Below are positions 1 to 64,000 of a stretch of 64,000 nt of DNA, piece after piece. The DNA comes from Heptranchias perlo. Lineage: Eukaryota. Position numbers and translations under genes: made by a program. Location of the stretch: NCBI RefSeq assembly GCF_035084215.1, contig NC_090347.1:25544001-25608000 (forward strand). Reading direction: 5' to 3'. Within the stretch, counting starts at the first letter, position 1. Each line of letters opens with the position of its first letter. The notes below the pieces were generated by a model. That model was given only the letters and a program-made list of their open reading frames with translations, was not told where the DNA came from and ran no database searches.

Positions 1-1269
1 TATATAGCGCCCTCATGTGGTTTATTTTTAATTCCGATGAGACTAGAATCATAAGGTTATGCACCAAAGCCCAAATAAATCATCTTTACTTCTTTCTAAT
101 TAAGCTTTTGTTATTTATTTTAAAAATAGATTAACAAAAAGGTTACACATGAAGCCAGATAAAGTTATTTTATATTATATATATATATAGAGAATTATGG
201 ACAGGAGGCGATTATAATCCAACCAAAGCATTTAGGTGTAAACACAAATCACAAGGCCTGTAACTTCAGTGGTTTATAGGTACCATCTGAATCCTGAGAT
301 TAGGTTACAATGTTTTAATCAGTTATTTATAACAATTGATCAACATTTTCATTGAAATTATATTTGCTCGACTTACTCTTTTTCCCTGTAGTCTAATGAC
401 TGGAAGCAAGTTTTGTTTTGGCAGACATCTGTTTTTGACATACAGTATACTTCTTGCGTGTTAAGATTCTCCTACCAGTGAATAAAACTGACATCTTGAT
501 AATAATGATGAAGTGGGCTAACAGATGTGAACAATTATTTTTGATAGCATACATTTTTGCAGCATTTTGTTGGCAGATGCCATTACACTAACATGACTGG
601 ATTGGATGAAGCACATTAGATAATGCCACTTCATTCACTATACTAACGAGACACTGGGCATATCACCTTACTACAAAACACAAATCACCACTGCACAAGC
701 CTATGGCAAGAGGACTTGGAACAATCCAGAGCATCAGTACAAGCATACCAATGCACATGAATTCAATTCTGGGGCATTACCTTAAGGGCTTATATTGATA
801 TATTGGGGCCATTACCTTTGGTGGGTCTTGGTGGAGGTGATGCAGCAAAAGTAAACCGCATTTCAGCAGGTCTCTACTACAATTTTCACATAAGGTGGTA
901 ATAGATGATTGCTGAGAACAATATAGCTCAATCACAGAAGGGCACAGAAAGTCCTTGTGATGCAGTTACTGTTTAAAAGAGAAATCAATTCCACTCAATA
1001 ACAGGCAAATTCCATGACCAGTGTAGTTTGCAACAAAAGGTTTATTTTCTTAGTTTCTCTCCTGAAATCTTTCTATTATCCATCTTATCTCGCCTAGAAG
1101 ACAATGGATTTGTGGATAACTCCATTTGAGTCCGGTGACTAATTTGGCATTCTTATTCATTATCCTTTCCATGCCATTACTATCCCAAAGCAGCATCTCT
1201 CTATAAGGATGGGCAGCACTTGTAAGTTTAAATTCCGTGATAGTAGCTCACAATCCTACCAAACTACAG

Positions 1270-1395
1270 AACATAAGAACTTAAGAAATAGGAGTAGGCC
1301 ATATGGCCCCTCAGGCCTGCTCCGCCATTCAATAAGATCATGGTTGATCTTCTACCTCAACTCCACTTTCCTGCCCGGTCCTCATACCCTTTGAT
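1270..1395 (-). mobile_element. CR1 3' UTR fragment
   Basis: aacataagaacttaagaaataggagtaggcc...ccgccattcaataagatcatgg, the same tail type as 37785 and 41828. Confidence 0.75.
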
Positions 1396-1439
1396 TACAC
1401 GTCCTTCTTTGCAGTCAAGCATTTAAGCATTTAAGACCA

Positions 1440-1920
1440 TCAAGGAAAATGGCACACAATTAGGACGGATTCAATTCCAAAAGGCAAATTATGAATTGAA
1501 TACCGCAAGAGAAGTGAAGGGTAATAATAAAAATAATGTTTAGTTCTATTAAGAGAAAAAGAAGAACGAGGGAAGTAGTGAGGGCATGACAACTGATGCT
1601 GCACAGGTGCCAGAAGTGTTAAATAGATTTATTGCCTCAGTCTTTACCAGGAGACAGGTAACCTATTTGATCTGGAAAGGGAGCTAGAGAGTGTTGTAGA
1701 GCTATGTTGTAATACTAGTCACATTATTACCAGCATGATTGCCGAACAGCTGTGCAACCTTTCAGGTAAATAAATCTCAGGGGCCGCATAAGATGCATTC
1801 AAGGATTCTTAAGGAAATAAGGGAGGAAATTGCAGGAGCTTTTCACAAATCTTCCAGAAATCACTGAATACTGGAGAGGTGCCTGGGGAGTGGGGGAAGG
1901 TCATTTTTGCTCCCTTTATT
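1440..1920 (+). mobile_element. Old CR1 ORF2 relic
   Basis: Decayed motifs ttgcctcagtctttacc, aggattcttaaggaa and ggagaggtgcctggggagtgg. Confidence 0.55.
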
Positions 1921-2150
1921 CAAAACAATGTACAATAAGAATTAATAATGTCCCAAAGACCATTCAGGATCCTACTGTGTTCAGAGAGCTGCAACTTTTT
2001 CTGTTCTTTATAAATTTCTTTAATATCCCATTAATATTACAGAAGGTTCCCCTCCTACTGATGGTCCCCAATTTATACTGTGGGACAGATTTAGCAACAG
2101 CTGATCGTGTAGCTCCAAGATTCATTCCTGTTCAGTTGCTTCAAAGTCAT

Positions 2151-4364
2151 GGGCATGATTTTAGCATGGCGGTGGGAAGTCAGTGGGTGGGTGGGTGGAT
2201 TTGTGTGTGGGGAACCCGATGGTAAGGTGATTGTGTTTAAATCTAAGATCGTATCTCGATTGCAGTCAATTACCTTTGCTTCTGGGTTTCGCGTCTCCAA
2301 GTTGCGCAGTGGGCCCCGTATGATGCAATTTAAAGCCCACTTTTTAAATGACCTGTCCAAGAATGGATTTTAATGGAGAAAGGAGAAATGGAGTCCTGGA
2401 AACCAAAGGCTGCACTGATGCTTCACTGGAAGTACAGGTGGGTGCAGTGAGAACCAGTAGGGAGGTAATTTACACAAGTGATAGGAGGAAGAAACCTGGT
2501 TTTGCCACCAAGAAAGTGTGGCTAGAGGTGGCAGGAGAGGTGGGCAGCAGGTGCCCAGGTCTTGGCTGCATTACAGAAAGTGGTTTAATGACCTAATCAG
2601 GTCAAGAAAAGTGAGTACATTTGCTGATTCACCCACATCCTGTGAAATGCAACACGCCCCCTCTCACTCTGTGTTGGCACGCCTACTCTATCACATCACT
2701 CCTTACATACACTTAAGTTTCAGCATCAACCATCCTTCAATTTCTAAGCACTTCCTCAACTCCCCATTTGTGCACTCACCACTGCCAATCAACCCAATCC
2801 TGATGCAGTGTGATGCATCTGTCACCTTCTGATGCATCTGTTTCATTGTCAGCCTTACCCAAAGCAATGATCCATCAGGTGACACCATCACCGTCAGTCA
2901 CTCACAATCTGTTCTTTCCCCCCTTGTAGGAGAAGAGAGCGCAAAATGCAAAGGAGAGGAGGAGGACTGGAGGTGGGCCATCACAAATAGTCCCGCTCAA
3001 AGATGCAGAGGAGGAGGCCATGGAGATAAGTTGCACCGCTGCATGCCTATCCATCGGAGATGTAGAGAACAGTAGCCTCCATTGAGCTTCAAGAACGGCT
3101 CTCAAATGAGTTCATGCAGGCCATGACAATAGCCGTGCGGACTCTGGGTCCCAACATGTCGTGGCACATCTGCTCACCAACTTGTTGGCCAATGGAGTGG
3201 TGGGAGTGATGTTGTGCTGGCCCGGGAGGGGGATGGTGGTGAAAGGTGACATGGAAGTGGGGACTCCACTCAAAGTGCTCCCACGTCTCACCCGTTGCCC
3301 CCCTCCTCAATCAGTACCCACAGCGCTGCCTCCTCTCCCAATAGCCGCATCTGCCCCTGCACAGGTATCTGAGCAACCTGCCACTACCTCTGTTGAAGCT
3401 ACAGGGATGCAGCACGTAGAAGTGATAGAAAGAGAAAGGCTAAGCAATTGGAATTCACGAAGGGTATGCACAAGGGTGTTTGACGAGCTGTCATGTTGTT
3501 AATTTATATATTTTTTAGTTATGGCACATTAAATTTAATCGTTATGACCACCACTGCCACATCTTGGACATTATTGAGTCCCTTTTGTGAATTCGCCCAT
3601 TCGTGTGCTTCATCATGAATGCTAAGACATGATGCCACCTATTGGGCGCGTGTGCAATGGGTGTATATGTGGTTGAAGGACTGTTTTGTGCAAAGGGAGG
3701 AGGTTGGGTTGGTGGCTGTTCCAGGCGATCTGAGTATTTCAAAGTCTTCAATTTGCACATCTCATTATGAGAACCTGTTAGAGATGAGCGAATCCCTGAC
3801 ATCACGGACAGCAATGTGCACGGCTGCTCTGGCGATGGGTTCTCCATCTTCATTTTCCTCCTCCTCAGATGTACTGTGGAATAGATCCATTGCACCCCCC
3901 ATCCTGACCTTGTCAGTTTGAGGGGGTTCAAAATGTAGGCCAATTTGTCTGAACACAAGAATTCTCAGTCTCAATAAAAAAATCTCAGTCTCAACACAAA
4001 GAACTCCCAGCCAAACGGTTGTCTGAGAGAAGTGAATGCCCAGCTGCAACACCTCACCTCTTATTCGGATGTGTCAATCATTGGTTAAAAGGCCAAATGA
4101 GCTTTGGCTGCAACTCGCCTCCTTTTCAATGGTGTGTAGCAGAAGCCACGGGAGACAGGTTCAGGAGCAGTTAAATCTGTTTCTGTTGCAAAATCCACAA
4201 AAAGTTAAGTACCTAAAGTGTTTCAACTACCTGAATTGGCCCTTTAAATATCAGCCTGCCAGCTTTAAGTGGGGATGGGACTTCCGGGTTTCTGTTGTGT
4301 GCGTGCAGCCTAACGCGCCTGGGTGAAAGGTCAGCCCAGTGTAACCATAACTAAAATGGCAGCC
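2151..4364. mobile_element. Older non-autonomous Harbinger relic
   Basis: Left TIR-like GGGCATGATTTTAG. Myb exon remnants on plus (ATKKVWLEVAGEV; aaa|gtgagt; ttgtag|gagaagaga; EQPATTS). Transposase C-terminal remnant on minus (~3780-3890). Right end approximate. Confidence 0.7.
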
Positions 4365-7300
4365 ACGATTCAATTGCTGCCACTAGCCGCTGTACAGCTC
4401 CACCAATAGCCTAGTGGGAAAAGGCACCACCCAGTATAGTACTAATTTATACAGGGCAGAAGGTCCTAGGTTAGATCCCCAGTCTGTGCTTAGTTAGCTG
4501 ATCTCACTGAGGACGCTTTTGGAATGGAACAATTGCTCCTGTGTCCTGGGCTAAGGAGGGGGGAAAAGCTAAGGTTTCTGTTCCTGAACACAATCCAGTG
4601 ACCCAGTTGGGATGAACGCACCAACAGACTCAAACACGAGGTCTTGCCCTTAGAAGGGATGGGTACTGTGAGAAAAAACTACCAGTATATATAAACACTG
4701 AAGGAAAAGGGAAATCATTTTGGCCAAAGTATGAGTTTGGAGAGATTCCAGTTACAGTATAGTTTAAATGGAAATGTTGCCATGAATACAAAAGAATGAA
4801 CAAATAAAACAGTGGTCCAAGGTTTTGGTAACCCTTTCTCTTCGCTGGCTGATTTAGTTTTCCAGATGACAACTAGCATTTATGATCATACAAAAATAAC
4901 AGGCTGGAAAAGACCAGCTAGTCCTCCACCAGCCCCACCAGCAGCAGCCACAAAATCTCCTGGAAGTGGCAAAAAAACTAGAGGAAAAAACTCTGGGCCA
5001 ATTCATGGAAAAATAATCTGGAAATTCTTCTCCAAGCCACAAAACGAATTCCAAGAGACTACAGTGACCATGAGACACATTGCCCAGTATCCCACCTACC
5101 TTCGGTATGGTGTGAAAATGTCCCAAAGTGCTTCGCAGATAAGAATTTAAACTAACAGTCACATTGATAGAGAGGGCAACAAATTAATTGGTAGTCAAAA
5201 CCTACAGATAATGGCAACTAGCTAAGTAACACATCTTGAGGAGGGAATTATCCGCCAGATCAAACTTAAGTAACATGCATTAATTCCGATTAATTGAATC
5301 TTTATTATTACTTCCCATTCAGCAATAATATTTTCTCTATGGTCAACTGTATTGGTTTAGTTAATTATTACTGAACTGCAACTGAAAACAACCAGCATCA
5401 TACTGTGATTTTAATGGGTTTGCAATGTCTTGGTGGACATTGAGCATCAGTATTTTACAAAAAATAGAAGCTGATCTGCATCAGGGCATTTCTGGAAATC
5501 TGTTCGCAGATCCCAGTGCAACATTAGCTGTTTTTGCTGTGGGTTTCAGGCAGAGAAACTGCTTAGCCAACTAGGCGTCTCACAGTCTAAACAGCAGCTT
5601 GTAATTCTTTTTCAAGTGCCAGATTGTCTTAGGATGACTTGGCCAACTATCTGGGACCACAGCAAAAGGCAATCCTGCCAAGTGTCAGCATGCACATGAA
5701 ACTGAGGTCTGTACGTTTCTGGTCACGTTCAATTTGCTCACAGATGCTAGCAGCTGCTCAGACACACTTGCTCACTGTACTGAATACCAGTATTAAAACC
5801 ACTGAAAGAAAACAGTGCTGGCACTGTAAACATCGCCTGAATAGCAAGTACAGTACAATATGGAAGGAAATCAAATTAAAGCTACATTCCAAAACTTCCC
5901 AGGCGTTGATGTCACTTACTGTAACTGTTCAGGCAGAAAATATGTATTGAAGAATTGTTGACACTCGTACAGACCCATATTAGCAACATCAAATTTTCTT
6001 GAGAAAGCTATAAGCCTTACTATATTGGAACAAAGGGATCCATTTTACACTGAACACAATTACAATAATTTACAATAAGTTACAATAAAATGAAGTTTGA
6101 AAAGTCCCAGTGGAGTTACTTTCATTCAGATGCTTTCCAATTTAACAAAACTCTTTTAAAATTATGTTTTGATCTTATAAATATAATTTATAATATTAAA
6201 CTTTATAATTTCTTATGTTCACAATGAAATGTGTGTAACTCTTAGATTGCCAACAGTTATGGAGAAATTCCCATCTCGCTCAGTTTGGTTAGTTTTCAGC
6301 TCATATATTACATTGTAGAAAAATTGCAACATTACCGTAATAGAGTTGATTAAATATCAGGATTTTTTAATTACTACAATGTTAACTCTTTCTAATTAAA
6401 ATGTACACTTAAAATGCAATTTTAACTATCTACATTAAAAATCTTACATGTATGTGCACTTCCTGTCCACAAACCTTGCTTCCTGTTGTCATAATTTTCC
6501 ATCGCATTTTTATGTCACCATTTAACATTGAAAAATCCCTATATTAACATTTGTAATGGAAAAACCTCATATTGAGACATAAACATTTCCTATCTCTGTC
6601 CTATACTCGTCACAATGTAGCTTGTACCTCCACAATTCCGTCTCTTTTGGCATGGTTGAACATTCTCTGATATCTCTTCCCTGCCTACCCTGACTCTGGT
6701 AGCCATCTTGGTTTTCATTTAATCTGAAGGCAAGTTTCAGATAAATTGGATTTTTAACATCAATTTTTATAACTCCATTTTTATTTTAGATCTTATTAAC
6801 TTTTTTTTACCATTCTCAGCATCCTGCTGCCACCCACCGAGCCTTTAGTAACAGTTGACCCTTGTCTAGTATCTCGCTGGGCCCCTCCGGCCCCGATGCC
6901 TGGTCTCCTTCTCTTTGCCTTGTCAGCTGCCTACTGCTTTAACCTGCTAAGCTTTCTCAGCAGTCTTAGGCCTGTTTCCTGTAAACCTAATGTACTGTTA
7001 TCCCTCCCTTAGCAGCCCACAATCCAGCTCTTCTCTGGATCAATTACCCATCTATTGCCTTCATTCCTTAGCCATGAGTTTTGTACCCCCTCCCACTGTT
7101 TCCCCATGACATTGAGGAATATCCTGTTGTTTAATACATATCAAATTTCCAATAACAGGACCTTCCCCAATGTCATGGGAAAGTCCTTCAGGGATCCCAA
7201 TCTGAACCCTTTCACTTCAAAAACTGGTTCCCAGTAAAGGCCACAAGAGATCTACCTGATTTTTAAAAATAAATTAAGCATTATTTCTAATTATCCTATC

Positions 7301-8359
7301 ATGCTCTTCTCCCCATTTGCTTTTCTTTCTCATTCTTTATAATACTTTTATTTATATTTTAACTTTAAGATGATTCATTCCCACCTATATTTTCTTCTCA
7401 TGCTTTATCCTGCCTCCCATTATGATTGGGGAAGGAGGAGTAAGTTTTGAAAACTGCCTTTTTCATTGGTGAAACTGTTTTTTCCGCTAATCAAAAACTC
7501 ATGCTTCAACATCTACCATGACTGGGCTAATCTGTGATGTGGTTGCAAGAGGGCTGCCAAACAAATATTGTCATTAGCAGTTTGCTGAGCCTGAAGCACC
7601 AGATTATCGAACTTGTCCCTGGCAACCAAAAAGTTAATCTCAGTAAAGGGAAATATTACCGAAATACCAATCACAATTTTAAAAAAACTATTCCACAAAA
7701 TGTAAAGCGGTAAGGATTAATTTATCTTTTTCTAAGACAGGTTCAGTTAAGGTTCCTCCCTCCGCAAAAAGTGAATCAGTACAATTTTCTTAGCCACAGG
7801 GGTCACCGTTAGTTCTGCAATCCTCCACAGTGAATCCCAATCTGTTGCAGGTTGATTGTACGTAGCAATGGACACTTGTTGCTATACAGTCATTTCAAAA
7901 CTGCTGGTTAGAAGCAGCCTGGGAGAAGACTAATCTGTCAAATCCACTCTTCAGATCTTCAGTGACATATACTGTCAGAATGCATGAAGGTAGCATTGAT
8001 ATACTTGAATTTTTCTACTTTATACTTGCACATCATGAAGCATCTTTCCAGTGACATCATGCAGCAACATAGAGGACAGCAGTTTGAGAGCATAAAATAC
8101 AGTAACAAAGCATCATCAACATTCAGATATTTTACTTCAGAATATTCACATATTTCAGGGAGATATTCCCATGGCATTACTTGAAGAGCAGGTTTGGCCT
8201 ACACGGCCTCCCTTAACTACCACCAAAAACAGATTAACTGGTCATTCCTTTCACCACTGTTTGTGGGACAGCATTAGTGCAAAATGGCTATTGTTTTTGC
8301 CGAGATAACAACAGCAACTGCACATCAAAAGTAATTCATTGTGTGGAAAACTTTCAACA

Positions 8360-9040
8360 TGGTAAGGTGCTCCATTAGACAGAAAGGGCACCGGTAGGCA
8401 CTTAAAATCAGCCAGGTGACTTACCCATCGACGTCCTGCACCAATCCCGCTGTTTTCCATTTTAACCTGCTCTTCTAAGCAGGTGGCAAGAACGCCCGCC
8501 TGAAGCCAGCGGGGTCCTTCTTTAAATGTGCCGATCGAGGTCGAATGACATCATTAGGCCCCGATTGTAATTTTAACTGTGGCCTGAGTGAAGAAATGGC
8601 TGTGCTTTTCCCACCAGGTAAAAATGGCGGGAAGACCACCCAAGGCCGTAAGAAGACCAAACATGTATGTTTTAAAAACTTTTTATTTTACTTTCCTCGT
8701 GGAGCAAGGAGGGGCAGGAGTGCTCCCCTGCTCCGAGTTCCCCCCCACTTCCCTCCCACGAGATCCTCCCCAAAGACCCCTCCCTGTGACTTGCCTTGTT
8801 TCCAGCGACCGTTCCTTTGGTGTTGGCGGACAGCCTCCTGCCACCAGAAGTACCGCCCCCGCCCTCCGGCCAGCTGCTGCTTCCTGCCCGTTTCGAGCGG
8901 GCAGCTGACCAGCGACATTCAGATGAGGCCCGAGAGTTGAAATCGCCAGGGCCTCACACAGTCAAGGTTAGGGGCAGGGGTTTGGAGTTCACCTCTACCC
9001 CTCCCACTCAATCCCAGCTTCCTGTATAAATCATGGCTAG
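8360..9040. mobile_element. GC-rich non-autonomous DNA-transposon-like repeat
   Basis: GC-rich island sharing the gcggggtcc-tctttaaat and cccgatt-tt motifs with Harbinger subtermini and with 61880-62300. Ends unresolved. Confidence 0.4.
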
Positions 9041-10351
9041 AATTTTTTTTAAAATTAAGAATGTATATATTTATTTAAATAGTTGTAGAGAAGTCCCTTG
9101 CCTACATAGTTTTCCTTACATTGCGTTATATTCACCATCTAAATTTCTACACTTATACTTCTCATTCTGGAGTAATCAATAATTTAGTAAATATGAAGTA
9201 TCTTGGAAAGGGAATTTTAATCACTGTATATTTGATCCATTTTCATATCTCATGCCATTATACTAGGAAGATAAATCGATCTTGACTCGAGGTTAATGGA
9301 TTCTAAAGATTAGTATCATTTGAGGTATAGCAAATGATAAAACATGAATATATATTTTTAATTACATCAGCGGTTGCTCAGCATAAGGCAAAATTAAGAG
9401 CAAAAATGACAACCCCTATCAGATACACCACACATCCTGAAATTCATTCATGTCATCAGGTCACTGGGCTATTTTTCAATTATGCTTTATTATTTTGTTA
9501 ATAAGTAACCCTATTTGAAGCTAAAAATGATACTCGTGCCAAATGGAGGAATAAGAGATGAACAGGGGGAATGACTGAAATTCTTACGCTATCCTGAAGG
9601 AGTCTATCTAAAGCTTTACAATAACTTCCTTACACCCTTGATCCTCCAGGGCACTGAGACACTCTTTACAATAATTTCCTTTTTTTTAAAACCACAAATC
9701 CATCTCACGATTTGGTCCTGAATTTTATACCTAAGGAATGCAATGGAAGAGCCAAAGGAAGCATGTGTTGGAGATCCAGATCATGAAAGAGGAGTGTTTG
9801 GAGACATGTCTTATATGGCACAAGCATCATAGCTGGTGTTGAGCCTTTTGTGGTGTGTGGGCATTTGAAAGATTGTAGGTTTTTTAAACTGGTGAGGTAA
9901 TTACGATAGAACATTTCCACAAATCTAATTTTATTATAGGTTTCTCTGTTGAAACAACTGTAATTTATAGATCTAGTGATTTTTTTTAATCAACCACGAT
10001 TTTATTCTGGAAGGTGTGATAACTGGTCATGTGGTGTAGCTTATGATACGGTGCAACTTGTCAAAATAGTACAGCGAAAAATTGCATCACACACAGCAGC
10101 CACTGCCACCACATAAAAATGGTTTGATTTTCTCTTCTTTATATTGTAAAACTGGATAAGGGTATCATCATCTCAATCATGCAAATAGTTCATGAAAGCT
10201 AATTGAGCTATTGAGTGATTCTAGGTGAGTAGCCAGGTTTATCGAATTGCACTGGATGCCAACAATGATCTTTTGTTTATTGATAAATCACTCAGTTTCT
10301 CAACAGTCCATCAGGATCTGATCCTTCTCTGGGCTATTGGCTACAATCGCC

Positions 10352-10520
10352 TGGAATTTCCGTGAGAGCTCACCTAATCTTTTGCCATAACTTCGGCCGA
10401 AGGTCAACAGAAACCTTAGATAAACTGCATTAACAGCCGTTCACACTGTTTCTCCAGGGTTTCCGTTGATTTTCCATCGTAGTTGTAGCAGGAGATCAGG
10501 AGAATCCTAAAGGAAATTCT
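10352..10520. mobile_element. Degenerate palindromic MITE
   Basis: Ends gaatttcc / ggaaattc. Inner arms gaaaccttagataaac / gtttctccagggtttc. Confidence 0.55.
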
Positions 10521-11252
10521 ACCCACTGCAGAATAGCAATAAACAAAACAAATAGAATATTGAACTATTTAACTGGAACAGTCGAGTACATAGCAGAAGA
10601 AGTCATGCTGAAACTATATGCTGCTCTGGTCAAACCCACCTTGAGTACTGTTTGCAATTCTGGTCTCTGAAACACAAGGAGGGAATTCAAGTGCTGGAGC
10701 CAGTGCAGAGCAGAGCCATTATGTTGAGTCCTAGGGCTCGATTTTACCAGCGGGTTCCGGGTGCGTTCCCGGCTGGGGGGGGCGTCGAAAATCGCGATAT
10801 CCAGGTGCGTCACCGGATTGCGCCTCGATCCCGCCCACTTCCGGGTTTCACGCTGACGTGCGGGGGTGCGTGCGCAGACCCCGCTGGTGGGAATCCCGCA
10901 GGCAATTAAAGCCAGCGGGATGCCACTTGAGTGTATTTACCTTGCTTGTTGAGGTCATTAAATGACCTGATTCAGCTGTCATAACAGGAAGTGTGGGATT
11001 TTACCTTCAACTCAGACTGTTTCACACACTGGGGGAAACAGTTTCACTCCAACTGGACGTGTGGCAGCTGCCAAGGTGCACTCCACAGGGGGGGGGAGAG
11101 CCCTCACCCACGCAGGAGGCCACCGCGTCACATAGGGCAACCCCTGCCCTCCACCAGCCCCCCCCAAGCCGACAGACCGACGTGAAACCGCAGCCCCAGT
11201 GCGAGGAACCACCCACCTACCCTGCACAACCCCTCAGACCAACACCTGCCAG

Positions 11253-12499
11253 ATGGGTGGTGCGTTGACATCCTCGGAGGACGAACAGCATGACCAGCCC
11301 CAGCAGCCTCGCAGTCCACGCCGTCCGCCTCAGCGACATGGAGCCCCCCAACACGGTGCTGTGGCACACCCACCTGCACAACAGGAGGGAGGGCAACCGC
11401 AGAGAGAGATGCGTCGCAGGAGGCACTACCCTCCGCACAGGGTCTACAGACAGAGGCTCAGCTTCATGGACCTCTCCGAGGAGCAGTGCATACGGCGGCT
11501 CAGAGTCAATCGCCAGGTAGTCGCCGACATCTGCAGCCTCCTTAATGACGAGCTGCTCCCGGATGGACCAAGCAGCATCTTCTTACCTGTCGCCGTCAAA
11601 GTCACCACTGCCCTCAACTTCTTCGCATCCGGATCCTTCCAGGGTGCCACCGGTGTCTGTCAGTCGTCTGCACACAAGTGCATAAGGCAGGTCACCGATG
11701 GGTTGTTCCGCAGGGCCTCGCACTACATCAACTTCACCATGGACGAGCGCAGCCAGATGGAGAGGGCGGTTGGATTCCATGCCATGGCTGGCTTCCCACG
11801 GGTACAGGGTGTAATCGACTGCACCCACATCGCAATACGGGCACCTCCGCATGAGCCAGGGCTGTTCATCAACAGGAAGGGGTATCACTCCATGAACGCG
11901 CAGCTCATCTGTGACCACCGCCAGAGATTCCTACACGTGTGCGCCAGATACCCCGGCAGCTGCCACGATGCCTTCGTCCTCAGGGAGTCCACCGTCCCGC
12001 CCATCTTCCACGCATCCAACGCCGGCAACGGCTGGCTCATCGGCAACAAGGGGCTTCCCCTACACACGTGGCTCATGACGCTCTGAGGAACCCCATCACC
12101 GAGCCGGAGCGTCGGTACAATGACAGCCACACTGCTACCAGGTCTACAATTGAGCAGACCATAGGACTGCTCAAGATGCGCTTCAGGTGCCTTGATCGTT
12201 CTGGGGGAGCGCTCCAATACACACCATTCAGAGTGGGACGAATCATAGTTGTCTGCTGTGCCCTGCATAACATGGCACTACAGAGAGGGGTGCCGCTGGA
12301 GGAGGCCCCATCCACACCCGCCACCCACATTGAGGATAGCGATGAGGACGAGGAGGTGGAGGTGGAGGAGGAGGAGGAGGAGGAGGAGGGGGAAGAGGGG
12401 GACGCGCCAGAGGATGATGTACGACCCATGCGCCGAACCTCGACTCACCGGGATGCTCGCCGGGCCAGGGAGGCACTCATATGTCAACGGTTCTCCTAG
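11253..12499 (+). pseudogene. Harbinger (HARBI1-like) DDE transposase, disrupted
   Basis: Motifs ALNFFASGSFQ, GFPRVQGVIDCTHI, NRKGYHSMN, YPGSCHD and IEQTIGLLKMRFRCL. Frameshift near 12080 joins ORFs 11199-12086 and 11939-12499. The GDxGY motif reads GNKGL (AAC at 12045-12047). Confidence 0.9.
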
Positions 12500-12798
12500 A
12501 GTCAGACAGTGCGAGGCGTTCGCATCTCCTCACCTGCACATGCGAGGGGCCATATCAGCTCCCTCCACTGAAGAGTGTTGCCAGTACTCCTGCACCCACA
12601 GCAGTGTGCCCAATGGGTGGCAGCAGGTGTTCACCGTCATGATGGGCTGCACGGAACGCAACTATTGCACAGGCCGCGGAAGAATGGACGAGAGGTGGCA
12701 GGAGTGGTGAGAACGATAGTGTTTAATATCTACAAGGTGCAATACTATAAACAAAAAGTGTACAAATTAACAGACACCCTGGTGCATTCCCTTTGTGC

Positions 12799-14627
12799 TT
12801 ATAACGCCTTTGGATTTCGTTTCCGGGTACCCCTACGTGGTGCTACCCCTGTGGCTCCAGCAGAGGTAGTGGCAGGTTGCTCCTGTTCTTGCCTTGACCG
12901 GGTAGATGGGTTTCGGTGCCCGTGAGGGCACCTCCACAGACTGCTCCTCCTGCACCTGTGCAGGGGCAGACTCGGCCACCTGGAGAGGAGGCACCATTGC
13001 GGGTACTGGTTGAGAGGGGGGCAACGGGTGGGACGTGGGGGCACCTTGACAAGCGTCCCCGCTTCCATGTCCCCAGTCACCATCATCCCTCTCGTGGCCT
13101 CGGCCCACATCACCCCTTCCACCCTGCTGGACGACAGTTTGGATTGCATGTGTGAGGCCTTGCAGCACCACCCCTAGTGTATCCGTCAGCCTGTTTATGG
13201 CGGTGGAATGTTGCTCACCCTGAATCCGTACAGCCGTTGTCAGGGCCTGCACGGACTCGATGTGGAGCTGTGCGTGACGCTCGAGGGAGGCCAGCCTGTC
13301 CTCCACCGCAGACGCTCCCGCACCTACCCGCGACACTATGTCGCTGGTACCCTCCTGTGCCTGCGCCACCAATGCCCGCATGCAGGAGTTGGACTCCTCC
13401 ATCGCCTGCACGATTGTGGACAATGCGCGCGGCACCTCTCCCAGTACCTCGGCAATTAGCTGGTGCCCCTCGACGGCTCTCCTTTTCACTGGTGGCCCCC
13501 TGGGTTCAGCATCTGGGTCCGGCTGAGCAGAGCCTGGAGATGAGTGCTCCCTCCGTCGCGGACCCTCCGCGGCTGCCCCTGCCACCAGGGTCTGCTCATG
13601 CTCACACGTGCGCGGTGAATCACCAAGTGCTACCCCAACTAGTTGGTGAGGGGGACCCACCGAGGTGCGTGTCTCTGCGCTGGTGGATGGTTGGCTCATA
13701 TGTGACGATGCACCCTCAGAGACCGGCATGTCCTCTGAGGAATCGCCCTCCTCACACGAAGCGCTCGCAGACGGCCCTGCAAGGGAACAGAGGGCACTAT
13801 GAGGCATGTGCACAAATGTTACAGTGCGCCTGATGCCAGGTGATGATACGGTCACTCGCGATCATGAGTGTTGAGTGTCAGCTTTCCCTTACCGGCCGTT
13901 TCTGCAGCGACAGACTCGCCATCCGCAACAGAGAGGCAATGTCGCGTGCCGGCGAGGTCGAGCGCCTCCACCTCTGCATCCGTCAGATCGACCACGTGCG
14001 GCGGGCCCCCTCCGGTGCGGGCCCTTTCTCTGTTGTTCTTGCATCTCTTCTCCTGTCAAGGCAAAACACAGATGCGTGAGTGAGTGCATATTGCATAGTG
14101 AGACGCATCAAGCATCAGTGTGGGTGGGTTGAGCGTGGGTTGAGCTTGGGGCGGATGGATGGGAGGATGCGTGTGCCACATGCCCATCCCATTGCATGGG
14201 GATTGGGGTGTGTGGTAGTGTTCGGGTGGGGACAGGGACGGTGGGTACTTGCGGGCATGGCGAGGATGGTGAGTGAGTGGCTGTGAGGATTGCTGCGGGA
14301 GCGCTGTGGTGGCTCTGCAGGAGGGGTTGTGATATGTTTGGCGTGATGGTGGGGACGGGTTGTGGGAGGGTGCGTTGGTGTACTCACCTTGCCGGACCTA
14401 GTGAGGTCATTGAACCACTTGCGGCACTGCTCCAATGTCCTGGGGGTGTTGGCCCTGCTGCTGACCTCCACCGCCACCTCTACCCATGCCTTCCTGGTGG
14501 CGGAGCCAGGGCACTTGCGTCCGTCCGCAGGGAACAGCGTGTCCCTCCTCCTCCTCACGCCCTCCAGCATCAGCTGCAGCGCGAGGTCCGAGAAGCGTGG
14601 CGCAGCCTTGCCCCTGGGTTGCGCCAT
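12799..14627 (-). CDS. Harbinger Myb/SANT-like DNA-binding protein, 3 exons (14627-14388, 14052-13893, 13776-~12799), probable frameshift near 12915
   Basis: Exon 1 is exactly 80 codons (MAQPRGKAAPRFSD...KAWVEVA...RTLEQCRKWFNDL) followed by gtgagt. Exon 2 encodes EKRCKNNRERARTGGG, then gtaag. Exon 3 starts at ttgcag|GG in phase 1. All GT-AG junctions preserve frame. Confidence 0.82.
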
Positions 14628-16159
14628 CCTGTGTTGCCTCTTGATTGCAGCAGGAGGGGCTTTGGGGGACTGCCCCTTTAAGTGGAGCTCCTACATCGCG
14701 TAAACGGTAGTGCGCATGCGCAGCCCGCCGGCACGCAGCTGGGGAGCGGAGAACCCGGAAGCAGGGCTTAATGTGATCAATTATCCCGCGATCGCGCGGG
14801 GGGCGCACTCAATTAGCCGTCCGCGTTTTCCACGCTGGAAACCCGCAGGCCTGCTAAAATCGGGCCCCTAGTGTTAGAGGTCTGAGTTATGAGGAGAAGC
14901 TTGGGCTCTTTAATCTGGAAAAGAGGTGTCTGGATGGTGATCTTATTGAGATATCTATGATAATAACTGGTATGGAAAAGGTAAATTGGAATATTACTTC
15001 AAACTAAATTATGTTAGTAGGACAAAGGGACAAAATTCAAACTAAGAAAAGACAATTTTAGTGCTGATATATTAGGAAGATCTTCTTCACGCAAAGAGAT
15101 ATTGATACCATGGAATAGACCCAGATAATGTAGTGGAAGCAAAAGCCCTGGAATTATTTATTAAACAGTTGGATACTAGAACCATTTGCACAGAGGTTGA
15201 TAGCACCAATTGCATATGGTGATAAAACTCAAAATGTATCAAAAAAACACATAGCTGACACGAAACTCAATGTTTCTTGTCCCCAGTACTTTACCACTTC
15301 TTATTCCAGACACACAGTATTAAATATCTGTGTTATTGCCAATTGTAAACACCAGGTGCCATTGATCATATTACCTGGATTTGATAAGTTCCTTCTCAAA
15401 AAGGTGCCTATGAAGGGTCTCTGTTGTGAATGTAAATTCACAGTCTACTGAAACTGATTCTCTATTTTTCACTTATATAAGGAGAGGAAATTGGTAAACA
15501 AAAACATCTGTGAAATACACAATTAAAAATGTAATTAGTACAGATAGAAATCTTTTAATGGGAGCATCCATTATCTAGCAAGCATGTAATTTGTGTAGCT
15601 CTGTTGATAACATCTCACCTGAGGGAAGGAAGGTTCAGGGTTTGAACTGCACACCAGCAGTTTTAGCTCACAAGCTCAGCTGACACTCCAATACTGAGGT
15701 TGCCTTATCGAACAAATGGCCAGTTATTTTTTGTAATTGGTTAAAAGACAACTGTTAGGCAGTGTACTGGTGTTCTTCCAATAACCTTTTAACCAATAAC
15801 AAAAAATAACTGGCCATTTGTTCCATTGCTGTTCATGGGACTTTGCTGGTTCAGAATGGTTGTTGCATTTATATACGTAAATGAACAGAAAAGGAGGCTC
15901 CATTAGGTACAATTTATGAAGAATAGTCTTAAGGTACTCAGCAGAGAGGTTCTTACAACAGCTGTACTCTTTAAAATTAATTCAATTTGTGAAAGTAATA
16001 TTTACATATAAGAATATTTATAATCAAACATATTAATATATTTTTCATAGTTTGTGGAGAGGATATTCTCACTTCACATTAAAATCAATGGAAATATTTT
16101 CCTTTGAAAAGTAATTAAATAATAATGATCCAAAAATTCATATTTTCAAATCAAATTAC

Positions 16160-16906
16160 ATTGAGTTACATCGGAACTACAGCACAGAAGCAGGCCTTTC
16201 GGCCCAACTGGTCTATGCCGGTGTTTATGCGCCACACAAGCCTCCTCCTTCCCTACGTTATCTAACCCTATCAGCATACCCTTTTTCGAGAGAAAAGAGG
16301 CACAGCCTGTTCAGCCTTTTCTGATAAGGATATCCTCTCAGTTCTGGTATCATTCCTGTGAATCTTTTTTGCACCCTCTCCAATGCTTTTATATCCTTTT
16401 TATAATATGGAGACAGGAACTGTGCACAGTGCTCCAAGTGTGATCTAACCAAGGTTCTATGCAAGTTTAAGAAATCTTACAAAACCAGGTGCAAGTCCAA
16501 CAGTTGGACTATAACCTGGTGTTGTAAGATTCCTTACATTTGTCCACCCCAGTCCATCACCGGCATCTCCACATCACATCTATACAAGTTTAACATAATT
16601 TCTTTGCTTTTCAATTCTATCACTCTAGAAATGAACCCTAGTGCTTCATTTGCCTTTTTTTCTGGCCTTATTAACCTGCGTCACTACTTTTAGTGATTTA
16701 TGTATCTGTACCCCAGATCCTTTTGCTTCTCTATCCTGTTTAGACTCTTAATATCGAAGCAATATGTGGCCTCCTTATTCTTCCTACAAAATGCACCTCA
16801 TCAAACTTATTTATATTGAAATTCATTTGCCAATTACACGCCCATTCTGCAAGTTTATTAATGTCCTCTTGCATTTTGACGGGTTTTTCCTTTGTAATAA
16901 CTACAC
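16160..16906 (-). mobile_element. CR1 LINE 3' fragment (continues at 20571-20593)
   Basis: RSHLEHCAQFLSPYYKKDIKALERVQ and MQEDINKLAEWACNWQMNFN. Sequence resumes as ccaatttgatgtcatctgcaaat after the younger CR1. Confidence 0.75.
16471..16578 (+). mobile_element. Miniature fold-back Penelope-like 3' end inserted in a CR1
   Basis: Imperfect hairpin aatcttacaaaaccaggtgcaagtccaa/ttggactataacctggtgttgtaagatt followed by the PLE terminus ccggcatctccacatc. 15-bp TSD tctat(g/a)caagtttaa at 16456-16470 and 16579-16593. Confidence 0.8.
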
Positions 16907-19900
16907 ATCGGAACATAGGAACAGGAGTAGGCCATTCAGCCCCTCGTGCCTGCTCCGCCATTTGATAAGATCATGGCTGATCTGTGATCTAACTCCATAT
17001 ACCTGCCTTTGGCCCATATCCCTTAATACCTTTAGTTGCCAAAAAGCGATCTATCTCAGATTTAAATTTAGCAATTGAGCTAGTATCAATTGCCGTTTGT
17101 GGAAGAGAGTTCCAAACTTCTACCACCCTTTGTGTGTAGAAATGTTTTCTAATCTTGCTCCTGAAAGATCTGGCTCTAATTTTTAGACTGTGTCCCCTAC
17201 TCCTAAAATCCCCAACCAGCGGAAATAGTTTCTCTCTATCCACCCTATCTGTTCCCCTTAATATCTTATAAACTTCGATCAGATCACCCCTTAACCTTCT
17301 AAACTCTAGAGAATACAATCCCAATTTGTGTAATCTCTCCTCGTAACTTAACCCTTGAAGTCCGGGTATCAATCTAGTAAACCTACGCTGCACTCCCTCC
17401 AAGGCCAATATGTCCTTCCGAAGGTGCGGAGCCCAGAACTGCTCACAGTACTCCAGGTGCGGTCTAACCAGGGTTTTGTATAGCTGCAGCATAACTTCTG
17501 CCCCCTTGTACTCCAGTCCTCAAGATATAAAGGCCAACATTCCATTAGACTTATTGATTATTTTCTGCACCTGTGCATGACACTTCAATGATCTATGTAC
17601 CTGTACCCCGAAGTCCCTTTGGACATCCACTGTTTTTAACTTTTTACCATTTAGAAATACCCTGTTCTATCCTTTATTGATCCAAAGTGGATGACCTCAC
17701 ATTTGCCGACACTGAATTCTATTTGCCACAGTTTTGCCCATTCACCTAATCTATCAATATCCCTTTGTAATTTTATGTTTTCATCTCCACTGCTTACATT
17801 GCCACCAATCTTTGTGCCATCGGCAAACTTAGATATGAGACTTTATATGCCTTCATCTAAGTCGTTAATAAATATTGTGAATAATTGAGGCCCCAAGACA
17901 GATCCCTGCGGGACTCCACTAGTCACATCCTGCCAATGTGAATACCTACCCATTATCCCTACTCTCTGTCGCCTTTCACTCAGCCAACTTCCTAACCAAG
18001 TCAGTACTTTTCCCTCAATTCCATGGGCTTCTATCTTAGCGAACAGTCTCTTATGTGGGACTTTATCAAATGCCTTCTGGAAGTCCATATAAATAACATC
18101 CATTGACATTCCCCTGTCCACTACTTTAGTCACCTCTTCAAAAAATTCAATCAGGTTTGTCAGGCATGTCCTATCTTTTACAAATCCATACTGGCTCTCT
18201 CTGATCAACTGAAAATTTGCGAGGTGTTCAGTCACCCTATCCTTAATTATAGACTCCAGCATTTTCCCCACAACAGATGGAAGGCTAACTGGTCTATAAT
18301 TCCCCGGTTTCCCTCTCTCTCCTTTCTTAAAAAGCGGGGTATCATGTGCAATTTTCCAATCTAGAAGGACAGTTCCTGAATCTAGAGAACTTTGAAAGAT
18401 TATAGTTAGGGCATCTGCAATGTGCTCACCTACTTCTTTTAAAACCCTGGGATGGAAACCATCTGGACCTGGGGATTTGTCTCTCTTTGTGCTATTATTT
18501 TCTTTATTACTATTATTTTACTTATGTTAATTTTATCGAGTCCCTGTCCTCGATTCAATATTAGTTTTCTTGGGATTTCCGGCATGCTATCCTCTTTTTC
18601 TACTGTAAATATTGACGCAAAATAATTGTTCAACATGTCTGCTATTTCCCCATTGTCAATGACAATATCCCCACATTCAGTTTTTAAGGGGCCAATACTG
18701 CTCCTGACCACCCTCTTTTTCCTAATGTAACTATAAAAGTTCTTCGTATTGGTTTTGATATTCCTTGCAAGTTTCTTTTCATACTCTCTTTTTGTAGCTC
18801 TTACTATCTGTTTTGTGGCCCTTTGTTGATCTTTGTAACTTTCCCATTCACCAGTATCTGTGCCATTTTTTGCCTTTTTGTATGCCCTTTCCTTATGTCT
18901 TATACTGTCCCTTACCTCTTTAGTTGTCCATGGCTGTTTTTTTTGGCAAATAGAGTTCTTCCCCCCAGGGGTTTAAACCGATTCTGTATCACGTTAAATG
19001 TTTCTTTAAACATTTCCCACTGATCATCAGTCGTTTTACCCATTAACAGATTTACCCAGTTTACTGTGGACAGTCTCTGTCTCATCCCATTGAAGTCGGC
19101 CTTACCCAAGTCTAGAATTTTAGCAGCTGATTCACTTTTTCCCCTTTCAAACACTACCTTGAACTCGATCATGTTATGATCGCTATTGGATAGATGTTCA
19201 CGCAGTTAAGCTGTTAACTAAATCTGGTTCATTACTCATTACTAAATCTAGATGGCTTGCCCCCTTGTTGCCCCTAGGACATACTGTTGTAGAAAACTAT
19301 CCCAGACACACTCAAAAAATTCACTACCTTTCTGACAGTTGCTCGTCTTTTCCCAATGTAGATTAAGACCACTATGCCTTTGTTGCACGCTTGTCTAATC
19401 TCTGCATTTATACAATCTAGCACTTCAGAGCTGCTGCCAGGTGTCCTATACACAATTCCCACTATAGTCTTAGATCCTTTCCTATTTCTCAATTCAACCC
19501 ATAAGGTCTCTGTTGGCTGCTTACATCTCATTATATCCTCTTTTATCATTGAAGTGATTTCATCTCGAATCACTAAGGCTACTCCTCTCCCTCTTCCATT
19601 TTCCCTATCTCTCCTGTAGACCTTATAACCCGGTATATTTAGTTCCCAATCCTGACCATCCTGCAGCCATGTCTCAGTAATAGCTATCATGTCATACCCT
19701 CCAATTTGAATTTGAACTTGTAGTTCATTTAATTTATTCCTTATACGCCGTGCATTTGTATATAGAACTCTTAGTTGGGCCACACTCCCTAGCCTGACCT
19801 TCAGCTTTGATGCTGGGTTAATTGCTTTACGCCTTCTAGTTTTCACTTTATCTGTAGTGCCTAAAGTACACTTTCTTTCTGCTGCTCAACGCTTTTCCCT

Positions 19901-20570
19901 TTCGCTTGTTCTTGAACAACTGTTTATACTATTTGTATTGTAAATTTCCCCTGGGTATTTCCCTCTCTTGCTGCTCTCAACTTTACTCCCTTCTGACTCC
20001 CCGCTCAGGTTCCCATCCCCCTGCCACTCTAGTTTAAACCTTCCCCAACAGCACTAGCAAACACCCCCGCGAGGACATTGGTCCCGGTCCTGCTCGGGTG
20101 TAACCCGTCCCGCTTGTATAGGTCCCACCTTCCCCAGAACTGGTCCCAATGTCCCAGGAATCTAAATCCCTCCTTCCTACACCATCCCTGCAGCCATGCA
20201 TTCATCCTGTCTATTCTCCTGTTCCTATACTCACTAACACGTGGCACTGGTAGTAATCCTGAGATCACTGCCTTTGAGGTCCTGCTTTTTAATTTATCTC
20301 CTAACTCCTTAAATTCACCTTGCAGGACCGCATCCCTTTTTTTACCTGTCATTGGTACCGATATGGACCACGACTACTGGCCGTTCACCGTCCCCCTCCA
20401 GAATGCCCTGCAGCCGCTCCGTGACATCCTTGACCCGAGCACCAGGGAGGCAACATACCATCCTGGAGTCACATTTGTGGCCGCAGAAACGCCTATCTGT
20501 TCCCCTTACAATTGAATCCCCTATCAATATAGGCCTGCCACTCTTCTTCCTCCCCTCCTGTGCAACAGAA
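16907..20570 (-). mobile_element. CR1/HER1-type LINE, 5'-truncated in ORF1; esterase ORF1, APE + RT ORF2, disrupted
   Basis: ORF1 SGNH blocks IGDSIV, PGARV, HIGTND and DGLHP. ORF2 endonuclease YTNARRIRNK, IAITETWL. RT motifs [13 protein letters not shown] and [12 protein letters not shown]1 3' UTR present. Multiple frameshifts. Confidence 0.92.
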
Positions 20571-20656
20571 CCAATTTGATGTCATCTGCAAATCATACCA
20601 CAAGATAGGCTAATTAGTGTTCATAGTTCAGTTCAATTTACAAAGGATATACATGT

Positions 20657-20860
20657 CAACCAATCAGATCAGTAGGAAGGCAGAACTAATGACCATTAGA
20701 ATCAATCAAATCATTTGGAAGGCAGTACTAAGGGTTGTTTGAGCCAATCAGAAAGTTGGAGGGTGAGTGTGGAGGCTGCTTGACCCAATCATATCAGTCT
20801 AAAGGCAGGACTGAAGACTGTTAGGAGCAATCAGGTTGGTTGGAAAGAGGGCCTGAAGTC
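20657..20860 (+). repeat. Degenerate ~42-bp tandem array, each unit with a CCAATCA-like box
   Basis: (C/T/G)CAATCA at 20660, 20702, 20744, 20785 and 20827 (spacing 42, 42, 41, 42). Each is followed by a ggaaggcag(a/t/g)act-like segment. Confidence 0.7.
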
Positions 20861-20876
20861 AAAACCAACCACAGTT

Positions 20877-21050
20877 GCCGGTACGCTCGAGGCTTTCCGC
20901 GACCGATGGGCACCGCAGGGGCTGGAGTGCATCCTGAGCGAGGAGAATAAAATTTTAATTTGAACACTTGGTTTTGGTTTGTTTGGTTTTAGTATTTAAG
21001 CACACCCCACACCCCCCCTTCTTATAAAAGGGGGGCCTAATACACAAAAA
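20877..21050 (+). mobile_element. Tx1/L1-clade non-LTR retrotransposon 3' end
   Basis: Encodes GTLEAFRDRWAPQGLECILSEENKILI*. 3' UTR has a C-run/G-run hairpin and an A tail. 16-bp TSD aaaaccaaccacagtt at 20861-20876 and 21051-21066. Confidence 0.75.
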
Positions 21051-21477
21051 AAAACCAACCACAGTTTACCTTCTTCCACTGTTCATTGCACACGAACTTC
21101 AGGCAGCAAATTTTTAATAAGATACAGGTTTCTGAGCCGCATTTACAAGTTTGTTTATTTAGTGTTTGTCCTCAATGAAGTTATATATAACAAATAACAT
21201 GCTAAAATGCAGTTTTTAACAACTTGTTATTTCCTTCAAATAGGCTTTCTGGCATTTGCCCAGCTGCTGCCTTGTGCAAAGGTTTATTTTCTTTAGGAAT
21301 GGTTGCAGCCGCCTTTTAAATAAGGAGGATGTTCCCTGCTGTGGAGGCATTCATTGGCTTTATAAAACATTAAGCTGCACTTACAGAATTGTCAGAGTGT
21401 GGAAACAAAATTGAGAGTGTTGCTGGTTATAGATGAGTTTTATTTAAATTTTAAAAAGACACAGTTGCACTCAGATT

Positions 21478-23885
21478 TCATAGTATCATAGGGGTACAGC
21501 ACAGGAGGAGGTCATTTGGCCCATCATGCCTGTGCCGAGTCTTCGAAAGAGCTATCCAATTAGTTCCATTCCCCTGCTCTTCTCCATAGCTCTGTAAATG
21601 TTTTCCCTTCAAATAGTGATCCAATTCCCTTTTGAAAGTTACTATTGAATCTGCTTCCACCACCCTTTCAGGCAGTGCATTCCAGATCATTACAGCTCAC
21701 TGCGTAAAAAAACGTTTCCTCATGTCGTCTCTGGCTCTTTTGCTGATCACCTTAAATCTGTGTCCTCTGGTTACCGACCCTTCTGCCACTGGAAACAGTT
21801 GCCCCTTATTTACTCTGTCAAAACTGATCATGATTTTGAACACCTCTATCAAATCTCCCCTTAACCTTCTCTGTTGTAAGGAGAACAACCCCAGCTTCTC
21901 CAGATTATCCACGTAACTAAAGCTCCTCATCCCTGGTACCATTCTAGTAAATCTTTTCTGCACCCTCTCTAAGCCTTGACGTCCTTCCTAAAGTGTGGTG
22001 CCCAGAATTGAACACAATACTCCAGCTGAGTGTTCTATGAAGGTTTAGCATAACTTCCTTTTTTTTGTACTCTATGCCTCTATTAATAAAGCCCAGAATC
22101 CCATACACTTTTTTAACAGCCTTCTGAACTTGTCCTGCCAACTTCAAAGATTTGTGTATGTGCACCACCAGGTCTCCCTGTTCCTGCACCCCCTTTAATA
22201 TTGTACCAATTAGTTTATATTGCCCCTCCTCATTCTTCCTACCAAAATGCATCAGTTCACACTTCTCTGTGTTAAATTTCATCTGTCATGTGTCTGCCCA
22301 TTTCACCAGTCTGTCTATGTCCTCCTGAAGTCTGTTACTATCCTCCACATTGTTTACTACATTTCCAAGTTTCGTGTCATCTGCAAACTTTGAAATTATA
22401 CCCTCTATACCCAAATCCAGAACATTAATATATATCAAAAAGATCAGTGGTCTTAATACTGACCCCTGGGGAACACCACTGTATACTTCCCTCCAGTCTG
22501 AAAAACAACCGTTCACCACTACTCTCTGCTTTCTGTCCCCTAGCCAACTTTGTATCCATGCTGCCACTGTCCCTTTAATCCTATGAGCTTTAATTTTACT
22601 TACAAGTCTATTATGTGGTACATTATCAAATACCTTTTGAAAGTCCATATACACAACATCACCCGCACTACCCTCATCAACCGTTATTGAACTGTTACTT
22701 CATCGAAGAACTCAATCAAGTTAGTCAAATGTGATTTTCCTTGAACAAACCCATGCTGACATTCATTTATTGGTCCATACTTTTCTATGTGCCTATTAAT
22801 TTTGTCTTAGATTATTGTCTCTAGTAGTTTCCCCACCATGTTAGGCTGACTGGCCTATAATTGCCAGGTTTATCCCTCTCCCCTTTTTTGAACAGGGGTG
22901 TAATGTTTGCAATCTTCCAGTCCTCCGGCACCATCCCCATATTCAAGGAGGATTGGAAGATTGTGGCCAGAGCCTTTGCAATTTCCACCCTTACTTCCTT
23001 CAGTTACCTAGGATGCATCCAATCTGGACAGGTTGACTTTTCTACTTTGAGTACTGCCAATCTTTCAAGTACCTCCTCTTTATCTATTTTTATCCTATCC
23101 AATATCACTGCGACCGCCTCCTTTACTGCTGCAGTGGCAGCATCCTCTTCTCCAGGGAAGACTGATGTGAAGTATTCATTTCGTACCTCATCCATGCCCT
23201 CTGCCTCCACAAGAAAATCTCCTTTTTTTCCTTATTCGGTCCCACTCTTCCTTTGACTACCCTTTTACTATTTGTGTGTTTATAAAAGGCTTTTGGGTTC
23301 CCTGTTATATTAGTCGCTAATCTATTCTCATACTCCCTTTTTGCCCCTCTTATTCCCTTTTTTAGATCTCCTCTATACTTTCTGTATTCAGCCTGGTTCT
23401 CTACGGTATTATGAACCTTACATTCATCATAAGCCTCCTTTTTCTGTTTTATTTTAATCTCTATATCTTTAGTCATCCAGGGAGCTCTAGATTTGGATGC
23501 CCTTCCTTGCCACCTCGTGGGGATATGTCTACTCTGTACCCGAACCACCTCCTCCTTGAAGGCTCCCATTGTTCAATTACTGTTTCGGCTACCAATTTTT
23601 GATTCCAATCCACCTGGATAAGATCCCTTTTTAACTCACTGAAATTTGCCTTCGTCCAGTTAAGCATTTTCACATTTAAGCGTTCATTGTCCTTTTCCAT
23701 AACTATTCTGAACATAATGTTCTTCAAATGCTCCCCCACTGAAACATACACCACCTGCCCCACATCATTCCCCAGGACTAGAGCCAACACTGGTTACTTC
23801 CTGGTTGGGCTGGAAACAAACTGTTCCAGAAAGTTCTCTTGTACACATTTCAGGAATTCCTCCTCCTCTTTGCCCTTTACACTCT
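21478..23885 (-). mobile_element. CR1 LINE ORF2 fragment with 3' UTR
   Basis: [31 protein letters not shown] and MKFNTEKC. Fragmented. Confidence 0.88.
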
Positions 23886-25550
23886 TACAGTAGGTTCCAA
23901 AATCCTAGAAAATACACCAAATGAAATATCAAAAATCAACATTTTCTGAGAAGTGGGGAATGCCCTAAACCCACCTAGAATATAAATCTTACTTCTTCAG
24001 TAAGCATAACCCTCTCCAACAATTTCTCGCACTTCAAATTCTGCTTTTTCGTACTGCAATGGACAGGAAATCACAGGCACTGTGCCCACAATTTTTTTCT
24101 GACACACTCTGGTGGTGGGTGAGGTAATTTAACCACTGGCTTGAACTCAGACAAATTGACCCCTTCATTTTAGCACTGACGTTAGGAGATTGAGGACTCA
24201 GTATCAGAACAGAAAATACGAAGTCAAGGAAATGGGCCATCTGTGCTTTGTTCTTAAACTACATTTTTCAGCCTATAAATGCTCAGTATATTTATATTTA
24301 CTGATCTGAGCCGAACCTTCAGTGAACCACAAAAGGAGCTGTGTTCAGAAACTTGATCAGTACAATAATTTATTTTAAGATTAAACAGAATTTTCATGAA
24401 AAAATACTATTTTGCTTCCTCTGTCCTTTATAAACACAAGCTAGAAAAAAAATCCTGGAACCAAAATTAAATCAAAAAATAACTTTTTTAATTTGATGCT
24501 TTTAATCCAACTTTGTTAATTATTTTGAATTTATTTTGGAAAGGACAACTAAAACATAAGACTAGGCCTTATACAGTCAAATGAAATACAACAGAAGAAA
24601 ACGTCAGTCAATTTTTTCTCTTTACAGATGCTGATAGATTTGATTTGTATTTTGACCAGTTTCTACTTTCCAGGTCTCCAGAATTTGCAAATTGTTCTTC
24701 AAATCATAACTGCATAGGGCAAATAATATAAGTGAATTGTAATTTAGGGTACTTCAAAATAGAATAATGTTGCTTAGCGTTGCTTAATTTACTAACATAA
24801 ATAAAATGCTCAACCAGCATGATTTCTTGGCTTCTCTGCTGGAAGTCAGTTATATCATTACATTTCCTTCCCCTGCTCATGGCAGGAAATTAAAGGAAGT
24901 ACACCAACAGAAACATACTTGTTCCAGATGAACCAGCCCTAAATATTTTATACTGATCCTCATTAACATTTGCTTAGAACTTTTATCTTGCCAAAACAGC
25001 AGCATGCCCAATAATGCATAGCAGTTACTTGCACAGAAAGCCACTTGTACTTACTGCCACCATTCCAGTAGTCATTAGCTATTACCAAAGCGAATGATAC
25101 AGGATAGGACTAAATATCATCATGTTCATACTTGATAATGTCATTTAAAATTGGGAACGTTAGCCCAATGCATTCTCTCAAAACCAAGCAATTTTTAATA
25201 TCCAACCCCCCTACCATCAGTGCACTGTGTTTGCAGTATTTATTATCTACAGGATGCACCTCCACAATTCGTCAAGCTCACTTCAACAACACGTCCCAGC
25301 CCTGCAACTTCTACCACAAAAAGGACATGAGCAGCAATATCACAGGAATGCCAACATCTCTAATTTTGCCTCCAAGTCACATACCATCCTGACTTGGACA
25401 GATAACACTGTTCCCTCATCATCATTGGGTCAAGATCCTGAGATTTCCTACTTAACATCATGGGAGTGTCATCACCACAACAACTGCAGCGGTTCAAGAA
25501 GGAGGAGTGTGGGAATCAATTGAATAGCATGGACCAGATATTGCCCATTT

Positions 25551-26606
25551 AGAATAGAATCATAGAATCGTTGCAGCACAGAGGGAAGCCATTCAGCCCA
25601 TCGAGCCCGTGCCGGTTCTTTGTAAGAGCAATCCAGTTAGTCCCATTCCCGCGCTCTTTCCCCGTAGCCGTGCAAATTTTTTCCCTTCAAATATTTATCC
25701 AGTTTCTTTTTGAAAGCCATGATTAAATCTACTTCCACCACCCTTTCAGGCAGCGCAATCCAACTCATAACTACTCGCTGAGTAAAAAAGTTTTTCCTCA
25801 TTTCGCCTTTGGTTCTTTTGCCAATCACCTGTGTCCTCTGGTTTTTAATCCTTCCGCCAATGAGAACAGTTTCTCTTTATCTACTTTATCTAAACCCATC
25901 ATGATTTTAAACACTTCTATCCAACAAATCTCCTCTCAACCTTCTCTGCTCTAAGGAGAACAACCCAGCTTCTCCAGTGTATCCACATAACTGAAGTCCC
26001 TCATCCCTGGAACCATTCTGGTAAATCTTTGCTGCACCCTCTTCAAAGCCTTCACATCTTTCCTAAAGTGTGATGCCCAGAATTGAACACAATACTCCCA
26101 TTGTGGCCGAACCAGTGTTTTATAAAGGTTCAACATAACTTCCTTGCTTTTGTGCTCTATGCCTCTATTTATAAAGCCCAGGATCCCATATGCGTTTTTA
26201 AACACTTTCTCAACCTGTCATGCCACCTTCAAAGATTTGTGCACATAAACCCTCAGGTCTCTCTGTTCCTGCACCCCCTTTAGAATTCTACCATTTAGTT
26301 TATAATGCCTCTCCTCGTTCTTCCTGCCAAAATGTATCACTTTGCACTTGTCTGCATTAAATTTCATCTGCCATGTGTCCACCCATTCCACCATCCTGTC
26401 TATGTCCTCTTGAAGTCTATTACTAGCCCCCTCACTGTTTACTACACTTCCAAGTTTTGTGTCATCTGAATATGTTGGAATTGTGCCCTGTTCACCCATG
26501 TCCAAGTCATTATTATATATCAAAAAAAGCAGCGGTCCTAGTACCGACCCCTGGGGAACACCACTGTATACCTTCCTCCAGTCTGAAAAACAACTGTTCA
26601 CCACTA
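25551..26606 (-). mobile_element. CR1 LINE 3' fragment
   Basis: [32 protein letters not shown] and a CR1 3' UTR. Confidence 0.88.
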
Positions 26607-26869
26607 CATTGTTGGAGTATGGGAAATCAAGAGCAGGAAAGTGAGCACAGAGATTAAAAAAAGGATTAAAGGGGAAGCAGTAAGGGATGAGAGTGGAGAA
26701 GGAAAATGTAATGATCAAGAGAGTCTGGGGAAGAGTGAAGGGAGACATGCAAAGTTGAGTGCATGAAATTAGGAACCAGGAGAGGTTCAGTGTAAAAGTG
26801 GTTGAGATTGGGAGGCAGAATCAAGTCAGGGACACATTCAGGTAGAGTGCTTGCAGCTCTGGGTGAGGC

Positions 26870-27190
26870 AGGTACTTTTGTGCATCCCTGATTTTAATCG
26901 CTCTGCTATTGGCAGCTGTGCTTTCAACTGCCTATGTGCTGAGCTCTGGATAGATAGATATATTTCTTAATGCTAAAGGGATCAAGGGATATGAGGAATT
27001 CCCTCCCTAAATCTCTGCACCTCCCTACCTCTCTCTCTTACTTTAAGACATTCCTTAAAACCTACCTCTTTGACCAAGCTTTTGGTCACCCATCCTAATA
27101 TCTCCTTATGTGGTTCGTGCCAAATTTTGTTTGATAATCACTCCTGTGAAGCGCCTTGGGATGTTTTACTACATTAAAAGTGCTATACTG
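26870..27190 (+). mobile_element. L2 3' end
   Basis: ccttaaaacctacctctttgaccaagcttttgg...gtgaagcgccttgggatgttttactacattaaaag. Confidence 0.65.
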
Positions 27191-28481
27191 GTATCTGTTA
27201 TTTTCATATTGAATTTCAAAGGCCTTTGATGGGATTAGTATTCTAGCAGTTTAAAGGATACTGGCTTGATTTGCAACTTCAGGTAAATTAAAGGTACAAG
27301 CAAAATGCTGTAGCACCCGGTCCTATAAATGATTTTGTATTAAATAGATCTCCCCTTTCCCAAACTATATGTTCCACATATAATTTTTCCCATTGTCTCC
27401 CCACACTGGGAAAATTTGCTCAAGCTCTCCTTATGCCTTTTAAAGAAACCCCCAACATGATAAAGTTTACTGAGTGAATGGTAAATCCAAAATTGATACC
27501 AACTGGCACTATAAGGGATTATAGGGGCAAGGTCAAAGGTTACACAGGGAAGAGGGGTGAGTAGCCTTTGTTAACAAATTCCACTTGAGCTGTTAGCAAG
27601 CAGGGGAAAAGGTGGGAAGAGATTTAAAGGCATAGTTCAGTGTGTTAGAATTGTGTTTTTTTTATTATTTTGTGAATTTTTTCTCTTCATCTTAAAAGTA
27701 ACTATCTGATTTTTTTTGTTCTTTTCACTTGTGAAAAATCCAATTAAAAAATGAGAAATTGTGATTTGGGTGAATTCAGCCTCAAAGGTTAGTTTAGAAA
27801 TGACAACGCATGTGGATTACAAAATAGGATCATTTTGAGTAATTCCATACAGAAAAAAAGTGTGAGCTACAATATACTGAACATAAATTTATTTCAGGAA
27901 AAAATAAATATTTCAGGACTAAAAGTTACTTTCTGTTTAATTTTTCCATTCCGATCATTTTCCCCTTCTCAACTTCATTCTAACAGCACAAGTTTTTAAA
28001 AACTCAACAGTATTTTAGTGATTTGAATATCAATGAAAATATATTCCAACAGAGGGTGCTATTTGGATGCAGATGAGAGGAATCAACAATAAGTTCCCTT
28101 GGCAGCTACGGAAGAAATTTGCTTGGCTCTCTCCTGAGCCACAAACACTTGTTTCCCTATCACAGAGGGAGAATGAATCCCTTCCTCCCTCGAGAAATAC
28201 AAAAAGAGAAGCTTCACAGTCAATCCAACACACTCCTCCTACTCACATACTATTCTTCTTCATATCCAGACCTGTTTCCTCGATCCTCCACCTATCGCTT
28301 GCAACCATGGTGCTGCCTTCTCACCAAGGCAGCATGCAGGAGGAGCCCAAAATCCCGTTTGGGGGTACTGCTGCCAGCCCAGGTTGGTAGAGCAGTATGA
28401 GCTAATTGACAGGGGAAGGCACAAAATAAAGGAGAGGAGCAGAGTGCGCAAATTTTAACTTTTAGCTGGCAAAACTGAATT

Positions 28482-28843
28482 TCATAGAAACATAGAAACA
28501 TAGAAAATAGGAGCAAGAGTAAGCCATTCGGCCCTTCGGGCTTGCTCCGCCATTCAAAATGATCATGGCTGATCGTCTAACTCAGTACCCTGTTCCGACT
28601 TTTTCCCCATATCCCTTGATCCCTTTAGCATTGAGAAATATATCGATCTCCTTCTTGAATACATCTAATGACTTGGCCTCCATTGCCTTCTGTGGTAGAG
28701 AATTCCACAGGTTCACCACCCTCTGAGTGAAGAAATTGCTCCTCATCTCGGTTCTAAATGGCATACCCCGTATCCTGAGACTGTGACCCCTGGTTCTGGA
28801 CTCTCCAACCATCGGGAACATCCTCCCTGCATCTAGTCTGTCT
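28482..28843 (-). mobile_element. CR1 LINE 3' end
   Basis: SRTRGHSLRIRG...NFFTQRVVNLWNSLPQ and an (acatagaa)n terminal repeat. Confidence 0.88.
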
Positions 28844-31800
28844 CGACACTTTGAAATAAAAACTGATCAATGAATGTACTTTTGAGTTACATGTGTCCAG
28901 AATTTTGAAAGACGGAACAATCTTTTCCTGTACAAGAGAGAAATAAAAATGCTCACACAACCAAAGCTCAACGTGCTGGTATCCTTCTTCTTGGCATTTT
29001 ACTTCTTCTACAGAGATTCGGATTGAGAATTTTGGTTTACACAGTGTCTTTGACTTCACTTCTTTGATCTATCCCTAAAAAAGAGGAAACACTTGTAACC
29101 CAAGACACCATAGTTTAAAAGGAGGCACCAGACACTGGTCAGTGCAAGTTCTTTCTGATATAGAATGTAATATGAAAACTGCCATAGAGAAATTGGAACT
29201 CACCCTGATGAAATTCTCCAAACCTCAAGACGTGGGCTGAACTAAATTTTCAAAAACCAAAATCACATGATTTATGACACAATTTTGTTGTTCTTGTGGT
29301 GCAGCAACATAAAATCGCTAACCTTGGTAATGCACTAGGACAGACATTAAATGGATATTTTTATTGGACCGGAGATTGAAAATCCCATGATATTCATCTA
29401 TATCTCATTGAACTAGGTTATCACACTTTGACAGCAAACTGACTAAGTTTGACTGTTCCCGCCAGTTCCATTACGGTTTGATTTTTCAGCAGCTTTGACA
29501 CCCTCCAATATGCTCTCAGTAGCTCTGGTGGAAGTTCAATTTGTGTGGTGCATCAACTGAGGTTGTTCAAGCAACAAGGTACATGCTGCACCAAAAACAA
29601 TGTCCATTTCTATAGTACTCCTCATGTGAGCCAACAGTATAACTCGGACAGCAGTAAAACTAGGACAGCTCCATTAGAGCTGCCCACTGGCATCTTCTAA
29701 CCTCCCTCCAATAATTTCTGGGCAGAAGTAGGGAAGTGACAGGTGGAAATTTAGACAGGGAACTGCTCCGGTGCATCCTCAACCATTTTTCCACACTTTG
29801 AATTTCCTGCTGATGACCCTACACACCAGACCAGAAATGGATGGTTGTATTGAAATGGTATTTCGATGATTGAAATATGTTGTTTAAAATGATTACCATC
29901 ATTTGACATAAAGCAATATTGGATGCATCAGTGATGTCGAACATGGCTATGCAATGCAAGGGCTGTAGCGCTGCGATCAATTACGCAGGCTTTGGCGCCC
30001 AATCTAAAAAATTTGTTTTTTGAATTTATATCATCAGCACAAAGGTCACTAGCAATCCTATAGTGCAGCAAGCCTTTGAGACTTGGCACAGCCATTCTCT
30101 TTCCCCACTTCATGTGGACTGCTGGACAGATGCCCACCAAAATCATGTAAATGACCTCAAGAAAATTGACTGGGGTCAAGGCCCATCTTTGTGGTGGGCG
30201 GAAGTCCCACCAGAGAATTGCTCCAGTTCCACAACGGCATAAAATCTTACCAGCCCACTCAGATACACATACTGGGTACTGACAGTACCTTAACTGAGTT
30301 CAAATCCCTGACACTGTTGAGCTCAGTAACCCCTCCAAGTCAGTTCCCCTGAAGGCATTGCAGCACTTAAACAAAATATTGAAATAACTATTCTCCCCAC
30401 ACATATATGTCCACGCATAAAGTTAAAATTAAACCGATTGTTTGTAGCTGATTAATAAAATGATACTTTTATATTTCTAAAATTGTCATGCAAAAATTGC
30501 ATATTACTCGGGATTTTTTTCTCCCTCTGTACAATAACTTGCTAAGTTCAAATTAATGTTACGATTCGTTAGTTAAAATTTTTAACTTAACACAGCAACC
30601 GTCAATAAAGTAACACAGAACCCATGATGCATCAGTAGATACACGTACTGCATGAGAAACTACAGAACTATACAGACCTGGAAAGTACCAGTTTGAACTT
30701 TGGCCAATCTCACAGTCGAATTGCCTGCCAATGCTCACTGGGGGTAATTTTCTAAACTTGTGCACCCAGCGGGGAGCATTGTCTACCATTGTTGGAAACT
30801 TAGGCACACACAGTCCATTAGATTCCAACTATTTAAATTAATGGACTCAACCTAATTTCTGATATGCACTCCCAGGGAGTGAGCCTTCCTGCCAGTAGCA
30901 TATTGAAGGAGAATTACCTCTACTGTCCAGACTTACATATGAAGAATAGTCTCCTGACCAAGGCACCTGATAGCCAATACTCAAGCTTGAGTTGGCACAT
31001 TAAGGAGAGAAGGGTAACGTGGAGAAAATTGGAGGGAAAAATAAATAATACTACTCAAAGTTTATCTCAAGTTTTAGAAATCATTAATAGGAAGTCCTTA
31101 CAGGGTGGGTGCAATGGGTTGCAGCAATGTTGTAAAAGGATACTAACTAAAGTTTTGTTGGGCATAAAAGACTCTAAATACAGCCATTCTATTTGGTACC
31201 CCAGAGTGTTCAATGCTGATACCATGATAAAAGGAAAAGTTTTCCATTCTGAAGCACTGACATCTCTCTCCTGGATGAGCAAAAATCTTTTAATAAATAA
31301 CAATACAGAAATCTTTGAATTTCTGCTAGAAGCTCAAAAGTAATAGAAAATGTTTTGCACTGCTTGCTATCTTTTATATGCCAAATTGACAACGGAAACC
31401 AGAATGTTGTCAGAAAAGCAGCATTCAAAATGTAGTGCAAATGCAACATGCCCAAGATCACAGTGCGGTTTCAGATCCAGTTCCTGTACATTTAAGAGCA
31501 CAGTATTTCGTCCAATTTAGTCAGGCTATCATTTAGTCACAGTTAACTATAATCTCTTAATAAATCTTCACTTCTCAATCAAAAAATTCACCAATCCTAT
31601 TCTAGTTTAAATCTGATTTATTCACAAGTGTTTCATAATAGTGGGCTCAACAGTTTCTTTAGCAATTAAACTCATTTCCTGTGACCTGTCACTTAATATT
31701 ACTCTTGCTAAAACTGTCACTCCTCGAATCTGTGTTTTCGGTAGATTTTTTAAAAAAAACTCTTTATTCAGTTATACCTTAACATGCTGATTCTGTTTTT

Positions 31801-32099
31801 TCCCCAAATAGAACTTTTTTGAAATGCTATATTTTAATTAAAAGAGCATAATGTTTTTACTTCCCTCTATTGCAATTTGTCTTTTAAATTTTTATTTTAC
31901 CTCTTGCACTCTCTATACTTCACATTCCATAAGTGAAGGGTCTCAATGCTTGAAGTACTGTGGAGTACTTTTGTCTGCTAAAATATCTTAGCACAGAATT
32001 GCAGATCTAATATCTGGATGCGAACTTCTTCCATATTATTCATTTAGTATCCTATGTACTACTAGTTGATCTCCCACAGCTGTGCACCTGGGTGAGATT

Positions 32100-32400
32100 G
32101 GAGGTAAAAGGGACAAGGGAAGAAAGGGGAGGGAAGTAAGGGAAAAGAGGGAAGGGGAATGGAGAAAAAAAGGCAAGGGGAGGAGACGAGAATGGTGAAG
32201 GGTTAAGGTTCTGGAAGTTCGGGAGTAAGGTGGAAGGGGTGAAGAGTGGGGGTGTGGGGAATGGGGGGCAGAGAATGGTGAAAGGGTAAGGGGCAGTGGA
32301 GATAGTACAATGGGCAAGGATGATGGGGTGAGGGGGAAGATGGGATGGGGAGGGGGAGCAGGTAAGGGGAGAAGGGGGCAGGGGGAAAAGCGAGAGGGGA
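32100..32400 (+). repeat. Purine/G-rich low-complexity tract
   Basis: Strongly A/G-biased with many G runs. Confidence 0.75.
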
Positions 32401-32479
32401 TAATTGTAGTAAATAAATAAATATACAATAATATAGAAAGATGATGCCAAAGGTGATGAAATACCCAACCCTACTGTAA

Positions 32480-33300
32480 AGTACATCAGTCAGCTGATGA
32501 ATGCATTCCTATACTGCTCCAAGGTTGATATTACAGAGTTCCCCTGCAGCTGCCTAAAATAAACCAGTGGCATAATAGTTGTTTGCAGTCATCACAGGGA
32601 GAGCAGTGTGGGTAGATGACCATGGCCTCAGATCCTCATACAGTAGGTAGCAGAATTTCCCTATTGCACACTCTTCCCATACACATCTCTTCACTAAGGT
32701 CCTTGTATGACCTCTGTTGCCTATATATTCTACGGTGGGGTAATATCTGGCAGGGCCCATCCTCCTTAAGCGGTGTCTGACTCTCTTTTGCTCCATTCTG
32801 TGCTGCTCCTCCTTCTCTTCTTACATGATAATGGCAGACAAGGATACACCATAGGGAATGTCATGTCTGCTCACAAGCCTCACAGTGGGTGGGGTGAAAG
32901 TGTTAACATTTTCCAGTCCCGCTACACTTTCAGAAGCAGTGAGCAGCAAGTCCAGGCTTGTGTAAGCAGAATGGTAAAAAAAAATGCTGCATAAAGTCCT
33001 TTCCAGCTGCAGAAATTGCGACTGAAACTCTCCATAGTCTTCAGGCTCAGAAACCCCTCACTTCCTCCCTTCATTGCCTGGCAACAGCTGCACCTTATAA
33101 TTCTCAGTCGAACTTACCTCAGGTCCTTTGCAAGTATAGAAGCAGGAAGCTCAAGAGCTACAGCAGCACTGGCCCACATTATGATATATTTAGACAAGGT
33201 CGCTTGAGACTCAATGGGCAGATCATGGAAAGGGCCAAAGAATGCAAGGGAATTTGGGTGATCAATTTTGGGGTGGAAAACAGGCATAAATGGCTTCTGC
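32480..33300 (-). mobile_element. Degenerate Harbinger transposase 5' relic
   Basis: LLYEDLRPWSSTHTALPVMTANNYYATGLF resembles LLNDELLPDGPSSIFLPVAVKVTTALNFFASGSF of the 11253 transposase. Confidence 0.55.
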
Positions 33301-34279
33301 CCCCTTTTGCTGTCCCCAAAGAAAAGTTACTTGCCCCAATTAAACACTGAAATTCCATCAAAATTAGCAAGGATGTTCTGGACCAGGATGTCTAAACATG
33401 TTTTTGTCATGTGAATGCCACATGTCCTTGCATTTCTGGCACCACACTTCAGTTGGAGAAAAATTAGCATAAACTAATTATAAACAAATCTCTTTCATCC
33501 AAATATCTTACAGCTGATTTCCTAATAATGCAAAATGATTGATTTCCATTTACCATATCTAAGTTATTCACAAGGAGATGACGAACCAATCCAGTCGCGC
33601 AAAATACTTTTTGATGATGTTTTTGACCGACATTTTTGCCAACTACGACGAAGTAAAAAAAATAATTTACAACATGGCTAATATTTGAAAACAAGACGAA
33701 TGTATGTTTGAGGCCAAGGCAAGTGTTACACACATTCAGCACCTTATTTTCCTCCAAATTAAAAATGAACTAAGTGGATCATGATAGGTAAAATGAAGTG
33801 ACACGCTTTAAATGCCATTTCACCCATCCAGTGCAGCTGTCTGTTCATTACTTGAGCAGCATAACAACAACATATCTTTAATTAGTCATTTGGGAAGAGG
33901 AACAGAAAGAACAGCATGAGGAAAGTAATTTAGAAGTTGACCACAAAATTAGATGGATAACTTTGTTTTAAAAAACTACCTATCGTTGGCCGTCGCTGCT
34001 GCTGAAGAATCCGAAGCAGGCCCGACGCCTGCCCTGCTCGTCGCTCTCCAATTTCTGCGAGGGGACCTAAAACAGGCGTTAGGGCCCTTATTTACATTTG
34101 TAAGGCATCGAATGTTTGTTTTAGGTGGCCGCCAGGATGCCTGAAAAATGTCTTGACTCATTTTCGGGTCAGACATTTTTCAGGTATCCTTGCAGTGCAG
34201 GATGTTGATCCCCGCAGTTGGTCTTTGCTGTGCCCATTTTACATCTGTAGAATGGGTCCAACGAGTTCCAATTTCTACC

Positions 34280-34690
34280 CCTATGTTTTTCCAGTACAAA
34301 AAGTCCCAGTTTACTGAGCCTGTCATGATAATTAAGATCCTTGAGATTTGGTATCATTCTAGTTGCCCTGCTCTGGTCTTTCTCCAGAGACTTAATATCC
34401 CCCGTCATGTGAGGGAGGGGACCAAAATTGAGTACTGTATTCTAGATATGGCCACACCATATATGCTATAGGTTAAGTATTATATTTCTTGTTTTGTATT
34501 TAACTGTCCTAGCTATACATTATGACGCACTATTTGCTTCTTCTATAGCCTTGTAACACTGGTCATGAACCTTCAGTGTTTCATGAACAATAATCCCCAG
34601 GGCCATCTCCTGCTCCTACCCTTAAGAGGGTATCCCTGCATGCTATACACATGCCTAGAATTGGTGAATCCCAAATGCTTCACACTGCAT
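34280..34690 (-). mobile_element. Old CR1 relic
   Basis: DIKSLEKDQSRATRMIPNLKDLNYHDRLSKLGLFVLEK. Boundaries approximate. Confidence 0.65.
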
Positions 34691-35091
34691 TTATCCGGAA
34701 AACTGGAGGAAGTTCGGGCTTGATCCAAGACTTGATATCAGGAAAACAGTTGAGACATGGAGGCAGTGGGAGCATCAAGAGAGGTAGTGGAAAGGTAGGT
34801 TCTAGATGTCATCAGTGTACATGTGGTAGCTGATCTCATGTCTGCAATGGTATGACCAAAGGGCAGCATGTAGATGAAGAACAAGACAGTGTCCCTGATG
34901 TGCATTTCCAGCAGGCGTCATGAACAGTGACTTCACTTCAATATTATAATGGGAGTGATGATGTCAGTGAGAAATTCCAGCTATCTCTTGGCAGTTATGG
35001 TGTATTCACACTCATTCAGAAGAATACTTATGTACAATGACTGTTTCTGATTGTTAGGCAGCTGGTGGATATAGAAGTGTTGATGTAATGG

Positions 35092-35868
35092 GTCTTACAA
35101 CACCAGGTTATAGTCCAACAGCTTTATTTGGAATCACAAGCTTTCCATAAAGGCACAGCATATATAGTCAGAGAACAATGCCTGGTGATTACAGATAATC
35201 TTTCCAACTGCCCGTTATCACACCTCGGCAGAGATATAATCAAAGCAATCAAAGGAATGGATGGTGTTCAGACAGAGAAACATTACATCCCAGACTACTG
35301 AATGCACAAGCGGTCATAACACAAAGACAGAGAGAGAGAGAGAGAGAGAGAGAAAAACACCCGAAAGGCAGAGAAAGAGAGAGAATGACCAGTTGTATTA
35401 AAAACAGATAACTTTTTTTTGCTGGTGGGGTTACATGTAGCGTGACATGAACCCAAGATCCCGGTTGAGGCAGTCCTCATGGGTGCGGAACTTGACTATC
35501 AATTTCTGCTCGACGATTTTGCGTTGTCGTGTGTCTCGAAGGCCGCCTTGGAGAACGCTTACCCGAAGATCGGAGGCTGAATGTCCTTGATTGCTGAAGT
35601 GTTCCCCGACTGGGAGGAAACCCTCCTGTCTGGCGATTGTTGCGCGGTGTCCGTTCATCCGTTGTCGCAGTGTCTGCATGGTCTCGCCGCTGTACCATGC
35701 TCCGGGGCATCCTTTCCTGCAACGTATGAGGTAGACAACGTTGGCCGAGTCACAGGAGTATGAACCATGTACCTGATGGGTGGTGTCCTCTCGTGTGATG
35801 GTGGTATCTGTGTCGATGATCTGGCATGTCTTGCAGAGGTTGCCGTGGCAGGGTTGTGTGGTGTCGTG
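35092..35868 (-). mobile_element. Penelope-like retroelement, 5'-truncated, GIY-YIG endonuclease C-terminus + 3' UTR
   Basis: ANVVYLIRCRKGCPGAWYSGETMQTLRQRMNGHR...VGEHFS...EQKLIVKF...LNRD is a GIY-YIG domain. The 3' UTR is shared with 53401-53929. Contains a (GA)n tract at ~35329-35353. Confidence 0.85.
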
Positions 35869-36540
35869 TCACCAGGTACATAACTTCTGGAAACATTGCT
35901 AACTCCAAGTCTATAGGCTTTAATCCATTTATTAAACTGGCTCTCTAATACTGTTAATTTATCAGTTTCTAAGGAGTCTAAACCTAAATTAATCTCACCA
36001 ATTTATATCAATCGCAGACATTGGTGTCAACTGCAAATTTATAATCAGCAAGCAGTTAATGCTGAATTAGTGTGACAAAACGGAACTACCTTTGTAACCT
36101 CTGTTATTTATTTCATCAATTAAGCCTGATCAATTAATGATTTGCTTACTCAGTGTTTAGGTTTAAGTGCTGCAAACTGTGGTTTTTTGTTAATTGTTAG
36201 TTCATAACTTTGTTGTTTGACTTCTTCTTTGATAATTGGCAATAAAGGGTTAATTCCTTATTCAGTAGCTTGTGCAGATCCTGATGAGAGGCTGGCAGTG
36301 TAAATGCTAATACAATCCCTACTAGTTGATGTAAGACAGTTTGATGAGCCAAATGTGCTCATCGAACTATCTTACGACAACTGGATAAATTTTCTTGTCA
36401 GGGTATCAATCCCAGCGTTCTTAGCAGCTTGAAATAATTCTGACTCATCAAAATTGAGTGACATTGTAACTTTTACAGCCAGTGATGATGCTGGGCCTGT
36501 GGTGGCGTTTTGTTGCAGCTCTGCTTGCAGTACATGACAC

Positions 36541-37785
36541 ATAGGGTGGATAAAGGGGAACCAGTGGACGTAGTGTATTTAGACTTCCAGAAGGCATTCG
36601 ACAAGGTGCCACATAAAAGATTATTGCTCAAGATAAAGAATCACTGGATTGGGGGTAATATTCTGGCAAGGGTGGAGGATTGATTATCTAACAGGAAGCA
36701 GAGAGTTGGGACAAATGGTTCATTCTCGGACTGGCAACCAGTAGCCAGTGGTGTTCCGCAGGGGTCGGTGCTGGGTCCCGAACTCTTTACAATCTATATT
36801 AACGATTTGGAGGAGGGGACCGAGTGTAACATATCAAAGTTTGCAGATGATACAAAGATGGGAGGGAAAGTAGAGAGTGAGGAGGACATAAAAAACCTAC
36901 AAGGGAATATAGACAGGCTGGGTGAGTGGGCGGAGATTTGGCAGATGCAATACAATATTGGAAAATGTGAGGTTATGCACTTTGGCAGGAAAAATCAAAG
37001 AGCAAGTTATTATCTTAATGGCGAGAAACTGGAAAGTACTGCAGTACAAAGGGATCTGGGGGTCCTAGTGCAAGAAAATCAAAAGGTTAGTATGCAGGTG
37101 CAGCAGGTGATCAAGAAGGTCAACGGAATGTTGGCTTTTATTGCTAGGGGGATAGAATATAAAAACAGGGAGGTATTGCTGCAGCTATATAAGGTATTGG
37201 TGAGACCGCACCTGGAATACTGCATACAGTTTTGGTCTCCATACTTAAGAAAAGACATACTTGCTCTCGTGGCAGTACAAAGAAGGTTCACTCGGTTAAT
37301 CCCGGGGATGAGGGGGCGGACATATGAGGAGAGGTTGAGTAGATTGGGACTCTACTCATTGGAGTTCAGAAGAATGAGAGGCGATCTTATTGAAACATAT
37401 AAGATTGTGAAGGGGCTTGATCGGGTGGATGCAGTAAGGATGTTCCCAAGGATGGGTGAAACTAGAACTAGGAGGCATAATCTTAGAATAAGGGGCTGCT
37501 CTTTCAAAACTGAGATGAGGAGAAACTTCTTCACTCAGCGGGTAGTAGGTCTGTGGAATTTGCTGCCCCAGGAAGCTGTGGAAGCTACATCATTAAATAA
37601 ATTTAAAACAGAAATATTCAGTTTCCTAGAAGTAAAGGGAATTAGGGGTTACGGGGAGCGGGCAGGAAATTGGACATGAATTTAGATTTGAGGTTAGGAT
37701 CAGATCAGCCATGATCTTATTGAATGGCGGAGCAGGCTCAAGGGGCCGATTGGCCTACTCCTGCTCCTATTTCTTATGTTCTTAT
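36541..37785 (+). mobile_element. Young 5'-truncated CR1 LINE
   Basis: 303-aa open RT C-terminus (SKFADDTK...LWNLLPQ) and a 3' UTR ending ttcttatgttcttat. Confidence 0.92.
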
Positions 37786-37859
37786 ATCTGTCACAGCTGC
37801 TCTGGTAAATTGAAGTCTTTGATTTGTCCTATGAAGCAGTGGAGGTATGTTGACCTCTA

Positions 37860-39097
37860 TCTTCCTTTCCTGGCCCCCATGTTAGCTGATATTGTTAACA
37901 GTTCCCTCTCCTCAGGTACTATCCCCCTCCCCTTTAAATCTACTGTCAACATGCACCTCCTCAAAAAAACCACCCTTGACCCCTCTGTCCTTGCAAACTA
38001 TCACCCCATCTCCAACCTCCCTTTCCTCTCCAAAGTCCTTGAACACGATGTCGCCTCCCAAATCTGTGCCCATCTTTCCCGCAACTTCGTGTTTGAACCC
38101 CACAATAAGGTTTCCATCCCAGCCACAATACTGAAACGGCCCTTATTAAAGTCACAAATGACATCTTATGTGACTGTGACCATGGTAAACCAATCCTCTT
38201 CATCTTTCTTGACCTGTCTTCAGCCTTTGACATTGTTGACCACACCATCCTCGTCCAACGCCTCTCCTCTGTCGTCCATCTGGGTGGGACTGCACTCGTG
38301 GGGTTCCATTCTTATATATCCAGTCGTACCCAGAGACTCACCAGCAATGTCTTCTCTTCCCGCTCCCGCACCATTAGCTCAGGAGTCCCCCAAGAGTCTA
38401 TCCTTGGCCCCCTCCTATTTCTCATCTATATGCTGCCCCTCGGTGACATCATACGAAAACACATCAGGTTCCACATGTACACTGATGACACCTCACTACC
38501 ATCTCCCTCGGCCCCTCCGCTGTCTCTGGTTTGTCACACTGCTCCAATACTGGATGAGCAAAAATTTCCTCCAACTCAGTATTGGGAAGACCGAAGCCAT
38601 TGTCTTTGGTCCCTGCCACAAACTTCCCTAGCCACCAACTCCAATCCTCTCCCTGGCCATTGTCTGAGGCTGAACCAGACTGTTCACAAACTTGGTATCC
38701 TATTTGATCCTGAGATGAGCTTCCGACCACATATCCATTCCATCACCAAAACCGCCTACTTCCATCTCTGTAACATTGCCCATCTCTGCTCCTGCCTCAG
38801 CTCATCTGCTGCTGAAACCCTCATCCATGCCTTTGTTACTTCTAGCCCTGACTACTCCAATGCTCTCCTGGCCAGCCTCCCATCTTCCACCCTCCATAAA
38901 CTTGAGCTCATCCTAAACTCTGCTGCCCGTATCCTAACTCGCATCAATTCCCGTTCACCCATCACTCCTGTGCTCGCTGACCTACATTTGCTCCCGGAAC
39001 GGGAATGCCTTGATTTTAAAATTCTCATCCTTGTTTTCAAATCCCTCCATGGCTTCACCCCTCCATATCCCTGTAACCTCCTCCAGCCCTACAACCC
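37860..39097 (+). mobile_element. L2-clade LINE ORF2 fragment
   Basis: NYHPISNLPFLSKVLE, SGVPQESILGPLLF, YTDDT, WMSKNFLQLSIGKTEAI and ETLIHAFVTS. Confidence 0.85.
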
Positions 39098-41827
39098 ACA
39101 TGGCATAGATATGACGTAGAGATATAAGTAATGAATTACGTATCCTGTTTTTGAACTCTGGTCCAGGCTGACGCACTGAAAAGGTATTTTCAGGTTCTGT
39201 ACATTCTTATATTCCTAAACGTGTTCCTTTTTATATTTTAAATGTTCGCGTTTTGAGTCTGTACACTCAGTCTGAGTGAAGTCTGTCTGTTTTGATGTTA
39301 TAGCTGTGGCTTAACTGCCATTAAAAGCCAACACTACTATGACTCAGTTCAGTTGTTAAAGAACTCCACCATTCATCTGTGAAACACTATCTTATTTCTC
39401 CGAGTTACATTGAGCCTGGTTTTTACATAGCAGAAACTTTGAGGTATACTGTACAACTGCTCAGCTTTGTTGTGGCCTGTGAAGTGGAAATTTTTTTCAT
39501 GTATGATATGTTTATCAGATAAAACTGTGGACAATCACAAGTCTGCAGCATTGTCATTCTTTACCAGAACAAATAGAATCAATTTGACAAGATAATCAGA
39601 ATGTCCTCTGGAATTGCTGGATGTCTGTAGACTTTTATGCAGGAACTGTCAAAATTTGACAGAAATCTTTGTCAACACAGCTCTTTCAAGGGCTAGTTTG
39701 GTAAAGGAAAGGTCTTGAATGAAACTCAGAAATATCCTTTCCCTTTTAGGAACTTTATTAAATAATTCGTGCTTTGATTTTACACCAAAATTGCACATTC
39801 TTGTTGAAGATCCCTCCGACACAAGCAGAAATCTTATGATATACATCTTAAAAAGTGCTCACAACTCACGTTAGAATGGATGTTGTTCTTTTCCTAAATT
39901 TGAAACAACTGACCAGAGGTGGTCCATTTATGGGAATCCATAAAGATTCTTTAGATCAAGTAATATTTTAGAAAAGCTCCATGATGTTGAGGTATTAGGC
40001 TACAGTTAAATAGACCTGTATACAATTGCAATAATAAAGTTTGCGACTTGAAATTTAATGAACACTATTCCCACTTAAATGGCCGATGCATGTACTATTG
40101 TATTTTTAAAGAGTTCACAGACTTATTACATCCTGAAGGTGAAACGTAGTAAACATTTATGTGTTCGGGGAGGGGGAGGGGCAGCTGAGTCTCGTCATTT
40201 GATAAGACAACGTGCGTTTTTCACAATAATATATTGTAATTGTAGAGAAATATGGAGAGTCGATGCTATTTTCACTTGTCAGAACATATTGTTATACGAT
40301 TATTGTTATTTGATGTGTAATTTAATTAAGCTTGATTGATAGCATAACTTCAAAGGCAAAAATGATTTTTAACACAGGACTATACCAATCTTCTGCATTT
40401 CATTCCCGAACTGAGCTCATTAGAAAGAATTTGGTGTCATAAACTGATTTTATGTATACCATAAGGGAGATCTCAAGAAGCCAAAAGACATTGCTAGAAC
40501 ATAGTTTATTTTATTGTTTGTGTCATTAAAATTCTGCAAAACACACATGAGCTAAGGGCTCTTTAAGAGGACAATTCCATGCTATGCACAGATGACAATA
40601 TTGCCTTATTCTGATTATATTGCCTGAATCTAAAATGTCTAAATATTTATTAATACATGAATAAATACTGTAATAATTTTAGCCTGTACCAGTCTAGTGC
40701 TGAGATTGAAATTTTTAAAATTTGAATAGGTTGAATTTTAGTTTACAATTGACTTCATTTGGATTAGGCACAGACCACATTATGCCTTATGCAAAGGCAG
40801 AAATGGTTAAGAGGTGTACTTCTGGTATGAGGGAAAAGGCTCACTTACCTTATCTTTCCTCTTGCAAGATAAAATAGTTTCACTAAGTGTTAAACCACAT
40901 GTTCGATGCAAATCCTTGTATTGCAATTGTTTATCTTTGCTCTCGGTGTATATGTCAGTATAAATATCAAGATGTATACTTTTTCCCAAAACATGAGTCA
41001 TTTTTAATATCGGTAAGTGAATCAGCTTTCCATTGAATGATGAAAGCCTTAGCTGTCCAATCCCACTTATACAAAGAGTAGGCACAAATTTTGTGGAAAT
41101 TAAAATAGCAAATGATATACGTGTTTTCTGGTTTCCACTTGCAATAGTGAATAACAATATCTTAAGACTGATACTCTCCTTTGATTCGAATCTTGAGGGG
41201 TAGGTTTCAAACAACACTCTTTTCCGATCAGCCAATTTAAAAATAAAATGATCTTCTATTGCTTGTCAAAATAATATTTTGTGAGACAAATTAAGACGTT
41301 AAAATTATAATGTTACAGAAAAACTACTTTGAACATTTGTTTGTATAATGACTCTGGCCTAGAATTTCAAACTCACCTGCAAGGGGGGAGGGCACACTCT
41401 CTACAGGGACTATGTGAAATTGGTGCCACCAACTCATTGTCATGAGTCAGGCATGCAGCCAGCGCTACCCACATGACTTATTGTCTTGGGGAGGGCAGGA
41501 AATCGGGCTTGACTAACACCACTTAAGGTGAGCCAGCACCTCTTGAAGGAGAGATGCACTTTGGCTGCAGACAGCAGGGAATCATTCTCAAAGGGATAAA
41601 ATGGTTGGAAGAACTACAGAAAGGGCGTCCAGGTTCTCGGATGCAGCTTTGGAGGACCTGGTCCAGGCTGTCAACAGGAGGAGGAAGATCCTATTTTCCT
41701 CTGGTTGGGGGGTGGGGGAGACAGAAAGGATGGTGGCCATAATGATTGTGGAACCATTGGTGCATTGGGAATAAGAGAAATGGTTCACGTGCTCTTGAAT
41801 GAGCTGCTTTCAAAGAGTTCTGGTAGC

Positions 41828-42797
41828 AACATAGAAACATAGAAAATAGGAGTAGGAGTAGGCCATTCAGCCCTTCAAGCCTGCTCCACCATTCAATTTG
41901 ATCATGGCTGATCCTCTATCTCAATACCATTATCCCACTGTCTCCCCATACCCCTTGATGCCTTCTGTGTCTAGAAATCAATCTATCTCCTTCTTAAATA
42001 TATTCAGTGACTTGGCCTCCACAGCCTTCTGTGGTAGAGAATTCCACAGGTTCAACACCCTCTAAATGAAGAAATTTCTCCTCATCTCAGTCCTAAATAT
42101 CCTACTCCGTATTCTGAGACTGTGACCCCTCGTTCTGGACCCCCCAGCCAGGGCAAACAACCTCCCTGCATCCAGTCTGTCTAGCCCTGTCAGAATTTTA
42201 TACATTTCAATGAGATCCCCTCTCATTCTTCTAAACTCGAGTGAATACAGGCCTAGTCGATCCAATCTCTCCTCATATGACAGTCCTGCCATCCCAGGAA
42301 TCAGTCTGGTGAACCTTTGCTGCACTCCCTCTATAGCAAGTATATCCTTTCTTAGGTAAGGAGACCAAAACTGCACACAATAATCCAGGTGTAGTCTCAC
42401 CAAGACATTCTTGCTCCTGTACTCAAATCCTCTTGCAATGAAGGCCATCATACCATTTGCCTTCCTAACTGCTTGCTGCACCTGCATGTTTGCTTTCAGT
42501 GACTGGTGTACAAGGACACCCAGGTCTCTTTGTACATCAGCATTTCCCAATCTATCACCATTTAAATAATACTCTGCTTTTCTGTTTTTCCTTCCGAAGT
42601 GGATAACTTCACATTTATCCACATTATACTGCATCTGCCATGTATTTGCCCACTCACTCAACATGTCTAAATCACCTTGAAACCTCTTTGCATCCTCCTC
42701 ATAACTCACAATTCCACCTAGTTTTGTGTCGTTAGCAATCTTGGAAATATTACATTTGGTTCCCTCATCCAAATCATTGATATATATTATGAATAGC
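41828..42797 (-). mobile_element. CR1 LINE 3' fragment
   Basis: LLFIIYINDLDEGTKCNISKIANDTK...FRTEMRRNFF with a CR1 3' UTR. Confidence 0.9.
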
Positions 42798-42904
42798 AGA
42801 TACCTCAATCTGTCCATTGGGAAAGTAGTGTAGGTGTTCCCCCTGGCATAGAGAACCTCTTTGACCTCCCGGAGACAACGGTGCACAACAAACTACCAAA
42901 CCTT

Positions 42905-43920
42905 GGGGTGCCGCAAGGATCATTGCTTGGGCCTCAGCTATTTACAATCTATATTAATGACTTAGATGAAGGGACCAAGTGTAATGTATCCAAGTTTGCT
43001 GACGATACAAAGCTAGGTGGGAAAGTGAGCTGTGAGGGGGACACAAAGAGTCTGCAAAAGGATATAGATAGGTTAAGTGAGTGGGCAAGACGGTGGCAGA
43101 TGGAGTATAATATGGGGAAATGTGAGGTTATTCACTTTGGTAGGAAGAATAGAAAAATAGAAAATGTTTTAAATGGTGAGAAATTATTAAATGTTGGTGT
43201 TCAGAGAGATTTGGGTCCTCGTACAAGAAACACAAAATGTTAGCACGCAGGTACAGCAAGCAATAAGGAAAGCAAATGGCATGTTGGCCTTTATTGCAAG
43301 GGGGTTGGAGTACAAGAGTAAGGAAGCTTTACTACAATTTGTACAGGGCTTTGGTGAGACCCCACCTGGAGTAATGCGTACAGTTTTGGTCTCCTTACCT
43401 AAGGAAGGATATATTTGCCTTAGAGGCGATGCAACGAAGGTTCACTAGATTAATTCCTGGGATGAGAGGATTTTTCTATGAGGAGAGGTTGAGTAGAATG
43501 GGCCTATACTCTCTGGTGTTTAGAAGAATGAGAGGTGATCTCATTGATACATATAAGATTATGAGGGTGCTTGACAGGGTAGATGCTGAGAGACTGTTTC
43601 CCATGGCTGGAGAGTCTAGAATTAGGGGACATTGTGGCAGGATAAGGGGTTGGTCATTTAAGACTGAGATGAGGAGGAATTTCTTCACTCAGAGGGTTGT
43701 GAATCTTTGGAATTCTCTACCCCAGAGGGCTGTGGATGGTCAGTCGTTGAATATATTCAAGGCTGAGATAGATAGATTTTTGGACTCTAGCGGAATCTAG
43801 GGATATGGGGATCGGGCAGGAAAATGGAGTTGAAGTCGAAGATCAGCTACGATCTGATTGAATGGTGGAGCTGGCTAGAGAGGCCGTGTGGCCTACTCCT
43901 GCTCCTATTTCTTATGGTCT
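42905..43920 (+). mobile_element. CR1 LINE 3' fragment
   Basis: GVPQGSLLGP, SKFADDTKLG and NFFTQRVVNLWNSLPQ, with its own 3' UTR. Confidence 0.9.
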
Positions 43921-45559
43921 TCAACTAGGAGATGTCGCTGATCTCACCTGCTGCAGTCTTGAAGGAGCCTGTTGCATGAAGAAGTTAAGGGCCAGGGTGG
44001 CTTTGATAGCCACAGACAGTGCTGTCCATGTCCATCAAGTTGTGTCTGCTGCAGGTGACATAGCTCAGCGATAGCCTTCTTAGTGAAATGAAGACACCTC
44101 ACATTGCTTGTCAGTGAAGTTCAGGTAGGAGAAATGCTCCCTGAAGGCCGTGAGTTTGGCTTCCTGCACAATGTCCTCCTCCTCCCAGCTGCTCCTGTTC
44201 TCTCCTATCTTCTTCACTGCTCCCCATCATCGTCCAGCCCAAAAGGCAGGCCCACCCATGAATGCAATAAAACTGTTTTGAAAGCAGACAAAAGCAGTCC
44301 AGCAAATACATGTTAGCAGAAGTCAGCATTTAGTTGTAGGACGCAGAACAAAAATGCCTAGAAGTTAACCAGCAGCCTAATGGACAAATCAGCAACTAAC
44401 CTGTATGAGGGAATAAGCCCTTTACATAGTTTTGCTGCAGTGTCCTTGCTTCCTGTTAGCGCCATGATTTGCTGAGCGAGTCAGATGCTGGGGCAGCCCA
44501 ATTTCACAATAGGCCCTACAACAAATATATCAATTTATATCTTTTAACAAAAAAAATGATTTTTTTTTTGGTGTTGTTAACATCACAGGTTAAATTTAGT
44601 GGCATTAAGAAATGGCTCTTGAAACAGCTGCACATCTAAAAGATATTTTGATATTACAAATATTGTTCATCTTTGTGGGTGAGTGACTCATTATTCAGAA
44701 AACAATACAAGAGGTGAAGAACAAACAATACCAAATATTGAAAATATGGCAAAAAGGTCATATGCAGAAAGAAATCAGGTGTGCAAAAGTTTTTTGTGTC
44801 GCACAATTAACATCAGACACATTAAAAGCATCGACCTGGGGGTTTTCCTATCAGTCTTAGTGTCCAAAGGATTTAACAGTAAATCTGTGTGGAATTAATG
44901 ATTGCTCAGGATGAAGATTACTGGAATGAATATCCCTTTGAGTCAACAATTAATAAATGGGACTGTGAGGGAAGTTACAATTACTATCTGCCATCACAAG
45001 TTCCTTGAAACAATATGAAGAGCAATTAAAGTTGGGCATAGTATTACTGGAGCACTGTAAAATTAACAACCAGTTTGAAATCACATGCTGCACCAGGTGT
45101 GAGAAGGAGGAAAAGCAATTCTATTCAATGGACCTAACATGCCGTTTTTATTTGGAGTAAGACTCAGTTATTGTTCAGAAATTAGCTTAGATAGAATATA
45201 ATACTCACTTATTTATTGATTTTTTTAGGTTTTGAATTGGCTTCCACAATGATAGCAACCCTCTGGCATTGACAAGTATGTTGTAATGACTTTGCTCTAA
45301 TTGGAGATGCCTACAGTTTTTAGGCACAGTTTCTGAAAGAAACATTTTCAAAAGATGGAAAGTGCGTAAATATATCAGTCATTTCTGCCTTGGTGTTTGA
45401 TGACCTTAAAGCAATGGACCCAACGTTTATATTTCTGGTCCTCTTATGATAATCATTGCCGATTCAGGAACCTAACAGTCTACAATCTCTACAGACATCT
45501 ACACTAGTCCTCTTAATAACCAAGATTTATTTGAACATTACCTACCTGCTACAACAAAG

Positions 45560-46880
45560 ATAACAACAACTTGCATTTATATAGTGCCTTTAGCATCGTG
45601 AAACATCACAAGGCGCTTCACAGGAGCATTAGCAAACAAAATTTGATATTGAGTCACGTAAGGAGATATTAGGACAGCTGACAAAAAGCTTGTTTAAATA
45701 GAGAGGTTTTAAGGAGCGTCTTAAAGGAGGAGAGAGGTGGAGAGGTTTCGGGACTTGTTTCCAGAGCTTTGGGCCTAGGCAGCTGATGGCACAGCCGCCA
45801 ATGGTACAGCGATGAAAATCGTGAATGAGCAAGAGGCCACAATTGGAGAAGCACAGATATCTAAGAGGGTTGTTGGGCTGGAGGAGGTTACAGAGATAGG
45901 GAGGGGTGAGAATTTTAAAATTGAGGCATTGCTAGACCAGGAGCCAATGCAGGTCAACGAGCAAAGAGCTGATAGATGAACGGGACTTGGTGCACGTTAG
46001 GATACGGGCAGCTGAGTTTTGGATGAGCTGAAGTTTACGGAGGGTGCAAGTTGGGAGGCTGGCCTGAAGAGCATTGGAATAGTTGAATCTAGAGATAACA
46101 AAGGCATGGATGAGGTTTTCAGCAGCAGATTAGCTGAGGCAGGGGCAGAGACGGGCGATGTTACAGAGGTGGAAGTAGGCGGTCTTGGTGCTGGAGAGGA
46201 TATGGTGCCCGAAGCTCAGCTCAGGGTCGAAAAGGACGCCAAGGTTGTGAATGGTTCAGCCTCAGACAATGGCCAGGGAGAGGGATGGAATCGATGACTA
46301 GGGACCAGAGTTTGTGGCAGGGACTGAAAATAATGGCTTTTTTCTGCTCATCCAATACTGGATGTGGACAAGCAGCATGGCAAATCAGAGACAGTGGAGG
46401 GGTCGATAGAGGTAATGGTGTGGTAGAGCTGGGTGTCGTCAGCGTACATGTGAAACTTGATGTTGTGTATTCGGATGATGTCGCCAAGGGGCAGCATGTA
46501 GATGAGAAATAGGAGGGTGCCAAGGATACATCCTCGGGGGGGGGGGGCTCCAGAGGTAACGGAGCGGGAGCAGAAGAAAAGCCACTGCAGGTGATTCTCT
46601 GGCTGGATGGATAGGAATGGAACCAGGCGAAGGCAGCACCGCCCAGCTGGACAACAGAGGAGAGGTGTTGGAGGAGGATGGTGTGGTCAACCGTGTCAAA
46701 GGCTGCAGACAGGTCAAGAAGGATGAGGAGGGATAGTTTACCATGGTTACATTTACATCGGATGTTATTTGTGACTTTGATTAGGGCCATTTCAGTGCTG
46801 TGGCAGAGGCAGAAACCTGATTGGAGGGGTTCAAAATATAGAGTAGCGGCAAAGATGGGTACGGATTTGGGAGGCTACTA
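45560..46880 (-). mobile_element. L2-clade LINE 3' fragment
   Basis: LLILLDLSAAFDTVDH. The L2 tail reads (caa)n-cttgcatttatatagtgcc on plus. Confidence 0.85.
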
Positions 46881-48177
46881 AAGACAGTCCAGGAGTATTA
46901 ACCCTGACTCCACCTCAACCTCTCGCTTACCCCAGCTCTGACCTTCTATCACAATGTAGCTTCTCCTTCATCCCCTTGCCAAGCTCATCTCTTCATGAGG
47001 CCTAGCTCCTGCTTCTTCAATCCTCTCCACCCATCTCTTGATACTCAACTACCTTTCTTTCTCCCAGTGCTTGCTGATAATGGTAATGGCTGCATTTGTT
47101 CTGGCATCATTCCTCTCCCCTGTAGAACTTCCCCAATTATCCCTTCTTAAAAATCCTACCCTCAACCTCTTTGTCCTTTCCATCAACCACCACTCCTCCT
47201 CCTCCTCCTCCTCCTCTAACCATCCTTTCCTGTCTAATGTGTCATCACCTCCCAGCTCCTTGCTCACCTTTCCCATAACTCCCCTTCCAACACAACCATT
47301 TTGAAATCACTCCCTTCAGTCCAGTTTCTGCCCAGTTCTCAGCACTGGAACCACCTGGATAAAATCACCACAAATATTCTTGGTGACTGTACCCTCAGGT
47401 GTACTATTCCTCCTTAACCTCTTAATGGTCAATCACCACCGTGGTTCAACTCTGCAGGACTACATGATTCCACTCTTACCTGTCTCATCCCAGCCAATGT
47501 GTCTCCAGAAGTGGCTTCTCCTCCTGTTCCAATGGCCATTTCTGATGAACTCCAATGTTCTGTACTTGGTCCTTTTCTTTTCTTTATCTATATGTTCCCT
47601 TCAGTGACAAATTACAAATTGTGGGACTGCCCTCGATATTCTCTCAAGTTCAGCATCACTGGTCTCTCCTGTAAGCAGATCCTGCGTCTCTTACGATTAT
47701 CTTTACTGCCTAATTTATAGTCATGTGACAGCATGATTGGGAATGTAACAACATTGTTAAATGCTGTCATCTTGCTTATGCCCCCAAATGACAATATCTT
47801 GTTTTCTGAAACATGGATTGATTAACACTTTAAAGTGTTGAGGCTGATGAAAAATGTAAATGTTGAACTTTAACTTATTCTGTAATGGTTTCCAGAACAT
47901 ACAAAACAACAAAGTATGCCACATTGTTCCCATTAGCGGGTTAGAACACTCTTCACGTCAGTACCTTTTCTCTGTGACATGTTGGTCCTCACCTTCCAGA
48001 AGAGACCTTAGCCCCTTTTGAGTTGTCATTCTCTCACCAGCCCTAGCAGACAGACTCTCCGAAGGCTTTCTGTCCTTTTGAGTTCTGGACCACACAGGAA
48101 ACGAGTAGCCTGATCTCTGACCATCTTCCTGTCCATGGATTGGCCAGCTAAACTCACTACCACCGCCCCTGGAGCCT

Positions 48178-48233
48178 CCTGCTACCTGTCTCCTGCTACC
48201 TGTCTCCTGCTACCTGTCTCCTGCTACCTGTCT
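48178..48233 (+). repeat. 14-bp minisatellite (cctgctacctgtct)x4
   Basis: Four exact tandem copies plus a partial copy. Confidence 0.9.
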
Positions 48234-48271
48234 CTTGCTGTTTGCAAGTGAATAGAATATTCTAATTCCGA

Positions 48272-48444
48272 GGCGGTGAAATTGGTCTTCGGCGGTTGAA
48301 CAAAACGGGCGATAGCAAATTGACAGTCTGCTTTACACCCTGTCCGACTTCAATAAAAAATGGAATTTGGGATGGGCTGTAGAACAGGTTGTCAATGAGT
48401 TCTCACCTGTTTTGCACTATTGCTAAAGACCAATTTCACGCCCC
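48272..48444. mobile_element. Palindromic MITE
   Basis: Terminal inverted ggtgaaattggtctt / aagaccaatttcacg, with internal dyad symmetry. Confidence 0.6.
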
Positions 48445-48669
48445 TTAATATGCAAATATTTGCTGAGGTGTTTCTTAACAAACCTTCATTATGTGAAGCA
48501 ATCTGGATTGTCTACCTTTGATATATGTCCTCCCTCCTTGCTTTAGGTTGCTTTGTGGGATATTATTTCTTTGTGAGCCAAATCTGATTTCGTTATCACG
48601 TTTTAATGAAAATTATATCTAGTTCCTTTCATGTTAAATAGTCAGTAATCCTTAAAATATCACAGTGAC

Positions 48670-49570
48670 ACTATTCAGCACCCAGCCCTTCCTCTCTACC
48701 ACCTCCATCAACCCCACAACGACCTCTGTGTTGTCAGACTGTTTATCTGACATTAAATTCTGGATGAATCAGAATTCAGCCAAGTAAACACTGGGAAAAC
48801 CAAATTCATCTTATTTCTTTATTATAAAAACTCCAAAACCTTTCTACCAAATCCACTCTCTTCTCAGGTGCACACTCAGGCTGAATTAGTTGGTATGTAA
48901 CCTCAGTGACTTGTTTGACTCAGTCCTGAGTTTCAAACACCATATCCTATCAATCAGCAGCACAGCTTCCTTCTATCACTGCAAAATCATCCATCCCTGC
49001 TGCGACCTCACTCCCACCACTGCAAAACTCCTTATCCACACTTTCCATCTCGCCAAGATCCTAATTTCTGACCTCCTGAGCTTTGGCCTCTACAAACTCC
49101 AACTCATCCAAAACTCCACTGCTCATATCCTGTCATACACTAAGTCCCACCTGCATATTACCCCCATTCTTGCCATCCTCCATTGGCCTTCTGTCCCATC
49201 GAACACATTGAATTCAAAATTCTCATCCTTATGTACAAATTCCTCCATAGTCTCACCCCAACCCACTCATTCTGTGCCTTTCACTCCTCCAACTTGGTCC
49301 TTTTGTGATTCTGCTCTCACTCCATTCCACCTGAGGTGATAAGGCGTTCTGCCACTTTGGTCCTACTCTCTGGGACTCCCTCCTTAAACCTCTACACTTT
49401 GCTACCTCCCTCCCCACCTTTAAAAGCCTTCTTAAAACATATTTTTTCAACAACACTTTTTGTCACCACTAACTCTTCCACTATTGCGTGGTATGCATTT
49501 CTCCTAGTAAGCACCTTCTGACATTTTCTATGTTAAAATACTCTATATAAACATGAGTTGTTATTGTTGC
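48670..49570 (+). mobile_element. Degenerate L2 LINE 3' fragment
   Basis: KLQLIQNSTAHIL...HITPILAILHW. Tail tatataaacatgagttgttattgttg. Confidence 0.7.
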
Positions 49571-50155
49571 CGATAGAGAGTAATAGGAGTGCCTGGTAAT
49601 ATTTCAACTGGACGCCATGGTTGCAATTTATGATTCCACTTTGGTGACCAATAGATTGTATAGAAAATCAAAAGGCTGTGCACTTTGTCAGGATCTCACT
49701 TTGACCTTTTCACAATTACACTTGGCACGAGAAGTCACACCTCTGCCTTGAGCTGAGCAGTAAATACTTCTGCTCAAGGACCTTGAGATAAAACCTGGCT
49801 TTTTATTGGCTCCACTATATGTCAATGAGGGAAGTCACAACTCTGATCACTAAAAAGATTTTAATTGCTTCTTGGCAGCTTGCTTTCCTAGCAGAAAATA
49901 ATGAATCAGCAGCAACACTGGCAGAGACTTGAGCAGGCATTGGTCATGGGATTATGCATTTGTGTCGAAGAATTTGTAACGTAAAAAAGAAAATGAAAGT
50001 ATTTAAAAATTGAGAAAAAAATACAGCAGAATGGTTCAATGTAGGATGCAAAAGCCATCATTTTTGTGACCTCTTACACTTCAACCAACAAAGTAGAAAC
50101 AAAAAAGATTAGCCTGATTGTGTCAAATTAAGAAAAGTGATGATGTTGCTTTTAC

Positions 50156-50170
50156 CCACTAGATGGTGAC
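50156..50170 (+). promoter_or_regulatory. Candidate CTCF site
   Basis: CCACTAGATGGTGAC is close to the CTCF core CCACYAGRKGGCR. Motif match only. Confidence 0.4.
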
Positions 50171-53100
50171 AAAGAAGTAAAATGACAATTTTATGTAATC
50201 CAATCAACGTGTTTGGTTTTAATCAAGGGTAATATCACCAATGGTGAAGTTATTTCACATTTCTACAGAGACTAACATAACACCATTAGAACAGCCTCTT
50301 CAAAACCTCTCTGTTCTTTCCCTCAGTCACCACCCTTAACCTTTCTCACATCATTGATAGGTGTCCGGTTATTTTCAGTTCTGCGAAGCACTGCAGGATG
50401 TTTTGTGATGTTAAAGGCACTATAGAAGTGAAAGATGTTGTTGCAAATGCACTTGACAAGCAGCACAAGGCTTTAGATTTAGAATAATGTGATCACTGAA
50501 AGCAGTACTGATGCCAGCTGAAAAGGTCACGGTAATAGCGTATGATGGAAAAGGGAAACCACAATGGGTTCGGAGCCAAGCGACTGTGATCTACATTTCA
50601 GCATCAACGCTCGAACATCTTCTCCGCAGAAAGGACGGCCGCAAAACACTCAATATTGAATTTTTATTCGCTACTTTTGTTGTCTCTCAATATACAACAT
50701 GGCAAATAAGAGAATCCTAAAAAAAAACAAGGTTCTGTGTTTACACACATAATTAATTTTACCTACCTAGAGCTCAAAAGATTTTCCATGGTTGTAGCTA
50801 GAATTTTTGAAGAGCACACTCTTTATGTCTCACAATGCATGAAATCCATTTATTCTCAGACAATTTTCTATTATGTATAAAAATCAGAACATGAGAAAGA
50901 TGACGAAGTGGGTTGCATTTACACACCAAAATGTTAGCACTGCAGAGACTGGTGTGTAAACAATGAAGTTCAACCACCATCACAGGGAATTTGCAAGTAA
51001 AACCAGCAAGATGTTTTTAAACTTGAATTGTTGATTACAGCAATGTAAACACAACTTCCAAACCCATAGCAAATTCTAGATGGATTTGCTCTCAGTTTGC
51101 TGTGTGCAATGTAAATGCGTCAGTCCACTGATGTACCAGTTTGCTGAGCTGAAGACTGGTTGGACGCAAGTTTGCCCTTGCCATTTACAAGGTGGGTGCT
51201 GGGCCTTAGCTGAACCATTTAGGAGAGGCACTGATTGAATGAAGGACACTTTCCCATACAATGGGAGGAAAATCAGAGGAGAAGGAGGCAAGCCAGATCA
51301 CACTCACCCTCTTTCTGGTGACTGGTCCTGCACTGGCACAGATCCAGTATGAGATTGTATTCACTCTGTTTGTTGGAGAATGGTATGTGGCATTGTCAGC
51401 AGAGAAGGTGCTTTAAAAATGGAACATTTAAAAAAAAAACAACTTCACAATATTTGAGCATGATTATTTCTTCCAAATCTAACAGATTAGAATGAATGTA
51501 ATTTAAAACACAAGGAACATTAAAACATTAAACATATTGCATATGAGCATGTAAAGTACATAAAAATGTTCACATAAATGTACTGTTACTGACAGTAATA
51601 GCATATTCAAGACATTTTATACTAGATAAGACGAAACTACAATTCAAATTTTTAAAAAAACATCCTACTGAGGCATTATGATAAAACTAACCACCAAATG
51701 TCAGCTGTAACCTCACACTGAGATGTCACCACTGACGTCCACATTTCCTGAACTTGTTTTTCAATAGCACTGTGGTAAGATTCTTTGATTCATCACATCA
51801 AGTGGCTAAGTTTCCATCAAGGTATTCATGATATGGTTTCATAATTCAGTTAAACTCATCAGTTAATGAGAACATAAGGTTTTGTTGACAGGCTTGTAAA
51901 ACAAGCTAAACTGTGAGAAGGCTCTCGTGCACTCAGCTTGTATGCACTGCCATAGAGCTTTGTTCTTATATGGTGCTGCGGCTGAGATTTAGCCTCATTT
52001 GTTAAATTGAGAAACCTAGTCAAGTGTCAAGGACACTTGTGCAAGGAACCGCCAAGGTTGAAAAGATCCTTAGAAGCAGGATAAGGAGATATCAAGCTTA
52101 GGTTTTAAAAAGCCTTTAGGTTGCAGGAGGAAGGAGAGACGAAGGGAGTTAAGAAATTCCACAATATTGATATTGTGGGAAAAGAATAAGAGATGTTCCA
52201 ATGAATCTTGTTTCAACATGAGGGAGAGGGAAGGGAATGGAACGAGGATAAAGGGCTTGTAGGGCAGCATATCTGGAGATTAAGAGATCAAAGGAGAAAT
52301 AACATAACAGTAATAAAAGAGAGAAATTGGAGATAAGAACTCTCAGAGCTTTATTTAATATAAGTCATAATTGCAATAAACCTTTTACTGTTACTATGTT
52401 TGAAATAATTTTCATGGTTTAAACTTGCACACACATTTTCATTTTTAAATGAGAACTTTTCATTAAGCTGCATAACTTTACTTTATCAGAGTTTCCATTA
52501 CTTAAGTGTCATAGTCCTGGCACCCTTGAATTTAAACTCATATGATTCATATATGTGAACAAGATATAATCTGATAACCATGATGCAGATTTTCACAAAT
52601 TCATTTCAGAAAAATCTGTTAACACGGCAGACTCTTGGAAGATTTAATCCAACGACTGAAAAGGTTTTGGTGAGCCTGCTGATAAAATTTGTAGCAATGT
52701 CTACTTACTGGGAACATGAGCATTAATTTGGATGACGCATTGAGGTTTAGATTGCACAACTGTGAAATAACCACCATGGACAGAATACGTGCAACTAACA
52801 ACAGGCAGACCTAATCTGGACAATTTCATTTTTTTGCAAACATGTCAGAGAAGGTGAAGCAAGAAACAGATAAAAAATGAACAATTTCACTGTGTGGATG
52901 TGATACACAAACTCCAAAAAGGTGCCAAGTTTGATCAATATGGGCTGAATTAGCTGGGCTCAGCAACATCAGTAATGCTGACCCTACAGCTGGCCTCGGA
53001 AGAACAATATATCTGTAAATCCTGCTCCCAATGCAATGTAGCAACCCCCTGCTGGAGTGCATGCAGGTCCGGATGTCAGATCAGGAGATGGTCCTCAGCT

Positions 53101-53489
53101 GCACTGCCTCCACAAAAGGAAGATTTCCTCCGTGGTCCCTGTGTAACAAAATGGGCTACACAGGTGAAATCTTCCCAATACCACACAGTCAAACAGCCTG
53201 CTGACAGTTTAGGTTCACACATGAAGCGTCAGTGAGATAAAGTATGACAAGAGTGGCTGGAGTCCATGAAACCATGTCCTACGAAAAGCTACCATCATCA
53301 GGATAGGAGGGAAGGAAAGGGGAGAAAACTGGCATTTTATGTTTAAAGTTGCTGGATCTGGCACAGTATGGCTCATGAAAGTCTCAGTATAAACCATTTA
53401 TGATGTGAAGATGCCGGTGTTGAACTGGGGTGTACAAATGTAAGGAATCTTACAACACCAGGTTATAGTCCAACAGTTTTATTTGAAAA

Positions 53490-53526
53490 TCACAAGCTTT
53501 CGGAGGCTTTCTCCTTCGTCAGGTGA
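53490..53526 (-). ncRNA. Minimal hammerhead ribozyme (mirror copy, on the CD7-like gene strand)
   Basis: Exact reverse complement of 53839-53875, within the left arm. Confidence 0.75.
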
Positions 53527-53838
53527 GTGTCGAGACTCATTGAAAATTACCGCATATATAGTCATAGAACAATGCCTGGTGATTACAGACAATCTTTCCA
53601 ACTGCCCGTTATCAAGGCCATCAAATTAATTGAATAGTGTTCAGACAGAGAAACCTTAGATACCCCAGACAAACGGCCGTTTGTATATTCAGTTGTCTGG
53701 GGTATCTAAGGTTTCTCTGTCTGAACACTATTCAATTAATTTGATGGCCTTGATAACGGGCAGTTGGAAAGATTGTCTGTAATCACCAGGCATTGTTCTA
53801 TGACTATATATGCGGTAATTTTCAATGAGTCTCGACAC

Positions 53839-53875
53839 TCACCTGACGAAGGAGAAAGCCTCCGAAAGCTTGTGA
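53839..53875 (+). ncRNA. Minimal (PLE-type) hammerhead ribozyme
   Basis: TCAC-CTGACGA-A-GGAG-aaagc-CTCC-GAAA-GCTT-GTGA. Helix I is TCAC/GTGA, the core is CUGANGA and GAAA, helix II is GGAG/CTCC, and a palindromic AAGCTT replaces helix III. Confidence 0.75.
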
Positions 53876-54444
53876 TTTTCAAATAAAACTGTTGGACTAT
53901 AACCTGGTGTTGTAAGATTCCTTACATTTATAAACCATTTAGATATTTGTACTATAAACTGAGTTAGGTTTCTCGGCACACTGACCAAGAAGCTAATACC
54001 AGGGAACAAGCTGTCGAGCATCTCAGATAGGTTTTTCAGGTATATGAATCGTGTATATTACTGATACATTAGTGTAGCACATTTGTGTGGAGCTTTACCT
54101 CCACTGTTCTTCATGAGGTTGATTAAAGATCATTGTTCTATTAAAGGGAGACACTGATTATAGATTAGATGCTCCTCACAGGCAAGAAAGAAGTCCACCT
54201 GTATCACATTATTACTACAAATGTGGCAATGATAGATGTCTGGCAGCAGGGGATTGTGGGTTTCCTCACTTTCCTGTCAAACAGCACATGGACACTTAAG
54301 GGCAGTGAGGGCAGGGAAGAGGAGAGAGGAAGGGATTTTTTTTAAAAGTGAGATGACATTTGTTCCCCATACAAATGGTGTACTGTTCCTTCCAAAGCAG
54401 GCACTCTACTTATTCCATAAATATAAAACAAAATAATGTTTTTA

Positions 54445-54557
54445 CTGCAGCAGTTCAAGAAGGCGGCTCACCACCACCTTCTCAAGGGCAATTAGGGATG
54501 GGCAATAAATGCCGGCCTCGCCAGCGACGCCCACATCCCATGAACGAATAAAAAAAA
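54445..54557 (+). mobile_element. Short LINE/SINE 3' tail
   Basis: ctgcagcagttcaagaaggcggctcaccaccacc...gacgcccacatcccatgaacgaataaaaaaaa. Confidence 0.65.
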
Positions 54558-54730
54558 CTCTTACATTGCAAAAAGAGCTGTGAAAGCACTACAAGTTGGA
54601 AAGAGTTAAGAATTTTATGATTCCATGGAAACATTTAACCTTTAACAGCAAAAGTGAATCAAAAGCACAAAGCTGCCCGTGCTCCAGGTTAATGAGGTAT
54701 CTGGTCAAATTGAAGCCATTCCTCTGAAAA

Positions 54731-54832
54731 CTATCGTGCCATGCTTTGTGTTCGAACCAGGTTCATATCTTCATACACTGAGTTCGGAGCTCTCCCACGC
54801 TGTGGCTGGTCACGCCGGCAGAGTTTCTTTAC
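54731..54832 (-). CDS. CD7: CD7-like receptor, cytoplasmic terminal exon
   Basis: tttttag acceptor, phase 0. Encodes VKKLCRRDQPQRGRAPNSVYEDMNLVRTQSMAR*. KKLC and VYEDM match the human CD7 tail (IKKLC...VYEDM). Confidence 0.88.
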   Translation of the reverse strand, partial: VKKLCRRDQPQRGRAPNSVYEDMNLVRTQSMAR

Positions 54833-55874
54833 CTAAAAATTAAGACATTTTTGAAAAATCACGTTCCTCTGAATTATTACTTAGATTTTCAAACTGAGAT
54901 CATTGACCCCTAGGGATCAACTGTCTATATTTTACTGTATTTGTTAGCTTATTATTTCTCTTGCTCTAATGATAGACATTCTCTGCACCGTCTTCCATCG
55001 GGCAGCTCCCTTCCCTTTTTGAAGTTAGGGCAGGGAGTCGCAGGATATATGTCAATATTTGGAGAGAGTCCCCAGACAGAAAAAATTGAGAATCACTGAA
55101 TTACACGAGTGATTGGAAATTAAATGACACAGGGACCGCAGAGGGCAGGACGAGGACCGTTCAGGGGAGGGGGTGGGGGACCAAATACCCTCTCTTTTCC
55201 TCTCCCCCTCGAACTAGCAAGATTCCCAGCGGAGGGGAGGTTGCTCATTCCTCATGTGATGTCCCCGGAGCCTGCGAACTTCGACTGCATCAGCTCCATG
55301 TGTGATCATGGGGTTCAGCAGTATGTATGATCGAGGGGTAACTGCCAGGATCACATCCCAACAGATTTTCGGGGCCCGAATGTATTTAATTAGACAAATT
55401 TTGACTTAAATATTAAGACTCTTGACTAAGACTGGTAAAGCCAATTTTGATTATATTAACCCCATATTTCACAGGAATCAACATCAGAAGACTAGAAAAG
55501 AAAAGAAAACCAGCTCCTTAGGTTTTTTTAAATAATTACCAATCTTCTCCCTTTTCAATGGAGGAGGTGGGTTAGGGGAGCATCATCAATTGGGGCAACC
55601 CATAATCTTTTTTTTAGTGCATATGTCCCAGGCTCTTTGAGTGTATCCCAGGCAAGGGAAAAGCAGATAGTGTGTAATTTACAGATATCCCTTTTCAAAT
55701 GGACGGTAAGTTACATACAATGTGTTCTTCAGAGCAACATTTTTTTAAAAAACCACTAACAATCTGGACAGTTGTTCATTCGCACTATTTGTATTTGAAT
55801 TCATTCGTTTCACTTTGTAATATTTAATACCTATAAAGTATATAATAAATGTTATAAAGAAATTAGGAACTTAC

Positions 55875-56017
55875 GCGACAAAGTAACAGAATCAGCACAC
55901 AAAGCAAGGCCACTACTGCAGCAACAATCACACCAATCACAATTGGATCCTGGTATGAAATTTCTTTGCATGTATCTTCTCCGACACAACCTTCTGCACA
56001 GGGCTTCATTTTCGGCT
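55875..56017 (-). CDS. CD7: CD7-like receptor, stalk + transmembrane exon (phase 1/0)
   Basis: ttctcag acceptor and gtaagt donor; 143 nt, in frame with the V exon. Encodes EPKMKPCAEGCVGEDTCKEISYQDP-IVIGVIVAAVVALLCVLILLL-CR, with a clear hydrophobic TM helix. Confidence 0.88.
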
Positions 56018-56399
56018 CTGAGAAGACACAAGATATATTATTCTTTTGAAAAAGAAGTGCACATTGAATATCTTTCCATGGTCATGAAATTATTTTCTTT
56101 TCTTTGTCTACAATGTTCTTAAATCCATTTCAGAACATAAGAATGAAGTACAGAATATGTTGTGTCACTGATTATAACACGAATATATGACTCATTTTCT
56201 GCATTTAAGGTTATGTGTACATTTATGAGCTCATGAACTAAGATGGCTTCGAACAAGATATGCTGTCAATGGCTCAAATGGTGAATTTTCACAGACCAAA
56301 GCCACTTGATGTTGAAAGGCTGGATATTTGATGCATCTTTATAGAATTTGCAAACATGTTTTGTTTAATAACTAAATCACTATTTTGTGATTATTTTTA

Positions 56400-59300
56400 A
56401 AGAAAGGTAAGCCCAAGTTTAGAGAGGGGCATAAGGGAGAAAGCAGACTGAAAAACCTTTACAACTGAAGATCTTGTAGATGGGTTTAGAAGGCTGATAA
56501 TTTCCATTCAAGGGTGCTGATGGAGTTGGCTGAGGAGATTGCAAATCCTCTCACTGATACTTTGCCCAATTCCAATGAACTTTGAAATGTCCCAATGAAT
56601 CAGAAAGTAGCAAATGTGACTTTATTCTTTAGAAAAGGGGCAAGGGATAAAACCTAAAAATTACAGATCCTTGGGCTTTACCCTGATTATGGGGGAATGT
56701 GTTTGAGATGTTGATGAGGGATAGCATATGGGATCATCTGGAAGGACAGTCTTATTAAAGAGAGTCAGCATGGGTTTAAAAGGGGCCGATCACAGCTGAC
56801 CAATTTTGCTGGAAATGTTTGAGGAGGTTTTATCTGGTGGATAAGGGTGAGGTAGTAAATGTTAATCTACTTGGACTTCTGGAAGTCATTTGACACTGTT
56901 GCACAGAACCGACTGATTCACAAGATGTGTGCCCATGGGTTACATAGCAATATATTAGGATGAATTTACCCTTGGTTTAGAAGTAAACAGCAAAGGGTGG
57001 GGAGGTGACAAAGTGTAAACCGGTTATCAGTGGAGTCCCACGGGGGTTGGTGTTGGGGGCTGTTGTTTTTGTAATTGTTATAAATGGCTTATAGGAATAT
57101 TTGACAAGATATCTAAGTTTGTGGAAGAAACCAAATTGGGGATAGTGTCAATGGGCCTGATTTTAGCAGGCCTGCGGGTTTCCGGCGGGTTGGGTTTCGG
57201 GTGCGTGGCCTCCGCGCCCGGTGAAATTAGTGGGTTGCCCGCGCGATCGTAGCAGGCAATCCACTAATTGGAGCCACTTACCTGCTCCTCCGGGGTCCGC
57301 GCTGCTGGCCTGCGCGTCGGTCGGGCTGCGCATGCGCAGTACGATCTGTCAGCTGGAGGCTCTCTAGTTAAAGGGGCAGTCCTCCACTGACAGATGCTGC
57401 AACCAATGGAACAAATTACAGCATGGAGCAGCCCAGGGGGAAGGCTGCTCCCAGTTTAATGATGCCTCACCCCAGGTATCATCAGATGGGGTGAGGAGGA
57501 GGGGGAGGACAGAGATCTTCCCCCCGGCGGGCGGGAGGAAGCTGCCTGCCTCTGCCACCAAGAAGGCCTGGCTCGAGGTGGCATAGGGGGTCACCTGCGC
57601 CACCAACATATCGCCCAACTGCATACAGTGCAGGAGGCGGTCCAATGACCGCAGTAGGTCAGCCACAGTGAGATGACGTAGTCTTTCCCCTACACTCCGT
57701 CTGCCACAACACTGCCCCCACCCCACATCTCCTTCGGCACCGCCAACACTACTCTGTCACATCACCCCTCATACCCACTCAAACCCCATCCTCATCTTAC
57801 CTGCACCTACTCACCTCGCCAGTACTCACCCCGCCACTAACACGCAACCCAATCCTCATACAATCTCATGGCTCCATCCCATACTCACCCTCTCATGCAT
57901 CTCCCTCACGGCCAGCCTCACTCAACCTGCCACCACCTGTGCTGCAGCCACAGGGCATGCATCACATATGTGCAGTAGGTAGCGTAAGGAAAACGTGTTG
58001 TGAGCATGAAGGGGATGCACAAGGGTGTCTGAGGGTTTGCCATGGGTGTTACCTATATTGAATTTCAGAGCAACAAACATCACACATTATATTGGCACCG
58101 CCACTGCCATGTCTCCGCGAATCCTGTCTGTTGTGTCCAATAATGCCCGCTCCTGGGTATCACTATGAGGACCCACAACTGATGCCACCCATTGTGTTAC
58201 TGCAGAGAAGGTGCAGGTGTATTTGCGCAGACGACTAAGAGACATCGGCGGTGTACCCGGCTGCACCCTGGAAGGATGCGGAGGAGAAGTTGTGGAGGGC
58301 AGTGGTGACTTTGGCAGCGACAGGTAAGCAGATGGTGCTGGGGCCAGCCAGGAGCAGCTCGGCATGAAAGAGCCTGCAGATCTCCACGACTACATGTCGA
58401 GTGAATCTGTGCCTCCGTGTGCACTGCTGCTCGGAGAGGTCCGGGGAGCTGCGCCTCGGTCTGTGGACCCTGTGGCGAGGGTAGTGCCCTCTGCGACGCG
58501 TCTCTCTCTGCGGTTGCCCTCCCTCCTGCTGTGCAGGTGGACGTGCAACAGCACCGTGTTGGGGGGCTCCACGTCTGTGCGGCGGACGGCGTGGACTGCG
58601 AGGCTGCTGGTGCTGGTCATGCTGTTCGTCCTCCGAGGGTGTCCACGCACCACCCATCTGGCAGGTGTTGGTCTGAGGGGTTGTGCAGGGTAGGTGGGTG
58701 GTTCCTCGGACTGGGGCTGCAGTCTCGTGTCGGTCTGTCCTCTGGCTTGGCGGGGGGTGGTGGGGGGCAGGGGTTGCCCTATGTGACGCGGTGGCCTCCT
58801 GCGTGGGTGAGGGCTCTCCCCCGTGGAGTGCACCTTGGCACCTGCCACAGGCTGCTGGCTGCAACACGCCTGGTTGGAGGTTTCCCCCAGTGTGTGAAAC
58901 ACCCTGCGTTGAAGCTAAAATCCCACACTTCCTGTTTTGACAGCTGATTCAGCTCATTTAATGACCTCAACAAGCAAGGTAAGTACACTCAAGTGGAACC
59001 CCGCTGACTTTAATTGCCTGCGGGATTCCCACCAGCGGGGGCTGCGCATGCAGCCCCGCACGTCATCGGGGAACCCGGAAGTGGTCGGGATCGTGGCGCG
59101 ATCCGGTCACGTGACTGGATATCGGGATTTTCGGGGCCCCCCCGCTGGAAACCCGACGGTAAAATCGAGCCCAATGATGCTAACCAACATGCAATAATTC
59201 AAAGAAATCTAAGCAGGTTAGGTCAATAGGTAGCAAGGTGCCAGATGGAGTTCAACATGACCAAATGTAAAGTTATGAGATGAGGTAGAAGAAACAAGAT

Positions 59301-59680
59301 TCTTAATTGTAATGTGCTCAAAATAACAGAGCAGGGAGGAGATGTTGGGATTTTGCCAGGTAGGTTGTTAAAAGCATCAGTTCAGTGCTTTCAGACAGTG
59401 AAGAAAGCAAATGTGACCATAAGATGTATAGCTGAGGCTGTGACTTGTAATCTAAGATGATGATGTTGATGTTGAATCTGGCCTTATAGTCACATCTGGA
59501 GAACAGTGTTGAGGTTTGGTCTCAGATTTCCAGAGGACAGCTATGAGCCTGATTCCTGAATTTAGAGGGCCGGGTCAGTCATAAGAAAAGATTGTCTACC
59601 CTGGGACTTTACTCTCTGTAGGGAAAGAGGACGAGGGGGAGAATTGATAGAAGTCTTCAAGATTTTCATGGATATGGAAA
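56400..59680 (+). mobile_element. Degenerate CR1 ORF2 split by the 57153-59172 Harbinger
   Basis: Decayed RT motifs (gacttctggaagtcatttgac, ggagtcccacgggggttggtgttgggg, aagtttgtggaagaaaccaaa) resume after the TSD. Boundaries approximate. Confidence 0.7.
57153..59172 (-). mobile_element. Internally deleted Harbinger copy of the same family, in CD7-like intron
   Basis: TIRs GGGCCTGATTTTAGCAG at the left and ...GTAAAATCGAGCCC at the right. TSD AAT at 57150-57152 and 59173-59175. Transposase 5' part on minus (MGGAWTPSEDEQ...KVTTALHNF) and a frameshifted Myb exon 1 on plus. Confidence 0.9.
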
Positions 59681-59685
59681 ATTTA

Positions 59686-59930
59686 GATCCAGGAAGCTCT
59701 TTCAGAAGAATTCCCCTGTTCTTCTTCAAATAGAGCCATGGTATCTTTTATGTCCAGCTGAGAGGGCAGATGCAGCATCAGTTTAATGTCTCTTCCAAAA
59801 GACAGCACCTCCCGACAGTGCAGTACCGAAGTGTCAGCCTGGATTATGTGCTTAAGTCTTTCTGGAGTGGGACTTGAACCCACAACCTTTTGACTCAGAG
59901 GTGAGAGTGCTACTAGTAAGCCAAGGCTCA
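59686..59930 (-). mobile_element. tRNA-headed Deu-domain SINE (SacSINE1/AmnSINE-like)
   Basis: B-box-like ggttcaagtccc followed by a Deu-like core ggtgctgtcttttggaagagacattaaac. Confidence 0.7.
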
Positions 59931-60762
59931 TATCAAGGTAGACCAATAGTCTTCCTCTGCCTGAAACATGAATACATTACTGTGTTACAATGTCTTTTAC
60001 AGAGCTCCAAAGTGAATTCTAGACCCTAGGAGGTGAAAAATGCCATTTGTAAGGAACAGAACATTTTCTCCACTTTTAACTGCTCGTGTAAGTGATAGCA
60101 TCAAGCACTCCTACACTCGGCCACAACAATACGAATTAACACCAAATGAAGAAAAATACCCTCTGCTGGGTTAGATTAGCACCGGCCCCCAGGATAAAAG
60201 GACAAATGTTTTAATTCAATGCATCACCCAGTTTCCCCAGCACATAATATTCAATTTACTCAATCTTGCATAATATCAGTGGGATTCTGCCTGAGTAAAA
60301 AGAGGGAAAGTATAATGCCAGGACAATGTCCTTTTCTCCTAGCGTCATGGCATGTCTATTTTTACAACAATAATATCTCCAAACAATGTGCCGCACAATG
60401 GCAATGAAATCCCTGCTGCATTTTGGGATTTTTTACCATAACCTGAAAGGAATTTTGTTTTGATTTAAAGATGAGATTCATCTTATAAAGGGCGAATCCT
60501 TCAAGATACAAGTGACCGACACAATTTCAGCCATTTTTCAGGAATAAAAGTTTTTAAAAATGTTGGTTATATACAAACTGATGGAATTGTTCCGGGGCAA
60601 GTGATCATAAATTTCTATTTGTTTTGGATTCCTGTACGTACAAAGTGAATGAAAACCAACCAAATAACATGTGCCTTCATATATCCATTTTTTTATTTAT
60701 ATATTATTTTTAAGTAGAAGCTTTGCTTCAGTGAATGATGATATTTGAAACCTAAAACATAC

Positions 60763-61101
60763 CTGACACCAAAATCAATGTTCCTTGTCCCCAGTAATTT
60801 GTTTCTTTACCACCTCTTATTCCAAACTGACAGTAGTAAATATCTGTGTCATTTTTCTGGAGTTTTTTGAGGATTATGGTGAATTTTGATTCATCTCCTG
60901 TTAAATTATAACGTTCGGTGTATAATTGGTGTACAGTTCTTTTCGTTTTGTGGATGTAGATCACATCAGTGGCATTTGAAAGGTTCCTTTTTAAATAGGT
61001 GCCGACAAGGGTCAATGGTTTGAACTTAATTTCGCACGTAATTGACACGGATTCTCCATTTTTCACTTGATAAAAGAGAGGAGTCTGGGAAATTTGGACT
61101 T
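60763..61101 (-). CDS. CD7: CD7-like receptor, V-set Ig domain exon (phase 1/1)
   Basis: Bounded by a tttacag acceptor and a g|gtatgt donor. Encodes (E)VQISQTPLFYQVKNGESVSITC...GTYLKR...FTIILKKLQKNDTDIYYC...YWGQGTLILVS. Has the B- and F-strand Cys and the DxxxYxC motif. The C-strand reads GTYLKR without the canonical Trp, as in human CD7 (GIYLRQ). Confidence 0.85.
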
Positions 61102-63094
61102 CTGTAAAATACACAATTGAAAATATAGTCAGTACAGTCAGAAAACTCTGAATGGGATAATCACTTATCAAACAAATATTTGTGTAAATAGTTCATTAAT
61201 TAAAGAAGAACAGAGGTGTAGAAAGAGGGGATAATTATGTGTATCTTTCCAACATTTCATGTCACTGGAGAAAGATGGCTCCCTTGCAACATCTGAGAGT
61301 CGAGGTGTCACTCCATTCCATTGCATAATGAGGGCCTTGGCTAAGGCAGATGCTAAAATGCTTCATGCCCACACATCAAAGGGTAGTAATTTTGACTGAC
61401 AGCTCAGTGGGCCAAACCCACCTCCTTCTCACAGACTCAAGGCAGAGGACAGATACATTTCCTGATGCTCCCTCTATCCCTCCAGCCACAAAGGAAGCAG
61501 TGGTCTAGCATGTTAAAAAGTTTCCAAGCCAGCTAGCTTTGTATCGGTTAGCTTTAGAAGGAGCCTATGTTTAGTTAATAAGTTACATCTTTATTATTTT
61601 CCATAACTGAGGATAATAGGAAATTGGCTGTCCACACTGTAAAAACTGTGTATTATTCATTCAATATATTGAATATAAAATAAACCAGTTGATCGCTTCA
61701 AGTTGTGCCTAGTCTCGACAGAGTGCTTTTCAGCCCCGCTTCCATAAAGAGGAGAACACATGTAACGGCATAAGTTATATTTCAGTGAACACTAAATGGG
61801 GCTATTATGATCCCTGGGTCATGCTGTTATTCAACTAGATATTTGGGCAGTAAATATACATTCCAGATTGTAGGGAACACTTGGCCCCCGATTTTAAGCC
61901 GGGGTAGGATCGGTCCATGCAGGGGGCCTTGGCAAGCAACAAGCTCGTGTGTTGAGGCCTCGAGAGATTTTAATTCCCAGGCCTCACTTCCATATCCAGG
62001 CCCCGATTTCCATCCGAACCTGGCAGAAATCATTGCCTGGCCAACGAGACAGAGTGAAAATTCGGGCGGTCCCGGGATCTTCTGGCCCACGATTCAGTTC
62101 CCAACAGGTTTGCCTTGGTGGGGAATCCATCATTGATCCCCCGCTCAGGCCCCTAGTTAAAATATCAGATTGGGCCCCGGTTACTTCATCGGAGCCTGAT
62201 CTGCATATTTAAAGAGGACCCCGCTGGTTGGAGCGGATGTCCTTGCTGTGGTCAGATTGGGGTGGGAAAGGAGTGGGAAAGTCCCCCACTCCATTTTAAC
62301 TGTGAATTAAAGCTGTAGCCTAGATCTTCTTCAGGAGTGACTAGTGACGCTAAACCTAGAAGAATATCTAGTGCAAAAATCTGAAATTTATGACCCTCAT
62401 TAAGAACAGTAAAAGACAGCAACCCTTCCCCAATAGTCCAGCACAGATGAAAGATAGAGCTTAGGGAGGGGGAAGAGGGACAAAAACATTATGTAAGAGA
62501 AGGGTGTTTGGGAAATTTTGAAAGTATGGAAGGAGGAATTATTTAGGGAGGAAGTGCAGGGAGCAGGGCCAGAGGGACTGAAGGAATGACCATTAACGTT
62601 AGAGCAAAGGACATACCGAGTCAGGAGTAAGCCTGTATCTGACGAACTGTGGATGTACCTGGAGAGATCGCTGAGGTAAAATGGAGTAAAGCCACTGATT
62701 GATTTTAAATGAATTTCAAATCAAAGAGATCTTTTTGTGTGCTGCTTTATATTCATGGAAGAATTAATATTTTCATACTTTGAAAAAAATTCCAATACAG
62801 TTAGACAACTAAAGTACTGTAAACTTTATGAATTACTAAAGTTTCACAAGTATGCCAGTCAACTGCATTATGTAAGATCATATCTGATTACTTCACTCTT
62901 TAGGTAACAATTTCGAAAAGATTTATCATTTTATTTTCTGCCATTTCAGCACTTTAAAATTTGGAACTCTGAGGGAATGTAGTGGTGCTGTTGATAAGGG
63001 CATCAGCATGTATTTCCATAGAATGAAGGGGATCAGGAATCCAACCCCTACACTACATTTCATATCTCAGCCATTACTTCATGGGGCAGCTTCA

Positions 63095-63325
63095 ACTGGC
63101 AGCTGGGAGGAGGAGGAGGAGGAAAGTAAAAGAAATTAAACTGAGATGGTGAGTCTTACCCAGATTGGACAACACCATTGGTCTTAACATTGGTTATCAG
63201 CTGCTGAAGCTGCACAGCTGTGGGCATGAACAGAGAGGCTGCACGCCTTCTTAGGAAAGCAAAGAACATTTCCTTGCTCAAAACAAGTCAGTGGACAGTT
63301 TCACTTTTTCTTTGCTTCCTGAAGA
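63095..63325 (-). promoter_or_regulatory. Candidate lymphoid promoter/enhancer upstream of the CD7-like V exon
   Basis: ETS CAGGAAGC (63321-63314) adjacent to IRF-like AAAAGTGAAACT (63308-63297), three CAGCTG E-boxes and a splice donor gg|gtaaga at 63160/63159. Motif evidence only. Confidence 0.3.
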
Positions 63326-63364
63326 TTTCCATTCTTTTATCAGACCATGCAATCAGAGGAGAAC

Positions 63365-63756
63365 AGGGGTACGGCAGTGTAGTAATTAAGTTACTGGACT
63401 AGTAATCCATAGGCTGGGAGTAATAGTACAGAGAACGTGAGTTCAAATCCTACCACGGCAGTTTAAGAATTTGAATTTAGTTTTTAAAAAAAAATCTGAA
63501 AATAAAAAGCTGATAAAAAGTGTTGTCATAAAAACCCAACTGGTACACTGGTGTCCTTTACGGGAGAAAATCTGCCTATATTTCTCAAATCCACACAGTT
63601 GACACTGAAGTGACCTAGTAAGCCACTCAGTTGCATATAACTACTACCAGCGGTTCAAGCTGAAGGCCCACCATCACCTTCTCAGGGACAATAGAGATGG
63701 GCAATAAATGCCAGCTTTGCCAGTGATGCCCATATCCTGAGACCGAATATAAAAAA
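63365..63756 (+). mobile_element. tRNA-derived SINE with LINE-derived tail
   Basis: Head ggcagtgtagtaatt...gagttcaaatcctacc. Tail gatgggcaataaatgccagc...cccatatcc is shared with 54445-54557. Confidence 0.6.
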
Positions 63757-64000
63757 TTAATTTTGCTTATGTCTAGGTGGTCTGATTACCCTCCGACCCT
63801 ACACCCCCCCACCATATACTTTATCCCATACAGCTACCAATGACATCCTTGGCCAGTCATTGGGAAGTGTGCAAGAGCAGCCTAGTCAGGACTACCATCT
63901 CAATTTCCTTCCCATCCCCTGCACAACTCTTGACACAATCATGATTGTCGCATTCGAAAATGAGTCAAGTAACAATATTCTTATGTTTCCACTAAACTGC

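What the first reader, a model, noticed from the sequence alone, without database searches (positions are those of the whole stretch)
53401..54731. A Penelope fold-back may supply the 3' end of the CD7-like mRNA, adding a ~200-bp perfect dsRNA hairpin and a hammerhead ribozyme
Seen: the 237-bp perfect inverted repeat begins ~800 nt after the stop codon. Scanning the minus strand from 54731, I found no AATAAA or ATTAAA (only variants such as AGTAAA ~54441, CATAAA ~54614 and TATAAA ~53927) until AATAAA at 53483-53478. That site is inside the distal arm, just 3' of the sense-strand hammerhead (53526-53490). Inference: an mRNA ending there carries both arms and folds into a long perfect duplex. 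Known: such duplexes are substrates for ADAR, Dicer and MDA5/PKR. The duplex would also sequester the ribozyme, so a recent retroelement insertion could act as a post-transcriptional switch on a T/NK-cell receptor.
Basis: partly seen in the sequence, partly recalled or inferred. Interest (0 to 1): 0.8.

Follow-up and report, generated by a model that had tools for sequence, protein, structure and literature searches.

The report
Penelope fold-back in CD7-like 3' UTR
A young, hairpin-shaped fragment of a Penelope-type retroelement sits in the transcribed 3' untranslated region of a shark or ray CD7-like immune-receptor gene; the sequence observations hold, but RNA contigs do not show that the mRNA ends at the element's AATAAA, and its ribozyme is of a kind reported not to cut on its own, so this is mostly an ordinary transposon-in-UTR case.

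Summary
A 528-bp insertion (53401-53928) lies between 13-bp target-site duplications. It consists of two inverted, 5'-truncated copies of one element, with 237 bp of perfect complementarity. Each strand carries one minimal hammerhead motif followed by AATAAA. A 35-nt AC-rich tail sits at one end only, which is a published Penelope-like element (PLE) signature.

The gene is real and expressed. It encodes a V-set Ig receptor whose closest relative is the catshark "T-cell antigen CD7-like". RNA contigs show the GT..AG splice into the terminal exon.

The 3' UTR contigs reach the fold-back, so there is no sign of an earlier poly(A) site. In two libraries nothing lies beyond the insertion. In the library with the deepest contigs at this gene, a contig resumes on the far side and runs to 52542. 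Contigs cannot place the 3' end, give the strand or cross the repeat.

The AATAAA would be buried in a -460 kcal/mol duplex as soon as it is made. The insertion also created a UAUAAA at its proximal junction. No A-to-G editing was listed. Single PLE hammerheads showed no detectable self-cleavage in vitro.

This scan had already noted many PLE fold-backs elsewhere in this genome. Interest is low to moderate.

The parts
54731..54832 (-). Coding part of the terminal exon of the CD7-like gene (VKKLCRRDQPQRGRAPNSVYEDMNLVRTQSMAR, stop TAG 54733-54731)
   Evidence: Spliced joint with GT..AG ends in contigs of X1, X2 and X3. Translation. The C-terminus nearly equals that of catshark 'T-cell antigen CD7-like' P0001.
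53942..54730 (-). Proximal 3' UTR, transcribed. It contains an antisense SINE-like repeat at about 54444-54560.
   Evidence: Contigs X1 53929-54473 and 54530-54832, X2 53885-54473 and 54530-54828, X3 53893-54464 and 54530-54828.
53929..53941 (.). Right copy of the 13-bp target-site duplication TATAAACCATTTA
   Evidence: Read directly. It abuts the insertion exactly, and the same 13-mer lies at 53388-53400.
53388..53400 (.). Left copy of the 13-bp target-site duplication TATAAACCATTTA
   Evidence: Read directly.
53401..53928 (.). The whole insertion: two inverted 5'-truncated copies of the 3'-terminal part of a Penelope-like element, with both 3' ends facing outward
   Evidence: The architecture is as described for PLEs in PMC8557442 and PMC11167929.
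53673..53928 (+). Right copy (element sense on the + strand), 256 nt, without tail. Its first 20 nt form the 'spacer' of the inverted repeat.
   Evidence: The alignment with the older copy at 35083-35295 shows that the spacer sequence belongs to the parent element. A paralogous RNA contig follows 53774->53675 and then diverges (records 16 and 25).
53401..53672 (-). Left copy (element sense on the minus strand, the mRNA strand), 272 nt, with tail
53401..53435 (-). 35-nt AC-rich 'tail' present at this end only
   Evidence: About 30 of its 35 letters (my count by eye from the reads) recur in the tail at one end of the mini fold-back at 16468-16577. A 30-40 bp one-sided tail is a PLE signature.
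53490..53526 (-). Minimal type I hammerhead motif in mRNA sense (UCAC CUGACGA A GGAG-AAAGC-CUCC GAAA GC U U / GUGA)
   Evidence: Descriptor match, 0 of 200 shuffles. The isolated fold shows helices I and II at -9.4 kcal/mol.
53839..53875 (+). Mirror copy of the hammerhead on the + strand (antisense in the mRNA)
53478..53483 (-). First canonical AATAAA after the stop, 7 nt after the hammerhead, followed by the GU-rich stretch GGUGUUGU. It lies inside the predicted duplex.
53927..53932 (-). UAUAAA variant hexamer created by the insertion (4 nt of the duplicated target plus 2 nt of the element), with a U-rich stretch about 35-45 nt downstream
   Evidence: The left duplication copy reads TATACT, so the hexamer did not exist before the insertion.
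52542..53400 (.). Non-coding stretch beyond the fold-back. It is covered by one contig in X1 and by fragments in X4, and is absent from X2 and X3. Strand unknown.
   Evidence: record 1: 52542-53449, no mismatch; records 23, 24. No ORF longer than 86 aa.

Best explanation
This is a 528-bp dead-on-arrival insertion of a Penelope-like retroelement in the 3' UTR of an expressed CD7-like gene of a cartilaginous fish.

How it arose (inferred from anatomy and published biochemistry): the element's GIY-YIG endonuclease nicked both strands of an AT-rich target 13 bp apart. Each 3'-OH primed reverse transcription of element RNA, one from the start site that includes the 35-nt tail and the other from the start site 35 nt upstream. 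Both cDNAs stopped after about 260 nt and were joined head to head. That gives two outward-facing, identical, 5'-truncated copies.

What it does: it has no function of its own. It is transcribed passively as part of the 3' UTR (the mRNA reaching its edge is shown). It probably perturbs 3'-end formation. In two libraries transcripts appear not to continue past it, because nothing was laid beyond; in one library RNA is present on the far side.

Where the short form ends is open. My preference is a site in or just after the first-transcribed arm, after the junctional UAUAAA. Otherwise I expect heterogeneous ends, rather than clean use of the distal-arm AATAAA. That signal emerges when its perfect complement is already available and would be buried in a 237-bp duplex (inference).

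RNAs that contain both arms would form a long perfect dsRNA. The single minimal hammerhead is most likely inert in this context.
For: Insertion and its kind:
- 13-bp direct repeat exactly at both edges.
- 237/237 complementary arms.
- One-sided 35-nt AC-rich tail.
- A purified PLE protein cleaves and extends both strands, prefers AT-rich targets and starts reverse transcription at two adjacent internal sites that define the tail (PMC11167929).
- The minimal hammerhead shows the four hallmarks named by Cervera and de la Pena. It is found only here, and never in 200 shuffles.
- A second, shorter fold-back with the same one-sided tail lies at 16468-16577.

Transcription:
- Joint 54832/55875 with GT..AG in X1-X3. 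UTR contigs run to 53929, 53885 and 53893.
- The left junction is covered without mismatch (X1 52542-53449, X4 53165-53450).
- Nothing at 52000-53335 in X2 or X3.

Occlusion:
- The minimum-free-energy fold pairs the whole arms, including the AATAAA, at -459.7 kcal/mol.
- Extending the HIV-1 polyA hairpin inhibits polyadenylation (PMC2645353, title and abstract only).

Ribozyme:
- A single min-HHR showed no detectable self-cleavage, and dimers cleaved weakly (PMC4209133).
- An Anolis PLE hammerhead needed the element's protein (PMC11167929).
- Only one sense copy lies on the mRNA strand in the 64 kb.
Against: - All RNA evidence is from assembled contigs of four runs of one sample. Contigs cannot show a 3' end, a strand or a level, and cannot cross the repeat, and a gap in them proves nothing (tool caveats).
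- The AATAAA at 53483 has a good context, with a GU-rich element about 20-30 nt downstream. It is the only canonical signal for more than 2 kb, so it may well be used.
- No RT/GIY-YIG ORF was linked to this terminal sequence here, so 'Penelope' rests on structural signatures.
- No read spans the whole palindrome.
- A snap-back of a single cDNA would also give identical arms.
Confidence: 0.7

Rival explanations
1. One reading: the CD7-like mRNA is cleaved and polyadenylated about 15-25 nt after the AATAAA at 53483-53478 in the distal arm. The mature mRNA then ends with the complete 237-bp hairpin and a sequestered sense hammerhead.
For: It is the only canonical hexamer between the stop and 52648 on this strand, and GGUGUUGU lies downstream. 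X2 and X3 have UTR contigs up to the fold-back and none beyond it.
Against: X1 has a contig directly beyond the insertion (52542-53449) at a contig depth above that of the proximal UTR. The signal lies inside a perfect duplex whose other strand is transcribed first, and stable hairpins over AAUAAA inhibit its use (PMC2645353). No contig or loose end with a T-run was reported near 53455-53465, and no T>C differences were listed over the arms. Both absences are weak evidence.
Confidence: 0.25
2. The short mRNA form ends about 25-35 nt into the first-transcribed (proximal) arm. It uses the UAUAAA at 53932-53927 that the insertion created at its junction. That mRNA carries neither a hairpin nor a sense hammerhead.
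For: The hexamer exists only because of the insertion. It and its cleavage zone are single-stranded until the second arm is made about 500 nt later (inference). The X2 and X3 contigs stop at 53885 and 53893. They carry 7 and 6 mismatches crowded at that end, which would fit a 9-10-nt A-run after cleavage at about 53895-53902 (my count on the sequence; the contig letters were not visible).
Against: UAUAAA is a weak variant. The mismatches could equally come from the assembly graph switching into another element copy. The X1 contig stops at 53929, not at 53895-53902.
Confidence: 0.25
3. A long isoform reads through the whole fold-back and ends near 52542. The 237-bp duplex is then an internal element of a roughly 2.2-kb 3' UTR. 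This may be the pre-insertion 3' end, with tissue-dependent choice between the long and short forms.
For: X1 has contig 52542-53449 with no mismatch and with no coverage at 52000-52541. X1 is also the run with the deepest contigs over the gene's exons. The stretch has no ORF.
Against: No poly(A) hexamer lies 10-35 nt upstream of 52542. ATTAAA at 52648 and AATGAA at 52605 are too far away. The contig carries no A-run at that end. Its depth (281) exceeds that of the proximal UTR (136), although the tool warns against using contig depth. X4 has pieces of this stretch without the coding exons.
Confidence: 0.35
4. The RNA beyond the fold-back is a separate transcript. One possibility is read-out from a promoter in the left element copy. 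The other is a + strand RNA that starts at about 52542 and ends at the mirror-image AATAAA (53882-53887) in the right arm. In the second case the fold-back would terminate transcripts from both directions.
For: The distal-to-proximal relation differs qualitatively between runs: distal contig present in X1, none laid in X2 and X3, and distal pieces without coding-exon contigs in X4. The contig end at 52542 is clean and has no A-run. PLE pseudo-LTRs are reported to hold promoters (PMC6765202). The insertion is symmetric, so each strand meets an antisense arm and then a sense arm with hammerhead and AATAAA.
Against: No TATA box at -30, and only a weak initiator-like match at 52542 (read). The arms hold only about 260 nt of the element. 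No strand information is available.
Confidence: 0.3
5. The palindrome is an assembly artefact.
For: Perfect palindromes can arise from fold-back long reads, and no read spanning the palindrome was seen here.
Against: There is an exact 13-bp target-site duplication and a one-sided PLE tail. The left junction is confirmed without mismatch by RNA contigs of two runs, and X2 and X3 contigs cross the right junction. The stretch lies mid-window, not at a contig end.
Confidence: 0.03

Closest known systems
Penelope-like element insertions with an inverted 5'-truncated copy and a one-sided 30-40-bp tail (Evgen'ev and Arkhipova 2005; Craig et al. 2021, PMC8557442; Frangieh et al. 2024, PMC11167929)
   Same: Inverted 5'-truncated copies, a 35-nt AC-rich tail at one end only, an AT-rich target, a target-site duplication, and a hammerhead in the terminal repeat region.
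   Different: There is no ORF at all. Only the last roughly 260 nt of the element are present twice. The link of this terminal sequence to an RT/GIY-YIG ORF was not shown here.
Minimal type I hammerheads of PLEs (Cervera and de la Pena 2014, PMC4209133; Lunse, Weinberg and Breaker 2017, cited in PMC7761336)
   Same: [quoted passage not shown]
   Different: It stands alone on its strand with no tandem partner, and it faces a perfect antisense copy. Activity was not tested.
Inverted-repeat Alu pairs in human 3' UTRs (from my own knowledge: Chen, DeCerbo and Carmichael 2008; Ahmad et al. 2018)
   Same: Two inverted retroelement copies in a 3' UTR that would fold into a long dsRNA, a potential substrate of ADAR, MDA5 and PKR.
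   Different: Here a single insertion event made both arms, so they are perfectly paired with a 20-nt loop. Editing, nuclear retention and sensing are all untested. No A>G difference was listed in the contigs.
Discontinuous hammerhead in the 3' UTR of rodent Clec2 genes (Martick et al. 2008, as summarised in PMC6765202)
   Same: A hammerhead between the stop codon and the poly(A) signal of an immune-cell surface-protein mRNA.
   Different: The Clec2 ribozyme is a full, active hammerhead shown to lower expression. This one is a minimal dimer-type motif, single, sequestered and of recent transposon origin.
Poly(A) signal occlusion by RNA structure (HIV-1 polyA hairpin, PMC2645353)
   Same: An AAUAAA inside a stable stem.
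   Different: The stem here is about 237 bp and perfect, and the effect on use of the signal is inferred, not measured.

Membership tests
Penelope-like element (PLE) insertion | Inverted and/or tandem 5'-truncated copies forming pseudo-LTR-like repeats | tested here: met
   Two inverted copies, 53673-53928 (+) and 53672-53401 (-), with 237 nt identical. Feature as described in PMC8557442.
Penelope-like element (PLE) insertion | 30-40-bp extension ('tail'), often at one end only, reflecting two adjacent RT start sites | tested here: met
   A 35-nt AC-rich tail at 53401-53435 is present at the left end only. The same one-sided tail occurs at 16543-16577. Feature.
Penelope-like element (PLE) insertion | Hammerhead motif in the terminal repeat | tested here: met
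   Descriptor match at +53839-53875 and -53526-53490.
Penelope-like element (PLE) insertion | AT-rich target and target-site duplication | tested here: met
   13-bp TATAAACCATTTA on both sides, which contains ATT. Target preference.
Penelope-like element (PLE) insertion | Belongs to a family whose full-length members encode a telomerase-like RT plus a GIY-YIG endonuclease | not tested
   No such ORF is adjacent. The RT fragments elsewhere in the window (26218-26748, 36768-39119) were not linked to this sequence. The host genome cannot be searched with these tools.
PLE-type minimal hammerhead ribozyme | Conserved cores CUGANGA and GAAA, with H at position 17 | tested here: met
   CUGACGA ... 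GAAA GC U U (H17 = U).
PLE-type minimal hammerhead ribozyme | Extra nucleotide between 9 and 10.1, a G10.1-C11.1 pair, and palindromic 15.2-16.2 (Cervera and de la Pena 2014) | tested here: met
   An extra A, GGAG/CUCC closed by G-C, and the AGCU palindrome.
PLE-type minimal hammerhead ribozyme | Match to curated hammerhead covariance models | tested here: not met
   No Rfam hammerhead hit at gathering score or at E <= 10. That would fit motifs that lack helix III, but I did not test the models on known PLE hammerheads.
PLE-type minimal hammerhead ribozyme | Self-cleavage, normally as a dimer of tandem copies | not testable with these tools
   Only one sense copy per strand lies in the 64 kb. 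A single motif was inactive in vitro.
CD7-like Ig-superfamily receptor | Single V-set domain with a J-like GxGT motif | tested here: met
   PF07686, E = 3e-12. The V exon reads ...YYCQFGIRGGKETNYWGQGTLILVSG.
CD7-like Ig-superfamily receptor | Closest named relatives are CD7-like, with a conserved tail | tested here: met
   The V exon is 51% identical to 'T-cell antigen CD7-like [Scyliorhinus canicula]'. The terminal exon peptide RAPNSVYEDMNLVRTQSMAR differs from that protein's C-terminus by one residue.
CD7-like Ig-superfamily receptor | Orthology to mammalian CD7 and expression in T/NK cells | not tested
   Exons were searched one at a time, and the joined model was not searched. The tissue of the runs is unknown.

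The most novel reading that the evidence does not exclude
Because it is mirror-symmetric, the fold-back acts as a two-way 3'-end cassette. On either strand a transcript meets an antisense arm and then a sense arm with hammerhead, AATAAA and a GU-rich element. At this locus it would set a tissue-dependent choice between a short CD7-like mRNA ending in the insertion and a long form carrying a 237-bp perfect dsRNA. An immune-receptor mRNA would thereby become a conditional substrate for ADAR, Dicer, MDA5 or PKR.
Probability: 0.1. Interest if true: 0.55.

Novelty: new member of a known kind. Interest (0 to 1): 0.3.

Why it matters
If the insertion really redirects 3'-end formation of an expressed lymphocyte-receptor gene, it would be a clean, datable example, in a cartilaginous fish, of a Penelope-type element reshaping a host 3' UTR. 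It would also introduce a perfect long dsRNA into an immune mRNA. That parallels inverted Alu pairs in primates, but here a single insertion event would have made both arms.

As things stand, the finding mainly documents a textbook PLE fold-back insertion. The locus shows all the marks predicted by the recent in vitro work: a target-site duplication, use of two start sites, and priming on both strands. It lies in a transcribed UTR, and the scan's notes say that similar insertions are common in this genome.

Tried and rejected
- Rfam at gathering score and at E <= 10 gave no hammerhead. The only 'hits' were plant and animal miRNA precursor models (MIR7127, mir-1954) far below their thresholds. 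I read these as artefacts of any perfect hairpin.
- Editing signature: the listed differences are A>C, C>A and C>T only. There is no T>C on the + strand. This is weak evidence, because contigs drop rare variants and the arms are swamped by paralogous copies.
- Heterozygous 'empty' allele as the reason why the X1 contig stops at 53929: rejected. No joint 53400/53942 was listed, and the left-junction contig runs on into the element.
- The fold-back as a self-propagating hairpin family: not supported. A paralogous contig follows the right copy through the spacer and then diverges at 53675, as a linear parent would (records 16 and 25).
- The absence of a canonical poly(A) signal over 1246 nt as a meaningful signal: rejected, P about 0.14-0.22 by chance.
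- The element's AATAAA as its own poly(A) signal: unlikely. The element ends 77 nt downstream and has no A-tail.
- The search of earlier findings by sequence returned nothing.
The catshark locus could therefore not be fetched to look for an empty site.
- The PDB sequence search of the V exon gave only generic antibody V domains.
No consensus of the element was built.
Full report
**1. What is in the sequence**

The inverted repeat is real. Its arms, 53429-53672 and 53693-53936, are 99% complementary with a 20-nt spacer. The only two mismatches sit at the outer end, so the perfect part is 53436-53672 / 53693-53929, 237 nt.

Reading the flanks shows the same 13-mer, TATAAACCATTTA, at 53388-53400 and at 53929-53941, directly against the repeat. 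The unit between them, 53401-53928 (528 bp), is therefore an insertion with a target-site duplication.

The left arm, read on the minus strand, runs 35 nt further (53435->53401, AC-rich) than the right arm does on the plus strand. An older, 68%-identical copy at 35083-35295 aligns through the 'spacer'. The spacer is thus simply the first 20 nt of the right-hand copy.

The insertion therefore consists of two copies:
- a plus-sense copy at 53673-53928;
- a minus-sense copy at 53672-53401 that carries the extra tail.

Both are 5'-truncated and both have their 3' ends facing outward.

**2. What kind of element**

Craig et al. (PMC8557442), writing about the Naiad clade, list as previously known PLE features that insertions are strongly 5'-truncated, that an inverted 5'-truncated copy often lies adjacent, and that a 30-40-bp tail is often present at one end only.

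Frangieh et al. (PMC11167929) studied a purified PLE protein. It cleaves and extends both DNA strands and prefers AT-rich targets (an ATT motif). It starts reverse transcription at two adjacent internal sites in an AC-rich region, and those two sites define the tail. Every one of these marks is present here.

A second, much shorter fold-back lies at 16468-16577 in the same window. It has the same one-sided tail, about 30 of 35 letters identical by my count from the sequences.

The hammerhead was checked with a descriptor written from my reading of Cervera and de la Pena 2014 (PMC4209133). It requires:
- a 4-bp helix I;
- CUGANGA;
- an optional extra nucleotide;
- helix II closed by G10.1-C11.1;
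- GAAA;
- palindromic 15.2-16.2;
- U16.1 and H17.

It matches only at +53839-53875 and -53526-53490, and never in 200 shuffles. All four hallmarks that those authors list for PLE min-HHRs are present. Rfam's models do not see the motif.

I did not link this terminal sequence to an RT/GIY-YIG ORF. 'Penelope' therefore rests on structural signatures. No consensus of the element was built.

**3. The gene**

The ORF at 60752-61171 (minus strand) holds a V-set Ig domain (PF07686, E = 3e-12). Its best relative is 'T-cell antigen CD7-like [Scyliorhinus canicula]' at 51% identity.

The terminal exon encodes ...RAPNSVYEDMNLVRTQSMAR*. This differs from the C-terminus of that catshark protein by one residue. 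The stop codon is 54733-54731.

Exons were searched one at a time, and the joined model was left out. The species is an elasmobranch. At 51% identity the gene is not a close copy of that catshark protein; it may be a paralogue or come from another species.

**4. RNA evidence**

Four runs of one sample hold the stretch as assembled contigs. X1, X2 and X3 carry a joint 54832/55875 with GT..AG ends on the minus strand. These runs are therefore RNA, and the gene is spliced as modelled.

The contigs lie as follows:
- Proximal UTR: 54530-54832 and 53929-54473 in X1, 53885-54473 in X2, and 53893-54464 in X3. There is no sign of an end before the insertion. The break at about 54473-54530 is the SINE-like repeat.
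- Beyond the insertion, X1: one 908-nt contig, 52542-53449, without mismatch. It runs from unique flank through the tail into the arm.
- Beyond the insertion, X2 and X3: nothing at 52000-53335.
- X4: scattered low-depth pieces, including intron, so it is uninformative.
- 52000-52541: empty in all runs.

The tool warns that contigs cannot show ends, strand or level, and that holes prove nothing. My readings are accordingly modest.

(a) The mRNA reaches the fold-back.

(b) In two libraries nothing was laid beyond it, which suggests their transcripts end inside it.

(c) In a third library RNA exists beyond it. That RNA is either a read-through isoform or a separate transcript.

No T>C (mRNA A>G) difference was listed.

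**5. Where the short form could end**

The minus strand has no AATAAA or ATTAAA between the stop and 53483. A gap of that length occurs by chance in 14-22% of cases here.

The AATAAA at 53483-53478 has a GU-rich element downstream. However, it is transcribed after its perfect complement. The predicted fold pairs both arms completely (-459.7 kcal/mol, z = -55), against -9.4 kcal/mol for the hammerhead fold alone. Stable stems over AAUAAA are known to inhibit its use (PMC2645353, from its title and abstract).

The insertion also created a UAUAAA at 53932-53927, made of four target bases plus two element bases. That site stays single-stranded until the second arm appears.

The X2 and X3 contigs end 36-44 nt into the first arm with 7 and 6 mismatches crowded at that end. 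A 9-10-nt A-run after cleavage at about 53895-53902 would give those numbers. So would a switch of the assembly path into another element copy. Editing fits less well, because it would need about all A's of that stretch changed and none in the outer 20 nt. I could not see the letters, so this remains unexplained.

**6. The RNA beyond the insertion**

The X1 contig ends cleanly at 52542. It has no A-run there and no poly(A) hexamer 10-35 nt upstream: ATTAAA at 52648 and AATGAA at 52605 are too far away. The stretch has no ORF of note.

Three possibilities remain:
- the distal part of a long 3' UTR, perhaps the pre-insertion one;
- read-out from the left element copy, since PLE terminal repeats are reported to hold promoters (PMC6765202);
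- a plus-strand RNA that ends at the mirror AATAAA at 53882-53887.

**7. The ribozyme and the 'switch'**

PLE min-HHRs lack helix III. A single Schistosoma min-HHR showed no detectable self-cleavage in vitro, and dimeric constructs cleaved weakly. The Anolis PLE hammerhead needed the element's protein, and no RNA ends at its cleavage site were found in vivo.

Here only one sense copy lies on the mRNA strand, and it faces a perfect antisense partner. Self-cleavage is therefore unlikely; I put it at about 5%. Nothing supports a regulatory switch.

**8. Age**

There are zero differences in 237 paired positions. Assume the arms were identical at insertion and a rate of 1e-9 per site per year, which is my assumption. 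The 95% bound is then about 6 million years. It would be looser if cartilaginous fish evolve more slowly, and it is meaningless if the arms homogenise by conversion.

**9. Verdict**

The element is a textbook PLE fold-back insertion in a transcribed 3' UTR. The claim that it supplies the mRNA's 3' end at its AATAAA is possible but unproven, and it is contradicted as the sole outcome by one library. The dsRNA consequence holds only for RNAs that contain both arms. The ribozyme part is improbable.

The scan's own notes list this same hammerhead pair, the CD7-like gene, and many similar fold-backs elsewhere in this genome. One of them lies just after the stop codon of a TMIGD2-like gene. The pattern is therefore common here.

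Noticed in passing
window 16468-16577: A second, much shorter Penelope-type fold-back. It has a roughly 35-nt antisense arm, a roughly 38-nt sense arm and the same 35-nt AC-rich tail at the right end only. It is too 5'-truncated to hold a hammerhead.
   Followed up: partly
window 35083-35295: An older copy of the same element family (68% identity, minus sense). The hammerhead core is deleted, but the sequence of the 'spacer' is preserved, which shows that the spacer belongs to the parent element.
   Followed up: partly
window 54444-54560: A SINE-like repeat, plus-oriented with an A-rich end, so antisense in the CD7-like 3' UTR. Paralogous RNA contigs pile up on it in all four runs. The C>T variants at 54513 and 54519 come from other copies.
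   Followed up: no
window 52542: Abrupt end of the X1 RNA contig. There is no coverage at 52000-52541 in any run and no nearby poly(A) hexamer. This is either a transcript start or an unconventional 3' end.
   Followed up: partly
window 54099 and 54218: C>A at 54099 in the X1 and X3 contigs but not in X2, and C>T at 54218 only in X3, although all four runs are recorded as one sample. Possible causes are heterozygosity or more than one individual.
   Followed up: no
window 11199-12086: An ORF with a DDE_Tnp_4 transposase domain (E = 3e-15), which suggests a DNA transposon remnant.
   Followed up: no
window 19274-19846, 26218-26748, 36768-39119: Fragments of retroelement ORFs: Exo_endo_phos and RVT_1. 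Whether any of them is Penelope-type was not examined.
   Followed up: no
window 57364-58947: A stretch inside the CD7-like intron with long overlapping ORFs on both strands (up to 210 aa). The one ORF scanned had no Pfam match. Its nature is unknown.
   Followed up: no
table 5c (53529/53854 with 12 letters between): Contigs in X1, X2 and X4 (contig depth 65-300) look like other, shorter fold-backs of the same family with a different loop. If so, such hairpin RNAs are expressed from other loci.
   Followed up: no
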